Shown here: positions 1 to 64,000 of the stretch, piece after piece
How positions within the stretch are numbered: position 1 is the stretch's first letter
Layout of the letters: every line of letters begins with the position of its first letter
Assembly: GCA_000004985.1 (NCBI GenBank)
Contig: GG738854.1
Origin: Naegleria gruberi
Taxonomy: Eukaryota
Strand: one strand, 5' to 3'
Length of the DNA stretch: 64,000 nucleotides
Notes under the pieces: model-generated
Told to the model about the DNA's origin: nothing
Seen by the model: the letters and a program-made list of their open reading frames with translations, nothing else
Database searches by the model: none
Program-made: the position numbers and the translations under genes

Positions 1-1
1 T

Positions 2-2479
2 AAGATCCTCTTTGCAAATATTCTCTCAGTATTGGGTATGTCCTTGTCCATTGAAGGTGAAAGGGATTGTTTGAAATACATGTTGGAAGCTGATGATGAT
101 GAATTTGATAAGTGGGGACACGAATATGTTAGATCTCTTGCTGGAGAAATCGGAGAAGAATATCAAACAAGACTCCAAGAAAAGATCCAAATGCAAGAAA
201 GAATAATACAAGAAACTGGTGATGATATGGTCATTGATACTGACTTTAAACCTGAGGAAATTATGGATATTCTTACACTTGTTAACAAGATTGTTCCATA
301 CTTTATGAAGAGTGCTTCTGAACCTGAAGCTTGTGATTTACTTATCGAAACTGAAAAGTTATCAAAGATTGTCGATTATTGTGATGAAACAAATTATACT
401 CGTGTTTGTTTATACTTGGGTGGTGTTTCTAAATACTTTATTGAACCTGAGAATACTCAAACTTTAAAGATTGTGTACGATATTTATAGAAAGCTTAACA
501 AACTTCCAGAATCACTCCGAATTGCTATGCAATTAAATGATATTGGTCTTATTAAGGATACATTCTTCAGCTGTGATGATAGCCTCTTAAGGAAACAACT
601 TGCTCTCATGCTCGGAAGAGGTAATTATAAATTCTCAGTTGCTGATCAACTTGAAGATGAAGGTGCTGAATTGGAAGAAATTATGGGTAACTGCAAGTTG
701 AGTCAATACTTTTTGTATTTGGCTAAACAATTGGATTCTCTTGAACCAAAGACTCCAGAAGATGTCTACAAATCACATCTCTCTGAAACAAGATCAACTT
801 TGACTCAAAATGTTGACTCTGCTCGTCAAAACCTTGCTTCATCATTTGTTAATGGTTTTGTCAATGCTGGTTTTGGTACAGACAAGTTGATTAAATCTGA
901 AGATTCTTGGATTTATAAGAATAAGGATGCTGGTATGCTCAGTGCTGTTGCTTCATTGGGTTTGATTTATTTGTGGAACTATGAAGAAGGTTTGATGGAA
1001 ATTGACAAGTATTTGTATAGTAGTGATAATAACATTAAGGCTGGTGCTTTACTCGCCATTGCCAATTTCAGTGCTGGTATTAGAACTGAAGCTGATCCTG
1101 CTTTGGCTATCTTACCTGAACATGTTGAATCTGGTCTTCCTAGAGAAGTCAGAATTGCTTCAATTCTCGGTCTCGGTATTGCTGGTGCTGGTAGTGCTAA
1201 TGAACAAATCTTCCAATTGTTAATTCCAATCATTGTTGATCCTGATCAACCAATGGAAATTGTATCATTTGCTGCTTTGTCTTTGGGTATGATCTTTGTA
1301 GGTACAATGAATGAAGATATTACAGAATCACTCATTCAAGTTTATCTTGAAAGAAGTGAAAAGGATCTTGCTCATCCATTAGCTAAGTTTGTTGCTTTGG
1401 GCTTAGGTATGCTCTTCTTGGGTAAACAAGAAGCTGTTGATTCTGTTTGTGAATCCATCATGACTACTGTTAATGCCAAGTTGGCCAAGTTTGTTACTTT
1501 GACTGTTGAAGTTTGCGCTTATTGTGGTACTGGTAACGTTTTGAAGATTCAACAATTGTTGAAGATTTGTGGTGAACATCCTGAAAAGCCAAAGAAGGAA
1601 GAAGCTCAACCAAGTCAAGGTGCTCAAGCTAGTGCTTCTGCTGCTACTACTGAAAAGAAGGAAGAGGAAGAAGATGTTTTGACCAATACTTATCATGGTG
1701 TTGCTGCTTTGGGTATTTCTTTAATTTGTATGGGAGAAGATTTGGGTTGTGAAATGGCTAATAGATCATTCGGTCACTTGCTCCAATATTCTGAAATGGG
1801 AGTTAAGAGAGCTGTTCCACTTGCTATGAGTTTATTGAATGTTTCTAATCCAGACATGGCAGTTATGGATACTTTGAGCAAATTGTCTCACGATAATGAT
1901 GCAGAACTTTCTCAAAATGCCATCTTTGCTTTGGGTGTTATTGGTGCCGGTACTAACAATGCTAGAATTGGCCAATTGCTCAGACAATTGTCAACATATT
2001 ATCAAAAGGAACCAAACCACCTTTTCATTGTTCGTGTTTCTCAAGGTTTATTGTCCACTGGTAAGGGTTTGATAACAATGAATCCATTCTACTCTGATCG
2101 TTCCATCCTTTCTCAATCCCAATTGTGTGGTTTGATGACTCTCCTCTTTACTGGTCTCGACTTTAAGAATACCATCTTGTCTAACTATCACTACTTGTTG
2201 TATACTGCTGCTTCTGCCATGTATCCAAGAATGCTTGTTTTGGTTGATGAAAACCTTGAACCAGTTCAAGCTAACGTTCGTGTTGGTCAATCAGTTGATG
2301 TTGTTGCCCAAGCTGGTAAACCAAGATCAATCACAGGTTTCCAAACACATAAGGCTCCAGTCATCCTGCAGTTCGAAGAAAGAGCTGAATTGGCCTCTGA
2401 AGAGTTCATTCCACTCAGTTCAACACTTGATAATGTAATTATTGTAAAGAAGAATCCAGAATATGAAGCTGAAATCTAA
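2..2479 (+). CDS. PSMD2: 26S proteasome regulatory subunit Rpn1/PSMD2, 5'-truncated at the window edge (single exon in window)
   Basis: The 815-aa ORF is collinear with human PSMD2 from about residue 100 to the C-terminus. Shared segments include ERDCLKYML..WGHEYVRSLAGE, DSARQNLASSFVNGFVNAGFG, PC-repeat ALGISLI, VRVGQSVDVVAQAGKPRSITGFQTH and the C-terminal NPEYE. The frame is open back to nt 2, so the N-terminus lies upstream of the window. Confidence 0.95.
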   Translation, partial: KILFANILSVLGMSLSIEGERDCLKYMLEADDDEFDKWGHEYVRSLAGEIGEEYQTRLQEKIQMQERIIQETGDDMVIDTDFKPEEIMDILTLVNKIVPYFMKSASEPEACDLLIETEKLSKIVDYCDETNYTRVCLYLGGVSKYFIEPENTQTLKIVYDIYRKLNKLPESLRIAMQLNDIGLIKDTFFSCDDSLLRKQLALMLGRGNYKFSVADQLEDEGAELEEIMGNCKLSQYFLYLAKQLDSLEPKTPEDVYKSHLSETRSTLTQNVDSARQNLASSFVNGFVNAGFGTDKLIKSEDSWIYKNKDAGMLSAVASLGLIYLWNYEEGLMEIDKYLYSSDNNIKAGALLAIANFSAGIRTEADPALAILPEHVESGLPREVRIASILGLGIAGAGSANEQIFQLLIPIIVDPDQPMEIVSFAALSLGMIFVGTMNEDITESLIQVYLERSEKDLAHPLAKFVALGLGMLFLGKQEAVDSVCESIMTTVNAKLAKFVTLTVEVCAYCGTGNVLKIQQLLKICGEHPEKPKKEEAQPSQGAQASASAATTEKKEEEEDVLTNTYHGVAALGISLICMGEDLGCEMANRSFGHLLQYSEMGVKRAVPLAMSLLNVSNPDMAVMDTLSKLSHDNDAELSQNAIFALGVIGAGTNNARIGQLLRQLSTYYQKEPNHLFIVRVSQGLLSTGKGLITMNPFYSDRSILSQSQLCGLMTLLFTGLDFKNTILSNYHYLLYTAASAMYPRMLVLVDENLEPVQANVRVGQSVDVVAQAGKPRSITGFQTHKAPVILQFEERAELASEEFIPLSSTLDNVIIVKKNPEYEAEI

Positions 2480-3243
2480 ATAAATTGTTAATATATTATT
2501 TGTAAAATTTATATCTCGTATAATTCACGTAGTTCATTTGCTAAAACTATTCTTGCCTTAGCTCACCAAAAACATTTAATCACTGTCTTATTTACGAATT
2601 ATTCAGCAATGAAGCCGTTAGGAGAAAGATTGCCAGCTTACAATATGATTACGTATGCTCGAACTTGGAGAAAGTGATCCTATTCGTCAATTTGTTGTTT
2701 GGGGTTCATGAAAATGGATGCCGAAGTATTGTTTGCCTCAACAAAATTCCTCTAGAGGAATGTAGGGAAAGGATGAGAGAGCTTGGATTCCCTCAAGACT
2801 TGGAACAGGTATTTATTATAAATAAACGACTGATAGGTAACGTTATTTACAGGTGATGCTTACTTCCTAATAATGGCCCAACGATCCAAAGTTAAACCTT
2901 TAGAATAAAATTAACAACTTTGCAAACCAAATTCTAACGATAATAATGCGCAGAGTTAGTGCAATTAAAGAACGTAAGATCTTATCATTCTACAAACACC
3001 CTTTCTAAAATCAGTCAAATAGTACTTTCAAATTGCCACTCTATCAAAATTAAGCGCATCGATGGAATAATAAAAAACACCAAAAAGTCCATAGCCTCAA
3101 TCACTCAATCAAATTGTTGTTGAATAAATGTCCTCCACGGCGCATATTTTGTTATTTTTAAATAGCTCTGTTATCAAATGAAATTCTTGAAAAAACAAAG
3201 CAACAACAAGATAACAAAATAACAAAATAACAATATAAACAAA

Positions 3244-3656
3244 ATGAAGGGTCCAAGATTTTACTATGACTACAGCTACAGAATGAGACCAAGAATATTC
3301 CCAAGATTCTTCTTTGGTATGCTCGTGGGTGGTTTCGTTGGCTATGCTTGGGGAAGAAACAATAATTGCAATCAATCTCATCAGAATCATTTCGGTCCAT
3401 TCTGTGGTTCTCGTGATAGACACAATGGTTGGGATAATAGAAACAGTTACAATCCAAACCACCAACAAGCTTTCAATAATCAAACTTATCCAACTCAATA
3501 TACTACTCAGCAAAACAACAACCTCAACAATATTATCCTCAAAATGGTCAACCTCAACATCTTCAAATATTACAACAACCTTCCCATCCAGTTGTTAGTA
3601 ATAATCCAGTGAATATGAATAATCCTGAAGAAAACAAGCCAACCAATCAAAATTAA
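3244..3656 (+). CDS. Small hypothetical membrane protein with one TM helix and a Q/N/P-rich tail; apparent 1-nt frameshift near 3515
   Basis: There is an aaaATG start context at 3244 and a hydrophobic helix FFFGMLVGGFVGYAW. The Asn/Gln-rich tail continues in another frame as QQPQQYYPQNGQPQHLQ...KPTNQN* to a TAA at 3654-3656. The frame break lies in an A/C-rich run. Confidence 0.35.
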
Positions 3657-3702
3657 GCACAGCCACCAAATCAAATGTAAATAAATATATTCTTATGAAG
3701 AA

Positions 3703-4030
3703 CTACTTTTTCTTAATATATTTATGATGTTTGTATCCATAGGCATTGAGTTTTTTCAAAATAGATTGTGCAATGCTGGTATTTGGAATGACACATCCAC
3801 AAATCAATTCATTAAACACAAAATCATCTGAAACTCTGTAATTGGTATAACCCAACCAATTCAATATACATACTTGCGTGTGTGAAATCAAAACCTACCC
3901 ACAACAAATGGAATCCCAATCGATCAGAAACCAACATGAAGAATGTCTCTGCATGATAAATGGATGGGAATCCTCGGTAGGGAATTAACTTGGCATTGGA
4001 ATTATGAAAGGTGACTCCTGATTTCTTCAT
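3703..4030 (-). CDS. Hypothetical small protein (about 100 aa) with two exons and a putative ~40-nt intron near 3845-3885
   Basis: Two minus-strand ORFs (3824..4030 and 3703..3891) join through a GTATGT...CAGAG intron to give MKKSGVTFHN...WVGFDFTHA / ISDDFVFNELICGCVIPNTSIAQSILKKLNAYGYKHHKYIKKK*. No recognisable domain. Confidence 0.25.
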
Positions 4031-4209
4031 GAGAAAGTTGCTACAAATTGTGTTGAAGAAGCTTTCAATTTTCTACATGCACATCTTCCAATTTACTACT
4101 GTTAGAGAGTTCTTTCGCGTGGTAGCTAGTGACAATGATGAAAATCCCTCTTTTTCAACAACGGTCTACAAAATAGAAAAACATTTTGCAGTGGTGATAA
4201 TAGAAGAAT

Positions 4210-5394
4210 TTATTGGTTCTTGTTGTGATTGACCAAGAAGGTTCCAATAAATGTTCCCTTGTAGAATGTTCTGAATCCTTCTTTTGCATGGACTTGTTTG
4301 AAACAATCGATTGGACTTGTGTATTGATTGACCAAGTCAGTTCTATATCTCAGGATGGAAAATCTGAGTGGAGACAACAAGGCATCCTGAATCAAATCAA
4401 TACTAGTCGATTGGAATTTGTTGAAGAGAGCTAATTGTTCTCCAGAGAGTGCAATCTGTCCAACTGTACTACTTCCACATGAATCCAATCCAAATAATTT
4501 ACTAAAAAGTAAACTCATTCCACTTCTTAATAAGGAATCTGATGTTTCGTACAAGATATTCTCAAGAATAGACCATCCAAAACCTCTAAACCATCCATTC
4601 ACAACACCATTTTGTTCCTTAATAAATTTCAAAGATTGAACAAGAGAATTACTTGTTGCTGATTCTACTTTTGCTTCTCCTCTCTTGAATTTCATTAAAC
4701 ATGAAGTGTCAATTGGATAATTCATAGCCATTAAGAGAATATCATCAATTCTTCTAATCAATTGACTAACCATTGGTGATGCTTCATAATTTTCACACAA
4801 AGTATCCATTATTGGCATTTGAATACTCACAGTATAGAGTGTAGAAAGCAAGAATTTGGCAATCGGTCCCATTACTTGTCTATTACTAATACATGCCAAC
4901 AAGCCATTCTCTCTATAAACTTTAGCCAAATAATCCTTCACTCCACCTGAATAAAATCCCTCCAAATCAAGTGTTAATCTCTCTCTCGATAGGATGAAAC
5001 TAACAAGATCATACCACAAGGTCATTCCATTAATTAATAATTTGGATTTTCCTCCGAATATTTTGTTGTTTTCAGCATTATCCAATTTGTTATCTTGCTG
5101 CTCTTGAACATTAATTACTACTACTTGATTGGAAGAACCATTCGATGATGATGTTGATGATGATGGTGATGATGGAGAAGCAGAATTTGAGCCTTGTTGT
5201 GCAGGAGAATGAATGAAAGGAATACTATCAGGGAGGAATCCATCAATAAATTCTCTCACTCTTTTCCAAATTCGTGATTTAAATTGATTTCTTATCAAAT
5301 TGGTCACCAAACGATCCGACCAAGTCTTACGTTGCTTCTTGTGTGTGAGGTGGTGCTTCTTCTTTTGCTTCTTGTCCCTTCTTTTGAAAGCCAT
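4210..5394 (-). CDS. Hypothetical protein with a basic N-terminus, a Ser-rich tract and a globular C-terminal domain; family not recognised
   Basis: A single 404-aa ORF with no introns. The real ATG is at about 5394 (aaaaaaATGgct, MAFKRRDKKQKKK). There is no recognisable domain. Confidence 0.5.
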   Translation of the reverse strand: MAFKRRDKKQKKKHHLTHKKQRKTWSDRLVTNLIRNQFKSRIWKRVREFIDGFLPDSIPFIHSPAQQGSNSASPSSPSSSTSSSNGSSNQVVVINVQEQQDNKLDNAENNKIFGGKSKLLINGMTLWYDLVSFILSRERLTLDLEGFYSGGVKDYLAKVYRENGLLACISNRQVMGPIAKFLLSTLYTVSIQMPIMDTLCENYEASPMVSQLIRRIDDILLMAMNYPIDTSCLMKFKRGEAKVESATSNSLVQSLKFIKEQNGVVNGWFRGFGWSILENILYETSDSLLRSGMSLLFSKLFGLDSCGSSTVGQIALSGEQLALFNKFQSTSIDLIQDALLSPLRFSILRYRTDLVNQYTSPIDCFKQVHAKEGFRTFYKGTFIGTFLVNHNKNQ

Positions 5395-6456
5395 TTTTTT
5401 GAACTTTGCTATCAATGCACGCAAGTGTGAAAGATTTCACATGTATTGATTGGGTTCATTTATTTAATAAGAATAACTTTCCTATTACTAATCTATTACT
5501 AATCTATTGTGTCATTGTTCCTAATCAGTTCTAAACTGTTGAGGTTTTAACAGTCTCCATTTCAACAGCATAATTACTTGAATCTGAAGGTTGAGCTACT
5601 TGTTCAACTGAAACACTTCTCGAAATGGCAGTTCTCAAAACACCAATTTGAGTTGGTTTTGATATGGACATTGACAAATAATTGTTTCTTGGTTAACAAC
5701 AACTTTACAATTATTTTCTCGTCTAACTTGAGTGATATTCCAAATTGAAATACATGAATATTCGAATGATTGCTCACTTCTAGAGGAAAATTGCTCATTT
5801 CTTGGGAATGAGAAGGAAATGGACTGATTCATTTGGAGGTCTCTTAAAAAGGAAAAACTAATAATATTAGAATAATCTGTGTGAGAAATGGAGTGTAACA
5901 GAAATGTCTTTTTTCTTTTGGTTGAGATTCATTTGGTTGAACCAAATTAAAACAACAATATTCAATAAGATAAAGAACTTGTTAAAACCAAATTGGCTAG
6001 AAGTATTTTACAGTTTGGAAGTTTGGAGAAGATTGTCCACTTTTTTATACTTCACAACAAGTTTTGCAAACAAGAATTGGTTGAAACCTTTTCAGTCTTG
6101 GAACGATTTGAGAGTTTTAGATTGTCCAAAACCATTAGTGATAAAGTTGTCAAGATAATACAGGTATTGGATATTCATTCCATGCTAATTGACATGAAGA
6201 TTTCTGTCGAATAAAAATCCTGAAAAGGTTGAAAAAGTTTATCGTGAGGTTTGTTTCTATCACAAACTTCGGACTTCGGCAAAATTCTCATGACCATGAG
6301 CAACTCTCTTGATTGGACAGCCATATCCGTGAGATAGACATGTGACTATGTAACTATTCGAATCCCGAGAGAATGCAAAATAAACACTTGTTAAATTGCT
6401 TTAGAATAACTTGTTATCAAAAAAAACAACACAAACCAATCTTAATAGCAACTTGA

Positions 6457-9400
6457 ATGTTTCGTTTCTTCTTATTGATAACACTCACACTTGCAGGTTT
6501 CGTGCACCAGCAGATGCATGTCAGTGGAGCCGAATCCAATGTTAAATACATAGTCAAGACCTATTCAACTCTACCAGCCAACACCAATCCAAATGCCATT
6601 CAATTCTATAACCACAAGATGTATGTAACAGGTTCCACTAATAACATCTATGCAGTTTCGAATAATGGAAGTTATACCATCGTAAACCCAATATCCACTT
6701 TGGATGCTCCAACAGGAATACATATTGTGGATGATTGGCTCTATGTTTCTAATAGTGGATCTCAGAAAGTTTCCAAGATGTATTTAAATGATTCTCCAAT
6801 TCAAGTATTTGATGTTTTAACATTTTATCCTAATACGAATCTTTTTGTTTTATCAGAAAGTGAATTGTATGCAGTCGATAAGAATAATAACTTGATTCGA
6901 CACTGGAAGGATAGTTCCTTTGCATTGGTTAGTGTTGGCAGTCTTAATGGACCGAATGGAATTTTTATTCGAAACAATACTATTTACTTTACCGAAAATG
7001 GAGCTCGTACATTGAAAGCAATCGATCAAAATAATCAAATTTCAATTCTTGCTTCAGATATTAATGCGTATTCAGTATATGTCACTGAAGATAATGTCAT
7101 TTTCTTTACAGATTATGTTGGTAGCCTAATTTGGAGAATTAAAGACGGTCAATCTTCGGTAATTGCTGGATATTCAGGAAGTTCTGGTAATGATAATAAG
7201 GAGAATGTCAATGCCACTTCTAGTAGTGTAACTCTTCCTACTGGAATAACATTTGACAACTTGACAGGTATAATTTACTTTGCAGAAATTTCCAATCAAC
7301 GAATTCGTGGATTGATTCCATATTGTGAAACAGCTGGACATTACTTGAATGCACAAAAGTCACGTTGTGTGTCAAGTGTCTGTTCAGGAGTTGACAGCAC
7401 CAACTCTTCTGTTTGTTCATCACGTGGTATTTGTAATCAAACCAATCAATGCTCATGCCAATCAAAGTATTTTGGTGATAATTGTGAATTGACAAGTTGT
7501 AATGGAATTCAAAGTAATTCAAATTTGGTTTGTTCTGGAAATGGAACTTGTCAAGATTACAATTTTTGTAATTGTAAGAATGGTTTGCTTGGAAAGAATT
7601 GTCAAATTGCAACTTGCTTTGGAATTTTATCCAATCAAACAAGTGCTTGCAGTAGTGGAAGAGGTATTTGTCAAGGAATGGATTTTTGTAATTGTTCGAA
7701 AGGTTTCGTCGGCCAAGATTGTGCTGAACATACATGTGGAGGCATTTCTTATAATAACACAGCAACTTGTTCTGGAAATGGAACGTGTGTTGGTGTAGAT
7801 AGCTGTTCTTGCAAGGAGGGTTTTTATGGAGATAACTGTCAAATGCCAAAATGTTTTTCAATCATGTCAAATGACACGAGTGTTTGCTCTGGTAATGGAG
7901 AATGTATTGGAAAAGATAAGTGCAATTGTAAGAGTGATTATTCTGGATATCGTTGTGAAATAACTTCATGTTTCGGTATCCCATCAAACTATTCGAATGT
8001 TTGTTCTGGAAATGGAAATTGCACTTTCAAAGATTTCTGTAATTGCACATTTGGATATTTAGGTAAACAATGTGAAGTTGCTCCTTGTTATGGAATTCCA
8101 GCAAATTATTCGAATGTCTGTTCTGGAAATGGAAATTGTAATGGAAAAGATAATTGTAATTGTCAACCAGGATTTTCAGGAAATCAATGTGAAATTCCAA
8201 CTTGTTTTGGAATTTTGGGAAACAGTTCAATGGCGTGCTCTGGCAATGGAGAATGTCAAAATTTAGATCAATGCAATTGTAATTCAAATTATACTGGATC
8301 AAAATGTGATGTTCCTATATGTTTCGGTATTGCAAAAAGTTCTAGTTTAGTTTGCTCAGCTATTGGAAATTGTACGAAACCTGATTTTTGTGAATGTCCA
8401 TCAAATTATGAAGGATACGAATGTCAATTTCGCATCACTCCAAGAAAATTACAAACTAATGGCATTCCAACTGCAATTGTCCAAGGAATTTCCACAACTT
8501 TTGATTTGAAAGTTATTGGAATGGAATTGAGAACATTTAGTGATCTAGTCAACTCGAGAAAGGATTGTGGAGTGACATGTTCACTTTCTTTATCATATAG
8601 TTGGTATTTGAAGGATAGAGACAATGGTTCACCGTTAATTATCCAACATTCGAATACCGCATTTGGAAATACGAAATATCTTTCGTCTTCAACTTTCCAG
8701 TTGACTTTCTCACCTGTTATTTCAATTGGTTTTACTAGAATTTTAAGTAGAAATGTAACTTTGACATTTGAAATTGTATCTGGTGGTGAAAATGTTTCAA
8801 TTTCTCAAGATATCTTGATTATTTCACCTCTGTTGAGAACTAAAGGTTTAGGTAAGATTCAACCAAGTTCTGGAATCGCACTTGGTTCCTTATTTTCAAT
8901 AGAGGAAGATAAGAATCTTTGGACAGTCTCGGAAGAAAGTAAGAAATATCTTGAACCTTTTCAATTTGCCTTTGGTTTCTTTTACAATCAAGAATTAGTA
9001 AGAATCTCTGATTTTTCCATAAATGGGATGGATTTATTGTTCCTTCCATATTTGAACGCAAATAATAGTAATGGACAAAGTGAAAATTTGGATATTTATG
9101 TTATCTGTAAGGATGCTTTAAAGAATGAATATTCTTCTCTTATTGGTACTGTTTCAATTAGTCCAAATTTGGTAAACACAGTTGAAGAATTGAAAAATCA
9201 AATTGATGATATTGCACGCATTATTCCTTATGACTCTTCATGGAAGTTTAGAGATCTGAAAGAATACAGCTCTGTTATTATCGAGTCTGTCAGCAAGTTG
9301 AGTATTGACATTAATAATCCATCAAATACTTTAACAACTCTTCGACAATTGACAAGCCAAAGTGTTGCTTCTTCTTACCAAGTTGGTTCTATCATTAATG

Positions 9401-11697
9401 ATAAGATTGATTCTTACTTATCTTCTTTAAATCAAGTTTATAAGAAGGAAAAGGAAACTAATGGATATGTTTCTAATAGATTGACAAATTCTGATTTGAA
9501 GAATACTTTATCAAGTGCTAGTAACTTGCTTTTCTTTGGATTTTCCAATATCTCAAGCCTTTGTACTCAATTATCATCCGTTTTATTGTATCAACAGTCA
9601 ACCAAGATAGTTTCCAACTCAATTGACTATTCGAAATATTCAACTGAATTAATTAACATTACAGTTTCGTCATTTGTCAAGAGCAATTCCAGTATCAAGG
9701 CACTACAATTCTCTGACATTTTTCTAGATTCAGATTACATTCTTAACAAGTATAACGGTTACAATAAGGAAATTGGTCTTTCCTTAATTTCTTACAATTC
9801 GAAACTATATAATTCAAGCCAAACTCAAATAACCAACTCCAAAGATTTCACTCTTTATATGGGAGGAGAGGCTCTTCCTCTATCAGAATTAGTTCAACCT
9901 ATCTACATTTCATTTTCTGTTCAAAATTTGACTTCTTTGAATCAATCCCTTGTCAAGTGTCAATTTTGGAATGAAACAACAGAAAAATGGGATAATCAAG
10001 GATGTTCCTTGCATGTATTCAATCAAGCTACTGGCGAAGTGACCTGTAAATGCACTCACACTACTCTATTCGCTGCCTTTGTTGAACAATCATTCAATGA
10101 AACTCTGGTTGACCAAGTAGTATTGAAAGAGTTATCGAATTTGTACATTGCTCAAATTTCCTTTGGAGTTCTCTTCCTAATGCTTTCTAGTACATTACTA
10201 GTTGGTTTGATTATCATGAGAAAATCTCAACCATTAGCAAGTCGTTTCGTCACACCATTTATAGGAATGATTGCCTTAATAGTGGAATGTATCTTGTTGC
10301 TTATAACACAGAGAAGCATTTTATTGTCAGAACAGAATGGATGGTCTGAATCCACAGCTATACAAGTGGAAAGTTCAGATTTGGCAGCCAATATTGTTTC
10401 GAATATTATCGCCATTATTGTAAACACTTTGACTTTGACAGCAATGTTTGCTTATTTGTATCAAATTTCCAGATATCACATTCTGAAATATTTCTATCAC
10501 AAGCTTTCCATCAAGTTTTCCCTCAATTCTGGTCAAAAAGAAAGTGAACGAAACTTGTCCCTAATTAGACAGCTCTTGTCAACCAAAGCCATGATCACAA
10601 TCATCACTACTTTTGTAATTTTGAACCTATTATACTGGACTCTCTGGGTTATCCTTGTGAGAACTTCAGCAATTACAGGAGTTGCCTATTCTTACATTGT
10701 TTCAATTTCATTCACTGTGATTCTTCTTTGTTTAGGATTCATGATTTGTGGTTTGATTGGATTAGATGTTTTCATGACTCTTATGAATGAGAGAAAGGAA
10801 AAGTCAATTGTCAATAATGGTAATCAAGAAAACGCAAGTCAGTCCAGTAATTCATTGCAAAAGTTTGATAAGGAGGCCACCAAGAAAATAGCCAAGATTA
10901 GTTTATGGAAAGCGTATAATTGGTTTATTAAGATTGACAATCCTCTCTATTTTAGAGGTGAAATGAGTCTTTTCGTGTTGTGTTTCGTATTTTTGAACAT
11001 TTCACAAATTATTGGAATTTCAGGATTGAGTTATAAGAAAGGAGAAAAAATGTCAAGAGTTAATGATTCCATTTCTTTGGTATTCGAAGTCTTGTACTTG
11101 TTCACTTACTTGTTGGTCTTTGGAGGTTATGCATTGTTAGTCAGATTAGTTCAGTTTATTCAACAAAAGAAGAAACAATCATTATCCAAAAATAGAGATT
11201 CTTCTGAGATGGATGAATTAAGCCAAATCTTGAATAATGTGGAAGGATTGAGATTATTGGAGCAATTTAGTGAAAAAGAATATTCCTTAGAGAATTTGCA
11301 TTTATTCTTGGAAATGAAACACAACCAACAATTAATTAAGACATCTGACAATATGGATGAACTTTATGTGTTCATGGATAACGTTTGGTCAACTTACATT
11401 CAAACAGATTCCATTAAGGAAGTTAATATTCCATCCGATTGTAAACGAAATTTCTCTAAAGTGAAAAATTCCCTATTCGAAATTGTCAAGCAGCAAGAAC
11501 CTGAGTTGAAAAATCAAAAACCAATTCCAGAAGAATTGGCAACCGAATTACAACAAGTATTTTCTGTATTGTCTGATCAAATTACTTTCAATTTGAGTGA
11601 TACCTTTTCTAGATTCTCCTTGACTGATGAATATTCCAATTATTTGAATGTATTGGAAACTCAACAAGAGTTATTGAACAAATCCAAGCTAGTTTAG
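6457..11697 (+). CDS. Giant receptor: signal peptide, NHL-like beta-propeller, 12 tenascin/comC-type EGF repeats, GAIN/GPS motif, 7TM and a C-terminal RGS domain (adhesion-GPCR-like 7TM-RGS protein)
   Basis: A single 1746-aa ORF. The signal peptide is MFRFFLLITLTLAGFV, followed by propeller-like blades (NQRIRGL, LPTGITFD). Twelve tandem repeats of the form C.G.G.C....C.C..G..G..C. follow (7390-8440). The GPS consensus CQFWNETTEKWDNQGCSLHVFNQATGEVTCKCTHTTLFAAF lies at about 9960-10080, immediately before seven hydrophobic helices (10130-11160). The RGS consensus (EKEYSLENLHLFLEMKHN ... EVNIPSDCKRNF ... RFSLTDEYSNYL) lies at 11200-11650. Confidence 0.85.
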   Translation: MFRFFLLITLTLAGFVHQQMHVSGAESNVKYIVKTYSTLPANTNPNAIQFYNHKMYVTGSTNNIYAVSNNGSYTIVNPISTLDAPTGIHIVDDWLYVSNSGSQKVSKMYLNDSPIQVFDVLTFYPNTNLFVLSESELYAVDKNNNLIRHWKDSSFALVSVGSLNGPNGIFIRNNTIYFTENGARTLKAIDQNNQISILASDINAYSVYVTEDNVIFFTDYVGSLIWRIKDGQSSVIAGYSGSSGNDNKENVNATSSSVTLPTGITFDNLTGIIYFAEISNQRIRGLIPYCETAGHYLNAQKSRCVSSVCSGVDSTNSSVCSSRGICNQTNQCSCQSKYFGDNCELTSCNGIQSNSNLVCSGNGTCQDYNFCNCKNGLLGKNCQIATCFGILSNQTSACSSGRGICQGMDFCNCSKGFVGQDCAEHTCGGISYNNTATCSGNGTCVGVDSCSCKEGFYGDNCQMPKCFSIMSNDTSVCSGNGECIGKDKCNCKSDYSGYRCEITSCFGIPSNYSNVCSGNGNCTFKDFCNCTFGYLGKQCEVAPCYGIPANYSNVCSGNGNCNGKDNCNCQPGFSGNQCEIPTCFGILGNSSMACSGNGECQNLDQCNCNSNYTGSKCDVPICFGIAKSSSLVCSAIGNCTKPDFCECPSNYEGYECQFRITPRKLQTNGIPTAIVQGISTTFDLKVIGMELRTFSDLVNSRKDCGVTCSLSLSYSWYLKDRDNGSPLIIQHSNTAFGNTKYLSSSTFQLTFSPVISIGFTRILSRNVTLTFEIVSGGENVSISQDILIISPLLRTKGLGKIQPSSGIALGSLFSIEEDKNLWTVSEESKKYLEPFQFAFGFFYNQELVRISDFSINGMDLLFLPYLNANNSNGQSENLDIYVICKDALKNEYSSLIGTVSISPNLVNTVEELKNQIDDIARIIPYDSSWKFRDLKEYSSVIIESVSKLSIDINNPSNTLTTLRQLTSQSVASSYQVGSIINDKIDSYLSSLNQVYKKEKETNGYVSNRLTNSDLKNTLSSASNLLFFGFSNISSLCTQLSSVLLYQQSTKIVSNSIDYSKYSTELINITVSSFVKSNSSIKALQFSDIFLDSDYILNKYNGYNKEIGLSLISYNSKLYNSSQTQITNSKDFTLYMGGEALPLSELVQPIYISFSVQNLTSLNQSLVKCQFWNETTEKWDNQGCSLHVFNQATGEVTCKCTHTTLFAAFVEQSFNETLVDQVVLKELSNLYIAQISFGVLFLMLSSTLLVGLIIMRKSQPLASRFVTPFIGMIALIVECILLLITQRSILLSEQNGWSESTAIQVESSDLAANIVSNIIAIIVNTLTLTAMFAYLYQISRYHILKYFYHKLSIKFSLNSGQKESERNLSLIRQLLSTKAMITIITTFVILNLLYWTLWVILVRTSAITGVAYSYIVSISFTVILLCLGFMICGLIGLDVFMTLMNERKEKSIVNNGNQENASQSSNSLQKFDKEATKKIAKISLWKAYNWFIKIDNPLYFRGEMSLFVLCFVFLNISQIIGISGLSYKKGEKMSRVNDSISLVFEVLYLFTYLLVFGGYALLVRLVQFIQQKKKQSLSKNRDSSEMDELSQILNNVEGLRLLEQFSEKEYSLENLHLFLEMKHNQQLIKTSDNMDELYVFMDNVWSTYIQTDSIKEVNIPSDCKRNFSKVKNSLFEIVKQQEPELKNQKPIPEELATELQQVFSVLSDQITFNLSDTFSRFSLTDEYSNYLNVLETQQELLNKSKLV

Positions 11698-12357
11698 TTC
11701 CTTGTCTTCAACAAAAGTTGCTTATGGTAATAAATTAGAATCTTCATTTAAGCATTTTCAAAGTTTTTTCACTAAATAACAAAGTGAACCTAAATAGAAG
11801 CATTTTCCCTGCCCAATATTTGTAAATAAGCTCATTGTAAAACTACATTGTAAACAAAACTATTTGACTAATATTCTAATCCTTTTCTAAAATAATATAA
11901 TAATCAAAATCAAACATCATCTCCCCAAAGGTCATTTCAAGATATGACAAAGTAACCTTCATTAAGAATCATTAAATCAGATAATAGTCTGCACCATGTA
12001 TTACAATAATAATAACACCACTACTATCATTCACCTCCATAACGACTAATTAATTAACTGTTATTTCGATATCACATAACACAAAGCTTCTCAAGAAAAC
12101 CAACAACAATTTTCAAGTTTGTACTCTTGCGGAGTGGATTCATCCTTTGATTACTGCATTATTTGAAGGCTCAAATCACCTTTTAAAAAAACATCAGAAA
12201 AAAGAACAACACTCAACACTCTTCCCGCCGAGTTTTTTTTCGCTGATCACTCCCTGCATTTTACGTTGTTTGTGTTGTAACTTGAAATATCTTGCTCGGC
12301 ATCACCATCATCATCATTAATAATAATAATTGTAATATTGGAAAAACTAACAACTTA

Positions 12358-13617
12358 ATGAATCCATCAACTGCTCCAAAGGAAGCCATTTTGAGCTCCA
12401 TTCCTGCTCAATACTTCCCTCTCACTATTGTTATTGGCACAATTTCTACCATTGCTACAACATATACCTTGTCAACTTCTCAAGGACATACCAAACCATT
12501 CCCATACACTGATATTACTCACACAGCAAGATTTACTCCAGAAAGATATGTCTTTCGTGTTGGTATGCTTGCTATGGCTGTGGTCATGGCATGGAACTGG
12601 AATTTGCTCTATACTTGGTTGAGAAATGTACAACAACAAATCGATACTCTCCAAAAAAGAGTCAAGCTCATCAAGGAACATAATGAACATAGCCACAGTG
12701 TATTGAACACAATTCTCATGATGAATCCACCTTCTAATCATCTTCTCAACATTATTTGGTACTTGGGTATTGGTGCTTCTGTTGCTATTACTATTTCTTC
12801 CATGTGTATTACTTCTAATAGTGATATGCCTTGGACCATGCACGTTATTGCTGCTTCAAGCTTTTTCATTTTCTGTCTCGTTGCTCAAGGTATTACCACC
12901 TACAAGTCATACAAATTATATCAACAATTGAATCATGTCAGAGAGGAATCAAGTGCTGACGAAAGTCTTGCCGAAATCTCTGCTGATGCTCAAAGTCTTA
13001 CCTTCATGACCAAGAAATCATTGTACTTGAAGATTGGTATTACTGGTCTCAGTATTGCCATGTTGATGGTCAATATATTGAGCAGTGTTGCTGCTACTTC
13101 TGGACAAGGTGCTTCCACCACTGGTTTTGGAAATGTTCAACAACAAGTTAGTCTCTCAAAGTTGAATCTCAATTCTCATATTCCAACAACATCTCAACAA
13201 CAAACTGTTATTGAAGATATTCATTTGAAAACAACAACTAGCAATATTGTTGAATGGACCTGTACCTTGTTGATTGTCATTTACAATATCACCTTTGCTA
13301 TGGATTGGAGTAGTTGTAACTTGTTGACTTCTATTGGTCAAATTAATACCCCACAACCAAAGCAAACACCAGTTCAACAAACACGTAACTTTGGAGTTAC
13401 TCCATCTCATCATGCTTACAATTCTAGTAGATACGGTCAATACGGTCTTGTGCCAAATCATGATCCTGCTACAGAAATGTCAGATGTTACAAACTCTGGA
13501 CGTACTGTTCAACAACAAGCTGTCTATGTCTTCCCATCTTCTGTTTCTTCCAAGCAAGACCAAGATTGTACTCCTGTTGTTACTTCCCTCTATCCTGCAA
13601 CTTATAACATTCAATAA
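12358..13617 (+). CDS. Multipass membrane protein of the Frag1/DRAM/Sfk1 (TMEM150-like) family with an S/T/Q-rich C-terminal tail
   Basis: The ORF 12292..13617 has its first real ATG at 12358. It carries the N-terminal motif PYTDITHTARFTPERYVFRVGML (compare DRAM PYISDTG..PE..F), six predicted TM helices and a Gln/Ser-rich tail. It is intronless. Confidence 0.55.
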   Translation: MNPSTAPKEAILSSIPAQYFPLTIVIGTISTIATTYTLSTSQGHTKPFPYTDITHTARFTPERYVFRVGMLAMAVVMAWNWNLLYTWLRNVQQQIDTLQKRVKLIKEHNEHSHSVLNTILMMNPPSNHLLNIIWYLGIGASVAITISSMCITSNSDMPWTMHVIAASSFFIFCLVAQGITTYKSYKLYQQLNHVREESSADESLAEISADAQSLTFMTKKSLYLKIGITGLSIAMLMVNILSSVAATSGQGASTTGFGNVQQQVSLSKLNLNSHIPTTSQQQTVIEDIHLKTTTSNIVEWTCTLLIVIYNITFAMDWSSCNLLTSIGQINTPQPKQTPVQQTRNFGVTPSHHAYNSSRYGQYGLVPNHDPATEMSDVTNSGRTVQQQAVYVFPSSVSSKQDQDCTPVVTSLYPATYNIQ

Positions 13618-14109
13618 AACATCGTGATGATTCAAATTTTTTTATCAGATGCAATATTGGAACTTTACCATGCGAACTTGAACAATCTACCACACTAACA
13701 GGATGGGTTGAATTCGAATTGTTGGGGAATTTTTAACGACTGACCATTTCAATAGCTCAGGTTCAAAATTTGAATTAGGCCAAGACAACTAGCATCCCAG
13801 ATTAGCATATGAAACATATGCAATTAATCACGTCAACACACATTCGCAACTTTGGGCGCAATAACCACACTCTGAATCTTTTCTGGAATCTCTACTGTGA
13901 AGTTCGGCTGGAACAAATTTCCCGCCTTGAAAACATACGTTTATTTTCGATACAACTATCATCAACAAAAGGAAAAAAATACCACCGTCTGACACCGTCA
14001 TCTCTCTTTCTCTCAAGTTGTTATTGACAACGACGGCATCAACTCTTATCAATAGCATACTAATTTATAGATCAGCTTTGCTTTTGTATTTAGGGCGGGG
14101 CTTATTCAA

Positions 14110-17100
14110 ATGCAAGAAAGGAGTGTTGTAGGTAACCCTTACCAACAACCTCAATCACCTAATAATAATCCTCCAAAAAGACTTGAACGACAACGATCGA
14201 CTACATCGAACATGGCACATAGAATACCAAGTCGTTCCTCACTTGGTGGTAATCGTTCTGGACAAGAAGCAAATAATAGTAATATTAAATTAAAATCAGT
14301 AGAGAATGACCTCATCTCTCGGAGGGGTAGTAAACAATTAAATAGACCTAAAAGCACCATATCTAAGGTTTCTGTAGGAAGTGAAAGAATGAGAGAAGGT
14401 GCTATACAACGAATCGAATCTACAGTATTTCTCTTTATTAATGCTTTAAAACTAGAAAAACCAATTCCTAGGTTTATTTACTTTTTACTTAACTGGATAG
14501 TTATTTGGCAAACTCTTAGTCTGGGAGTATCAATAGATTTTAATTGGGGCGAGTATGGTCGTTATTTATACCATGCTGTGGCTATTCCCCGAACTTTTGG
14601 ATTCCAATTTCTGCCCTATGATGCTTTCATTGGATTGGCTATTGCTGTGTACATATTGGAAATAATAGCTCTATTCACTATTTATCTGACATATAGGTCG
14701 TTCATTAATGGAAGTAAATATTGGTCAAAAATCAAAACAACAGCTAGGATAACATTTGCCCTAATGATTATTATAAGTTTACCTTCAACGTATGGAATGA
14801 GTTCCTCATTTTGGGATTGCGATTATTCTCAAACTGAAACAATTTCTGGAAAGGTTACATTTACCTTGAAAAGATTTCCAACCATTGAGTGTTGGGGAGC
14901 TACCAATGGAGCAATGGCTGCCTTATCAATAATAGCCATGGTTGTACAGATATTTTTCACAACGTTTGCTGTATTTATATTCTGTGATACTAGTATATCA
15001 AGTAAGAGCATGTTTGCAATGGAAAATAGCCTCTTTCTCGCTGTGATTGTCTCCACAAATCAAATCTTCCTTATTGTTTCCCAAGTGACACCATCTATGG
15101 TTTATTATTTAAGACCAGTATACTTTATAGTTGTTTCATTAATTTCAGTAGGAGTTCTTATTTGGCAGACACCTTTTTTGTTCAGATCGATGAATTCAGT
15201 TTATGCAGGGATAACAACAGGTAGAATAGGTGTTGCGGCTGGGTCGCTTGTAGCCACATTAATCAATAAGGAAGATGAGTGGCAAGTTGGGCTAGGAATA
15301 ACATTTGGCCCAGTTGCAGGATTTATAATTTTCTTTTTTATTGGTTTTATTGGTGTGGAAATATATACTAGGGTTTTAAAATCAAGAGGAAGAAAGTTAT
15401 TGGAAGGACTGATGGAGTCAAGAAACATTGCCATCCTCATAGACAAAGACTATTACTACATTACACAATTCATTAGACATTCCACTAAGGCAAATGAGAA
15501 GGAAAAGACTTTAGGAAAAAGCTTCTCCAGAATGGTAGTCAATTACAAAGATGCCATTCCATCCGAGACCCTGCTTGCCATAGCTTTATTTATGAAATAT
15601 GTATTAGAAGACAATTCGACAACCTTTATTCTCATGCTATTGAAAAAGGCTGAAAAACAACGAAATGACTTTTTGACACGATTCAAGCTTTTCCTTAGAT
15701 TCAGAGAAATTGAGAGAGCTACTTCTACAGGAAGAAACAATTTTGAATTGGACCACATTTTGGAGGGAATTCAAAAGAAAAGCTGACTTGTTGAAACATT
15801 TGCAAGTTAGATTTTGGAAGAATGTTGCCTCAGGTCAAGATCTCTACTCTGTTACGAAACAAATGGAAGAAACTTCTACAGAATGCTATCAAACGTTTGG
15901 TAATTTAATGGTCAATCATCACAATAACAAGACTGTCCTCCGAGCATATGCATCATATTTGGAAGAGTTTGCATTTGAACCCCTATTTGCCGAGGAACTA
16001 TACAATGAGGCAAACATTTTAGAAGAAGAAGAGGTTCTCAAATCAAAACCTAAATCTAAAAAGCCTATTACAGCTCCAAAAACAAATCTTGCAAACTTGG
16101 ACGGAAAACTTGTTACCAATCTGGATGATGATGATGCTATCCTAGAATCAGCTAGTCAGCAGGGAGAAATGGATCCAGGTGAGCGTTTAAAGGAACAATA
16201 CAGAACTGCTATCAATAAGAGAGAAGAAAATAATTTCATTCTCATTTTCCTTGTCTCACTATGCGTTGTTTCAATTATTTACATGATCATTACTTTGGCT
16301 ATGGATTTAGCATTCACAAATAAGAACACAAGTATTGTAGAAGTTATTAAGGAAGCTTGTATATTAGGACCTATTCCATACGCTCTTCTTTCTGACATGA
16401 GACGAATTAATTTACTGGATGATGAGAGCTTGATTCAAAATTCAACAAGATTTTTCAATGATTACCAAGTAAGGCTCTCTTCTTTCAAATCAGTTTTGGA
16501 AACTTTTATTCACTCCTCAGAGGGATCATTATTTTCAACAAAAATGAAAGAAGACTTCACAAATAATGACAAATCATACAATGTAAGTGTGTTAATGTTT
16601 TTATTATTTACACCAACTTTATAGGTGGCTATAACCAAACTTGAGAATGTTACAGGAATTGAATTCTTCACCAAAAATGCCTCTATTTCTGCTATTGCAA
16701 ACGCTTTTTCATCTCTTACCAATGAAATTTCCTTATTCAACCTTACAACATATTCAGAAACCTATAGGAATTTCTACTTTTCCATGATGTTCGTTAACAG
16801 ATTGTCATTTACAAATGCTTTTGAACTCTTTTACTCTTCAATGATTTCTGGTGAACTTGTGGATTTACAATACGATACAAATGTGTTTGTGATTGTCTTT
16901 GCTACTCTTACTGCTGCCTATTTTATTTATATCCTTGTTTATCTTGGTATGCTGATCTCACATGTTGGTCATAGAAAGCACATCCTTAAACTGTTTTCAA
17001 ATATTCCAAAACAAGAAGCCTCAAAAATTAGCCATGAATTGGAACTTAAAACTGACAACACCATCATTCCACAAAAGAATTACTTTATTACACCAGTCAG

Positions 17101-20000
17101 AGGAATTATTATTTTGATTTCAATAGCTTTATCCATTACTACCATTGCCTCCGCTCTTATCTTATATGAGGGTCTAACTCAAATGAATAGTTCAATTCTT
17201 GTAATGAGAAAGTTGGAATACTCTTCAAAAGCTCTCATGACTTCTCAAAGAATATTATTCAAGATACAAGAATTATTATTAGAGGATGCATCAGCACTAG
17301 GTGTAAACAAGACTCAATTCTTCCATGAAATTGATGCTCATATTATGGATTTTGAACAGGGTTGGACTGCTTTAAGGTATGGTACTGCAGAAGACTCTTT
17401 CAGTTCCCTCTCTGGAGTGACGGGTATAATTGATGAGTTATTACAATCATCTAATTGCTCTTTGTCGAGTAATTCTAGTGTTGCAAGCGAATGTACTGGG
17501 CTTGACTCAATTGTAGAGGACTTTGACGGCTCAGTTTTGAAGTTAAACCAAAATGCATTCAGGGAAACATTTTCTAGAGATGTATTACTTGATGAGCTAC
17601 AGGCAGTTTATGATCAGAGTGTAGAGTTGTTCAATAGTTTTTCCATTATTATGAATTCTTATGTTTCAAACTTTTCCAATCAGCAAAAAGTTATTGGAGC
17701 TGTATCTACCTCATTGGCTTCCTTTTTCCTTTTGATTACAGTATTTTTGTTATATAGAGCAATTAGCAGTTTTGGAAGTGAAAATCACCAACTGAGAATC
17801 ATGCTAAACCATTTGCCAGTGGACATTCTCGATAGTGATGGTGATATTCGTTCATATATCATGTATTATACCCTTGGAAACTCAAAGAAAAAGTCTGACA
17901 AGAATGGACAACAAGTGAGTAATGAAAAAGCTATTCTTGAGGCAGCTGTTGCTGGAACAGCAGTTTGTTCTTCATATGGATCAATTGATATTTTCAACGA
18001 ATCTGCTCAAAAGATGTTTGGGTACAGATTGGATGAAGTGATTGGTGTGTCTTTGGCTCAAATGTTTACTAATGAAAGTCAGCCATCACTTCATAGTGTG
18101 CTTTCCAATATGGCAATTTCATCTAAAACTTATGGTGAAAACTTGACATTACAAGGTCAAAGAAAGAATAAGACAACCTTCCCAGTTCAACTCAGAATTT
18201 CAGTATCAGTAATTGAGGGAAGAAATATTATATCTTGTTTTATGACAGATTTAACAACAGATAGAGAGCATGATCTCATGTTGGCAGAAGAAAAGAAGAA
18301 GAGTGAATCATTACTTCTTAACATTCTTCCAGAGTCTATTGCACAACGACTTTCAAATGGAGAAACATTTATTGCTGACAGTCACGAGGATGTCACTTGT
18401 TTGTTCAGTGACTTGGTAGGATTTGTTGAGGTTTCTGTACACATGTCCGCAACTGAGCTTGTGCAAACTTTGAATATTATTATTAATGGTTTTGATTCTC
18501 TTGTGCCAATTTATCAAATAGAAAAAATCAAGACTATTAGTGAGAAATACTTTTGTGCTGGAGGTCTTAAGGTCAGGTCTGATGAAGGAGACCATCCTGA
18601 AGAGAGAACTCTTAAATTTGCTATGGATATGTTTGGAGTTGTCTACAATTACAACACAGATTTTCACAGAAACTTTACTGTTCGTATTGGTATGCATTGT
18701 GGACCATTGGTAGCCGGTGTTTGTGGTACTTTGAAGTTTGCTTATGACTTGTGGGGAGATGCTGTAAATGTAAGTTATTGTTTTCACTTGTATTTTGCTA
18801 ACTACTAAATAGACTGCTTCAAGAATGGAGTCTACAGGTAAATCTGGAAGAATTCAAATCACAGAAAAGTTACACAGCAAATTATGTGGAAAGTATCAAT
18901 TTGAAAAGTCTAGTGTTGTGGCAAAAGGAAAAGGAGAAATGACCACATATCTATTGAGCACTGAATACTATCAAAACACTTCTCCAGATGCTATGCCACT
19001 AGACAGTACCCTGAAAATTAGAGCAAGAGCTATGGGACATCCTGTTGGTGATGAATTCTCTGAACATCATTCCGAGAGTGGTCAACAAATGGAAGGAACA
19101 GAAGATTTTAAAAATATTAAACCCTCCACACCACCTCCGACCAGTCAAACCTTGAATCCAGTATTAGCCACCATAACTAAAGTTTCCTCATTATCTTCTC
19201 TAACTTCTGCTGCAGAAAAGGAGGAAAAGGAATTAGTTGCTAATGCCAATAACAACAATAATAACAGTACTCCCTCCCTAAACGTTGATCCAGTAGCTGG
19301 TTCAAATAATTCAACAACAACAACTGGACTTGATTCAATTCTTAGTAGATCTAGAAGTTTGTCTGTTAAGGTACAGCAACCAGTATTGCTTGATTTAAAG
19401 AATACAGAGAATAATAACTCTGGCAATCTTAGAAGATTCTCTCTTCCTCGATCAGGATCACCAATTTCTCCAGTCGGTTCTGAAATTAGAAATCCATTTA
19501 GTCCTGCCAAACAAACCAGCAACAGTAACGTGACAAGCAATGTGACCATACCAAACAATACTACAAACGAAGCTACGGAAACAACTGAAGTATCTACAAC
19601 TCCACCGCCTTCATCTTCTGTTTTAACAAATCAACATATTGAACTTCCACTATTACCAACAACTCAATCCCTTAGTAGTAATTCTCAAAGTAGAAATTCA
19701 AGTAGAAGAGCTAGCGTGAGCTCAGAGTGCTCATCTTCATCTTCAGGCACTCTTGAGATTATGAATAAGCCAGTGTTGAATGGGAATATTAGAAGATCAA
19801 TAGAGAGGCAAAAGATTTATGACCAAGAAACACACAGATATAGCGAACAAGATTCAGATGATGAGAATAAGAGTGTATTAGAAGTTCACAAGTTAAGGCG
19901 AGCATCTCAACCTTATGTAAATATGGACCATCATCACAGACATGAAAGTAATAGTTCATCCTCTGAAAACCATGCACTAAAGGAAGAAGAAAAAGAGTAA
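14110..20000 (+). CDS. Class III nucleotidyl (adenylyl-type) cyclase with an N-terminal multi-TM block, a two-TM-flanked extracytoplasmic loop and a PAS domain; four ORF segments joined by two ~42-nt introns and one unexplained frame break
   Basis: Segments: 14110..~15700 (Ser-rich N-terminus plus 7-8 TM helices), ~15677..16582, 16625..18769 and 18813..20000. The introns are about 16583..16624 (GTAAGT..TATAG) and 18770..18812 (GTAAGT..AAATAG). A PAS-like region lies at 17890-18250. The cyclase core is LLNILPESIAQRL..FSDLVGF..KTISEKYF..GMHCGPLVAGVCG..YDLWGDAVN|TASRMESTG and spans the second intron. Lys and Asp at the substrate-specifying positions point to an ATP-type enzyme. The C-terminus is a long Ser/Thr/Asn-rich tail. 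The frame break at 15677-15786 has no GT..AG that could account for it. Confidence 0.8.
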
Positions 20001-20647
20001 AGTTCACAAAAAAATGCCATTGCACAATGACACCATTCATGATGATATTGTAGTTTTCCAGAAACCATGACATAAATTTTTTCACCTCAACACCAATCAT
20101 TTTTCCATCTCATCCATGTTGATCATTAAAATCCATCTATTCAATCTGTTTTTTGATCAATCTATCAAACAATCGATCATGATTAATCAACAATTTCAAT
20201 CATATTGAATAAAGACTTGATGTTATTTGAAAAGGCTCAATTTTCAGCTAATTATCAAAAGATGTTGTTTGATTTCTTGTGATGTTTCAAAATAAAGAAC
20301 TTTAAAACACAAAAAGTTGTTTTTCCAAGTTGCTTAAAATCATGTTAGAAGCCAATCTCCTCCGATGTGGCATTTGAATATAAATTTCTTATAATCCTTT
20401 CTGAGCTCAACGACAGAAGGTTGCTCCGAACCTTTTTCCACGAATATGTCAAGTGCTCACTCTTGATTTTAATTTGGGATATGGATATTGCAATATTACA
20501 TAAGAGTGTTGGTTCTTGATTAATGATTGCTTACACAAGTTTGGACGTTATTGCTCCTGAACATGTGGTTTTGTTCAAAGAACACCTTATCAAATTTGCT
20601 TTCATTCTCTCCCTTTTTTCAAGTGTTTTATTTATCATGTCAAGTCT

Positions 20648-20697
20648 NNNNNNNNNNNNNNNNNNNNNNNNNNNNNNNNNNNNNNNNNNNNNNNNNN
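20648..20697. other. Assembly gap (run of 50 N)
   Basis: Literal n characters in the sequence. Confidence 1.
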
Positions 20698-20722
20698 TTA
20701 TTTAACAGATCTATCATAAAAA

Positions 20723-22714
20723 ATGTTCACAAACCAAAAGCCACTAACCATCATCACATTACTACTACTCGTTGTCTTGTTTGTGTTTGGAGAAGGAAAA
20801 CTGTCTTTCGCTCAGGACAAAGTTCTTGTCCACTCCTTTGCCAACAAGACATCAATTTCTCCTTTTTATTTCATAAACGGAGCTGAATTTCCAGGTGCAA
20901 CTGGTTCCATGTCCCTCATTTCTGATGGTTTCAATTCTGGTACTTCTGCTAGAATTTCATATAACTTGACAGCTGGCGCCTATGTTGCTGCAATTTACAA
21001 TTTTCCAACTCCACTCAGTTTTACAAAACTTACCTTTGCTATTCGATATGCATGTGCACAAAATGTCAAAGTTTCTTTTAGATTGACGGATTCTACTGGA
21101 CAAACTTTCCAAATGACTGGACTAAACATGCCATTCGAATCTTTGATGAAAGGTTGGTCAGAGGTTTACTTTCAACCAACAAATGCAACTGAATTTTGGG
21201 GAGGAGCCAATGATGGAATATTTCACATGCCATTCAAACAATTTTCCATCGTTTTGGGTCTTGTAGAAAAGATTTCCTCAACTGTCGGCTGTCTAGATTT
21301 TGACAATTTCTATGCCATGAATGAAACTCAACCAATTCAATTGAATTTAACTAATAGAGTGGCAGTACCATGGCCAGGTGACATGTTGTCCAAGATGGGA
21401 GTCTGTGTCCATTCAGCAAATACTGCAGAATTGGATGCAGCCAAAAATGCAGGTTTTTCCATGATTAGAATTGACTTGTTTTGGTCATGGGTTGAATCCA
21501 GTCGTGGAAAATACGTCTGGACAAGCTTTGATTCAATTGTTACCAATTTGAAAGCTAGAAATATGACAGCTCTCTTTATTCTGACCTATAACAATGATTT
21601 ATATAAGGATTCGAATGGTGGTTTCAATGCCACGACCATTGAGGCATTTGCAAATTATTCCAGAGCTGCTGCAAAACATTTTGCAGGAACTGGAACGAAA
21701 TTTGAAATTTACAATGAGGCCAATGGAAATGGGTTTACAGGAGCGACGTATGCTCCATTGGCTGCAGCTGCAATTAAGGCAGTTCATGAGGGAGATTCGA
21801 ATGCTAAAGTTTCGACTAGTGGATTGTCTGGATTTGATTATAATTTCTTAATTAATGAGTTGTTGGGTGGTGCTGGACAGGAGGCAGATGCCATTGGATT
21901 GCATCCGTATGGAGTTGGATATAAATCAGGAGTTGGATCGATGGTTGACGGAGCTAGACTTTACAAGAGCTATGTCAGTAAATATTTACAATCAACCAGA
22001 AGTTCCATTCCACCTGTATGGGATACTGAGATGGGTTTAACCTCTACAGATTACGATCCAACTGGAAGCACCAATGGACACAACTCTGTGGCCATGAGAA
22101 TCCAAGCCAATCGTGCAGTTGAAAGATTACTTGCATCCATGGCCGTAGGTTTCGAAATGTTTCAATATTACGATCTGAGAAATGATGGAAATGATCCAAC
22201 CAATCGTGAACACAACTTTGGCCTCCTCTTCAATAATTACACTGAAAAACCAGCTTTTAAATCAGTCAAGCAATTAAGCAAAATGGTTAGTGGAAAGATA
22301 TTCGATTCATTTATTAGAACTGCACCTTCTCCGTTGACTGCCATGAGGTTTGTGAATGAGAATGAAACTCTTGTGATTGTTTTTGCACAAGTTCAGGATA
22401 TTAAGGCAAAGATTGTGTTGGTTCAAACTCCAAAATTGATTCTTGATGTTTTTGGAAATCAATTGACAGCTAGTCAAAATTCATTGACAGTTACCGATAA
22501 GGATGGAGCAATTTATTTGTTGTATGACAATGAGAAGGTAACTCCTAGTAGTAGTTCAGTTTCTCCAAAGGCAACTTCTTCATCAAGTTTGAAACCAGGA
22601 GCTTCGAATAGAGCTATTGGAAAGTCAACAATAACTTCAGATTCAGGAGTTTCTAATAGATTTTATACATGTTTGATCGCCTGTTTGGCAATCTTGATGA
22701 TCATGTTGCAATAA
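20723..22714 (+). CDS. Secreted, probably GPI-anchored clan GH-A (GH5-like TIM-barrel) glycoside hydrolase with an N-terminal accessory domain
   Basis: Signal peptide MFTNQKPLTIITLLLLVVLFVFG. The catalytic acid/base-type motif FEIYNEANG (a variant of the NEP motif) lies in a beta/alpha-barrel-like region. The C-terminus has a Ser-rich stalk and a hydrophobic tail, FYTCLIACLAILMIMLQ*, typical of a GPI signal. It is intronless. Confidence 0.6.
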   Translation: MFTNQKPLTIITLLLLVVLFVFGEGKLSFAQDKVLVHSFANKTSISPFYFINGAEFPGATGSMSLISDGFNSGTSARISYNLTAGAYVAAIYNFPTPLSFTKLTFAIRYACAQNVKVSFRLTDSTGQTFQMTGLNMPFESLMKGWSEVYFQPTNATEFWGGANDGIFHMPFKQFSIVLGLVEKISSTVGCLDFDNFYAMNETQPIQLNLTNRVAVPWPGDMLSKMGVCVHSANTAELDAAKNAGFSMIRIDLFWSWVESSRGKYVWTSFDSIVTNLKARNMTALFILTYNNDLYKDSNGGFNATTIEAFANYSRAAAKHFAGTGTKFEIYNEANGNGFTGATYAPLAAAAIKAVHEGDSNAKVSTSGLSGFDYNFLINELLGGAGQEADAIGLHPYGVGYKSGVGSMVDGARLYKSYVSKYLQSTRSSIPPVWDTEMGLTSTDYDPTGSTNGHNSVAMRIQANRAVERLLASMAVGFEMFQYYDLRNDGNDPTNREHNFGLLFNNYTEKPAFKSVKQLSKMVSGKIFDSFIRTAPSPLTAMRFVNENETLVIVFAQVQDIKAKIVLVQTPKLILDVFGNQLTASQNSLTVTDKDGAIYLLYDNEKVTPSSSSVSPKATSSSSLKPGASNRAIGKSTITSDSGVSNRFYTCLIACLAILMIMLQ

Positions 22715-22786
22715 CTATAAGAAATAGACTATTGTAGAAGTGTTGACATGTCATGACAGAAGAAAGTAATAAAAAAATTACAGTAA

Positions 22787-23604
22787 ATGGGGTCTAAGGT
22801 TTCGTCAGTAAGTTTTAATGAAGAATAGTTTTGTTTAGTATGAAAAAGCAAGCATCTGTCATTTCCGAAACATATGGAATTGAAAAGGATCAAGTTATTG
22901 AACTATTCAAAACTATTGTAAGTGCGGTGAGAAACTATTAGAAACATTAATTTTTATTAGAGTAGAAGATATCCGTATGGATCAGTTCCGAGAGAAAGTT
23001 TAACCCACATTTTGAATTTGAGAAATCCAACAGGTCCAATGATAGATTCGCTATTCTAGTAAGTTTAGAATTGATGGAAATTGTTTATTCGAAATTGATG
23101 TACATCAATAGTTTATTCGATATTGATAATGACGGGGTCATTTCTATTGCGGAATATATTGCAGTGATGATTATGTGCCAGAGGGCAACACCAGAAGAAA
23201 AAGTTTTATTGTGAGTTTAATTCTTTCCATATTTGTATATTTAATATAATATTATTTTTTTATATTTTTTTAAATATTAAAAGCGCTTTTGAAATTTATG
23301 ATACAGATAGAGTAAGTTTCAATCTTCATTTTAATTTTCCAACAAGAAATTCTAAACTTTCCATATATAGACAGGTAAAATTACCAAAGACGAAGTTGAA
23401 CGAATGATTTGGCAATTATTCAAAAGTTTCCCAGCCGAATTTGAGAAAAGTGGTCTCTCAGTCGACCAATTCATTTCTGAATTCTTTCAAAAACTCGACA
23501 CTGACCACGACAACTCAATTTCTCGAGAGGAATTTCTGAAAGTTGTTTTGGGTGATGATTTAGTTTCAAAAGCTCTACAAAATACAATCAATGCTACAAT
23601 GTAA
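22787..23604 (+). CDS. N-myristoylatable EF-hand Ca2+-binding protein (calcineurin B / CHP / NCS-like), about 6 exons with 31-75-nt introns; the 5' exons are tentative
   Basis: The N-terminus MGSKVSS has a Gly2 myristoylation context. There are three EF-hand loops: DIDNDGVISIAEY, (F)AFEIYDTDRDGKITKDE spanning an intron, and DTDHDNSISREEF. The last exon is the ORF 23404..23604. Introns are GT(A/G)AGT...AG and one is extremely AT-rich (23225-23290). Confidence 0.5.
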
Positions 23605-23802
23605 GATATCTTTAAGAAGTGAAATAAGGAAAATGATTTATTGAAATTATTGTGAAATAAAAAAGTCAGTTGTCTGGACTGTACTTTGGTACTTTGTCAT
23701 GGGATAACGTCACGCTCATTTCAATTTCAATGAATATTTCACTTATAGATGGTGTAATAGTTTATACTCCATCACCACTACATTAATAGCAGTGATAGAG
23801 AT

Positions 23803-25599
<1,797 letters not shown>

Positions 25600-25677
25600 T
25601 TTTTTTCTGATTGAAAAATTGCTTAATAATTTACTTCATTCTGATTGGTTTATTTACATTGTAAAGTATATTTAAAA

Positions 25678-26283
25678 TTACTTTTTGATAACTGTTTTTT
25701 GAGAGGAACTCTTTTTTGGAATATTTGGTCCTCCTTTCACTTCTTCCATATGCTTTTGAACAATTTTCTTCAATTGTTTTAAGGTACTTTGAGATGGAAC
25801 AATACCCTTCTTATTGACAGGAGTTGAACTGCTGGAAGTTTTGGTTGGTGGAGGAGGTGCTGATTGACCAGTGGTTGGTAACTTGTTCAACTTGTTAAGC
25901 ATTCTCATCCTGTAAGAAAGTAACATTCTATCAATTTGTTTCAAATTATTCACACGATTGGAATCTTGAATCATTTGAATTCTTTCTCTTCCCTGACGAC
26001 TGACCAATGCCTTCTTTGTGGTCCATTCCTTCTTGTTAATGGTTGCAAGACGAAATTTTTCCCTCTTACAGATGAGACTTGGTCTAGCATTAGAATAGTG
26101 ATGTGTTGGAATTGTCTGGACGGCCCAATCCTTGTTGAAGATTCCCTTTTGTCTATTATCTCTAAATTTCAAGCTGGAGGAGAGATTTGGACGATGTGTA
26201 ACTGTTCTACGATTGAGTGATTTGCGAGCAACTTTAAATCTTGCTAAATGAACTCGTTTAGTGACTGATTGTGGTCTGATCAT
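25678..26283 (-). CDS. Hypothetical strongly basic 201-aa protein (possibly an organellar ribosomal or nucleic-acid-binding protein; family not recognised)
   Basis: A clean ATG at 26283, a single exon and a Lys/Arg-rich composition (pI clearly high). No diagnostic motif. Confidence 0.4.
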   Translation of the reverse strand: MIRPQSVTKRVHLARFKVARKSLNRRTVTHRPNLSSSLKFRDNRQKGIFNKDWAVQTIPTHHYSNARPSLICKREKFRLATINKKEWTTKKALVSRQGRERIQMIQDSNRVNNLKQIDRMLLSYRMRMLNKLNKLPTTGQSAPPPPTKTSSSSTPVNKKGIVPSQSTLKQLKKIVQKHMEEVKGGPNIPKKSSSQKTVIKK

Positions 26284-26427
26284 TTTCTTTTTAGTTTCGA
26301 ATGTTTGTTAGTGGTGGTGTTGAAGTAGAAAAAGTGAAATGGTTTTGTGCTAAACGAGTGTGGTAGTTGATTGCTGCTATTATGAATAACAAATTTGGAA
26401 ATGTTATTTATTTGAACATTTTCCAAT

Positions 26428-29248
26428 TTATACATTTTCTACAACTGTTATTTCCTTCTTTTCGTGGAACTCTTTTGGTACATTAAACAATGAAATTACA
26501 GTTTCCAAATTTTTGCAATAGTCCAAAATTTTCTCTGAACCTGCCATGGAACTATCCAAATAAGATAATTGAGAAAAATGTAAGAATTTCAAGTTTGGGA
26601 AATAATTAAATGCTGAATAATCAATGAATGACATGCCTCCTGATGTAATTGTTAAATGGGTAAGATTTGGAAGAGCACTGGTATTCACACATCCAGAGAG
26701 TTGGCCAATATAACTTGTACAGTGAATTGGAATGTAGGTGCCAAACTTTTTCTTGTAGGATGATCTGTATTGGAGTTCAATTCTTGTCAGTAGGGGCCTT
26801 TTATCACATCCCTTTAAAAATTTGGTGCCGTTTTGTGGCTTTAAGCTGCTAATGTTGCACAATGACAATGATTTCATATTTGGATAATTGGTAGGGTCAG
26901 AAAGGGAATCAAAATACTCAGTATCATAGCTGGTGTCTTGAATTCTCAGAGATTCCAAACTAGTACTATCCTTGAAAATAGAGTTCAGTAGATTTACAAC
27001 ATCCACAGAGCAATTAATAATTTCTAATGTCTTGTAGTTATGTACATTTTGTCTATAAATATTCATCTTGGCTGCTGATATTGTTTGATTACTTTTCCAA
27101 TTTGTTATTGTCAATCGTTGAATTTCAGTCTTAGTATTGAACAATTCAAAATAGCTGACAGATATGGTAAGAGTCTTGATTTGCTTTGTCAATAGAGTTC
27201 TAAAACTATCTCCTTGATTAATTGAGGAGAGAGAGTTGACATAGGCTTTGTCAATAAGTGGACATTCCAAATCTACAATATTTTTCACCCTGTCTAGTAT
27301 TGTTCCATCTGCCACAAAGTTTGGTCCTTGTATACTCAACATTTGAATATCACGTTCCAATGTAAAGTTTGTCAACTGGTTGCTCTTAATGTAGACTGAA
27401 TCAGATCCTCCTTTCAATCCAGGTCCTAATCTCAAGTCATACAAGTTTGGACACTTGATAGTAATAGAATTATAGGTTAAAAGACAGATATTTTCCAGAG
27501 TTGAGGACTCAATTGTAACTTGCTTGTTGTGGTTTGAGGAATTGTTATAAACTAGGAGAGTTTTCAAATTGGGTAATCTTATAAGATTGATATGGGAAAG
27601 AACTTGTTCAGTAGTGTGTAATTCTTCAATATTTACAAGGAGAGGGAAAATTTTGGCATTCTTTTCTGTAATCTTTCCAATTTTTAATTTACGAATAGTT
27701 GACGGGAATTGAATAAGGTCTGACTCGTTTAGTGTTTCCATTTCTAATTCAATCAAATTCTTGAATCTATTAAGTTCAGAAACAATGGTACAACCCTTCC
27801 TATATGATGCTGAATCCACTAACTTTAAAGATTTGATATTTTCCAAATTGGCAACCACTGGTAGCATTTCATCAAAGAAAACCGAGTAGGTAACACAAAG
27901 TTTTGTCACTATTTTGGGTCAGCACATTTCTTTCAAATAAGAACTTACACTTTTTAGATTTGAAACAATATGTCATGTCTTCAGTTTCTTTCATTCTCAA
28001 TAGGAGAGATAGATCCAATCTCTTTAGATTTTCAAATTCGGGCAATTTAGATTCATCAACTTTCAAAATGACCAACTCCTCAATGCTTGCAGGATCTTCA
28101 AATTCAACATGCTTGTCGAAAAGTTTTGCAATATTAGTACCAGTCGGAATGGTTTTCTTGCTTGAAGATCTAATGTCGAGGAATCCCCAAAGTGAGATGA
28201 ACTCTGGTTCAAATATTGACTTGTTGATTTTAGGGAAAACCTGTGCAATGTCAGAGTCATTGGTTTCAATACTTGAATCATCCCAAGCAACTCTATATTT
28301 GGCATCTCTGTATTTGGCATTTGGAAAGACAACACCACTCGAGGCAAACCATTTAATTAGCCTTTGAGGAATGTCCCAAACTGTATAAATATTTTCCAAT
28401 CTCCAAGAAATGTACTTCTTATAAATTTCCACAAAATGCAATACTGAGTAGTCTGCATCAAAATCCAAATTAAAACAGCTCAGAGCACATGGATGCGAGC
28501 TAGCAGTGTGCCATGTTTTGCAAACTTGAGAAGCTTTAAGAAAATCAGAAAAGTCTAAAAAGGAGAAAACAGTAGACCAAATCTCTGGCAATTGAACAGT
28601 GTTCAATAATCCATACTCACTCATATCATGATTCTTTCCACGGAATAGTAATAACTCTGCTGATTTGCACAGATCACCCAATTTTGCAACCTTGTTTTGC
28701 AAATGTTTCAAGATTGTTATAATGCCTTGACGTTCTGCTGATGGAAGGCTTGGATAATTTAATTCCACAGAATCAAGAAAAGCAATTGATTCCTTTACGT
28801 GATTAACAGCTTGCATCGTAAATTCATTATCAAATTTGATTGAATCCAAGGATACTTCAACCTCCTCTTCTTTTACATCCATCATATCATACTGTTCTGT
28901 ATTTTCATCAAGTGGTGTTGATTTATCATTGGCCTCCTCCTCTTCATCAGTTTTATCCTTCTTCTTTGATTTCTTTTTCTTTGGTTCTTCAGCTTCTTCC
29001 TCCTCAACATTTGATGACGATGATGCAGAAGACTTCTTATTCTTCTTCTTTGGCTTTTCCGAATCATCATTCTTTTTCTTTCTCTTCCTCTTGGTCTTTT
29101 CCTTATAATCAGAATCATCCTCCACTTCAATCACCACTCTATCATCCTCCTCTACTTCTTCCTCTTGCTTACGTTCCTCCTCCTCGTGATCATCAGATGA
29201 ATCTGCTTTTGTCTTGGCCTTTTTACGTCTTGCTGTTCGTGGTGGCAT
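26428..29248 (-). CDS. F-box / leucine-rich-repeat protein with an N-terminal acidic/basic low-complexity region; two exons with a 40-nt intron at ~27909..27948
   Basis: The ATG is at 29248 (MPPRTARRKK). Lys/Glu/Asp-rich tracts are followed by the F-box motif LPEIWSTVFSFLDFSDFLKASQVCKTWH. The intron GTAAGTTCTTATTTGAAAGAAATGTGCTGACCCAAAATAG joins in frame (..KSKK|L TKLCVTYS..) to a C-terminal exon of about 490 aa with degenerate LRRs. Confidence 0.75.
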
Positions 29249-29549
29249 TTTTTTTAAAATAAAATCACAAGAACCATAACAATCGAAATGTAAAACGAAA
29301 AGCAGCGTTCTCAAGCATCACGTTTTACATGAATTCCTAATTAATGATGATAAAATTCTCACCACACAACCTGAAGCTATGTGAAGCAAAAACCAACAAG
29401 GCAAAGCTGGCTGATCGATTCAAAGAATCTAGTGAAGATTGACTTTTGGTGTTGACGTGAATGGAGAATGACAGGGAATTTTGCTTGAACGTGATGTATA
29501 AATAATTTACAATGTGAAAAATCATTACAAATGATTGAATGATAAATTA

Positions 29550-30326
29550 TTATTGATAGTAAATGTGATGGTTCCTCATAAAATTTTCCACATCTGAACA
29601 AACAAGATCTTGAATGGATTCTCCTTGTTTAGCTCTCTTTCGAACGAGTGTTGAACTACATTCCTCCTGCATAGTTGTTTCAATATGATAAATATCCTTC
29701 TCCCCTTTTCCTATATTACTCAATTGAGAATGTGATGGTCTCTGTAAAATTCCAACTCCAATTTGCAATTTTTTAGGGAATGACAATACATATCTACACT
29801 TGTTAATATGATCAGAACCACACAAGTAAATCAACTTGATTGGGGTTTGAGGAAATTCCTGCTTGATAAACTCATTCAAAGATATAGAGACTTCTGGGAA
29901 ATCAACAAATCCATCACACTCAACTGATTCCCATGCATCAACACTCAAAAAAGGACTCACATCCAAATGTTCCTTCTCAGCTTGTTCAATAGAAATCTCA
30001 CATAATTTCAATCGAGTTTCTGTCTCTATAAAATCCTCTTGTAATTTACTGGCAACATAACTCTTATGTGAAGGTGATATAAACGCTCCTACAACATGAA
30101 TTCCATATTGTTCCTCGAGAGCCTTTTTACACAAGTAGAATGTCTCAATGTGCATCCTATGAACTGGACAATAACTCCCCGTACTCAATATAATGGCCAT
30201 CTGTGTTTTATTCCAATCTCTACCATCATCATTTTGCTGTTGTTTTTTAAATTTTTGTATATTTTGTTTGACTTTATCGAGTGGAGTTGTCTTGTTATTC
30301 CTATCCGGATTCCTATGAAGAAACAT
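29550..30326 (-). CDS. NMNAT: Nicotinamide/nicotinate mononucleotide adenylyltransferase (NMNAT)
   Basis: The (H/T)xGH-type nucleotidyltransferase motif LSTGSYCPVHRMH and the C-terminal motif SSTLVRKRAKQGESIQDLVCSDVENFMRNHHIY match the NMNAT SSTKIRRAL..GQSIRYLVPD..V..YI..H.LY signature. It is about 258 aa, with an ATG at about 30326 (the listed ORF start is an upstream TTG). Confidence 0.8.
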   Translation of the reverse strand: MFLHRNPDRNNKTTPLDKVKQNIQKFKKQQQNDDGRDWNKTQMAIILSTGSYCPVHRMHIETFYLCKKALEEQYGIHVVGAFISPSHKSYVASKLQEDFIETETRLKLCEISIEQAEKEHLDVSPFLSVDAWESVECDGFVDFPEVSISLNEFIKQEFPQTPIKLIYLCGSDHINKCRYVLSFPKKLQIGVGILQRPSHSQLSNIGKGEKDIYHIETTMQEECSSTLVRKRAKQGESIQDLVCSDVENFMRNHHIYYQ

Positions 30327-30560
30327 GATCAAGTAAATTCAATTAATTTTTTTCTTGTTTGTTGTTACTGAGAACTCTCTTGAAGGATGAACCAATATTG
30401 TAATAGTAGATTGTTGCCACAAAATTCAGAAAAAAAAAAAGATACGTTGTCGCCGCCACATCATCGCATACAAACGATCAATTAATTGGTGCCAAAATTA
30501 CATCATCACACCTTTTGTAAATTAAATAGTTTTTGTCGTCATCAAATTATTCATCATAAA

Positions 30561-33193
30561 ATGCAACGTGTCTCTCCGAATATTAATCTTCATAATGAAA
30601 TTTGGGATAACACTACAACAAAAGACATTCCACAAATATTGAAAAATACATCTCCATCACCAAAGTTTTGGAGAAGAGAGGATATTCTGGTTCCCAATAC
30701 AAAAATTCAGGTAAAAAAGGAAATTGAGACAATTCATTTGTTGGAAGAGGAAGAATTTGATTCAACAGAAAGAGAGGAAGAGGAAGAGTATGAAACGGAG
30801 GAAATTGTGAATCATGATAGGTGTATCCTATTGAAAAATATTTTAAGTGAAGAAGAGTGCGAGAATTTGGTTTCAGTTACTGAAAAATTAGGGTATAATT
30901 CTATTGAACATGAATATGTGAAAGAGTATCGTAATAGTGAGAGAGTTGTAGTGACTAGTAAGAAGCTTGCCAATATCATTTGGGAAAGAATGATGTAAGT
31001 TATCAGATCAGCAATTTATTTTACAATTTCATCACACAACAGCCCACATTTGAAAAAGTCTGATTTCAATGGTGTAAAACCTTATGGTTTCGACAATAAG
31101 GGAAGATGGATTCCAATAGGGCTAAACAGCTGTCACAGATTTAACAAATATTCTGAGAAAACCTTCTTCAAACCCCACATGGATGCTCAACATTGTAATA
31201 ATGATAATGAGAGAAGTATTTTCACTGTATTGATTTATCTCAATCACTCTCTATATGGAACTAGATTATTGAAAAAGGTTCCAAATCCCAACTCAAATGA
31301 TGACCCCTCTGTTATGAGTTTCCAAGAGTTGCAATATGTACAACCAAGAATAGGTAATATTTTAATATTCAATCATGACCTCTATCACAGTGGAGATTCA
31401 GTTCGATATGGTAGCAAGTATATTATTAGAACAGAAATGATTTTCAAAAGAGTTGACTCTGAGAGTATTCACAGAATGGACTATAGAAACACTGAAGAAT
31501 TTTTGAAAGTTAAACAACTTGTTGACGAATCCACAGAATTGGAAAAACAAGGAATGGTCAGAGAATCAACTTTGAAATATTTGAAAGCTCACCAGGCCCA
31601 AGTTGATTTATCACACTCTCTCAGATCGGATAATACTGAAAAACATTATAGCTTTATAGAACAAGAACTTCCAGAAGAAATATTTGCTCATATTTTCAAA
31701 TACCTTCCTGTGACTGACGTTGTAAAGAGCGTGTTTTATTTGAACAGGGATATCAATGAGTATGCAAGAAATGCACAATTGTGGAAAGAATTATATCAAC
31801 AAAAATGGCCTTCAAAGTTGACTGTTAATAACGTTGTTGCATATAAGTATAACTATAATTATTCCAAATCTGAAAATGTCCCACCAAACTATATAGATGT
31901 GGAGAGTGCTGAAAACCAAGCTATTGCAAATATTGAATCAGAGAGAACCAGTATTTTTGGTGAGACGCTCAAAGATTGGTATCAAACTTTTATTTGCAGA
32001 GCTAATATGGAACTTTCGTTTTGTCCTGTCTTGTTAGATATTGGTGCAAAGAATTACAGATTTGGATTGGCTAGAGATAGTGCCTTTTTCACATCTTGCT
32101 CATTAGTTGGGCAACCAGATCATCCTCACTTTTATTTACCTAACTATGGCATGGACGATATTGTGGTTGGTGATAGATACATCCTCACCATTCATCACTG
32201 CTCGTCTTTACCCCTCCTGGCAACAAATGGACAAATAGTAGATTTTAACAACTTGAAGATTCTTTTGTGCCAAGTTTATGGTGATGATTTAAACGTTAAA
32301 TTGAGAGAACATCCACTCCTTCTTGCAGTATCTCCAATGTGGAGTCAAGATGATTTGAACCGAATTAGAAAGATTGTGGTAAGTTTGAAATATTCAATTC
32401 ATTTATTACAAAAAAATTAATAATTCAGTTTGAGTTGGAAATTCCTGCACTATGCATGGTTGATTCGAGAGAACTTGTTTCAAATTACTACCAAAAACCA
32501 AATTCCATACTAGTTCATATTGGTGCCTCCGGAAATATGTGTACTGCAATTCAAAATCACAAGCCTCTTCAGGACACCTTTTCAAGTGAGACTTTAAATC
32601 TGAAACAAATTCTTTCTCAATTTACATCAAGAACTCAATCATACTATTACGAACAATATAACTCATGGGATCAGGAATTACATCAGGGCGCTATTGTTCC
32701 TCCAATCTTGCAGGATGAAGATGTTGCTGCTTATAGGAAATTTGTTTCTGAACTCGGAAGATGTAAACTTGGACAAGAATCAGCCTATAATCGTACCTAT
32801 TTATCTGCAGAACAGAGAGTTTCAATTGGTGAGAGTATTTTACTGTCAACATTAAGTCAATTCACTAAATGCATCCAAACTGTAATCCACTCAACACAAC
32901 TCACCGATTTAGAAAAGCAACAAATCTTACAAAATATTGTGATTGTTGGAGGATTTTCTCACGTGAAAAATCTTACTTCCAAGCTTACTGAACTCATTTC
33001 AAAAATCTACAATGACATTCCTTTCAAAATCACTCCAACCTTCACCTACCAATCCTTCCATGAAGTACAAAGTGTCAATAGAAAAGGAATTAAGTACAGC
33101 CATTTTGGGGCTTGTTATGATGTGATTGGAGGTGCTAAGATCCTCGCCTCTCTCAATAACTTTATCGATATGTGCACTTTTATTGATGAATAA
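30561..33193 (+). CDS. Apparent fusion protein: prolyl-4-hydroxylase-type 2OG-Fe(II) oxygenase domain, then an F-box, then a divergent actin-related protein; three exons with introns at ~30995..31042 and ~32379..32428
   Basis: Exon 1 (MQRVSPN...CILLKNILSEEECENL..) and the start of exon 2 give a P4Hc-like fold, with RFNKYSEKTFFKPHMD (HxD), LYHSGDSV (second His) and KYIIRTEMIF (Arg). The F-box is LPEEIFAHIFKYLPVTDVVKSVFYLNRDINEYARNAQLWKELYQQKWP. An actin fold follows: VLLDIGAKNYRFGLARDSAFF..EHPLLLAVSPMWSQDDLNRIRKIV|FELEIPALCMVDSRELVSNY...VIVGGFS...YSHFGACYDVIGGAKILASLNNF. The region is one continuous reading frame with no stops across the domain boundaries, and both splice junctions are in frame. 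Confidence 0.65.
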
Positions 33194-33458
33194 AACAATA
33201 ATTTCAGAGTCAGTCTATTACATTTGCTTCAGTAACACCAACCTTCACAACAAATTCCAGCATGTGAACCAGCCCTATTCTCAACTTTGCCTAATTCACT
33301 ATCAATAGATGCGCATCAAGCCATTTTAGAATTTTCCTCTTTCAAAATCATAAAAAATTTTAAACCAATCCAAAAATTCAACGCTCCACAAATATTAAAT
33401 TACAAGATAATATAATATAATTGAAAATTGGAAAACAATAAACACACTAAACACACAT

Positions 33459-35562
33459 ATGGAAACAGATAAAGTTGTTGTAGAAGAAGGAGCAACCACC
33501 ACCACCACCTCTGATACTACCACTCTCTCCGAACTCTCCACTCATTGGATCCATCTTCATCAAATAATAATACAAATAATACAACTAATAATAAGAATAA
33601 TAACAAGAATGATAATAACAACAACAATCGGAGAGAACCAATCTCTCAGGATTCATATAGCAGTAGTGGTGATTCATCATCTTCATCCACATCAAGTTGT
33701 TCATCGAGTCAACAACAACAACAACAACACGAATTAATACCAACAACAACAATAGCAACAGACTATTACAAATAATACAATATTAAACAATCAGCACAGC
33801 TCGACTCTCCCAACAACTCCAATTAAAAGTAATTTCCTAACCAAGGAGGAAGAAGAGGAAAATCAAATCATTATTCATAGTAGTCGAGGAGATGAACAAC
33901 AGGAAAAACAACAAGAGGAATTACTAGCCTTACAAAATCAAATTTTCCTCTCACAGACTGGTATTTCAGAGACACCAATACTTGATAGTGCTGGTAGAGT
34001 TTTATTCGCTCATAAAACTTCATCGATGAGTATGACACACGATCAGCAGCAACAACATCAACTTGTACCAACATCACCATCGAGAAGTAGAATTCTATCA
34101 AATGTATCATCATCAGGTGTTGGTACTGCTGGTGGATTGAATAATCAAGATGTCATTGGAGCTAGAGATGTAATGCTATTAACACCAACTAAACAACATC
34201 AACAACATAACAATAATTTGGCATCTCCTAAAGGGTCTGAGAAATCCTCATCTCGACATTTTGCTCTATTTGATAGTGCAGATTTGGAAGAGGAGAAGCA
34301 CCAATCGGAAAAGTTTACAACTTTGGAAAGTAATAGGGAATCACTTAAATTAATGAAGAGAAGACATCGAGAAAATTATCTACCAGAGACTTTTCTTCAC
34401 TTTTGTAAACATGAAACATCTAAGATTTATGGTTGGAGTTTAGAGAGCGAGAAACATTCTGTCCAATTTTATAACAAATCGATATCACTTCATTCATTGA
34501 CAACTGGAGACTTTTCTGCAATTTCTAGGTTAACTTCACAAAATACTTTAGAAAGTACCAGTACACAGGATTTATCGAAAAATTTACGATTCAAGCAAAC
34601 ACCAATGATTAACGATTCTGTTAATTTTGTAATTGCCAATAGATTTGTTGGTATTTTGAGTGATACGAATTTTAGGGATGCATATTTGGCTTGTAAGGAT
34701 ATTCAATTGAGAAAACAAGCAAAACAAATGGAAGAAGTTGTAGTTTTGGAAAGTTATTATCATGTGGAAGGACCTGAAATTACTGATTCACGAAAATCTA
34801 AGATACCAGATGAGAGTTTTGATATTATTTATCAGAGAACCTCATCACCGAATACTCTATTTGGTAGGTTTTTTGTTCATTTTGGAGGATATTAATGTTT
34901 CTTATATTATTGGAATAGTTTCAAAGAGAGAATATCTCACAGCAAGATACTTTATTGAGGAATCGGAACGATTAATTATTTTGGAAAGATCTATCGAAAA
35001 GATACTTCCCATTCCATCAATGCTTCAAGCACTGACCATGGAGAATGATAAGATACTGAACGATTTCAAGAATGAGCATCATCATCACCATCTGAGTGAA
35101 ACAAACACTCCACTTCAATCCAATAATAATTTACAAAATGATATTTCACTTTCTCCTTCACAACGACAACGTAGTAGGAGTGTTGGAATGAGCAATTCTA
35201 GTAGGCCAATAAGTGAAATTCACATGACACCACTCTCTGCCAGAACAACTACATCATCTCATATTTTACAACAAAGCGCTCCGAATTTAACTTTACAACC
35301 CTATCCAAACGACACCCTCAAAACCACACTTGCAAGCAGCACTGCTCCAACTCAGAAAGGTGTGGTTCGAGCTAATATTTTATTCCAAATTTTGATATTT
35401 GATCGATTGAGCGATACGGAGACCAAGTTCCAGATCATTAATAATGTAGATGTTAAGGGGTGGCTTAAATCTTGGAATTCCATTACTCAGAAGAGTACGC
35501 CACACAAAATATTTGAAGATTTTGTTGATGTAATTGAAGAGCACAAGAAGAATACAAAGTAG
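33459..35562 (+). CDS. Low-complexity (Asn/Gln/Ser/Thr/His-rich) hypothetical protein; the 5' structure is uncertain, with one confirmed ~55-nt intron at ~34875..34915
   Basis: The ORFs 34026..34895 and 34762..35562 join via a GTAGGT...GGAATAG intron (..NTLFG|VSKREYLTARYF..). The upstream region 33459-34025 is open in overlapping frames with N/T/Q homopolymers. Confidence 0.4.
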
Positions 35563-35693
35563 AACTTTGCAAGAAAATTAAAGCCCTTCACCTTATTTTG
35601 GTATTCTAATACATTGTTAATTGTTACAAATTAATGTTTATTATCAATAGGTTTCACTGATAATGATGTTATTTCGTTAGGTAATTAGGAGTG

Positions 35694-38111
35694 TTATTTG
35701 TTTCTTTTGAATTTGCTTTTGAGGATTGCAACCAAGCCTTGCTTTTCGCCCATGTCAAAAACAAGGGAAGAAGCAGAGCCAGAAATTGATTTTTCTTTTT
35801 GCCACTTATCAGTTGCCTGGGTGAGACAATCCTTAATAGTTGCCCATTCAGATCTGGTAAAATCCATAGTAGAGATTATATCAAAGGCTGTCTTTCCACT
35901 ATTATCCTTGATAGAGAGGAAGTTATAGAGTGTGAGAGGTGTCTTGACAACAATATCATTTCCTGGATGGCATAAAAAATTTTGTTCTAGCCAGGTCATT
36001 AACCATTCGAAACCATTAAGCCAAGGTAAAAAGTCATCAGGTTTTTTAGACATCATTCTTACAGCAAAGTCCATGCTGATGTGGAAAATGGTCTTTCCTT
36101 CTTTATCTCTATCAAAAACCATTGAAGAAACAAACTTGAACTTGTCAGGATTCTTCAAAGTATACTCGAAAAGGAATTTACAAATTGTTTTGACGCAATC
36201 CACATCATTGAAACAAACTGCTTGCATCAATACATTGTATCCAAATGAGTTTTTCATTAAGAGAGCCTTTTCAAATAGCTCTGTACCGAAGAGTGTTGTT
36301 CCATTACTGAGTATATCTTTAAGGAAGAGATAATATTTGCCACTTGTATTCTTGTTAATGACAACCAGATTACTCATTCTCCTCTCTACTCTTGTCTTTT
36401 TCTCGGTGAGATCCAATAAATTAGATGATGAATTTGAACTGTGAGTGTTAATAGTTCTATAATCTCTGAGGCAAGCGAATAGAGCATGCTCCTCTCTTTG
36501 ATTCTTTTTGAGTAAGAGTCTTGGCATGTACTTGCAAATGTATTGACTCATATCCATATTGCAATCTCTGAATGCTCCATGAAGTAATGACTCTCCCAAA
36601 ATACCTACACCAACTGTAATATCCAACTTGGCTCCAAATAATTGAAGCATATCACAAAGTTCGTAATCTTTACGCTTCAATGCCAATACTATTGGAAGAT
36701 TTCCGTATTGATCTGGAATAAAGTTCAATTGCTTTTCTTGAACTGATGGTTGACTACATAAAAATACACAAGCATCATGAGCCTTCTCACCCAAATCATT
36801 TCCACCAACACCATAGAATAATGGTGTCATTTCTTGTTTGTCCTGTAAGACCCACAATTTAGCTTGTCTTTGTTTACACTTTTTAGAGTGTTCTGCTGTT
36901 TCACCTGTTGGACTATCCTTGCTGCAATCGTGGTCACAACAACATTCCAAAAGCCATTGCAAAATATCAACATGATTATACTTGGCAGCTAAATGCACAA
37001 CAGAAGCGTTTTGGAAATTAGGATAGGTCAAGTCACAAACAAAGTCAGCAACATGAGGTCCAACAATTCTCTCCCTAGCAATTCTTCTAATAGGACTGAA
37101 AGAATGTTGGGAGTTTCCTGAAAGTGTTGCCTCAATAGTTGGTGGACTTTTAGTTTTTTCATCTTGAGCAGGATCCATTTTGGTTGGAGTTGAAAACACT
37201 GTTTCCTTTTGTGGTATTGGAGGTGGAGAAGGCTTTCCAAAGATGGAAAGTTTTTTTCTCGAAGGTGATTGCTCGACAGGTTTGTTACTAGATGTTGAAA
37301 TGTCACATGAATATGTAGTGTTTAGGAAACTTGTGTCAGTGATGATCGCAGACATTCTTTCCTCCTTCATTCTAGTTGGTGCCTTTGGTCTTGAAAACTT
37401 GCCCAAAGCAGCTGCTGCTCCAAACGAACTTGAAGATTGGTGTGTTCCTCGAGTAGCTTGTTTGTTTCTGTTAGCATTTGTTGTTTCATAGGTTTCTTTG
37501 TTTTGAAGATATGTCAGTAAATCCATTGTTACACGTTTATCAGTGCTGGCGGCTGACTTGAAATCATCATCCATATCAATCTTATTCTTTTCATTATTAC
37601 TCGAGGTTGTTGTTGTTTCTATAGGGTTTGTATTTTCATTAGGGGTGGTGGTGGTTGATGATGTGGAAGGTTGAGTTGGTGGAAGTTTAGGTAAAATTTT
37701 GTGTGAATATCTTGGTATTCTTACTTGTTGCGATATTCTCGACAGGTAATCATCAATATAATCCTCTACTCTACATTGTACTCTTTGTGAAAACAGAGCA
37801 CTGGTTGAGTGTCGAACCAAATCTCCTCCAACGCTCGACAGAGCTGGCTCAATTTCGAATAATTGCAATAAATCACTTCTCTTTTGCAATCTTTCTTCAT
37901 GTGGCAGCAATTCTCCAGTACTAACTGGAGTAGCACATGAAAAGGCCTTTCTATCACTGTGATAATTGTTGTGGTTGTTTGAAGATTGTCCGATGTGATT
38001 CATGGCAGACGAAAGGCAATTACTTGTTGATGACGAAACAAAATTCATCAGGGAGAGATTGATAGGTTCTACCACAAGAGAATCAGTAGAATCAGAAGCT
38101 GTGGATGCCAT
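35694..38111 (-). CDS. Ankyrin-repeat protein with a low-complexity N-terminal half
   Basis: A single 805-aa ORF with an ATG at 38111. There are ANK repeats around VHLAAKYNHVDILQWLLE / TPLFYGVGGNDL / NLPIVLALKRKDYELCDMLQLFGAKLD, plus further helical repeats at the C-terminus. Confidence 0.65.
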   Translation of the reverse strand: MASTASDSTDSLVVEPINLSLMNFVSSSTSNCLSSAMNHIGQSSNNHNNYHSDRKAFSCATPVSTGELLPHEERLQKRSDLLQLFEIEPALSSVGGDLVRHSTSALFSQRVQCRVEDYIDDYLSRISQQVRIPRYSHKILPKLPPTQPSTSSTTTTPNENTNPIETTTTSSNNEKNKIDMDDDFKSAASTDKRVTMDLLTYLQNKETYETTNANRNKQATRGTHQSSSSFGAAAALGKFSRPKAPTRMKEERMSAIITDTSFLNTTYSCDISTSSNKPVEQSPSRKKLSIFGKPSPPPIPQKETVFSTPTKMDPAQDEKTKSPPTIEATLSGNSQHSFSPIRRIARERIVGPHVADFVCDLTYPNFQNASVVHLAAKYNHVDILQWLLECCCDHDCSKDSPTGETAEHSKKCKQRQAKLWVLQDKQEMTPLFYGVGGNDLGEKAHDACVFLCSQPSVQEKQLNFIPDQYGNLPIVLALKRKDYELCDMLQLFGAKLDITVGVGILGESLLHGAFRDCNMDMSQYICKYMPRLLLKKNQREEHALFACLRDYRTINTHSSNSSSNLLDLTEKKTRVERRMSNLVVINKNTSGKYYLFLKDILSNGTTLFGTELFEKALLMKNSFGYNVLMQAVCFNDVDCVKTICKFLFEYTLKNPDKFKFVSSMVFDRDKEGKTIFHISMDFAVRMMSKKPDDFLPWLNGFEWLMTWLEQNFLCHPGNDIVVKTPLTLYNFLSIKDNSGKTAFDIISTMDFTRSEWATIKDCLTQATDKWQKEKSISGSASSLVFDMGEKQGLVAILKSKFKRNK

Positions 38112-39474
38112 TCTATTCTAACTGGTAAATATTGTTGTTAATTAATAAATAATTGAATGGTTGCTGAGTGTTGTTTGTTTTTTTCTTCTAGTTTGGAGTT
38201 GAATATTAACAAGAAGCCTCTTACTGTTTGATCACTCACTGAATTTGAATGGAAAAGGTGAGAATAACTTGTTTTGCTTATGAAAGGGACAGATTGACTC
38301 AACTAAAGTTGTGTTCACTTCTAAAATTAGGTCGCTGTTTTATATTTCTTGTTGAGTACTTTCCGAGTGAACAATAATACTCTTCTTTAAAACAACCAAT
38401 CAATTCTTCAATCCTTTGAGTTGTGTTGTTGCTCTAATATTTTACTTCACTGGAAAGCTTAACTCTGTGCGGGATCTTTTGAAACACAGTAAAAAAGCAA
38501 AACGGTAAGTTTTTGTTTTGGAGGGAAAATGTTGGAGGTTTTTTTTTCAATTCAAAAAAAGAGGCTTATCGTGATCTAGTCGCTTGTTGTTGGTTCGCGA
38601 AGCTTTCTTGCTGATATGAGACTCTTTATGATGAAGCGTTCGTTGTGTTGGTGAATAGTGATTGGAGAGTTGGTCCCTTTGTTTTTTGTGATGTGAATTT
38701 TGATGCATTGTAGAATGTCTTTTGAAGAATTATCGTTCTTATTGGCCAAAATGTTTTTCTACTTGTCCACTGTCTACAATAATAGGCTTTTTAAGGCTTG
38801 TTAATGAGGAGGGAACTTTGATGATCTTGAACTAATGGATTTAAAAATTAATATTGAATTCGATAGTATTTGTAGTTAATCTTTGAAAATATTAATTATT
38901 ATAATTAATTGTCATACAAAGGATTGAAAGAGAATCAAACAAGTTAGATGAAAGTTAATTGGAAAGATTAATTTGACACATTTGTAGGGTTAATTGCAAA
39001 ATTGGAGACAACATTTATGATTGAACATCATATGACTCTTTTTTGATTAACTTCCCAAATTACATCAAAGTGAAAGGATTATTACAAAATATTTAAATTA
39101 CAAATGGATTGTATTGGCTTACTGAACATGTTTGGAAATATTTACAAACTGGAAACTATGTGGACAAACCTCTTTGATTTTGAACGGCCCACATTAACTG
39201 TTACACAGACATTCCACTATGCAACATTATTGGAACAATCATGATTCGGCATGGAGATTCGTGTTAACATAGAAGTGTGCCAGAAGTATTTTTACAATGG
39301 AAGCTTGTTGTATCAGCATTAACACTGTTCATTATTTGAACATTCGTATTGCATTAACTTGAATAGGAATTCATTGAGTTATCTTTAAACATGGAATACA
39401 AATGGATAGGAATTGAATCTAATGCCAATTCAATGTCAGAAATCCAACTAATTAACATTATCTCACAAATTGAT

Positions 39475-40460
39475 TTATTTGAAAACTTGAACCTTTCTCT
39501 TGTAAACATTAGTGACATAGAACTCTCCAGTTGTAAAATCAATTCCCATCTCCAATCCTTCTCCTCCATCAAGTTCAAACTTGTGATCAGAATCAGCGTT
39601 TTCATTCTTGAAAAGAGTCAAACAAGATCCATCCAATTTAGTAGATTCAAGACCTTCATCTCCAATATAATAGAGAAGTTGACCGCTTGGATCCAATGTA
39701 AGTCTACTTGCAGCTCCTGGACTTACTCTTGAAACTCTGCTAATGACATTTCCTGTCTTGTCAGTTTTAATAATTGACTTGGAAGAGGTCAGTAACAAAT
39801 TGTTATCAAAGTCTGTGGTAATTCCAAACAAGTATTCAAATGGAGGCACAAACATATTTTGACCACAAACATCTTCTCTCAATGTAGCTGTAACCTTACC
39901 ACAACACAACTCCATCCTTTTGAATGGTATAAATGCTTCCATCATGTCTATCAATGCACATATCACGAACTCTTGATTGCTTATTAATACTCCAAAAGAT
40001 TTTCTTTCCATCTCTTGACACTTTGGTAATGTCAAAATATGCACCTCTGTCAATACAATAGACAAGTGCATTGTCATTTTGATCGTAACACATTTTGAAA
40101 GGTGCATCTTCTTGTGGCTCTTTGAATGAAGCTTTGACTTTCTTGGTGGCCAAGTCAAATTCCACAATGATTAAATCGTTGGCCACAAACAAGGAGCCAT
40201 GCTTCAAGTCAATTGCGCTACATTTTGGTTTGGACAAACTTGGCAAATCAACATGTTGCTTTAAACTTGGTAATAATGAGGCATTGGACAGAATTTTAGA
40301 AACCTTTCCAGTTTCGGCATGAGATTTAGTCTTGTTCGATGTATTGTGTAAATGCAAGTGGGCACCACAATAGTTTTGGTTGCATTCAGAGCAGTGATGA
40401 GTTGCGAGAACTTGTTCATCTTCAGCAAGGCATTTGTTGCAGAGCTTGTCTTGGGTCATG
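39475..40460 (-). CDS. B-box zinc finger + NHL-like six-bladed beta-propeller protein (paralog A); the reading frame is broken by an apparent 1-nt indel near 39905-39915
   Basis: The N-terminal B-box is CNKCLAEDEQVLATHHCSECNQNYCGAHLHLHNTSNKTKSH. The propeller region is collinear, blade for blade, with the downstream paralog (IDRHDGSIYTIQKDGVV.. / ..GKVTATLREDVCGQNMF..GITTDFDNNLLLTSSKSIIKTDKTGNVISRV). The two halves are the overlapping ORFs 39896..40507 and 39475..40167. No GT..AG intron explains the shift, which falls in a GTTGTGTTGTGG slippery run. Confidence 0.55.
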
Positions 40461-40780
40461 GTTGTGATGGTTGTATTTTTTTGAAGTGTGTATTTTGGAT
40501 GTGTCAAAGCATCATCTTTTTATAGGAGACATGAACCTCTCATCATAATCATGTCAATAACCAAAAGATGGTTCTGCCCTTCTCCTTTGATTGTTCCTAT
40601 CTTGTTCTCTAGTTTGTCCATTGGACACGCCAAATTTTGAAGGTAAATAATTGGTAATTATATCGGTTTACAATATTTGAAAGTTCGATTAATACCTTTC
40701 GTACTCTATTAGAACATCAATCCAAACATAAATCAACAAGAAAAAATATCAAAACATTTCCTCACACAAATTTTCAAGAA
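40461..40780. promoter_or_regulatory. Putative bidirectional promoter between two head-to-head B-box/NHL paralogs
   Basis: This ~320-bp AT-rich spacer lies between two divergently transcribed paralogous genes (starts ~40460 minus and 40781 plus). This is inference from gene arrangement only. Confidence 0.3.
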
Positions 40781-41959
40781 ATGGTCAATTGCGATAAGTG
40801 TTTTAAAGATGACGAAGAAACAGTGCCAGCTACACATAACTGCAAACAATGCAACATGAACTTTTGTGATTCTCATACAACACTACATAATTCTGCTAAC
40901 AAGACTAAATCCCACACGCCAGATGTCGTCCAGTTGGAAGTAGCTGTAAAGAATTGTGAAAAATGTTTGAAAGACGAACAAGAAACTGTTCCAGCAACAC
41001 ATTTTTGCAAATCATGCAATGCAAGCTTGTGCCAGGCTCACTTAACTTTGCACAATACATCAAACAAGACAAAGTCTCATGTCAATGACATTATTCAATT
41101 AACTAGCTCACCTCTCACTTCGTTTATTCCATTCAGTGGAGCTTTTGAACATATTGCAACTCTTGGCGAACAAGAACCAGTCAATTTTCAGTTCTCCAGA
41201 GTTGCTGCCATCACTATCGATCCAGTCAACCGTTCCTTATTCGTCTCTGATAAGAATACCTTCTTGGAATTTGATTTGAAAACCAAAAAGCTGAAAAACC
41301 AATTCAAAGAACCCCAAAACAGAGAAAACAAAATGTTAAATTATGATCCAAAAGATGATGCCCTAATTTACATGATTCACAGATGTAGCTCAGCACTTAT
41401 TGTAAAAACTTCCAGAGATGGAAAGATGATTTATTGGGAAACCGCTGTGGGAGTTGTTAAAGGAATTACTGTTGATAGAAAGGATGGAACTGTTTATGTG
41501 CTACAAAAGAATGGAGTTGACTTTTTGTCACCTACCAATGGGGCAATTGTAAAATCTTTAAGAAATGACATTAATGGAAAGAGCATTTTTGAAATGCAGA
41601 ATATTGATAGTATTGGAATTAATCATGATAATGATTTGGTGCTTATTGATCAGTATAATATTATAGTTTCGAATAAGAATGGAAAAATTTTAAAGAAACA
41701 TACCAAGCACTCTACTGTTTTGCATGTAAGACCACAATTTGAACCAGTTACCAATAGAATATTTTGTGTTTCGTCTGGAATCGTTTTTATGAATGAAGAC
41801 GGCACCTGTGTCACTAACTTTGAAAATGAGAAATCTCAAAAGTATAGATTTAACTTGTTTTATCCTGGTGAGGGCTTGGATATTGCATTGGATACAGAAA
41901 GTGGTGAATTATATGCTGGTGTCCACAGTGATTCAGAATTTGTAATTGTTTTCAAATAA
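40781..41959 (+). CDS. Tandem B-box zinc fingers + NHL-like beta-propeller protein (paralog B, intact)
   Basis: There are two B-box motifs, CDKCFKDDEETVPATHNCKQCNMNFCDSHTTLHNSANKTKSH and CEKCLKDEQETVPATHFCKSCNASLCQAHLTLHNTSNKTKSH. About 270 aa of ~45-aa blade repeats follow. It is a single 392-aa ORF. Confidence 0.65.
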   Translation: MVNCDKCFKDDEETVPATHNCKQCNMNFCDSHTTLHNSANKTKSHTPDVVQLEVAVKNCEKCLKDEQETVPATHFCKSCNASLCQAHLTLHNTSNKTKSHVNDIIQLTSSPLTSFIPFSGAFEHIATLGEQEPVNFQFSRVAAITIDPVNRSLFVSDKNTFLEFDLKTKKLKNQFKEPQNRENKMLNYDPKDDALIYMIHRCSSALIVKTSRDGKMIYWETAVGVVKGITVDRKDGTVYVLQKNGVDFLSPTNGAIVKSLRNDINGKSIFEMQNIDSIGINHDNDLVLIDQYNIIVSNKNGKILKKHTKHSTVLHVRPQFEPVTNRIFCVSSGIVFMNEDGTCVTNFENEKSQKYRFNLFYPGEGLDIALDTESGELYAGVHSDSEFVIVFK

Positions 41960-42071
41960 ATTAAAACAGGTTTGGACAAAGTTCATAGAATGTTCCTTGT
42001 TCATCCATCTCACCTTAATTGAAACGATAAAAAAACTAAAAATAAAATTAAATTAAAAAGAAATTAACAAA

Positions 42072-43013
42072 ATGTTCTCCTCAAGCAATCAAACTTCATC
42101 ATCGGAAAAATCACAATCATTATTAAATAATTCCCTCCATGAACACTGGGATAGTATAATAACGAGGGATAAATTAGCAATTTTAAAAACAAATAATTTC
42201 ATAGTAATTGATGATTTCCTGCCTCTCCACCAATCAAATAATAACAATTCCGAAAATAATTTCTATGAAAAGATTGTTTCTCTCTCAGAGAATAATCTCC
42301 TCACACGAGAGGAATCATACATGGAGGATGAAGATAGTGGACAAGTGATACAAATTGGACAACATCCTTTCTACACATTAAAGATGATTAAGAAGGAACA
42401 TGAAAAATCATCAATTAAGGAACATGTTGATATGTATGCTCTCACTACACAGATTGGACAATATTTTCAAAGGAGAGTTGTATTTGATGAAATATTAAAA
42501 AAGCCAGATGAGTCAATCGATGATGATTTCTTTAATAAGGTTGCATTGTGTAAGGATTTTGAGAATGGACTTCCAGTTCATTTGGATAATCATAATGCTG
42601 ATAGTAGAAAGCTGACGATTGTTTATTATACAACTCCATATGTGGATAATCAAGAGGAGAAACAACAAATGGAAAAGAAATATAAAGGATTTCAATTTGA
42701 GGAGAGAAATTGGGAAGGTGGATTATTGAGAGTTTACAAACCATCAACCAAGTTGTATATTAATTATTGGGAAACTGAGAAGGAAGATATTGAACCTAAA
42801 TTCAATAGAGCTGTCCTCTTTTACAGTGATACCATAGTTCACACAGTTACAGAGACGAAACCAAAGGCAAATTTGAATCAAATTGTTAATAATACTGAAA
42901 TGCATCCACCTCGAACAACAATCACCACATGGATCCATTGCAATGACATGTCCTTCATTTGTCGAGATAGGGTCCTATTCCAAAGACAAATGATCAAATT
43001 CTTCCAGAACTAA
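42072..43013 (+). CDS. 2OG-Fe(II) oxygenase of the prolyl-hydroxylase / Ofd1-OGFOD-like type
   Basis: The facial triad context is LPVHLDNHNADSRKLTIVYY (HxD) ... GGLLRVY ... NRAVLFYSDTIVHTV (distal His), resembling the 2OG-FeII_Oxy_4 / P4Hc pattern. It has an N/S-rich N-terminus and is intronless. Confidence 0.55.
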   Translation: MFSSSNQTSSSEKSQSLLNNSLHEHWDSIITRDKLAILKTNNFIVIDDFLPLHQSNNNNSENNFYEKIVSLSENNLLTREESYMEDEDSGQVIQIGQHPFYTLKMIKKEHEKSSIKEHVDMYALTTQIGQYFQRRVVFDEILKKPDESIDDDFFNKVALCKDFENGLPVHLDNHNADSRKLTIVYYTTPYVDNQEEKQQMEKKYKGFQFEERNWEGGLLRVYKPSTKLYINYWETEKEDIEPKFNRAVLFYSDTIVHTVTETKPKANLNQIVNNTEMHPPRTTITTWIHCNDMSFICRDRVLFQRQMIKFFQN

Positions 43014-43279
43014 TTCCTCACAACACTTTTCACACTCTCCCACAACCCAACATAACCAAGCATTTCAGAGATCAAATGCTATTGAACCAATTAAAGAACA
43101 ACCTTCCACTTAATAATCCTTGTTTCCCTTCCAATAGCTAGAGCTGTAATATGCATCATTGAGTCGCATGATTGTTGTTGGTATTTAGCCACCCATTCAA
43201 AAAAAACAACGACAAACACTCGGTGTTCCATCATCACACATCTTTTGTTGAATTATTTGGGGATGATGATAGTGCCACT

Positions 43280-46200
43280 ATGGTTTTGAAACGACATCAT
43301 GATGAAGAACAGAATTATCTTAATCAGGATGGGAAGAAATTAAAGATATTATTGTTGTGGACAATGATAATGATGATTTGTTGTTATTCATCAATGTGTT
43401 TTAATATATTTGTGAATGGTACTTCCGAAGAATTATCCATACTTCCAATAATTGCATCATCATCTTCACCACCAATAAGAAGAATATCAACAAAACCAAC
43501 ATTAGCATTGGATCAAACCATTAGACAATTAGTGAATGAAATTATACATGAAGACCTCACCTATTCATCTTCCTTATCATCACCATCCACAAGAACATCA
43601 TTATCATCATCATCTCTATTAGGAACATCATCAGATGAAGAAAGTGTTACTGTCTATGTGAATCCACAGAATGGTTCTGATAGTATTGGATGTTCATCGG
43701 ATGCCATTACTTCATGTAAGACAATTCCATTCTCTTTGGATGATTTAAAAACAAATAGGAAAATTGTGAATACGAAACAGATTCTTCTCTATTTGCAGGC
43801 ATCTATTGAAGAGAAAGATGTTGGAGATGCTATTAATTGTAAAGGGTTTAATTTTACTGGAATTAACTTTTCTGAGGTTAAAATTTCAGCAAATAGTCCA
43901 GTAATTGTTAATTGTAATTATGTTTCGAATTGGAGTTCTAGTTTTAGATTTAATTTGACAATGAGTAATATAGTGTGGAGGAATTTTAATATTCCAATAG
44001 TTTCCACAATGGACTCAATTGTCATTGAAAATTCAGTGATTCAGAATGTAACCATTTCCATGTCAAAATTTCTCAATATTCGAAACTGTAGAGTTACCAG
44101 TGATGGAGCTGATTTTAGTATTCTTCATATGAATGATATTGAAAATGTGATAATAAGCCAGACGTCATTTGAGAAGAAAGCTATTGGATATTCCATTTCT
44201 AGAATTTCCTCAAATATTTATATTGAAAATATTAGTGTGGATAATAGTTTATTGATCTTTTATGGATTTGTTAGCATGGTAGATGGTTCTTCAGTGAAAA
44301 ATTCTCTCACTTTAGTGGATAGCAGATTCACAGCAAGTACAGTGAGGATTATTGAATTTAGTGAAATCTTTTTCAGGAATAATACTCATTCAGGAAATAT
44401 TCTACCTACAAACATTCCAAATATTGTCTCGTCATACTTTTCAGAGTATAGCTATTCTGGATTTTCTGTGAGCTGCCTCACTGTGAGAAGTGATTTGAGG
44501 GTGAGGAATGTAACAGTGGAGAATATGAAATTATATGGAGGAGCACTGATTGAAGGCCCAGGTCTGTATGCTCGATTCTTTGATTCCATTTTCAAAAATA
44601 ATAAGAATAACCTTGGAGGAGGAGCTATTCATGTGAGGACTGTTTTCAGAGTTTTCATTGAAAATGTCCAATTCCTTTCTAATAGTGTAGATTCTTCTAA
44701 TGGAAAATTAGGTTTGGATTACATTGGAGGTGGAGCCATTTATCAATACAGAAGTGTCCTCATCACCAGTGGCTGCTACTTTGACAGTAACAATGGTGGT
44801 ATATTTGGTGGAGCCATCTTTAGTTTCTTACCACTTGAATACTTTTCATTGGATGATAATTTCGTTTCCAATACTGCTGGTTATGGAGGAGGTTATGCCA
44901 GTATGGATACCATTTCCATTTCTCAAATTGCATTTACAGATACCTCCATGATAGGTAATAATTGTTCAAATTCTGGAGGTGCCATTTTCACAATGAATTC
45001 TGAAATTACATTCAGTTATGGATCTTCAGATTTCAAATCCATTTCTGGAAATAATGCAAATCTTTTGGGAGGTGGTATTTTCTTTATTAATTCAAAGCCA
45101 TCATTTGCATATAGAAGAATATCCAAAATATTTGTGAATAATTATTGTAAGGCATCTCCTTATTTATCAGATTATTCTTCATTTGCAACTGAAATTCAAA
45201 CAACTCCATCTGATTTTACCCTTAAACCTGGTACTGCGGATATTTTACTTTTTGATTTATATGACATGTTTGGAAATCAAGTTCCTTTCACGTCTAATTT
45301 AGAGATTGAAATGTCTTCAGATGATGCAATCTATCCAGAGATTAGTTCAATGAACTCACTTGCAACTGGTTTCCAAAAAAGATTTACTTTTACAGTTTAT
45401 TTGAAAACAAACCGATTTCTAACATTTAACACAACTGTGAATATGGTTATTGGTTTGACTAATATTCCATACGAAAAGAATTTGAATTTAAAGGTGAAAT
45501 TACAGAGTTGTTCGAGTGCAGAATCTCTAGTAGTCAACCTTTTCAAGAGTTCTACATCTAGGGTTTATTATGAATGTGGACCAAATGCAGCCTTGGTAGC
45601 TTCCTTAGTTGTCCTGGCATCTTGCTGTTGTGGAGCGTGTTGCCTTATTTTCTGTGTCTTTATTACTTATAAATTTGTAAAGATGAGAGGTCAGGTTGCA
45701 CTTTTAGCAAAGAAGGAAAAAGCTGAGGAAGAATTGACTAAAAAACTGATGGATCTCCAAACACTTTATAATAGTGAATTGGAAAATAAGCACTCATACA
45801 AGGAATGGCTTATTAAATTGGATGATGTGGAATTGATTAAGAAAGTTGGTGAGGGAGGAGGTGGAATTGTCTATTTGGCTAATTGGAAACGAGTTCCAGT
45901 TGCTTTGAAAACTATCAAGATTGAAGATGAGGATTTGGATTCTAATGATTTTGAACATGAGGCATCACTTTTGAGCTCAATTAGACATCCACATATTGTA
46001 ACATTTTATGGTAAGTTTACAATAATTTGGACCCATATCAAACAATTTTATTAGGAGTTTGTTTATCTAATTCTGCCAAATTCATGGTTACTGAATTTAT
46101 GCATGGAGGAAGTTTGGATACCTTTATTTATGGCTTGAAAAATCATAAAAAGAAGATTTCGTTCGTGCAAAAGATTAGAATACTTTCGAATATTGCTTCT

Positions 46201-64000: not shown

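What the first reader, a model, noticed from the sequence alone, without database searches (positions are those of the whole stretch)
6457..11697. Self-contained receptor-GAP: NHL-like propeller, 12 tenascin-type EGF repeats, GAIN/GPS, 7TM and a C-terminal RGS domain in one intronless 1746-aa ORF
Seen in the sequence: a signal peptide, a propeller-like N-terminal region and twelve tandem Cys repeats (C.G.G.C....C.C..G..C). A textbook GPS box (C..W.....W...GC..........C.C.H.T.F) is immediately followed by seven TM helices, and the cytoplasmic tail matches the RGS consensus. 7TM-RGS proteins are known in plants (AtRGS1) and some protists, and adhesion-type GPS/GAIN 7TMs are known in metazoa and amoebozoa. 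An adhesion-GPCR-like ectodomain combined with an intramolecular RGS (a receptor that carries its own G-alpha GAP) is an unusual, possibly undescribed, architecture. It could couple an autoproteolytic or adhesive ectodomain directly to G-protein deactivation.
Basis: partly seen in the sequence, partly recalled or inferred. Interest (0 to 1): 0.75.

Follow-up and report, generated by a model that had tools for sequence, protein, structure and literature searches.

The report
Naegleria adhesion-type 7TM-RGS receptor gene
This is a real, intact Naegleria gruberi gene for a cell-surface receptor that joins an adhesion-receptor-like outer part to its own G-protein "off switch" (RGS domain), but the design was already described in 2022 in the sister species N. 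fowleri, so it is a new member of a known family.

Summary
The 1746-codon ORF at 6457-11697 (+) is real. It is a Naegleria gruberi gene, already deposited as an unnamed "predicted protein" that starts 19 codons too late.

Confirmed domains:
- Pfam supports teneurin-type EGF repeats, a GPS motif and an RGS domain, all above curated cut-offs.
- An AlphaFold model matches solved GAIN domains (CD97, BAI3, latrophilin) and RGS domains.
- The seven helices have a generic GPCR fold.

Corrections:
- There are nine EGF units, not twelve.
- The NHL propeller is supported only through paralogues.
- The 7TM domain is not a class B2/adhesion (7tm_2) domain. It is a separate, narrow family (148 clusters among 1.84 billion representatives) that almost always carries RGS.
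- In that family 80 clusters have a GPS box, 77 of them H-T|T.

The architecture is not undescribed. Bosch et al. 2022 (PMC9283941) reported 28 "7TM RGS" proteins in N. fowleri, several with EGF repeats and GPS motifs, and showed that their RGS domains act as GAPs on Naegleria G-alpha. One relative found here is their Nf 7TM RGS1.

Most likely function: a receptor-regulated GAP. Cleavage, the ligand and the coupling between the GAIN switch and GAP output remain untested.

Novelty: new member of a known kind. Interest: moderate-low.

The parts
6457..11697 (+). Complete single-exon coding sequence, 1746 aa plus stop. The gene belongs to Naegleria gruberi and is deposited as a 'predicted protein' of 1727 aa that starts at Met20.
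   Evidence: The ORF is listed. It is 100% identical to P0001 from aa 20 onward. The chance of a stop-free run of this length is about 1e-57.
6457..6531 (+). Probable signal peptide (MFRFFLLITLTLAGFVHQQ...). It is missing from the deposited gene model.
   Evidence: The sequence was read directly. Paralogue P0002 has its own hydrophobic leader just before the shared AES..KY motif. The cleavage position is approximate and was not predicted with a dedicated tool.
6532..7326 (+). Degenerate NHL-like beta-propeller, about six blades (aa ~26-290).
   Evidence: A regular-expression scan found five blade motifs of the form (I/L)(Y/F)xx(D/N/E)xxxxx(I/V)xx; a sixth (IYFTENGARTLKAI, aa ~176-189) was picked out by eye in the translation. 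BLASTP matches NHL regions of P0002 (E 1.5e-17), P0091, P0030 and P0019. P0002 scores 52 bits on Pfam NHL. In this protein the only Pfam match is sub-threshold Arylesterase. No structure was predicted for this part.
7381..8424 (+). Nine tandem teneurin/tenascin-type EGF units of 39 aa (aa 309-656).
   Evidence: Pfam gives EGF_Teneurin 100 bits (9 stretches), EGF_TEN 89.6 bits and EGF_2 79 bits. The regex count is nine. Units 5-7 still repeat at the DNA level with a 117-nt period (7877-8214).
8425..9171 (+). Family-conserved linker, REJ-like by transitive evidence only (aa 657-905).
   Evidence: BLASTP matches the same region of more than 20 family members. It shares the motif P..G..L...F......W.......P..Y/F with relatives. 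In P0075 the equivalent region lies inside a Pfam REJ hit (aa 1170-1645, 75 bits) that abuts the GAIN domain. The query itself has no REJ hit.
9172..9594 (+). GAIN subdomain A, a helical bundle (aa ~906-1046).
   Evidence: The AF2 model has helices at model residues 13-150, which is ORF aa 909-1046. Foldseek matches the GAIN domains of BAI3 (4dlo, E 3.6e-7), latrophilin-1 (4dlq, E 3e-6) and CD97 (8ikj, E 4e-8).
9595..10089 (+). GAIN subdomain B, a beta-sandwich that includes the GPS motif (aa 1047-1211). The putative autoproteolysis site lies between T1202 (nt 10060-10062) and T1203 (nt 10063-10065). The tethered-peptide-like strand is T1203-LFAAFVEQ.
   Evidence: Pfam GPS scores 30.5-32.8 bits. 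In the AF2 model the last two strands are aa 1194-1199 and aa 1205-1211, with H-T-T in the turn between them. H, both T and F+3 are invariant in the 15-member alignment. In the wider family 77 of 80 GPS boxes are HTT and 3 are HAT.
10114..11187 (+). Seven-helix transmembrane domain with a GPCR fold, belonging to a family of its own (aa 1220-1577).
11206..11685 (+). Cytoplasmic RGS domain (aa 1584-1743) with a roughly 35-aa insert between helices.
   Evidence: Pfam RGS scores 30.3 bits. phmmer matches RGS5 and RGS18. Foldseek gives target-normalised TM-scores of 0.74-0.81 to RGS1, RGS16, RGS8 and RGS4. The motifs S1610-L-E-N1613, E-V-N1657-I-P and D1715-T-F-S-R1719 are present.

Best explanation
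The gene encodes a member of the Naegleria/heterolobosean '7TM RGS' receptor family, in its adhesion-type form.

Shown here:
- One polypeptide carries, in order: a leader peptide, an NHL-like propeller, nine EGF units, a REJ-like linker, a GAIN domain with an H-T|T GPS site, a GPCR-fold 7TM domain and a cytoplasmic RGS domain.
- The RGS domain keeps the residues used by canonical RGS proteins to bind G-alpha.

Shown by others for close relatives: isolated RGS domains of N. fowleri family members bind the transition state of Naegleria G-alpha subunits and accelerate GTP hydrolysis. Some of those G-alpha subunits exchange nucleotide spontaneously.

Inferred:
- The protein sits in the plasma membrane with the ectodomain outside. 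At rest it holds G-alpha in the GDP state through its RGS domain, as plant AtRGS1 does.
- Binding of a surface, matrix or prey ligand to the propeller/EGF region, or mechanical pull on it, acts through the GAIN domain. This may follow autoproteolysis at T1202|T1203 and exposure of the strand TLFAAFV.
- That changes the 7TM conformation, and with it the position, accessibility or surface residence of the RGS domain, so that G-alpha-GTP accumulates locally.
For: - Domain calls pass curated thresholds.
- The GAIN and RGS folds were recovered from an AF2 model with pLDDT 75.6.
- Loop charges fit an N-out/C-in topology. The ectodomain holds 31 N-glycosylation sequons and 64 cysteines.
- The 7TM type is found in only 148 clusters of 1.84e9. 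Nearly every full-length one carries RGS, and about 80 carry a GPS box, 77 of them HTT. The three modules therefore evolve as one unit and the cleavage triad is under selection.
- H-X-S/T and the Gly-Cys motif, both described as requirements for GPS cleavage (PMC13062082), are invariant.
- The post-site pattern T-x-F-(A/S)-(A/T)-F-(I/V/L) matches the hydrophobic register of the adhesion-GPCR Stachel core (PMC13470171).
- The RGS contact motifs are kept.
- Relative P0004 is Nf 7TM RGS1 of Bosch 2022, identified by primer-encoded peptides.
- The RGS domains of Nf 7TM RGS2, 3 and 4 are GAPs for Nf G-alpha 2, 3, 5 and 7. They are sensitive to the switch-1 G-to-S mutation and selective for the AlF4- form. 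Nf G-alpha 5 and 7 are self-activating.
Against: - Nothing was tested on this protein. Cleavage, surface location, ligand and GAP activity are all inferred.
- The Stachel-like pattern is also required for packing of the last GAIN strand, so its conservation does not prove an agonist role.
- Read against the ORF translation, with no structural alignment, putative TM6 and ECL2 contain no Trp. The Trp residues that hold the Stachel in adhesion GPCRs (W6.55, W45.51) therefore have no obvious counterpart.
- RGS identity to the tested N. fowleri-type domains is only about 31-35%.
- The RGS domain of the one relative that can be matched to a tested protein, Nf 7TM RGS1, gave uninterpretable assays.
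- No evidence bears on how 7TM conformation would change GAP output.
Confidence: 0.6

Rival explanations
1. Bifunctional receptor. The 7TM domain is a true GPCR that is switched on by its tethered peptide and acts as an exchange factor (GEF) for a G-alpha. The attached RGS domain then shuts the same G-alpha off quickly. This would sharpen the timing and spatial focus of the signal, rather than the RGS being the main output.
For: - The 7TM domain has a canonical GPCR fold.
- Cytoplasm-facing residues are invariant across the family: R1255, S1262, R1263 and P1267 in ICL1, R1339 at the inner end of TM3, D1437, and the L-x-F-R motif before TM6. This suggests a conserved intracellular partner surface.
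- Several Naegleria G-alpha subunits are not self-activating and would need a GEF, while only one conventional GPCR candidate was found in N. fowleri.
- The GAIN and Stachel-like module is the activation device of adhesion GPCRs.
Against: - No GPCR sequence family or G-protein-coupling motif is detectable.
- In plants and Trichomonas, the precedent for 7TM-RGS is GAP control of self-activating G-alpha without GEF activity.
- There is no experimental hint of GEF activity for any 7TM-RGS protein in the papers read.
Confidence: 0.25
2. Mainly an adhesion or substrate-recognition protein. The RGS domain would serve only as a docking site that recruits active G-alpha (effector-like, as in RGS-RhoGEF) or is vestigial. 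The GPS site would be uncleaved and structural.
For: - The ectodomain is large and modular, and varies widely among paralogues (NHL, B-lectin, REJ, 0-34 EGF units), as expected for diversifying adhesion or recognition proteins.
- Some adhesion GPCRs with an intact motif are not cleaved.
Against: - The GAP-relevant residues (E-N, N1657, D..R) are conserved across the family.
- Related RGS domains have measurable GAP activity through a canonical interface.
- HTT is kept in 77 of 80 clusters.
Confidence: 0.1
3. Artefact: a chimeric ORF created by an assembly join or gene fusion, or a decaying pseudogene.
For: None was found. The only irregularity is that the public model starts at Met20.
Against: - The ORF is uninterrupted for 5.2 kb in AT-rich DNA.
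- It is collinear with paralogue P0002 over aa 300-1746 (43% identity).
- It is collinear over the GAIN-7TM-RGS part with 14 aligned relatives from N. gruberi, N. fowleri, N. lovaniensis, Willaertia magna and unnamed JGI and ENA environmental contigs.
- All functional motifs are intact.
Confidence: 0.02

Closest known systems
Naegleria fowleri '7TM RGS' proteins (Nf 7TM RGS1-4 of 28; Bosch, Jeck & Siderovski, J Biol Chem 2022, PMC9283941)
   Same: The genus and the overall design are the same: EGF-rich ectodomain, GPS motif, seven TM helices and a C-terminal RGS. The 7TM family is the same by profile search. P0004 is Nf 7TM RGS1. It aligns to 62% of this protein at 32% identity with E 0.
   Different: The species and paralogue differ, and no one-to-one N. 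fowleri orthologue was found. The nearest relatives are N. gruberi P0002 (43%) and a partial N. lovaniensis protein (39%). This protein has an NHL-like propeller and only nine EGF units, whereas the described N. fowleri members have lectin domains and longer EGF arrays. Its RGS domain has not been assayed.
Arabidopsis AtRGS1 and other 7TM-RGS proteins (plants, Trichomonas, chytrids, filastereans)
   Same: A seven-TM domain is fused to a C-terminal RGS. The proposed logic, a receptor-controlled GAP acting on G-alpha that can load GTP by itself, is the same.
   Different: As I recall it, AtRGS1 has no large ectodomain, no GAIN/GPS and no EGF. No named plant or other non-heterolobosean protein appeared among the roughly 30 representatives whose sources were looked up. 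Homology of the 7TM parts is therefore not shown.
Metazoan adhesion GPCRs (class B2, ADGR; e.g. CD97/ADGRE5, latrophilin, BAI3)
   Same: The GAIN fold is shared (Foldseek E 4e-8 to 3e-6). So are a GPS with H-X-T and Gly-Cys, a Stachel-like hydrophobic strand, EGF-containing adhesive N-termini and a GAIN domain directly ahead of TM1.
Polycystin-1 / PKDREJ / sea-urchin REJ proteins
   Same: A REJ-type region is followed by GAIN/GPS in the ectodomain. REJ is detected directly in family members P0075 and P0020.
   Different: There are seven TM helices rather than eleven. No PLAT domain and no TRP-like channel domain were detected. An RGS tail is present. REJ is not detected directly in this protein.
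Teneurins
   Same: Pfam's teneurin-type EGF models are the best EGF matches. The paralogues' propellers match the Teneurin NHL model.
   Different: Only these two ectodomain modules are shared, and their order is reversed (propeller before EGF). There is no YD shell, and the membrane topology and everything downstream differ.

Membership tests
Naegleria/heterolobosean 7TM-RGS family (Bosch 2022) | Seven predicted TM helices followed by a C-terminal RGS domain in one polypeptide. | tested here: met
   There are seven hydropathy peaks and seven modelled helices. Pfam RGS scores 30.3 bits against a cut-off of 23.9.
Naegleria/heterolobosean 7TM-RGS family (Bosch 2022) | Sequence homology of the 7TM-RGS part to the described N. 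fowleri members. | tested here: met
   P0004 (Nf 7TM RGS1, identified by primer-encoded peptides) matches the 7TM profile at E 1.4e-136. Its RGS domain matches this protein's RGS at 31% identity, E 1.7e-24.
Naegleria/heterolobosean 7TM-RGS family (Bosch 2022) | GAP activity of the RGS domain on Naegleria G-alpha. | not testable with these tools
   Only conservation of the contact motifs SxEN, EVN and DxxxR could be checked. Activity was shown for Nf 7TM RGS2, 3 and 4, not for this protein.
GAIN-domain proteins | GAIN fold: helical subdomain A plus beta-sandwich subdomain B, with the GPS in the last strands. | tested here: met
   The AF2 secondary structure fits this layout. Foldseek matches 8ikj, 4dlo, 4dlq, 6v55 and 5kvm.
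GAIN-domain proteins | GPS motif with four Cys, two Trp, Gly-Cys and the H-X-S/T triad. | tested here: met
   The motif is C1168..W1171..W1178..G1182-C1183..C1197-x-C1199-x-H1201-T-T1203. These positions are invariant in 15 relatives.
GAIN-domain proteins | Actual autoproteolysis at the GPS. | not testable with these tools
   The motif alone is insufficient (PMC13062082).
Adhesion GPCRs (class B2, Pfam 7tm_2) | 7TM domain that belongs to the secretin/adhesion 7tm_2 family. | tested here: not met
   [not shown]
Adhesion GPCRs (class B2, Pfam 7tm_2) | Stachel core (F/Y, A/G, V/I, L, M/L/A after H-X-S/T) together with its 7TM pocket residues W6.55 and W45.51. | tested here: inconclusive
   The peptide pattern is similar: T-L-F-A-A-F-V, with F+3 invariant. 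No Trp is visible in putative TM6 or ECL2 by inspection of the ORF translation. No structural alignment of the pocket was possible.
AtRGS1-type 7TM-RGS | 7TM domain homologous to that of plant RGS1. | tested here: inconclusive
   The exhaustive profile search gave 148 hits. All named ones among 30 looked up are Naegleria or Willaertia, and the rest are unnamed environmental sequences. No direct comparison with AtRGS1 was run.
Polycystin-1 family | REJ + GAIN/GPS + 11 TM with a PLAT domain and a TRP-like channel region. | tested here: not met
   There are seven TM helices, and no PLAT or PKD_channel hit. REJ is seen only in relatives.
NHL-repeat beta-propellers | Match to NHL repeat models in six blades. 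| tested here: inconclusive
   This protein has no NHL hit. Support is transitive, through P0002 (BLASTP E 1.5e-17; NHL 52 bits) and blade motifs (five found by regex, a sixth by eye). No structure was predicted.

The most novel reading that the evidence does not exclude
The GAIN/tethered-peptide switch, known only as an activator of G-protein exchange in adhesion GPCRs, is wired here to a GAP output. Force or ligand on the ectodomain would de-repress self-activating G-alpha by altering an intramolecular RGS. On this reading, the pairing of a GAIN domain with a GPCR-fold 7TM domain that is not class B would mean the GAIN-7TM coupling is older, or more freely re-invented, than the adhesion-GPCR family itself. 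The near-invariance of H-T|T (77 of 80 clusters) would reflect obligatory autoproteolysis in a free-living excavate amoeba.
Probability: 0.3. Interest if true: 0.7.

Novelty: new member of a known kind. Interest (0 to 1): 0.35.

Why it matters
The ordinary reading is that this is one more paralogue of a published Naegleria receptor family, and that the public gene model needs a small 5' correction.

The family itself is still mechanistically open. Nobody has shown whether the GPS is cleaved, what the ectodomains bind, or how a 7TM domain controls an attached GAP.

This work adds three points:
- The GAIN fold is really present.
- The cleavage triad and a Stachel-like strand are kept almost without exception across about 80 clusters.
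- The 7TM domain has a GPCR fold but is not a class B2 domain.

Together these make a concrete, testable case for a tethered-ligand-controlled GAP. N. gruberi is non-pathogenic and easy to culture, so it would be a safer system than N. fowleri for such tests. The results would bear on drug-target ideas for the pathogen and on the origin of adhesion-GPCR signalling.

Tried and rejected
- A word-indexed homologue search with the C-terminal 867 aa returned only one protein. I judged this a limit of candidate selection, because the exhaustive profile search later found 148.
- The 7TM profile against PDB sequences gave only ryanodine-receptor S5/S6 matches at E about 0.4-0.7. I rejected them as spurious. 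The E-values are not significant, and by my reading the matched helices would run in opposite directions through the membrane. A polycystin/TRP-like channel reading was dropped for the same reason and for lack of PLAT or channel hits.
- Pfam at E<=10 on 14 7TM segments gave no GPCR family, only scattered noise.
- Foldseek on the 7TM-only model gave no match better than E 0.018, all generic class A GPCRs. I used it only as evidence against a specific class B2 affinity.
- The afdb50 fold library was unavailable, so the comparison with AtRGS1 and other predicted 7TM-RGS structures could not be made.
- Axonemal proteins among the Foldseek hits to the large model (8glv_AE, 8j07_k3, 9fqr_Hn) were not followed up.
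- A look-up of the contig that encodes distant member P0075 gave a JGI sample number but no organism.
- An assembly-join or fusion artefact was considered and rejected on the collinearity evidence.
Full report

The window holds one uninterrupted ORF at 6457..11697 on the + strand, 1746 aa. At the window's base composition the chance of 1746 stop-free codons is about 1e-57.

The protein is 100% identical, from its Met20 onward, to a deposited Naegleria gruberi 'predicted protein' of 1727 aa (P0001). The window is therefore N. gruberi nuclear DNA. The surrounding ORFs are ordinary eukaryotic genes: RPN1, Frag1/DRAM, a PAS-cyclase, a GH5-like protein, ankyrin, a kinase and further NHL proteins.

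The deposited model omits the first 19 codons, which encode a hydrophobic leader, MFRFFLLITLTLAGFVHQQ. The closest paralogue has its own leader just before the same conserved motif. I take the ATG at 6457 as the true start.

**2. Domain by domain**

- **EGF, GPS and RGS.** Pfam finds teneurin-type EGF repeats (EGF_Teneurin 100 bits, EGF_TEN 90, EGF_2 79), a GPS motif (30.5 bits, cut-off 22.5) at aa 1167-1206 and an RGS domain (30.3 bits, cut-off 23.9) at aa 1588-1711.
- **EGF count.** The cysteine repeats number nine, not twelve: nine 39-aa six-Cys units at aa 309-656. Three of them are still recognisable as a 117-nt tandem array in the DNA.
- **Propeller.** The N-terminal 'propeller' reaches no Pfam threshold here. 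It does carry NHL-like blade motifs (five by regex, a sixth by eye) and aligns to the NHL regions of paralogues (P0002, E 1.5e-17). P0002 scores 52 bits on Pfam NHL.
- **REJ-like linker.** The stretch between the EGF array and the GAIN domain (aa 657-905) is conserved across the family. In distant members it falls inside a Pfam REJ hit. I call it REJ-like on transitive evidence only.
- **Transmembrane segments.** Seven hydrophobic segments follow the GPS directly (aa 1229-1569). Loop charges fit an N-out/C-in topology. The ectodomain carries 31 glycosylation sequons and 64 cysteines.

**3. Structure**

An AlphaFold2 model of aa 897-1746, built on an alignment with 14 relatives (A1), has mean pLDDT 75.6. 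It shows, in order:
- a helical bundle;
- a beta-sandwich whose last two strands flank the H1201-T1202-T1203 turn;
- seven long helices;
- a helical RGS bundle.

Foldseek against the PDB returns:
- inactive full-length CD97/ADGRE5 first (E 4e-8);
- then the GAIN domains of BAI3, latrophilin-1, GPR126 and GPR56;
- RGS1, RGS16, RGS8 and RGS4 with target-normalised TM-scores of 0.74-0.81.

The GAIN and RGS assignments are thus supported by fold as well as by sequence.

**4. What the 7TM domain is**

- No Pfam 7TM family matches this protein or any of 14 relatives, even at E<=10.
- A family profile finds no solved GPCR by sequence.

The 7TM domain therefore has a GPCR fold but is not a class B2 (7tm_2) domain. 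The protein has an adhesion-GPCR-like ectodomain without being a member of that family.

**5. The family**

Searching the 7TM profile exhaustively against 1.84 billion cluster representatives gave only 148 hits at E<=1e-3, 89 of them at E<=1e-30.

With local HMMs and a motif scan:
- nearly every full-length hit has the RGS domain;
- 80 hits have a GPS box, of which 77 read H-T-T and 3 read H-A-T;
- the residues after the site follow T-x-F-(S/A/T)-(A/T/S)-F-(I/L/V);
- the weaker hits (400-860 aa) have the 7TM and RGS domains but no GAIN.

Every named member among 30 looked up is from Naegleria gruberi, N. fowleri, N. lovaniensis or Willaertia magna. The rest are unnamed environmental sequences.

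N-terminal modules vary freely among members: NHL, B-lectin, REJ, and 0-34 EGF units. The conserved, co-inherited core is GAIN-7TM-RGS. The ectodomain tip is the variable, presumably ligand-recognising part.

**6. Prior knowledge**

Bosch, Jeck and Siderovski (J Biol Chem 2022, PMC9283941) reported the following:
- N. fowleri has 28 '7TM RGS' proteins.
- A number of them have GPS motifs, and several have EGF repeats and lectin domains, 'reminiscent of the adhesion GPCRs'.
- Isolated RGS domains of Nf 7TM RGS2, 3 and 4 accelerate GTP hydrolysis on Nf G-alpha 2, 3, 5 and 7 through a canonical interface and bind the AlF4- form.
- Nf G-alpha 5 and 7 are self-activating.

Their cloning primers for Nf 7TM RGS1 encode NKDMSI... 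and ...NVVYLC-stop. Both peptides occur at the right positions in P0004, a relative found here.

7TM-RGS fusions as a class are known from plants and many protists (PMC3971589). GAIN domains are known from Dictyostelium and Tetrahymena (PMC3321182).

The present gene is an uncharacterised N. gruberi paralogue of it.

**7. How it most likely works**

Shown:
- the domain order and topology;
- an intact H-X-T triad, Gly-Cys and the four-Cys/two-Trp GPS frame, the features listed as needed for cleavage;
- a post-site strand with the hydrophobic register of the adhesion-GPCR Stachel core;
- RGS motifs S1610-x-E-N1613, N1657 and D1715...R1719. From my own knowledge of RGS4-G-alpha-i1, these correspond to S85/E87/N88, N128 and D163/R167, the G-alpha switch contacts.

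Inferred:
- The RGS domain keeps nearby G-alpha in the GDP form.
- Engagement of, or pull on, the ectodomain acts through the GAIN domain and its tethered strand on the 7TM bundle.
- This changes GAP access or receptor residence at the surface, as proposed for AtRGS1.

I put 0.6 on this receptor-regulated-GAP reading. The main rival, at 0.25, is that the 7TM domain is also a genuine exchange factor and the RGS domain sharpens its signal. That rival would fit the block of invariant cytoplasm-facing residues (R1255, S1262, R1263, P1267, R1339, D1437, L-x-F-R before TM6).

Caveats:
- The motif alone does not guarantee cleavage.
- The Stachel-like pattern is also imposed by GAIN packing.
- The Trp residues that hold the Stachel in adhesion GPCRs have no obvious counterpart here.
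- Nothing has been measured on this protein.

**8. Verdict**

I file it as a new member of a known kind, with moderate-low interest. The family does remain a good, tractable place to test whether a GAIN/tethered-peptide switch can drive a GAP rather than a GEF.

Noticed in passing
window 6457-6513: The deposited N. gruberi gene model (P0001, 1727 aa) starts at the second ATG (Met20). It omits a 19-residue hydrophobic leader that a secreted ectodomain needs. The first in-frame ATG after the upstream stop is at 6457.
   Followed up: partly
window 52646-55942 (-) and 57623-61538 (+): Four further ORFs carry NHL/teneurin-NHL repeats, and there is one EGF-like stretch near 53390-53560. They are probably two intron-containing NHL(-EGF) genes. 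This shows that the ectodomain modules of the target are common building blocks in this genome region.
   Followed up: partly
window 16625-18808 (+): This ORF has PAS domains followed by an adenylate/guanylate cyclase catalytic domain. It is one of the very large Naegleria cyclase family that Bosch 2022 listed among candidate heterotrimeric G protein signalling components.
   Followed up: no
window 7877-8214: EGF units 5-7 of the target are still a recognisable 117-nt tandem repeat at the DNA level (2.9 copies, 72% matches). This suggests recent unit duplication in the EGF array.
   Followed up: no
P0088 (Willaertia magna, 2762 aa; a hit): This heterolobosean protein has REJ, a GPS reading H-L|T, many TM segments and no RGS, so it looks polycystin-1-like. 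Both GAIN-containing receptor types therefore seem to coexist in this lineage.
   Followed up: no
Foldseek hits to model m4e2a3e1cb19e: Axonemal doublet-microtubule proteins from Chlamydomonas, human, bovine and Trypanosoma (8glv_AE, 8j07_k3, 9fqr_Hn, 9e5c_5n) scored E 6e-5 to 1.5e-2 against the GAIN-7TM-RGS model. Which part of the model they match was not examined.
   Followed up: no
P0266 (N. gruberi, same 665-kb scaffold as the target, outside this window): An 'alpha tubulin suppressor' (RCC1-repeat) protein falls in a cluster that weakly matches the 7TM profile (P0232, E 4.9e-6) and shows no RGS. Related eukprot proteins (P0037, P0047) combine RCC1 repeats, EGF units, TM segments and RGS.
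   Followed up: no
[not shown]
   Followed up: no

What the first reader, a model, noticed from the sequence alone, without database searches (positions are those of the whole stretch)
14110..20000. Multi-TM / extracytoplasmic-loop / PAS / class III cyclase gene with an ATP-type specificity pair (Lys, Asp) and a Glu replacing the second metal-binding Asp
Four ORF segments form one gene. This is supported by two in-frame 42-43-nt introns; the second one splits the universally conserved WGD.VN|TASRMES motif exactly as expected. The N-terminal 7-8-helix block is followed by a two-TM-flanked loop of about 170 aa (similar to a bacterial sensor domain), then PAS, then the cyclase. In the catalytic core the first metal Asp is present (FSDLVGF). 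The canonical TIGDAY is TISEKY (Asp to Glu). The substrate-specifying positions are Lys (KTIS) and Asp (YDLWG), which is the adenylyl-cyclase pattern. The sensor-cyclase architecture and the Glu substitution both deserve inspection.
Basis: partly seen in the sequence, partly recalled or inferred. Interest (0 to 1): 0.6.

Follow-up and report, generated by a model that had tools for sequence, protein, structure and literature searches.

The report
Naegleria receptor-type adenylyl cyclase, C2-like half
This is one real gene of a Naegleria amoeba for a 12-helix membrane receptor fused to a cAMP-making domain. Its odd glutamate, matched by a sister gene with the opposite defects, suggests the two proteins work only as a pair, as the two halves of animal adenylyl cyclases do.

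Summary
Window 14110-20000 (+) is one gene of about 1,934 codons from a Naegleria gruberi-complex amoeba. It is collinear with orthologues in N. lovaniensis (56% identity) and Willaertia magna. Both short GT-AG introns (42 and 43 nt) are real.

The 15677-15786 frame break is a single extra G at 15782. A 98.7%-identical metagenomic contig lacks it.

- an 8-TM block with no solved structural relative
- TmcB-type TPR repeats
- two TM-flanked extracytoplasmic four-helix bundles, similar to bacterial chemoreceptor and kinase sensors
- PAS domain
- class IIIa transducer helix
- cyclase domain
- a disordered tail

The catalytic assignments are correct: Asp1420, Lys1460, Glu1464 (in place of the second metal Asp), Arg1511, Asp1532, Asn1539, Arg1543.

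The new point concerns the family. About 230 representatives share this membrane module, and the named ones are all Heterolobosea. Most complete cyclase domains in the family are fully canonical. The window's clade has Glu or Ser at metal site 2. Its sister clade keeps both Asp but has lost the transition-state Asn and Arg. All four organisms examined carry both types.

These are the natural equivalents of the Rv1625c mutants D300A and R376A, which complement each other. The best reading is a C1/C2-like obligate heterodimer, inferred and not shown.

The parts
14110..15781 (+). Exon 1, part before the frame break (residues 1-557). Holds the disordered N-terminus, the 8-TM block (about 14419-15384) and the first half of the TPR_TmcB-like domain.
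   Evidence: ORF. Collinear with P0001 and P0002. AF2 model of the orthologue shows 8 TM helices plus a beta-hairpin with invariant Cys237 and Cys261.
15782..15782 (+). Extra G that causes the +1 frame break. It is either a sequencing or assembly error, or a very recent strain- or allele-specific lesion.
   Evidence: Absent from contig L001, which is 98.7% identical and reads ...EGIQKKTDLLKHL. Orthologues are continuous here. Codon differences downstream are 13 synonymous to 6 nonsynonymous.
15783..16582 (+). Exon 1, part after the frame break. Holds the rest of the TPR_TmcB-like domain (to about 16045), an acidic linker, TM9 (16223-16300) and the first half of ectodomain 4HB-1.
   Evidence: Pfam TPR_TmcB 31.3 bits against a cut-off of 27. 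Hydropathy. AF2 model.
16583..16624 (+). Intron 1, 42 nt, GT-AG, with an in-frame TAG.
   Evidence: Sequence. Orthologues have no insert here. This is the only indel inside the gene, apart from G15782, that is not a multiple of 3 (2 nt at 16620-16621, against L001).
16625..18769 (+). Exon 2. Holds the rest of 4HB-1, TM10 (16877-16957), a cytosolic linker, TM11 (17099-17167), ectodomain 4HB-2 (17168-17686, with Cys1102 and Cys1114), TM12 (17687-17761), PAS (17921-18256), the transducer helix (18260-18367) and most of the cyclase domain.
18542..18544 (+). Codon of Glu1464, at the position of the second metal-binding Asp (Rv1625c D300, tmAC C1 D440).
   Evidence: Aligned to the AC9 C1 'GDCYY' Asp. 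Glu in all four orthologues. Asp in 93 of 96 nearest cyclase-domain relatives and in most family members.
18770..18812 (+). Intron 2, 43 nt, GT-AG with a CTAAC branch site. It lies directly after the Asn1539 codon.
   Evidence: Sequence. Splicing restores VN|TASRMES, which aligns without a gap to AC9 C2. A distant orthologue (L003) has a 38-nt GT-AG intron 9 nt upstream in the same motif.
18813..20000 (+). Exon 3. Holds the end of the cyclase domain (to about 18965, including Arg1543 at 18822-18824), a Ser/Thr/Asn-rich tail of about 340 aa that is poorly conserved, and the stop codon at 19998-20000.

Best explanation
The locus encodes a 12-TM receptor-type class IIIa adenylyl cyclase of a Naegleria gruberi-complex amoeba.

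Topology, inferred from the models, conserved Cys pairs and TM parity:
- N-terminus in the cytosol
- 8-TM block
- cytosolic TmcB-type TPR domain
- TM9, extracellular four-helix bundle 1, TM10
- short cytosolic linker
- TM11, extracellular four-helix bundle 2 with a conserved Cys pair, TM12
- cytosolic PAS domain
- transducer helix
- one cyclase domain
- disordered tail

The cyclase domain keeps the ATP-specifying Lys and Asp, the transition-state Asn and Arg, and the first metal Asp. It has Glu at the second metal position.

Most likely mechanism (inferred): this protein is the 'C2-like' subunit of an obligate heterodimer with its sister paralogue. That paralogue is represented by N. gruberi NAEGRDRAFT_69664, N. 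lovaniensis C9374_010202 and W. magna ABK040_006139.

The partner supplies two canonical metal Asp residues. The window protein supplies Lys, Asp, Asn and Arg. Together they form one fully canonical ATP site.

The Glu of this protein and the partner's lost Asn and Arg all fall in the second site, which is pseudo-symmetric and degenerate. That site could serve for regulation, as the forskolin site does in animal enzymes.

Signals sensed by the ectodomains and/or the PAS domain would be passed through the transducer helices to the dimer.
For: Shown:
- Single gene and splice structure.
- Domains.
- Residue assignments.
- Confident models: pLDDT 90.3 and 90.1.
- The family with this N-terminal module has 232 representatives, and its long members end in a cyclase domain.
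- 24 of the complete cyclase domains read D-K-D-R-D-N-R.

Basis for the heterodimer inference:
- The window clade has Glu at metal site 2: window, P0001, P0002 and P0277. P0132 (inside the clade in the tree) has Ser there, as does the fragment P0009, which was not in the tree. All retain K, D and N; Arg is seen wherever the sequence reaches that far (P0132 is cut off before it).
- The closest paralogue clade reads D-K-D-R-D-[T/I]-K in N. gruberi, N. lovaniensis, W. magna and an unknown heterolobosean.
- NJ bootstrap: window clade 91%, partner core 98%, the two as sisters 63%.
- Both types occur in all four organisms examined, including within the same metagenome samples.
- Metal ligands come from one subunit, and K, D, N and R from the other (PMC6592433).
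- Rv1625c D300A and R376A are each inactive and restore activity together (PMC4821796).
- Toxoplasma GC1 likewise has Glu at a metal Asp, in the half that supplies Asn and Arg.
Against: - Asp to Glu is conservative, and Glu is strictly kept in all four orthologues rather than drifting. It may still bind metal, so a homodimer could be active.
- Support for the sister relation of the two clades is only moderate (63%).
- The two genes are not adjacent. There is no paralogue in the 64-kb window, and the W. magna genes lie about 45 gene models apart by locus-tag number (ABK040_006139 and _006184).
- Any canonical family member could also supply the missing residues.
- No expression, interaction or activity data exist.
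- No multimer model could be run.
- The copy in this window carries a frameshift.
Confidence: 0.55

Rival explanations
1. The protein is a self-sufficient homodimeric adenylyl cyclase. Glu1464 acts as a true metal ligand, perhaps shifting the Mg/Mn preference or lowering basal activity. The sister paralogue is unrelated to its function.
For: All other catalytic residues are canonical. Glu is invariant in four orthologues spanning Naegleria, Willaertia and an unknown heterolobosean, which suggests selection for a carboxylate. From my own knowledge, not tested here: in the homologous GGDEF palm domain, Asp and Glu interchange at a metal-binding position.
Against: Asp occupies this position in 93 of 96 nearest relatives and in nearly all family members. 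The same clade contains Ser variants that still keep K, D and N (the fragment P0009, which also keeps R, was not in the tree). That fits a half that does not need its own metal site. The reciprocal loss of Asn and Arg in the sister clade would then be a coincidence.
Confidence: 0.27
2. The protein is a catalytically dead pseudo-cyclase. The cyclase domain would serve only as a dimerisation or regulatory module of a TmcB-like membrane protein. Alternatively, in this strain the gene is a pseudogene because of the frameshift.
For: The window sequence carries a +1 frameshift at 15782. The metal site is non-canonical.
Against: Six of seven catalytic positions are strictly conserved over deep divergence. 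About 1,377 codons downstream of the break have no other lesion. Differences from L001 are mostly synonymous (20:7 overall, 13:6 downstream), and coding indels are multiples of 3.
Confidence: 0.1
3. The window protein heterodimerises with a fully canonical family member rather than with the Asn/Arg-deficient sister paralogue.
For: Many canonical paralogues with the same membrane module exist in the named members, which are all Heterolobosea. Any of them could supply two Asp residues.
Against: The complementary defects sit in the closest paralogue. That paralogue shares 35-38% full-length identity with the window protein, against 30% or less for the others. It co-occurs with the window type in 4 of 4 organisms.
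Confidence: 0.08

Closest known systems
Mammalian membrane adenylyl cyclases (tmAC; best PDB hit is the AC9 C2 domain, 6r3q/7pd4)
   Same: Class IIIa cyclase domain preceded by the helical/transducer element. The C2-type 'IEKIKTIG' and 'YD[IL]WGD.VN.ASRM[ED]S' motifs are present (127 bits to C2 against 81 bits to C1). There are 12 TM helices per catalytic unit. The proposed logic is one catalytic site and one degenerate site, built from complementary halves.
   Different: One cyclase domain per chain, so two genes rather than one fused chain. The TM layout is 8+2+2, not 6+6. It has two extracellular four-helix bundles, a TPR domain and a PAS domain. Its metal positions are D/E, whereas in the alignment AC9 C2 has neither Asp.
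Mycobacterium tuberculosis Rv1625c/Cya
   Same: A single-cyclase-domain membrane protein of class IIIa that must dimerise. The engineered D300A and R376A mutants are individually inactive and complement each other (PMC4821796). These are the same two kinds of positions that differ naturally between the window clade and its sister clade.
   Different: Rv1625c is naturally a canonical homodimer with a 6-TM anchor and no ectodomain. Here the complementary changes are natural, conserved and carried on separate genes.
Heterodimeric or pseudo-heterodimeric guanylyl cyclases (sGC alpha/beta; Toxoplasma ATPaseP-GC GC1/GC2)
   Same: Catalytic residues are split between two homologous halves. Toxoplasma GC1 has Glu in place of one metal Asp, in the half that provides Asn and Arg (PMC6592433).
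   Different: Those enzymes use GTP-type specificity residues (E/A, E/C) and different regulatory modules (H-NOX, P4-ATPase). Here the pair is Lys/Asp, the ATP type.
Dictyostelium TmcB-type proteins (Pfam PF25474, TPR_TmcB)
   Same: The TPR segment between the TM block and TM9 matches PF25474 above its gathering score (31.3 against 27 bits). Relatives score higher (up to 67.8 bits).
   Different: I could not retrieve or compare TmcB itself. No function is described in the papers I could search. Whether TmcB shares the whole 12-TM module or carries a cyclase was not tested.
Bacterial four-helix-bundle periplasmic sensor domains (Tar/Tsr, PcaY, PilJ/McpN, NarX, TorS, NasR NIT)
The Naegleria adenylate/guanylate cyclase expansion
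   Same: This gene is one of the many membrane cyclases reported for the genus: 'at least 81 cyclases' (PMC9928731).
   Different: That survey does not describe the architecture or the catalytic-residue classes. The orthologues are annotated only as hypothetical or predicted proteins.

Membership tests
Class III nucleotidyl cyclase (Pfam PF00211) | Cyclase homology domain detectable by profile | tested here: met
   Guanylate_cyc E 2e-45, 155 bits, profile positions 3-182 of 183. AC9, AC5, AC8 and Rv1625c give E 1e-61 to 1e-31.
Class III nucleotidyl cyclase (Pfam PF00211) | Two metal-binding Asp residues | tested here: not met
   The first Asp is present (D1420). The second is Glu (E1464), aligned to the AC9 C1 'GDCYY' Asp. 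Glu is conserved in the orthologues. Many accepted family members (tmAC C2, sGC beta) also lack these Asp residues, so this bears on autonomous catalysis, not on fold membership.
Class III nucleotidyl cyclase (Pfam PF00211) | Transition-state Asn and Arg, and the phosphate-binding Arg | tested here: met
   N1539, R1543 and R1511.
Adenylyl (not guanylyl) cyclase specificity | Lys and Asp at the purine-specifying positions | tested here: met
   K1460 and D1532 align to K and D of AC9 C2. Product identity (cAMP) was not assayed.
Class IIIa subclass | Helical cyclase-transducer element directly before the domain, and tmAC/Rv1625c-type motifs | tested here: met
   Alignments to AC9 C2 start in the helix 'LAEEKKKSESLLLNILPESIAQRL'. 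The Pfam HNOBA C-terminal segment (positions 192-216) matches weakly.
Obligate heterodimeric class III cyclase (tmAC C1/C2, sGC type) | Complementary loss of catalytic residues in two co-occurring homologous halves | tested here: met
   The window clade reads D-K-[E/S]-R-D-N-R and the sister clade D-K-D-R-D-[T/I]-K. Both occur in 4 of 4 organisms.
Obligate heterodimeric class III cyclase (tmAC C1/C2, sGC type) | Physical heterodimer, with activity only on co-expression | not testable with these tools
   Needs biochemistry or at least a multimer model.
TmcB-like proteins (Pfam PF25474 TPR_TmcB) | Profile match above the gathering score | tested here: met
   31.3 bits against a cut-off of 27, profile positions 31-122 of 125. 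The orthologues and paralogues also carry it.
PAS domain | Profile match; bound cofactor or ligand | tested here: inconclusive
   PAS_9 51 bits and PAS 29 bits, both above their cut-offs. I saw no LOV-type NCRFLQ motif on reading the sequence. The cofactor or ligand is unknown.
4HB_MCP / NIT / PilJ-type sensor domains | Four-helix-bundle ectodomain flanked by TM helices | tested here: met
4HB_MCP / NIT / PilJ-type sensor domains | Sequence-family membership | tested here: not met
   No such Pfam hit at E<=0.1. Identity to the structural matches is 3-14%. This is a fold resemblance only.
Metazoan-type tmAC | Two 6-TM bundles and two cyclase domains in one chain | tested here: not met
   One cyclase domain, with TM layout 8+2+2.

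The most novel reading that the evidence does not exclude
Heteroloboseans may have evolved, independently of animals, a two-gene equivalent of the C1/C2 adenylyl cyclase. Two sister 12-TM receptor subunits, each with two extracellular four-helix-bundle sensors and a PAS domain, would be catalytically useless alone. Together they would form one ATP site and one degenerate, possibly allosteric, site. The 8-TM block is a membrane fold with no solved relative.
Probability: 0.45. Interest if true: 0.65.

Novelty: new variant of a known kind. Interest (0 to 1): 0.5.

Why it matters
If the pairing is real, it is a natural and evolutionarily recent replay of how a homodimeric cyclase turns into an asymmetric C1/C2 enzyme. 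The two halves are still on separate genes, and canonical homodimeric paralogues sit beside them for comparison.

It also offers a membrane cyclase whose membrane part has clear extracellular sensor domains. That bears on the open question of whether the membrane anchors of adenylyl cyclases act as receptors.

Practically, the finding:
- corrects a gene model that a frameshift would split;
- gives a domain map for a family annotated only as 'hypothetical' in Naegleria, a genus that includes the pathogen N. fowleri.

Tried and rejected
- **Intron or programmed frameshift at 15677-15786.** Rejected. There is no GT-AG candidate, and the near-identical contig L001 simply lacks G15782.
- **First frame correction.** I initially deleted an A of the A-run, which gives KKA. 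L001 shows that the extra base is the G, which gives KKT.
- **The search for homologous proteins with PAS plus cyclase domain.** Timed out. Repeated with the cyclase domain alone. That list was dominated by short bacterial proteins and did not even return P0001, so it says little about which organisms have orthologues.
- **The search of protein representatives with the frame-corrected sequence.** Re-run with exact fragments.
- **Exact look-up of the neighbouring GH5-like ORF.** Nothing on record. The assembly the window comes from is not in that collection, so the species call rests on L001 and L002.
- **Literature on TmcB.** Nothing usable.
- **Literature on Glu at the metal site.** Only the Toxoplasma GC1 case. 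PMC2447327 is held only in part and gave nothing.
- **Internal duplication of the two TM-loop-TM modules.** hhalign is only borderline: probability 49%, E 1.7e-4, collinear. Left open.
- **N-glycosylation sequon density as a topology test.** Not discriminating, because the PAS domain is as rich in sequons as the loops.
- **Shared intron position with the partner gene.** Not found. N. gruberi L002 has no intron in the WGE..SKMES motif.


Full report
**What is in the sequence**

The window is eukaryotic and about 35% G+C. On the + strand four ORFs abut: 14110-15786, 15710-16624, 16625-18808 and 18825-20000.

Between the second and third ORF lies GTAAGT...TATAG, at 16583-16624 (42 nt, with an in-frame TAG). 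Between the third and fourth lies GTAAGT..CTAAC..AATAG, at 18770-18812 (43 nt). Removing both, and one base at the first junction, gives a 1,934-codon reading frame with no internal stop.

**One gene**

A word-indexed search with the joined protein found two hits:
- Naegleria lovaniensis C9374_012229 (P0001, 1,981 aa): 56% identity over 96% of the query.
- Willaertia magna ABK040_006184 (P0002): 37% identity.

The three-way alignment is collinear from residue ~57 to ~1600. It crosses the frame break (...DHILEGIQKK-DLLKHLQVRFW against ...DHILDGILKSSSLLRHLQVRFW) and both intron sites without gaps.

**The frame break**

An ENA metagenome contig (L001; sample ERZ929261, 4,738 bp) is 98.7% identical to window 13400-18146. 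Base by base, the comparison shows:
- The window has one G (15782) that L001 lacks. L001 therefore reads straight through as ...EGIQKKTDLLKHL.
- The two coding indels are 3 and 6 nt.
- The only other indel inside the gene that is not a multiple of 3 is 2 nt, and it lies inside predicted intron 1.
- Upstream non-coding DNA carries 17-nt and 2-nt indels.

Codon differences are 20 synonymous to 7 nonsynonymous overall, and 13 to 6 downstream of the break.

So the reading frame is under purifying selection on both sides of the break. The introns behave as non-coding DNA. G15782 is either an error or a very recent or allelic lesion; reads are needed to decide.

**Which organism**

In the same metagenome sample, a second contig (L002) encodes a protein 100% identical to N. 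gruberi NEG-M NAEGRDRAFT_69664. The window therefore comes from the N. gruberi complex.

**A distant orthologue**

Contig L003 (sample ERZ27315067; protein P0277, 46% identical to P0001) has the same upstream neighbour as the window, a Frag1-family gene. It also has a 38-nt GT-AG intron in the same WGD/AVNT motif, 9 nt upstream of the window's intron 2.

**Architecture**

Pfam finds Guanylate_cyc (2e-45), PAS_9 (1.7e-13) and TPR_TmcB (2e-7, above its gathering score). It finds nothing in the first 558 residues. Hydropathy gives an N-terminal cluster of TM helices plus four isolated, strong TM helices at ~705-730, 909-935, 983-1005 and 1179-1203.

I predicted structures for the N. lovaniensis orthologue. 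Spliced or frame-corrected window sequences are not accepted by the tool.
- **Residues 130-750** (pLDDT 90.1): eight TM helices, a beta-hairpin between TM3 and TM4 carrying two invariant Cys residues, then a stack of paired helices, which is the TPR part.
- **Residues 736-1275** (pLDDT 90.3, pTM 0.85): all-helical. Each pair of TM helices extends into a four-helix bundle. Bundle 1 has an added hairpin. The Cys pair of bundle 2 is invariant or nearly so across 55 family members.

TM parity and the Cys pairs place the TPR, PAS and cyclase domains in the cytosol, and the hairpin and both bundles outside the cell (inference).

They are possibly an old duplication (hhalign probability 49%). A TPR domain precedes them.

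**Catalytic residues**

Alignment to AC9 puts D1420 on the first metal Asp and E1464 on the second ('GDCYY' of C1). K1460 and D1532 fall on the adenine-specifying Lys and Asp of C2, and N1539 and R1543 on the transition-state pair.

The domain scores higher against C2 (127 bits) than against C1 (81 bits). It is preceded by the class IIIa helical element.

**Family context**

A profile of the N-terminal module (residues ~95-1235) finds only 232 representatives among 1.84 billion proteins. The named ones are Naegleria, Willaertia and Pharyngomonas. The long ones all end in PAS plus a cyclase domain.

- In the family, 24 complete cyclase domains read D-K-D-R-D-N-R.
- Among the 96 nearest cyclase-domain relatives from any organism, 93 have Asp at the second metal site.
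- The window clade differs: the window protein, P0001, P0002 and P0277 have Glu. N. gruberi 60042 has Ser, as does an N. fowleri fragment. All keep K, D and N; Arg is seen wherever the sequence reaches that far.
- The closest paralogues have both Asp residues, but Thr or Ile for Asn and Lys for Arg ('WGE[NT]V[TI]..SKMES'). These are N. gruberi 69664, N. lovaniensis C9374_010202, W. magna 006139, and L004 from the same sample as L003.
- In an NJ tree of 41 full-length members, the window clade has 91% bootstrap support, the partner core 98%, and their sister relation 63%.
- Both types are present in all four organisms examined.

**Mechanistic reading**

In class III dimers, one subunit gives the metal ligands and the other gives the base-specifying and transition-state residues (PMC6592433).

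Pairing a window-type subunit with a partner-type subunit yields one fully canonical site. All of the substitutions collect in the other site.

Rv1625c D300A and R376A are the engineered equivalents. Each is inactive alone, and together they are active (PMC4821796). Toxoplasma GC1 offers a natural precedent for Glu in the half that does not bind the metals.

I therefore favour a C1/C2-like obligate heterodimer (confidence about 0.55) over an autonomous homodimer with a Glu metal ligand (about 0.27). The strict conservation of Glu, rather than drift, is the main argument for the homodimer. Nothing here shows physical pairing or activity.

**Comparison and novelty**

The cyclase domain is an ordinary class IIIa domain, and large cyclase repertoires in Naegleria are known (PMC9928731). 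Three things appear not to be described in the literature I could search:
- the 12-TM TmcB-type module with two four-helix-bundle ectodomains;
- the fold of the 8-TM block;
- the reciprocal degeneration of two sister receptor cyclases.

I rate this a new variant of a known kind, of moderate interest.

Noticed in passing
window 6457-11697 (+): A 1,746-aa ORF with teneurin-like EGF repeats, a GPS (GPCR proteolysis site) motif and a C-terminal RGS domain. It looks like an adhesion-GPCR-like receptor fused to RGS, and may be related to the seven-transmembrane RGS proteins described in N. fowleri (title of PMC9283941, listed; the paper was not read).
   Followed up: no
window 12292-13617 (+) and L003 1963-2853: A Frag1/DRAM/Sfk1-family gene lies directly upstream of the cyclase gene, both in the window and in a distant orthologous locus from a metagenome. 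This is conserved microsynteny across roughly 50% protein divergence.
   Followed up: partly
window 20723-22714 (+): A 663-aa ORF with a weak GH5 cellulase-family match, an N-terminal hydrophobic signal-like segment and a hydrophobic C-terminal tail. An exact-sequence look-up found no record.
   Followed up: partly
window ~20640-20700 and within 58000-59000: Runs of N totalling 100 bases (scaffold gaps), so the window comes from a scaffolded draft assembly. This makes a base-level error at 15782 plausible.
   Followed up: no
window 32-2479 (+), 24370-25599 (-), 35694-38111 (-), 43172-46054 (+): Ordinary neighbours: proteasome subunit RPN1 (cut by the window start), a pyridine nucleotide-disulphide oxidoreductase, an ankyrin-repeat protein, and an ORF that ends in the first ~65 residues of a protein kinase domain and probably continues after an intron.
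   Followed up: no
P0175 (Pharyngomonas kirbyi transcript), P0132 (N. gruberi NAEGRDRAFT_60042), P0009 (N. fowleri FDP41_008682): These are further family members with degenerate metal sites that keep Lys, Asp and Asn (and Arg where the sequence is complete): Thr+Glu in Pharyngomonas, and Ser at site 2 in N. gruberi and N. fowleri. 'C2-like' halves may have arisen more than once in Heterolobosea.
   Followed up: partly
P0002 (Willaertia magna ABK040_006184), alignment columns ~1071-1151 of A1: The W. magna gene model lacks TM11 and the first helix of ectodomain 2, which are present in both Naegleria sequences. This is probably an over-called intron in that annotation rather than a real deletion.
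   Followed up: no

What the first reader, a model, noticed from the sequence alone, without database searches (positions are those of the whole stretch)
30561..33193. Possible novel fusion: prolyl-4-hydroxylase-like 2OG oxygenase, F-box and actin-related protein in one spliced gene
Three exons join in frame across two short introns (..IIWERM|I PHLKK.. and ..RIRKIV|FELEIPALCMV..). The N-terminal about 280 aa has the P4Hc signature (LLKNILSEEECENL; KPHMD HxD; second His in LYHSGD; basic residue in KYIIRTE). The central region is a clear F-box (LPEEIFAHIFKYLPVTDVV...LWKELYQQKWP). The C-terminal about 400 aa is a divergent actin fold (VLLDIGAKNYRFG..., ..IVIVGGFS.., ..YDVIGGAKILASLNNF). Skp1 prolyl hydroxylation by a cytoplasmic P4H (PhyA) is established in Dictyostelium and Toxoplasma. 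F-box proteins are the Skp1 partners. A single polypeptide joining a P4H-like domain, an Skp1-binding F-box and an Arp module has not, to my knowledge, been described. It would physically link oxygen sensing, SCF recruitment and an actin-like scaffold.
Basis: partly seen in the sequence, partly recalled or inferred. Interest (0 to 1): 0.75.

Follow-up and report, generated by a model that had tools for sequence, protein, structure and literature searches.

The report
Hydroxylase–F-box–actin-fold protein of amoebae
This Naegleria gruberi gene really does encode one protein that joins a prolyl-hydroxylase-type oxygen-using enzyme, an F-box (the handle that plugs proteins into SCF ubiquitin ligases) and a degenerate actin-like domain, and the same uncharacterised design is conserved in other Naegleria species, Willaertia, Physarum and dictyostelid slime moulds.

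Summary
Window 30561-33193 (+) is a three-exon gene. Its introns (48 and 50 nt, GTAAGT...CAG) lie at positions shared with a Naegleria lovaniensis paralogue. It encodes 844 aa. The middle exon is one ORF covering the oxygenase core, the F-box and the first half of the actin fold, so the fusion does not depend on splicing.

Pfam gives 2OG-FeII_Oxy_3 at 33.8 bits and Actin at 64.8 bits, both above threshold. F-box-like scores 24.1 bits against a cut-off of 24.3, but a family profile hits the F-boxes of FBXL5 and Cdc4.

The actin domain is a complete fold (TM 0.75-0.82 to actin, paralogue model). It has lost the conserved ATP-binding residues.

The gene is not unique. An exhaustive profile search finds 289 cluster representatives at E<=1e-30. 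All three domains occur in Heterolobosea and Amoebozoa, including a Physarum transcript. I found no paper describing the family.

The most likely function is an oxygen/2-oxoglutarate-dependent SCF substrate receptor. The closest characterised analogue is Dictyostelium JcdI/Fbxo13. The function is inferred, not shown.

The parts
30561..30994 (+). Exon 1 (aa 1-144 plus the first two bases of codon 145). [quoted passage not shown]
   Evidence: The start Met aligns with the paralogues' N-termini. No hydrophobic signal or TM segment is present (max Kyte-Doolittle 0.11 in the first 80 aa).
30995..31042 (+). Intron 1, 48 nt, GTAAGT...CAG, phase 2.
   Evidence: An in-frame TAA at 30996 stops the unspliced frame. 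The paralogue alignment is gapless across IIWERM|IPHLKK. N. lovaniensis P0001 has an intron at the same position, WQRIQ|PFL.
31043..32378 (+). Exon 2 (last base of codon 145 through aa 590). It is a single ORF carrying the DSBH catalytic core (H190, D192, H260, K270, R274), a two-helix hairpin (aa ~290-336), the F-box (aa 353-397), a variable linker, the conserved prelude KDWYxxFIxRANME (aa 455-468) and actin subdomains 1/2 up to RIRKIV.
   Evidence: ORF 31050-32420. Pfam PF13640 at aa 178-273, PF12937 at aa 353-397, PF00022 from aa 473. Invariant residues.
32379..32428 (+). Intron 2, 50 nt, GTAAGT...CAG, phase 0.
   Evidence: The actin homology continues across the junction: RIRKIVFE-LEIPA against actin RMTQIMFEsFNVPA. 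P0001 has an intron at the same position, RIKSDV|FSLGIP. A 1-nt indel is tolerated here in a second strain.
32429..33193 (+). Exon 3 (aa 591-844 plus the stop codon). It encodes the rest of the actin fold (subdomains 3/4 and the C-terminal part of subdomain 1), including IVIVGGFS (the adenosine-loop GG) and YDVIGGAKILASLNNF.
   Evidence: Pfam Actin matches as two stretches. Family actin profile against PDB actins gives 1e-14 to 1e-10. The paralogue model superposes on actin with TM 0.75-0.82.
31118..31417 (+). Core of the 2OG/Fe(II) oxygenase active site (aa ~170-270): HxD (KPHMD), the distal His (LYHSGD) and the 2OG-binding Lys at His+10 (KYIIRTE).
   Evidence: H190, D192, H260 and K270 are invariant in 10 family members. 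The equivalent positions are invariant in 63 diverse relatives.
31665..31799 (+). F-box (aa 353-397, LPEEIFAHIFKYLPVTDVVKSVFYLNRDINEYARNAQLWKELYQQ).
   Evidence: Pfam F-box-like 24.1 bits against a cut-off of 24.3. Several paralogues pass the cut-off. The family profile hits the F-boxes of FBXL5 (7e-6), Cdc4 (5e-5), FBXW12/21, KDM2B and FBXO4.

Best explanation
The gene encodes a cytosolic or nuclear F-box protein of a conserved amoeba-lineage family, with five parts in order:
- a short N-terminal region;
- a catalytically competent 2OG/Fe(II) protein hydroxylase of the prolyl/lysyl-hydroxylase structural family, nearest to collagen-type P4H;
- a two-helix hairpin;
- an F-box;
- a complete but nucleotide-site-degenerate actin fold.

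Shown here: the single ORF architecture; conservation of the iron and 2OG ligands; F-box homology; the actin fold (on a paralogue model) with loss of the ATP-binding signature; conservation of the architecture across Heterolobosea and Amoebozoa.

Inferred: the F-box docks the protein on Skp1. This would make it an SCF substrate receptor or a Skp1-bound enzyme. The actin-like domain would serve as the partner- or substrate-recognition module, taking the position that WD40 or LRR domains occupy in other F-box proteins. Binding probably uses its family-specific invariant surface (G.P.HPHFY..YG.DD..GD in subdomain 2). The N-terminal hydroxylase would use O2 and 2-oxoglutarate to hydroxylate a protein residue on the recruited client, on the actin-like domain itself, or on an SCF component. 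Ubiquitylation or complex assembly would then become dependent on oxygen and metabolite supply. This is the same logic as the Dictyostelium F-box/JmjC dioxygenase JcdI (Fbxo13).
For: Architecture:
- One ORF spans all three domains.
- Pfam hits: Actin 64.8, 2OG-FeII_Oxy_3 33.8, F-box-like 24.1 bits.
- Nine full-length homologues have the same layout.
- Of 63 long relatives, 63 have PF13640, 49 have F-box-like and 31 have Actin.
- Physarum transcript P0049 has all three domains above the Pfam cut-offs.

Active oxygenase:
- H190/D192/H260/K270 are invariant.
- The oxygenase is the most conserved segment of the family, at 59% mean identity against 34% for the actin part.
- The AF2 model has pLDDT 84.

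F-box: the family profile hits FBXL5, Cdc4, FBXW and KDM2B F-boxes.

Actin fold without an ATPase signature: TM 0.75-0.82 to actins. S14, G15, Q137, D154, D157, G158 and H161 are not conserved.

No signal peptide or TM segment is present, consistent with a cytosolic SCF role.

The gene is intact. Between two strains, exons differ by 0.36% with no indels, while the flanks differ by 2.6-4.7% with indels.

Precedent: JcdI/Fbxo13 binds Skp1 through its F-box and is an O2-limited dioxygenase (PMC9485057).
Against: - No transcript, protein or interaction data exist for this gene or any family member.
- The window's own F-box scores 0.2 bits below the Pfam cut-off.
- The substrate and the residue type (Pro, Lys or other) are unknown. 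Non-prolyl 2OG enzymes such as AlkB and PolD score only slightly lower in the fold searches.
- The structure models are of the N. lovaniensis paralogue P0001 (43-45% identical overall, 59% in the oxygenase domain), not of the window protein.
- Inter-domain geometry is not reliable (pTM 0.55).
- The strain comparison gives 4 synonymous and 5 non-synonymous differences, too few to demonstrate purifying selection.
Confidence: 0.55

Rival explanations
1. Gene-model artefact: two or three neighbouring genes (an oxygenase, an F-box protein and an actin-related protein) have been wrongly joined by assuming introns.
For: A prokaryote-style gene caller splits the locus into ORFs of 145, 460 and 252 aa on a near-identical metagenome contig. 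No RNA evidence is available for this locus.
Against: - The 456-aa middle ORF by itself contains the oxygenase core, the F-box and the actin N-half with no stop.
- Both junctions are gapless in the family alignment.
- The intron positions are shared with P0001.
- A Physarum transcript encodes all three domains.
- The architecture recurs in dozens of cluster representatives.
Confidence: 0.02
2. A cis-acting Skp1 hydroxylase. The F-box tethers the enzyme to Skp1, and the oxygenase hydroxylates Skp1 itself, as PhyA does in Dictyostelium and Toxoplasma. The actin-like domain localises the complex.
Against: - The domain is nearer to collagen-type P4Hs (25% and 19% identity) than to PhyA (13%).
- It has Lys at His+10, where DdPhyA has Arg276 (PMC7864055).
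- Dictyostelids already have PhyA and also carry this family, so the function would be redundant.
- I found no data on Skp1 modification in Naegleria.
Confidence: 0.12
3. A cytoskeletal or chromatin Arp-like subunit whose F-box and oxygenase are secondary. The actin fold would incorporate into actin filaments or an Arp-containing complex. The F-box would act mainly as a degron or Skp1-dependent stabiliser of the protein itself, as proposed for some Fbxo-type proteins.
For: The actin fold is complete. The D-loop/subdomain-2 region is invariant in the family. All named members come from amoeboid organisms. JcdI levels are themselves controlled through its F-box (PMC9485057).
Against: - The nucleotide-binding residues and the hydrophobic-plug loop needed for conventional polymerisation are lost.
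- The actin part is the least conserved domain (34%), while the oxygenase is the most conserved (59%).
- About half of the long relatives show no Pfam Actin match.
Confidence: 0.2
4. A decaying or non-functional paralogue in an expanding gene family.
For: The family is multicopy with deep, star-like paralogy at about 40% identity. The strain comparison shows 5 non-synonymous against 4 synonymous differences. No self-hit was returned from the protein database.
Against: - The 844-codon frame is intact in two strains with no indels, while the flanks carry many.
- All catalytic and family-invariant residues are retained.
- The splice sites are canonical.
Confidence: 0.05

Closest known systems
Dictyostelium JcdI / Fbxo13 (F-box + JmjC dioxygenase related to JMJD6; PMC9485057)
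   Same: Both are single polypeptides combining a Skp1-binding F-box with an O2- and 2OG-dependent non-heme iron dioxygenase. Both are found in amoeboid protists and lack a classical WD40 or LRR receptor domain. JcdI gives an experimentally supported model of oxygen sensing wired into SCF/Skp1.
   Different: JcdI's oxygenase is a JmjC domain placed C-terminal to the F-box. Here the oxygenase is a PF13640, P4H-type DSBH placed N-terminal to the F-box. JcdI has no actin fold. Nothing has been tested experimentally for the present family.
KDM2A/KDM2B (FBXL11/FBXL10)
   Same: These are F-box proteins that carry their own 2OG oxygenase domain N-terminal to the F-box. The KDM2B F-box is hit by the family F-box profile (E 0.003).
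   Different: They are JmjC histone demethylases with CXXC, PHD and LRR domains and act in chromatin. They have no P4H-type domain and no actin fold.
Collagen-type prolyl 4-hydroxylases (PBCV-1 vCPH 5c5t, Chlamydomonas P4H 2jij, B. anthracis P4H, human C-P4H and P4H-TM)
   Different: Those enzymes are secreted, ER-luminal or membrane-anchored and act on (X-Pro-Gly)n or Ser-Pro-rich substrates. This protein has no signal peptide or TM segment and is fused to an F-box. Sequence similarity is too low (PDB profile E 0.008) to call it orthologous.
PhyA / PHD2 (cytoplasmic Skp1 and HIF prolyl hydroxylases)
   Different: Identity in the paralogue-model superposition is only 13%. The 2OG-binding residue is Arg in DdPhyA (Arg276, PMC7864055) but Lys here. 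PhyA and PHD2 have no F-box or actin fold.
Orphan actin-related proteins and actin fusions (yeast Arp7/Arp9, Dictyostelium filactin)
   Same: All have an actin fold embedded in a larger protein or complex. Arp7 and Arp9 score like conventional actins against the family profile. From my own knowledge, Arp7 and Arp9 likewise have degenerate nucleotide sites.
   Different: This domain is not assignable to Arp1-11, since conventional actins are the best hits. Filactin's actin domain is nearly conventional (PMC2441452), whereas this one is 14-17% identical to actin in the paralogue model and lacks the plug loop.

Membership tests
2OG/Fe(II) oxygenase superfamily, Pfam PF13640 (2OG-FeII_Oxy_3; prolyl/lysyl-hydroxylase structural family) | Profile score above the curated Pfam cut-off | tested here: met
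   33.8 bits against a cut-off of 27, aa 178-273. 63 of 63 long relatives also match.
2OG/Fe(II) oxygenase superfamily, Pfam PF13640 (2OG-FeII_Oxy_3; prolyl/lysyl-hydroxylase structural family) | HxD...H iron-binding triad plus a basic residue for the 2OG C5 carboxylate | tested here: met
   H190, D192, H260 and K270 (His+10) are invariant in 10 family members. The equivalent positions are invariant in 63 diverse relatives.
2OG/Fe(II) oxygenase superfamily, Pfam PF13640 (2OG-FeII_Oxy_3; prolyl/lysyl-hydroxylase structural family) | Double-stranded beta-helix fold with N-terminal helices | tested here: met
   [not shown]
2OG/Fe(II) oxygenase superfamily, Pfam PF13640 (2OG-FeII_Oxy_3; prolyl/lysyl-hydroxylase structural family) | Prolyl 4-hydroxylase activity on a defined peptide substrate | not testable with these tools
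   [not shown]
PhyA/PHD-type cytoplasmic prolyl hydroxylases (Skp1/HIF hydroxylases) | Arg as the 2OG C5-carboxylate ligand after the distal His (Arg276 in DdPhyA), and closest similarity to PHD/PhyA | tested here: not met
   [not shown]
F-box proteins (Pfam PF12937 / PF00646) | Profile score above the curated cut-off | tested here: inconclusive
   The window protein scores 24.1 bits against 24.3 (F-box-like) and 14.0 against 20.5 (F-box). Paralogues and amoebozoan members pass, for example P0049 at 32.1, P0076 at 36.4 and P0045 at 42 bits. 49 of 63 relatives match.
F-box proteins (Pfam PF12937 / PF00646) | LPxE(I/V)hxxIhxxL ... LW consensus, homologous to structurally defined Skp1-binding F-boxes | tested here: met
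   LPEEIFAHIFKYL...LWKELY is present. P, E, F, I, F and W are invariant in the family. The family profile hits FBXL5 (7e-6), Cdc4 (5e-5), FBXW12/21, KDM2B and FBXO4, each at its F-box.
F-box proteins (Pfam PF12937 / PF00646) | Binding to Skp1 and assembly into SCF | not testable with these tools
   This needs co-immunoprecipitation, co-expression or yeast two-hybrid with Naegleria Skp1.
Actin family (Pfam PF00022) | Profile score above the cut-off and a complete four-subdomain actin fold | tested here: met
   64.8 bits against a cut-off of 27. Family profile against PDB actins gives 1e-14. The paralogue model has TM 0.75-0.82 over about 390 columns to actins.
Actin family (Pfam PF00022) | Conserved nucleotide-binding signature (phosphate-1 DxGSG, phosphate-2 DxGDG, Q137, H161) | tested here: not met
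   In the window protein: S14 to A, G15 to K, D154 to H, D157 to A, G158 to S, H161 to M. These positions vary across the family. Only G13, G156 and G301/G302 are largely kept.
Named Arp classes (Arp1-Arp11) | Closer to one Arp class than to conventional actin | tested here: not met
   Conventional actins are the best PDB matches. Arp1, Arp7 and Arp9 score similarly or lower. No phylogeny with all Arp classes was made.
JmjC-F-box proteins (KDM2A/B, JcdI/Fbxo13) | JmjC-type oxygenase domain | tested here: not met
   There is no JmjC/cupin Pfam hit. The domain is PF13640 and P4H-like. The protein may work like these proteins but is not a member of the family.

The most novel reading that the evidence does not exclude
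The family could be a self-contained 'hydroxylate-then-ubiquitylate' machine of amoeboid cells. The degenerate actin fold would capture actin, an Arp or an actin-binding partner. The attached P4H-type enzyme would hydroxylate that partner, or the invariant G.P.HPHFY loop of the actin-like domain itself, in proportion to O2 and 2-oxoglutarate supply. The F-box would deliver the complex to SCF. One polypeptide would then do what PHD and VHL do as two separate proteins in animals, and it would couple oxygen sensing directly to the actin cytoskeleton and motility or aerotaxis.
Probability: 0.15. Interest if true: 0.85.

Novelty: new variant of a known kind. Interest (0 to 1): 0.62.

Why it matters
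F-box proteins that carry their own dioxygenase are rare. In Dictyostelium (JcdI) they have been shown to feed oxygen availability into SCF/Skp1 biology.

This family uses a different oxygenase class, P4H-type rather than JmjC. It places an actin fold where a substrate-recognition domain normally sits. It is conserved and expanded in amoeboid protists from two eukaryotic supergroups. These include the close relatives of the pathogen Naegleria fowleri and genetically tractable dictyostelids.

If the inferred function holds, it offers a direct, testable route from O2 and metabolite sensing to ubiquitin-dependent control of an actin-related target. It also adds an unrecognised orphan branch to the actin superfamily. 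The published Dictyostelium 'actinome' does not mention such a fusion.

Tried and rejected
- All structure models are therefore of the N. lovaniensis paralogue P0001, with window exon translations included as alignment rows.
- **No gene-position records for N. gruberi.** N. gruberi records are absent from the gene-position index. I could not see how, or whether, the locus is annotated in NEG-M. No self-hit came back from the 5.8-billion-protein search. This may reflect a missing annotation or masking by the tool.
- **Last homologue search wasted.** The last homologous-protein run, made with the 63-sequence alignment to obtain organism names, returned only the first query sequence.
- **AFDB unavailable.** The afdb50 fold library was not available, so no AlphaFold-database census of the architecture was possible.
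- **Synteny not followed up.** The gene context of the best paralogue P0001 (RWD/Impact, dNK, TRM10 neighbours) does not match the window's neighbours. Together with star-like ~40% identities, no one-to-one orthologue in N. lovaniensis or N. fowleri could be assigned. The other paralogue loci were not fetched.
- **Literature.** Ten full-text searches found no paper describing a 2OG-F-box-actin protein and none on Skp1 hydroxylation in Naegleria. Two West-lab papers, PMC4623824 and PMC4288264, are not held. The supplement of PMC9485057 contains none of the search terms (actin, 2OG, oxygenase, hydroxylase, P4H).
- **Rejected readings.** I rejected separate genes (single ORF), a PhyA orthologue (Lys rather than Arg, low identity), a secreted collagen-type P4H (no signal peptide or TM segment, and fused to an F-box) and a conventional or polymerising actin (nucleotide site and plug loop lost).
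Full report
**1. What is in the sequence**

The window is Naegleria gruberi NEG-M DNA. Three neighbouring ORFs are exact matches to XP_002680291, XP_002680293 and XP_002680170 on a 665-kb scaffold.

- The ATG at 30561 is the first in-frame ATG after a stop.
- The exons are 30561-30994, 31043-32378 and 32429-33193.
- The introns are 48 and 50 nt, both GTAAGT...CAG.
- The spliced CDS is 2535 nt and encodes 844 aa with no internal stop.
- All quoted peptide motifs are found at the expected positions.

**2. Is it one gene?**

Yes, for five reasons.
- The decisive point does not involve the introns. Exon 2 is a single uninterrupted ORF (31050-32420 in the mechanical ORF list). It contains the oxygenase catalytic core (aa 178-273), the F-box (aa 353-397) and the first ~115 residues of the actin fold (from aa 473).
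- Both splice junctions are independently supported. Nine full-length homologues align without gaps across IIWERM|IPHLKK and RIRKIV|FELEIP. The phmmer alignment to actin runs straight across junction 2.
- The N. lovaniensis paralogue P0001 has four introns. Two of them sit at exactly these two positions.
- A metagenome contig (ENA ERZ929261 k127_281704) is 98.3% identical over 6.1 kb and syntenic with the window. It has 9 substitutions and no indel in the 2535 nt of exons. The flanks show 2.6-4.7% substitutions plus many indels. A 1-nt indel lies inside intron 2.
- A Physarum polycephalum transcriptome sequence (Phypoly_transcript_03225, P0049) encodes all three domains above the Pfam cut-offs. 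This is direct evidence for a single mRNA in a homologue.

**3. The three domains**

*Oxygenase.*
- Pfam PF13640 scores 33.8 bits against a cut-off of 27.
- H190, D192, H260, K270 and R274 are invariant in the ten-member family alignment. The HxD...H...K positions are invariant in 63 diverse relatives.
- A family profile against PDB sequences hits only prolyl 4-hydroxylases, though weakly: B. anthracis P4H at E 0.008 and Chlamydomonas P4H at about 0.7.
- An AlphaFold model of the P0001 domain has pLDDT 84.1. P0001 is 59% identical to the window protein in this domain. The model shows a double-stranded beta-helix followed by two long helices and the F-box helices.
- Foldseek ranks P. putida PPHD, PiuC-like proteins, Dictyostelium PhyA, PHD2, and the B. 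anthracis and Chlamydomonas P4Hs first (E 1e-8 to 1e-6).
- The 2OG-binding basic residue is Lys at His+10. From my own knowledge this is the collagen-type arrangement (Lys493 in human C-P4H). DdPhyA uses Arg276 (PMC7864055).
- There is no signal peptide or transmembrane segment, unlike collagen-type P4Hs.

*F-box.*
- The window sequence scores 24.1 bits against the 24.3-bit F-box-like cut-off.
- Paralogues and amoebozoan members pass.
- A nine-sequence profile of this segment hits the F-boxes of FBXL5 (7e-6), Cdc4 (5e-5), FBXW12/21, KDM2B and FBXO4 in the PDB.

*Actin fold.*
- Pfam Actin scores 64.8 bits.
- The family profile gives conventional actins at 1e-14 to 1e-10. Arp1, Arp7 and Arp9 score no better.
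- The full-length P0001 model has pLDDT 76.6 overall and 80-93 in this domain. It superposes on actins with target-normalised TM 0.75-0.82 over about 390 columns at 14-17% identity.
- Aligned to beta-actin, the canonical nucleotide-site residues are replaced in the window protein: S14A, G15K, D154H, D157A, G158S, H161M. These positions vary across the family. The hydrophobic-plug loop is deleted.
- In contrast, a subdomain-2 segment, G.P.HPHFY..YG.DD..GD, is nearly invariant. Its HPH core recurs (HPHY, SPHY) in the Physarum and Tieghemostelium members.
- I read this as a pseudo-ATPase actin fold used as a binding module.

**4. Distribution**

The word-indexed search found nine full-length homologues, all heterolobosean, at 37-43% identity with the same layout: five in N. 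lovaniensis, two further N. gruberi paralogues, one in N. fowleri and one in Willaertia magna. The tree is star-like, so these are old paralogues.

An exhaustive HMMER search with the full-length family profile found 6259 proteins at E<=1e-3 and 289 at E<=1e-30 among 50%-identity cluster representatives. Of 63 long representatives, 63 have PF13640, 49 have F-box-like, 40 have F-box and 31 have Actin. A few carry ankyrin, rhodanese, FYVE or macro domains.

Named members include:
- N. lovaniensis XP_044549069;
- the Physarum polycephalum transcript P0049;
- Tieghemostelium lacteum KYQ91724;
- Dictyostelium purpureum XP_003288080.

The last three each carry all three domains above the Pfam cut-offs; XP_044549069 (P0040) has 2OG-FeII_Oxy_3 and F-box-like above threshold but Actin at 24.8 bits, just under the 27-bit cut-off.

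The oxygenase is also related to stand-alone proteins of about 185-355 aa. Many of these carry the same C-terminal helical hairpin, and some have TPRs.

The architecture therefore spans Discoba and Amoebozoa. Every member with a known source organism is amoeboid. Most members have no taxon label in the tools I had.

**5. How it most likely works**

*Shown:* one polypeptide with an intact 2OG/Fe(II) active site, an F-box, and an actin fold that lacks the ATPase signature. The oxygenase is the most constrained part, at 59% mean pairwise identity. The F-box is at 45%, the actin fold at 34% and the linker at 24%.

*Inferred:*
- The F-box binds Skp1.
- The actin-like domain occupies the position of the substrate-recognition domain.
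- The hydroxylase modifies a protein in the complex in an O2- and 2OG-dependent way.

The best experimentally characterised analogue is Dictyostelium JcdI/Fbxo13. It is an F-box plus JmjC dioxygenase that binds Skp1 through its F-box. It has a Km(O2) of about 22% and shifts the O2 requirement for development (PMC9485057). KDM2A/B are the animal precedent for an oxygenase N-terminal to an F-box.

I give about 0.55 to the general 'Skp1/SCF-associated active hydroxylase with an actin-fold recognition module' reading. More specific versions score lower: Skp1 as the substrate about 0.12, and a coupled hydroxylate-then-ubiquitylate machine acting on actin-related clients about 0.15.

**6. Novelty and verdict**

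Ten full-text searches found no description of this architecture. The Dictyostelium actinome paper does not mention such a fusion. The sequences are public but are labelled only 'hypothetical', 'F-box domain-containing' or 'Fe2OG dioxygenase domain-containing'.

Because F-box/dioxygenase proteins and actin-fold fusions are both known kinds, I class this as a new variant of a known kind. It is a P4H-type oxygenase with an F-box and an orphan actin fold, forming a conserved amoeba family. It is not categorically new.

The functional link to oxygen sensing and Skp1 remains an inference. Interest: 0.62.

**7. Limits**

- No expression or biochemical data exist for any member.
- The structure models are of a 43-45%-identical paralogue.
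- Inter-domain geometry is not reliable (pTM 0.55).
- I could not establish how the locus is annotated in NEG-M.
- The taxonomic census rests on a handful of named sequences.

Noticed in passing
window 26428-29314 (-): Just upstream of the finding, beyond one intervening 258-aa ORF, lies another F-box gene. ORF 27875-29314 has F-box-like (33 bits) and F-box (30 bits) hits. The adjoining ORF 26431-27909 has weak LRR hits. It is probably one spliced FBXL-type gene.
   Followed up: partly
L003 (ENA ERZ929261, contig k127_281704), aligned to window 29500-35600: A metagenome contig is 98.3% identical and syntenic to the window over 6.1 kb, so a second N. gruberi-like strain was sampled in an environmental data set. 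Its prokaryote-style gene calls split the gene into ORFs of 145, 460 and 252 aa.
   Followed up: yes
P0004 (N. fowleri FDP41_008733) versus P0015 on L002: The N. fowleri gene model lacks the N-terminal half of the F-box and the preceding helix. A nearly identical ENA contig ORF (P0015) encodes the intact LPEEIFATIFSYL segment. The deposited model probably splices out a coding segment.
   Followed up: partly
P0076 (Dictyostelium purpureum XP_003288080, 2127 aa): The same 2OG-F-box-actin module is followed by about 1300 further residues with lipase_3, STAND NTPase and many TPR hits. This is either a much larger multidomain variant or a merged gene model.
   Followed up: no
P0053, P0063 (unnamed JGI and EukProt sequences): These variants have an N-terminal rhodanese-like domain before the 2OG-F-box module and no Pfam Actin hit. 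Other relatives carry ankyrin, FYVE, macro or NADAR domains. The 2OG-hairpin-F-box cassette appears to be the conserved core, with a variable C-terminal module.
   Followed up: partly
window aa 501-521 (nt ~32108-32170) and family alignment A1: The segment G-x-P-x-H-P-H-F-Y...Y-G-x-D-D...G-D, aligned to actin's D-loop/subdomain 2, is almost invariant in the Naegleria/Willaertia family. Its HPH core recurs (HPHY, SPHY) in the Physarum and Tieghemostelium members, although the rest of the actin fold is only about 34% conserved. Its role is unexplained. It could be a binding surface or a hydroxylation target.
   Followed up: partly
window aa 33-47 (nt ~30657-30701): A conserved N-terminal motif, PKFWRRxDILxPG, precedes an acidic low-complexity stretch. 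In the P0001 model it forms a small beta unit (pLDDT 75-86). It has no Pfam match.
   Followed up: no
[not shown]
   Followed up: no
window 33459-33775 (+) and 34026-35562 (+): Downstream of the gene lies a T/N/S/Q-rich low-complexity ORF. After it come two overlapping ORFs, the second with a START lipid-binding domain hit (32.6 bits). They are probably one spliced gene.
   Followed up: no
window 29550-30326 (-): The divergently oriented upstream ORF (258 aa) has no Pfam hit and no exact match in the protein collection. It is conserved, with 1.2% substitutions and no indels, in the second strain.
   Followed up: partly
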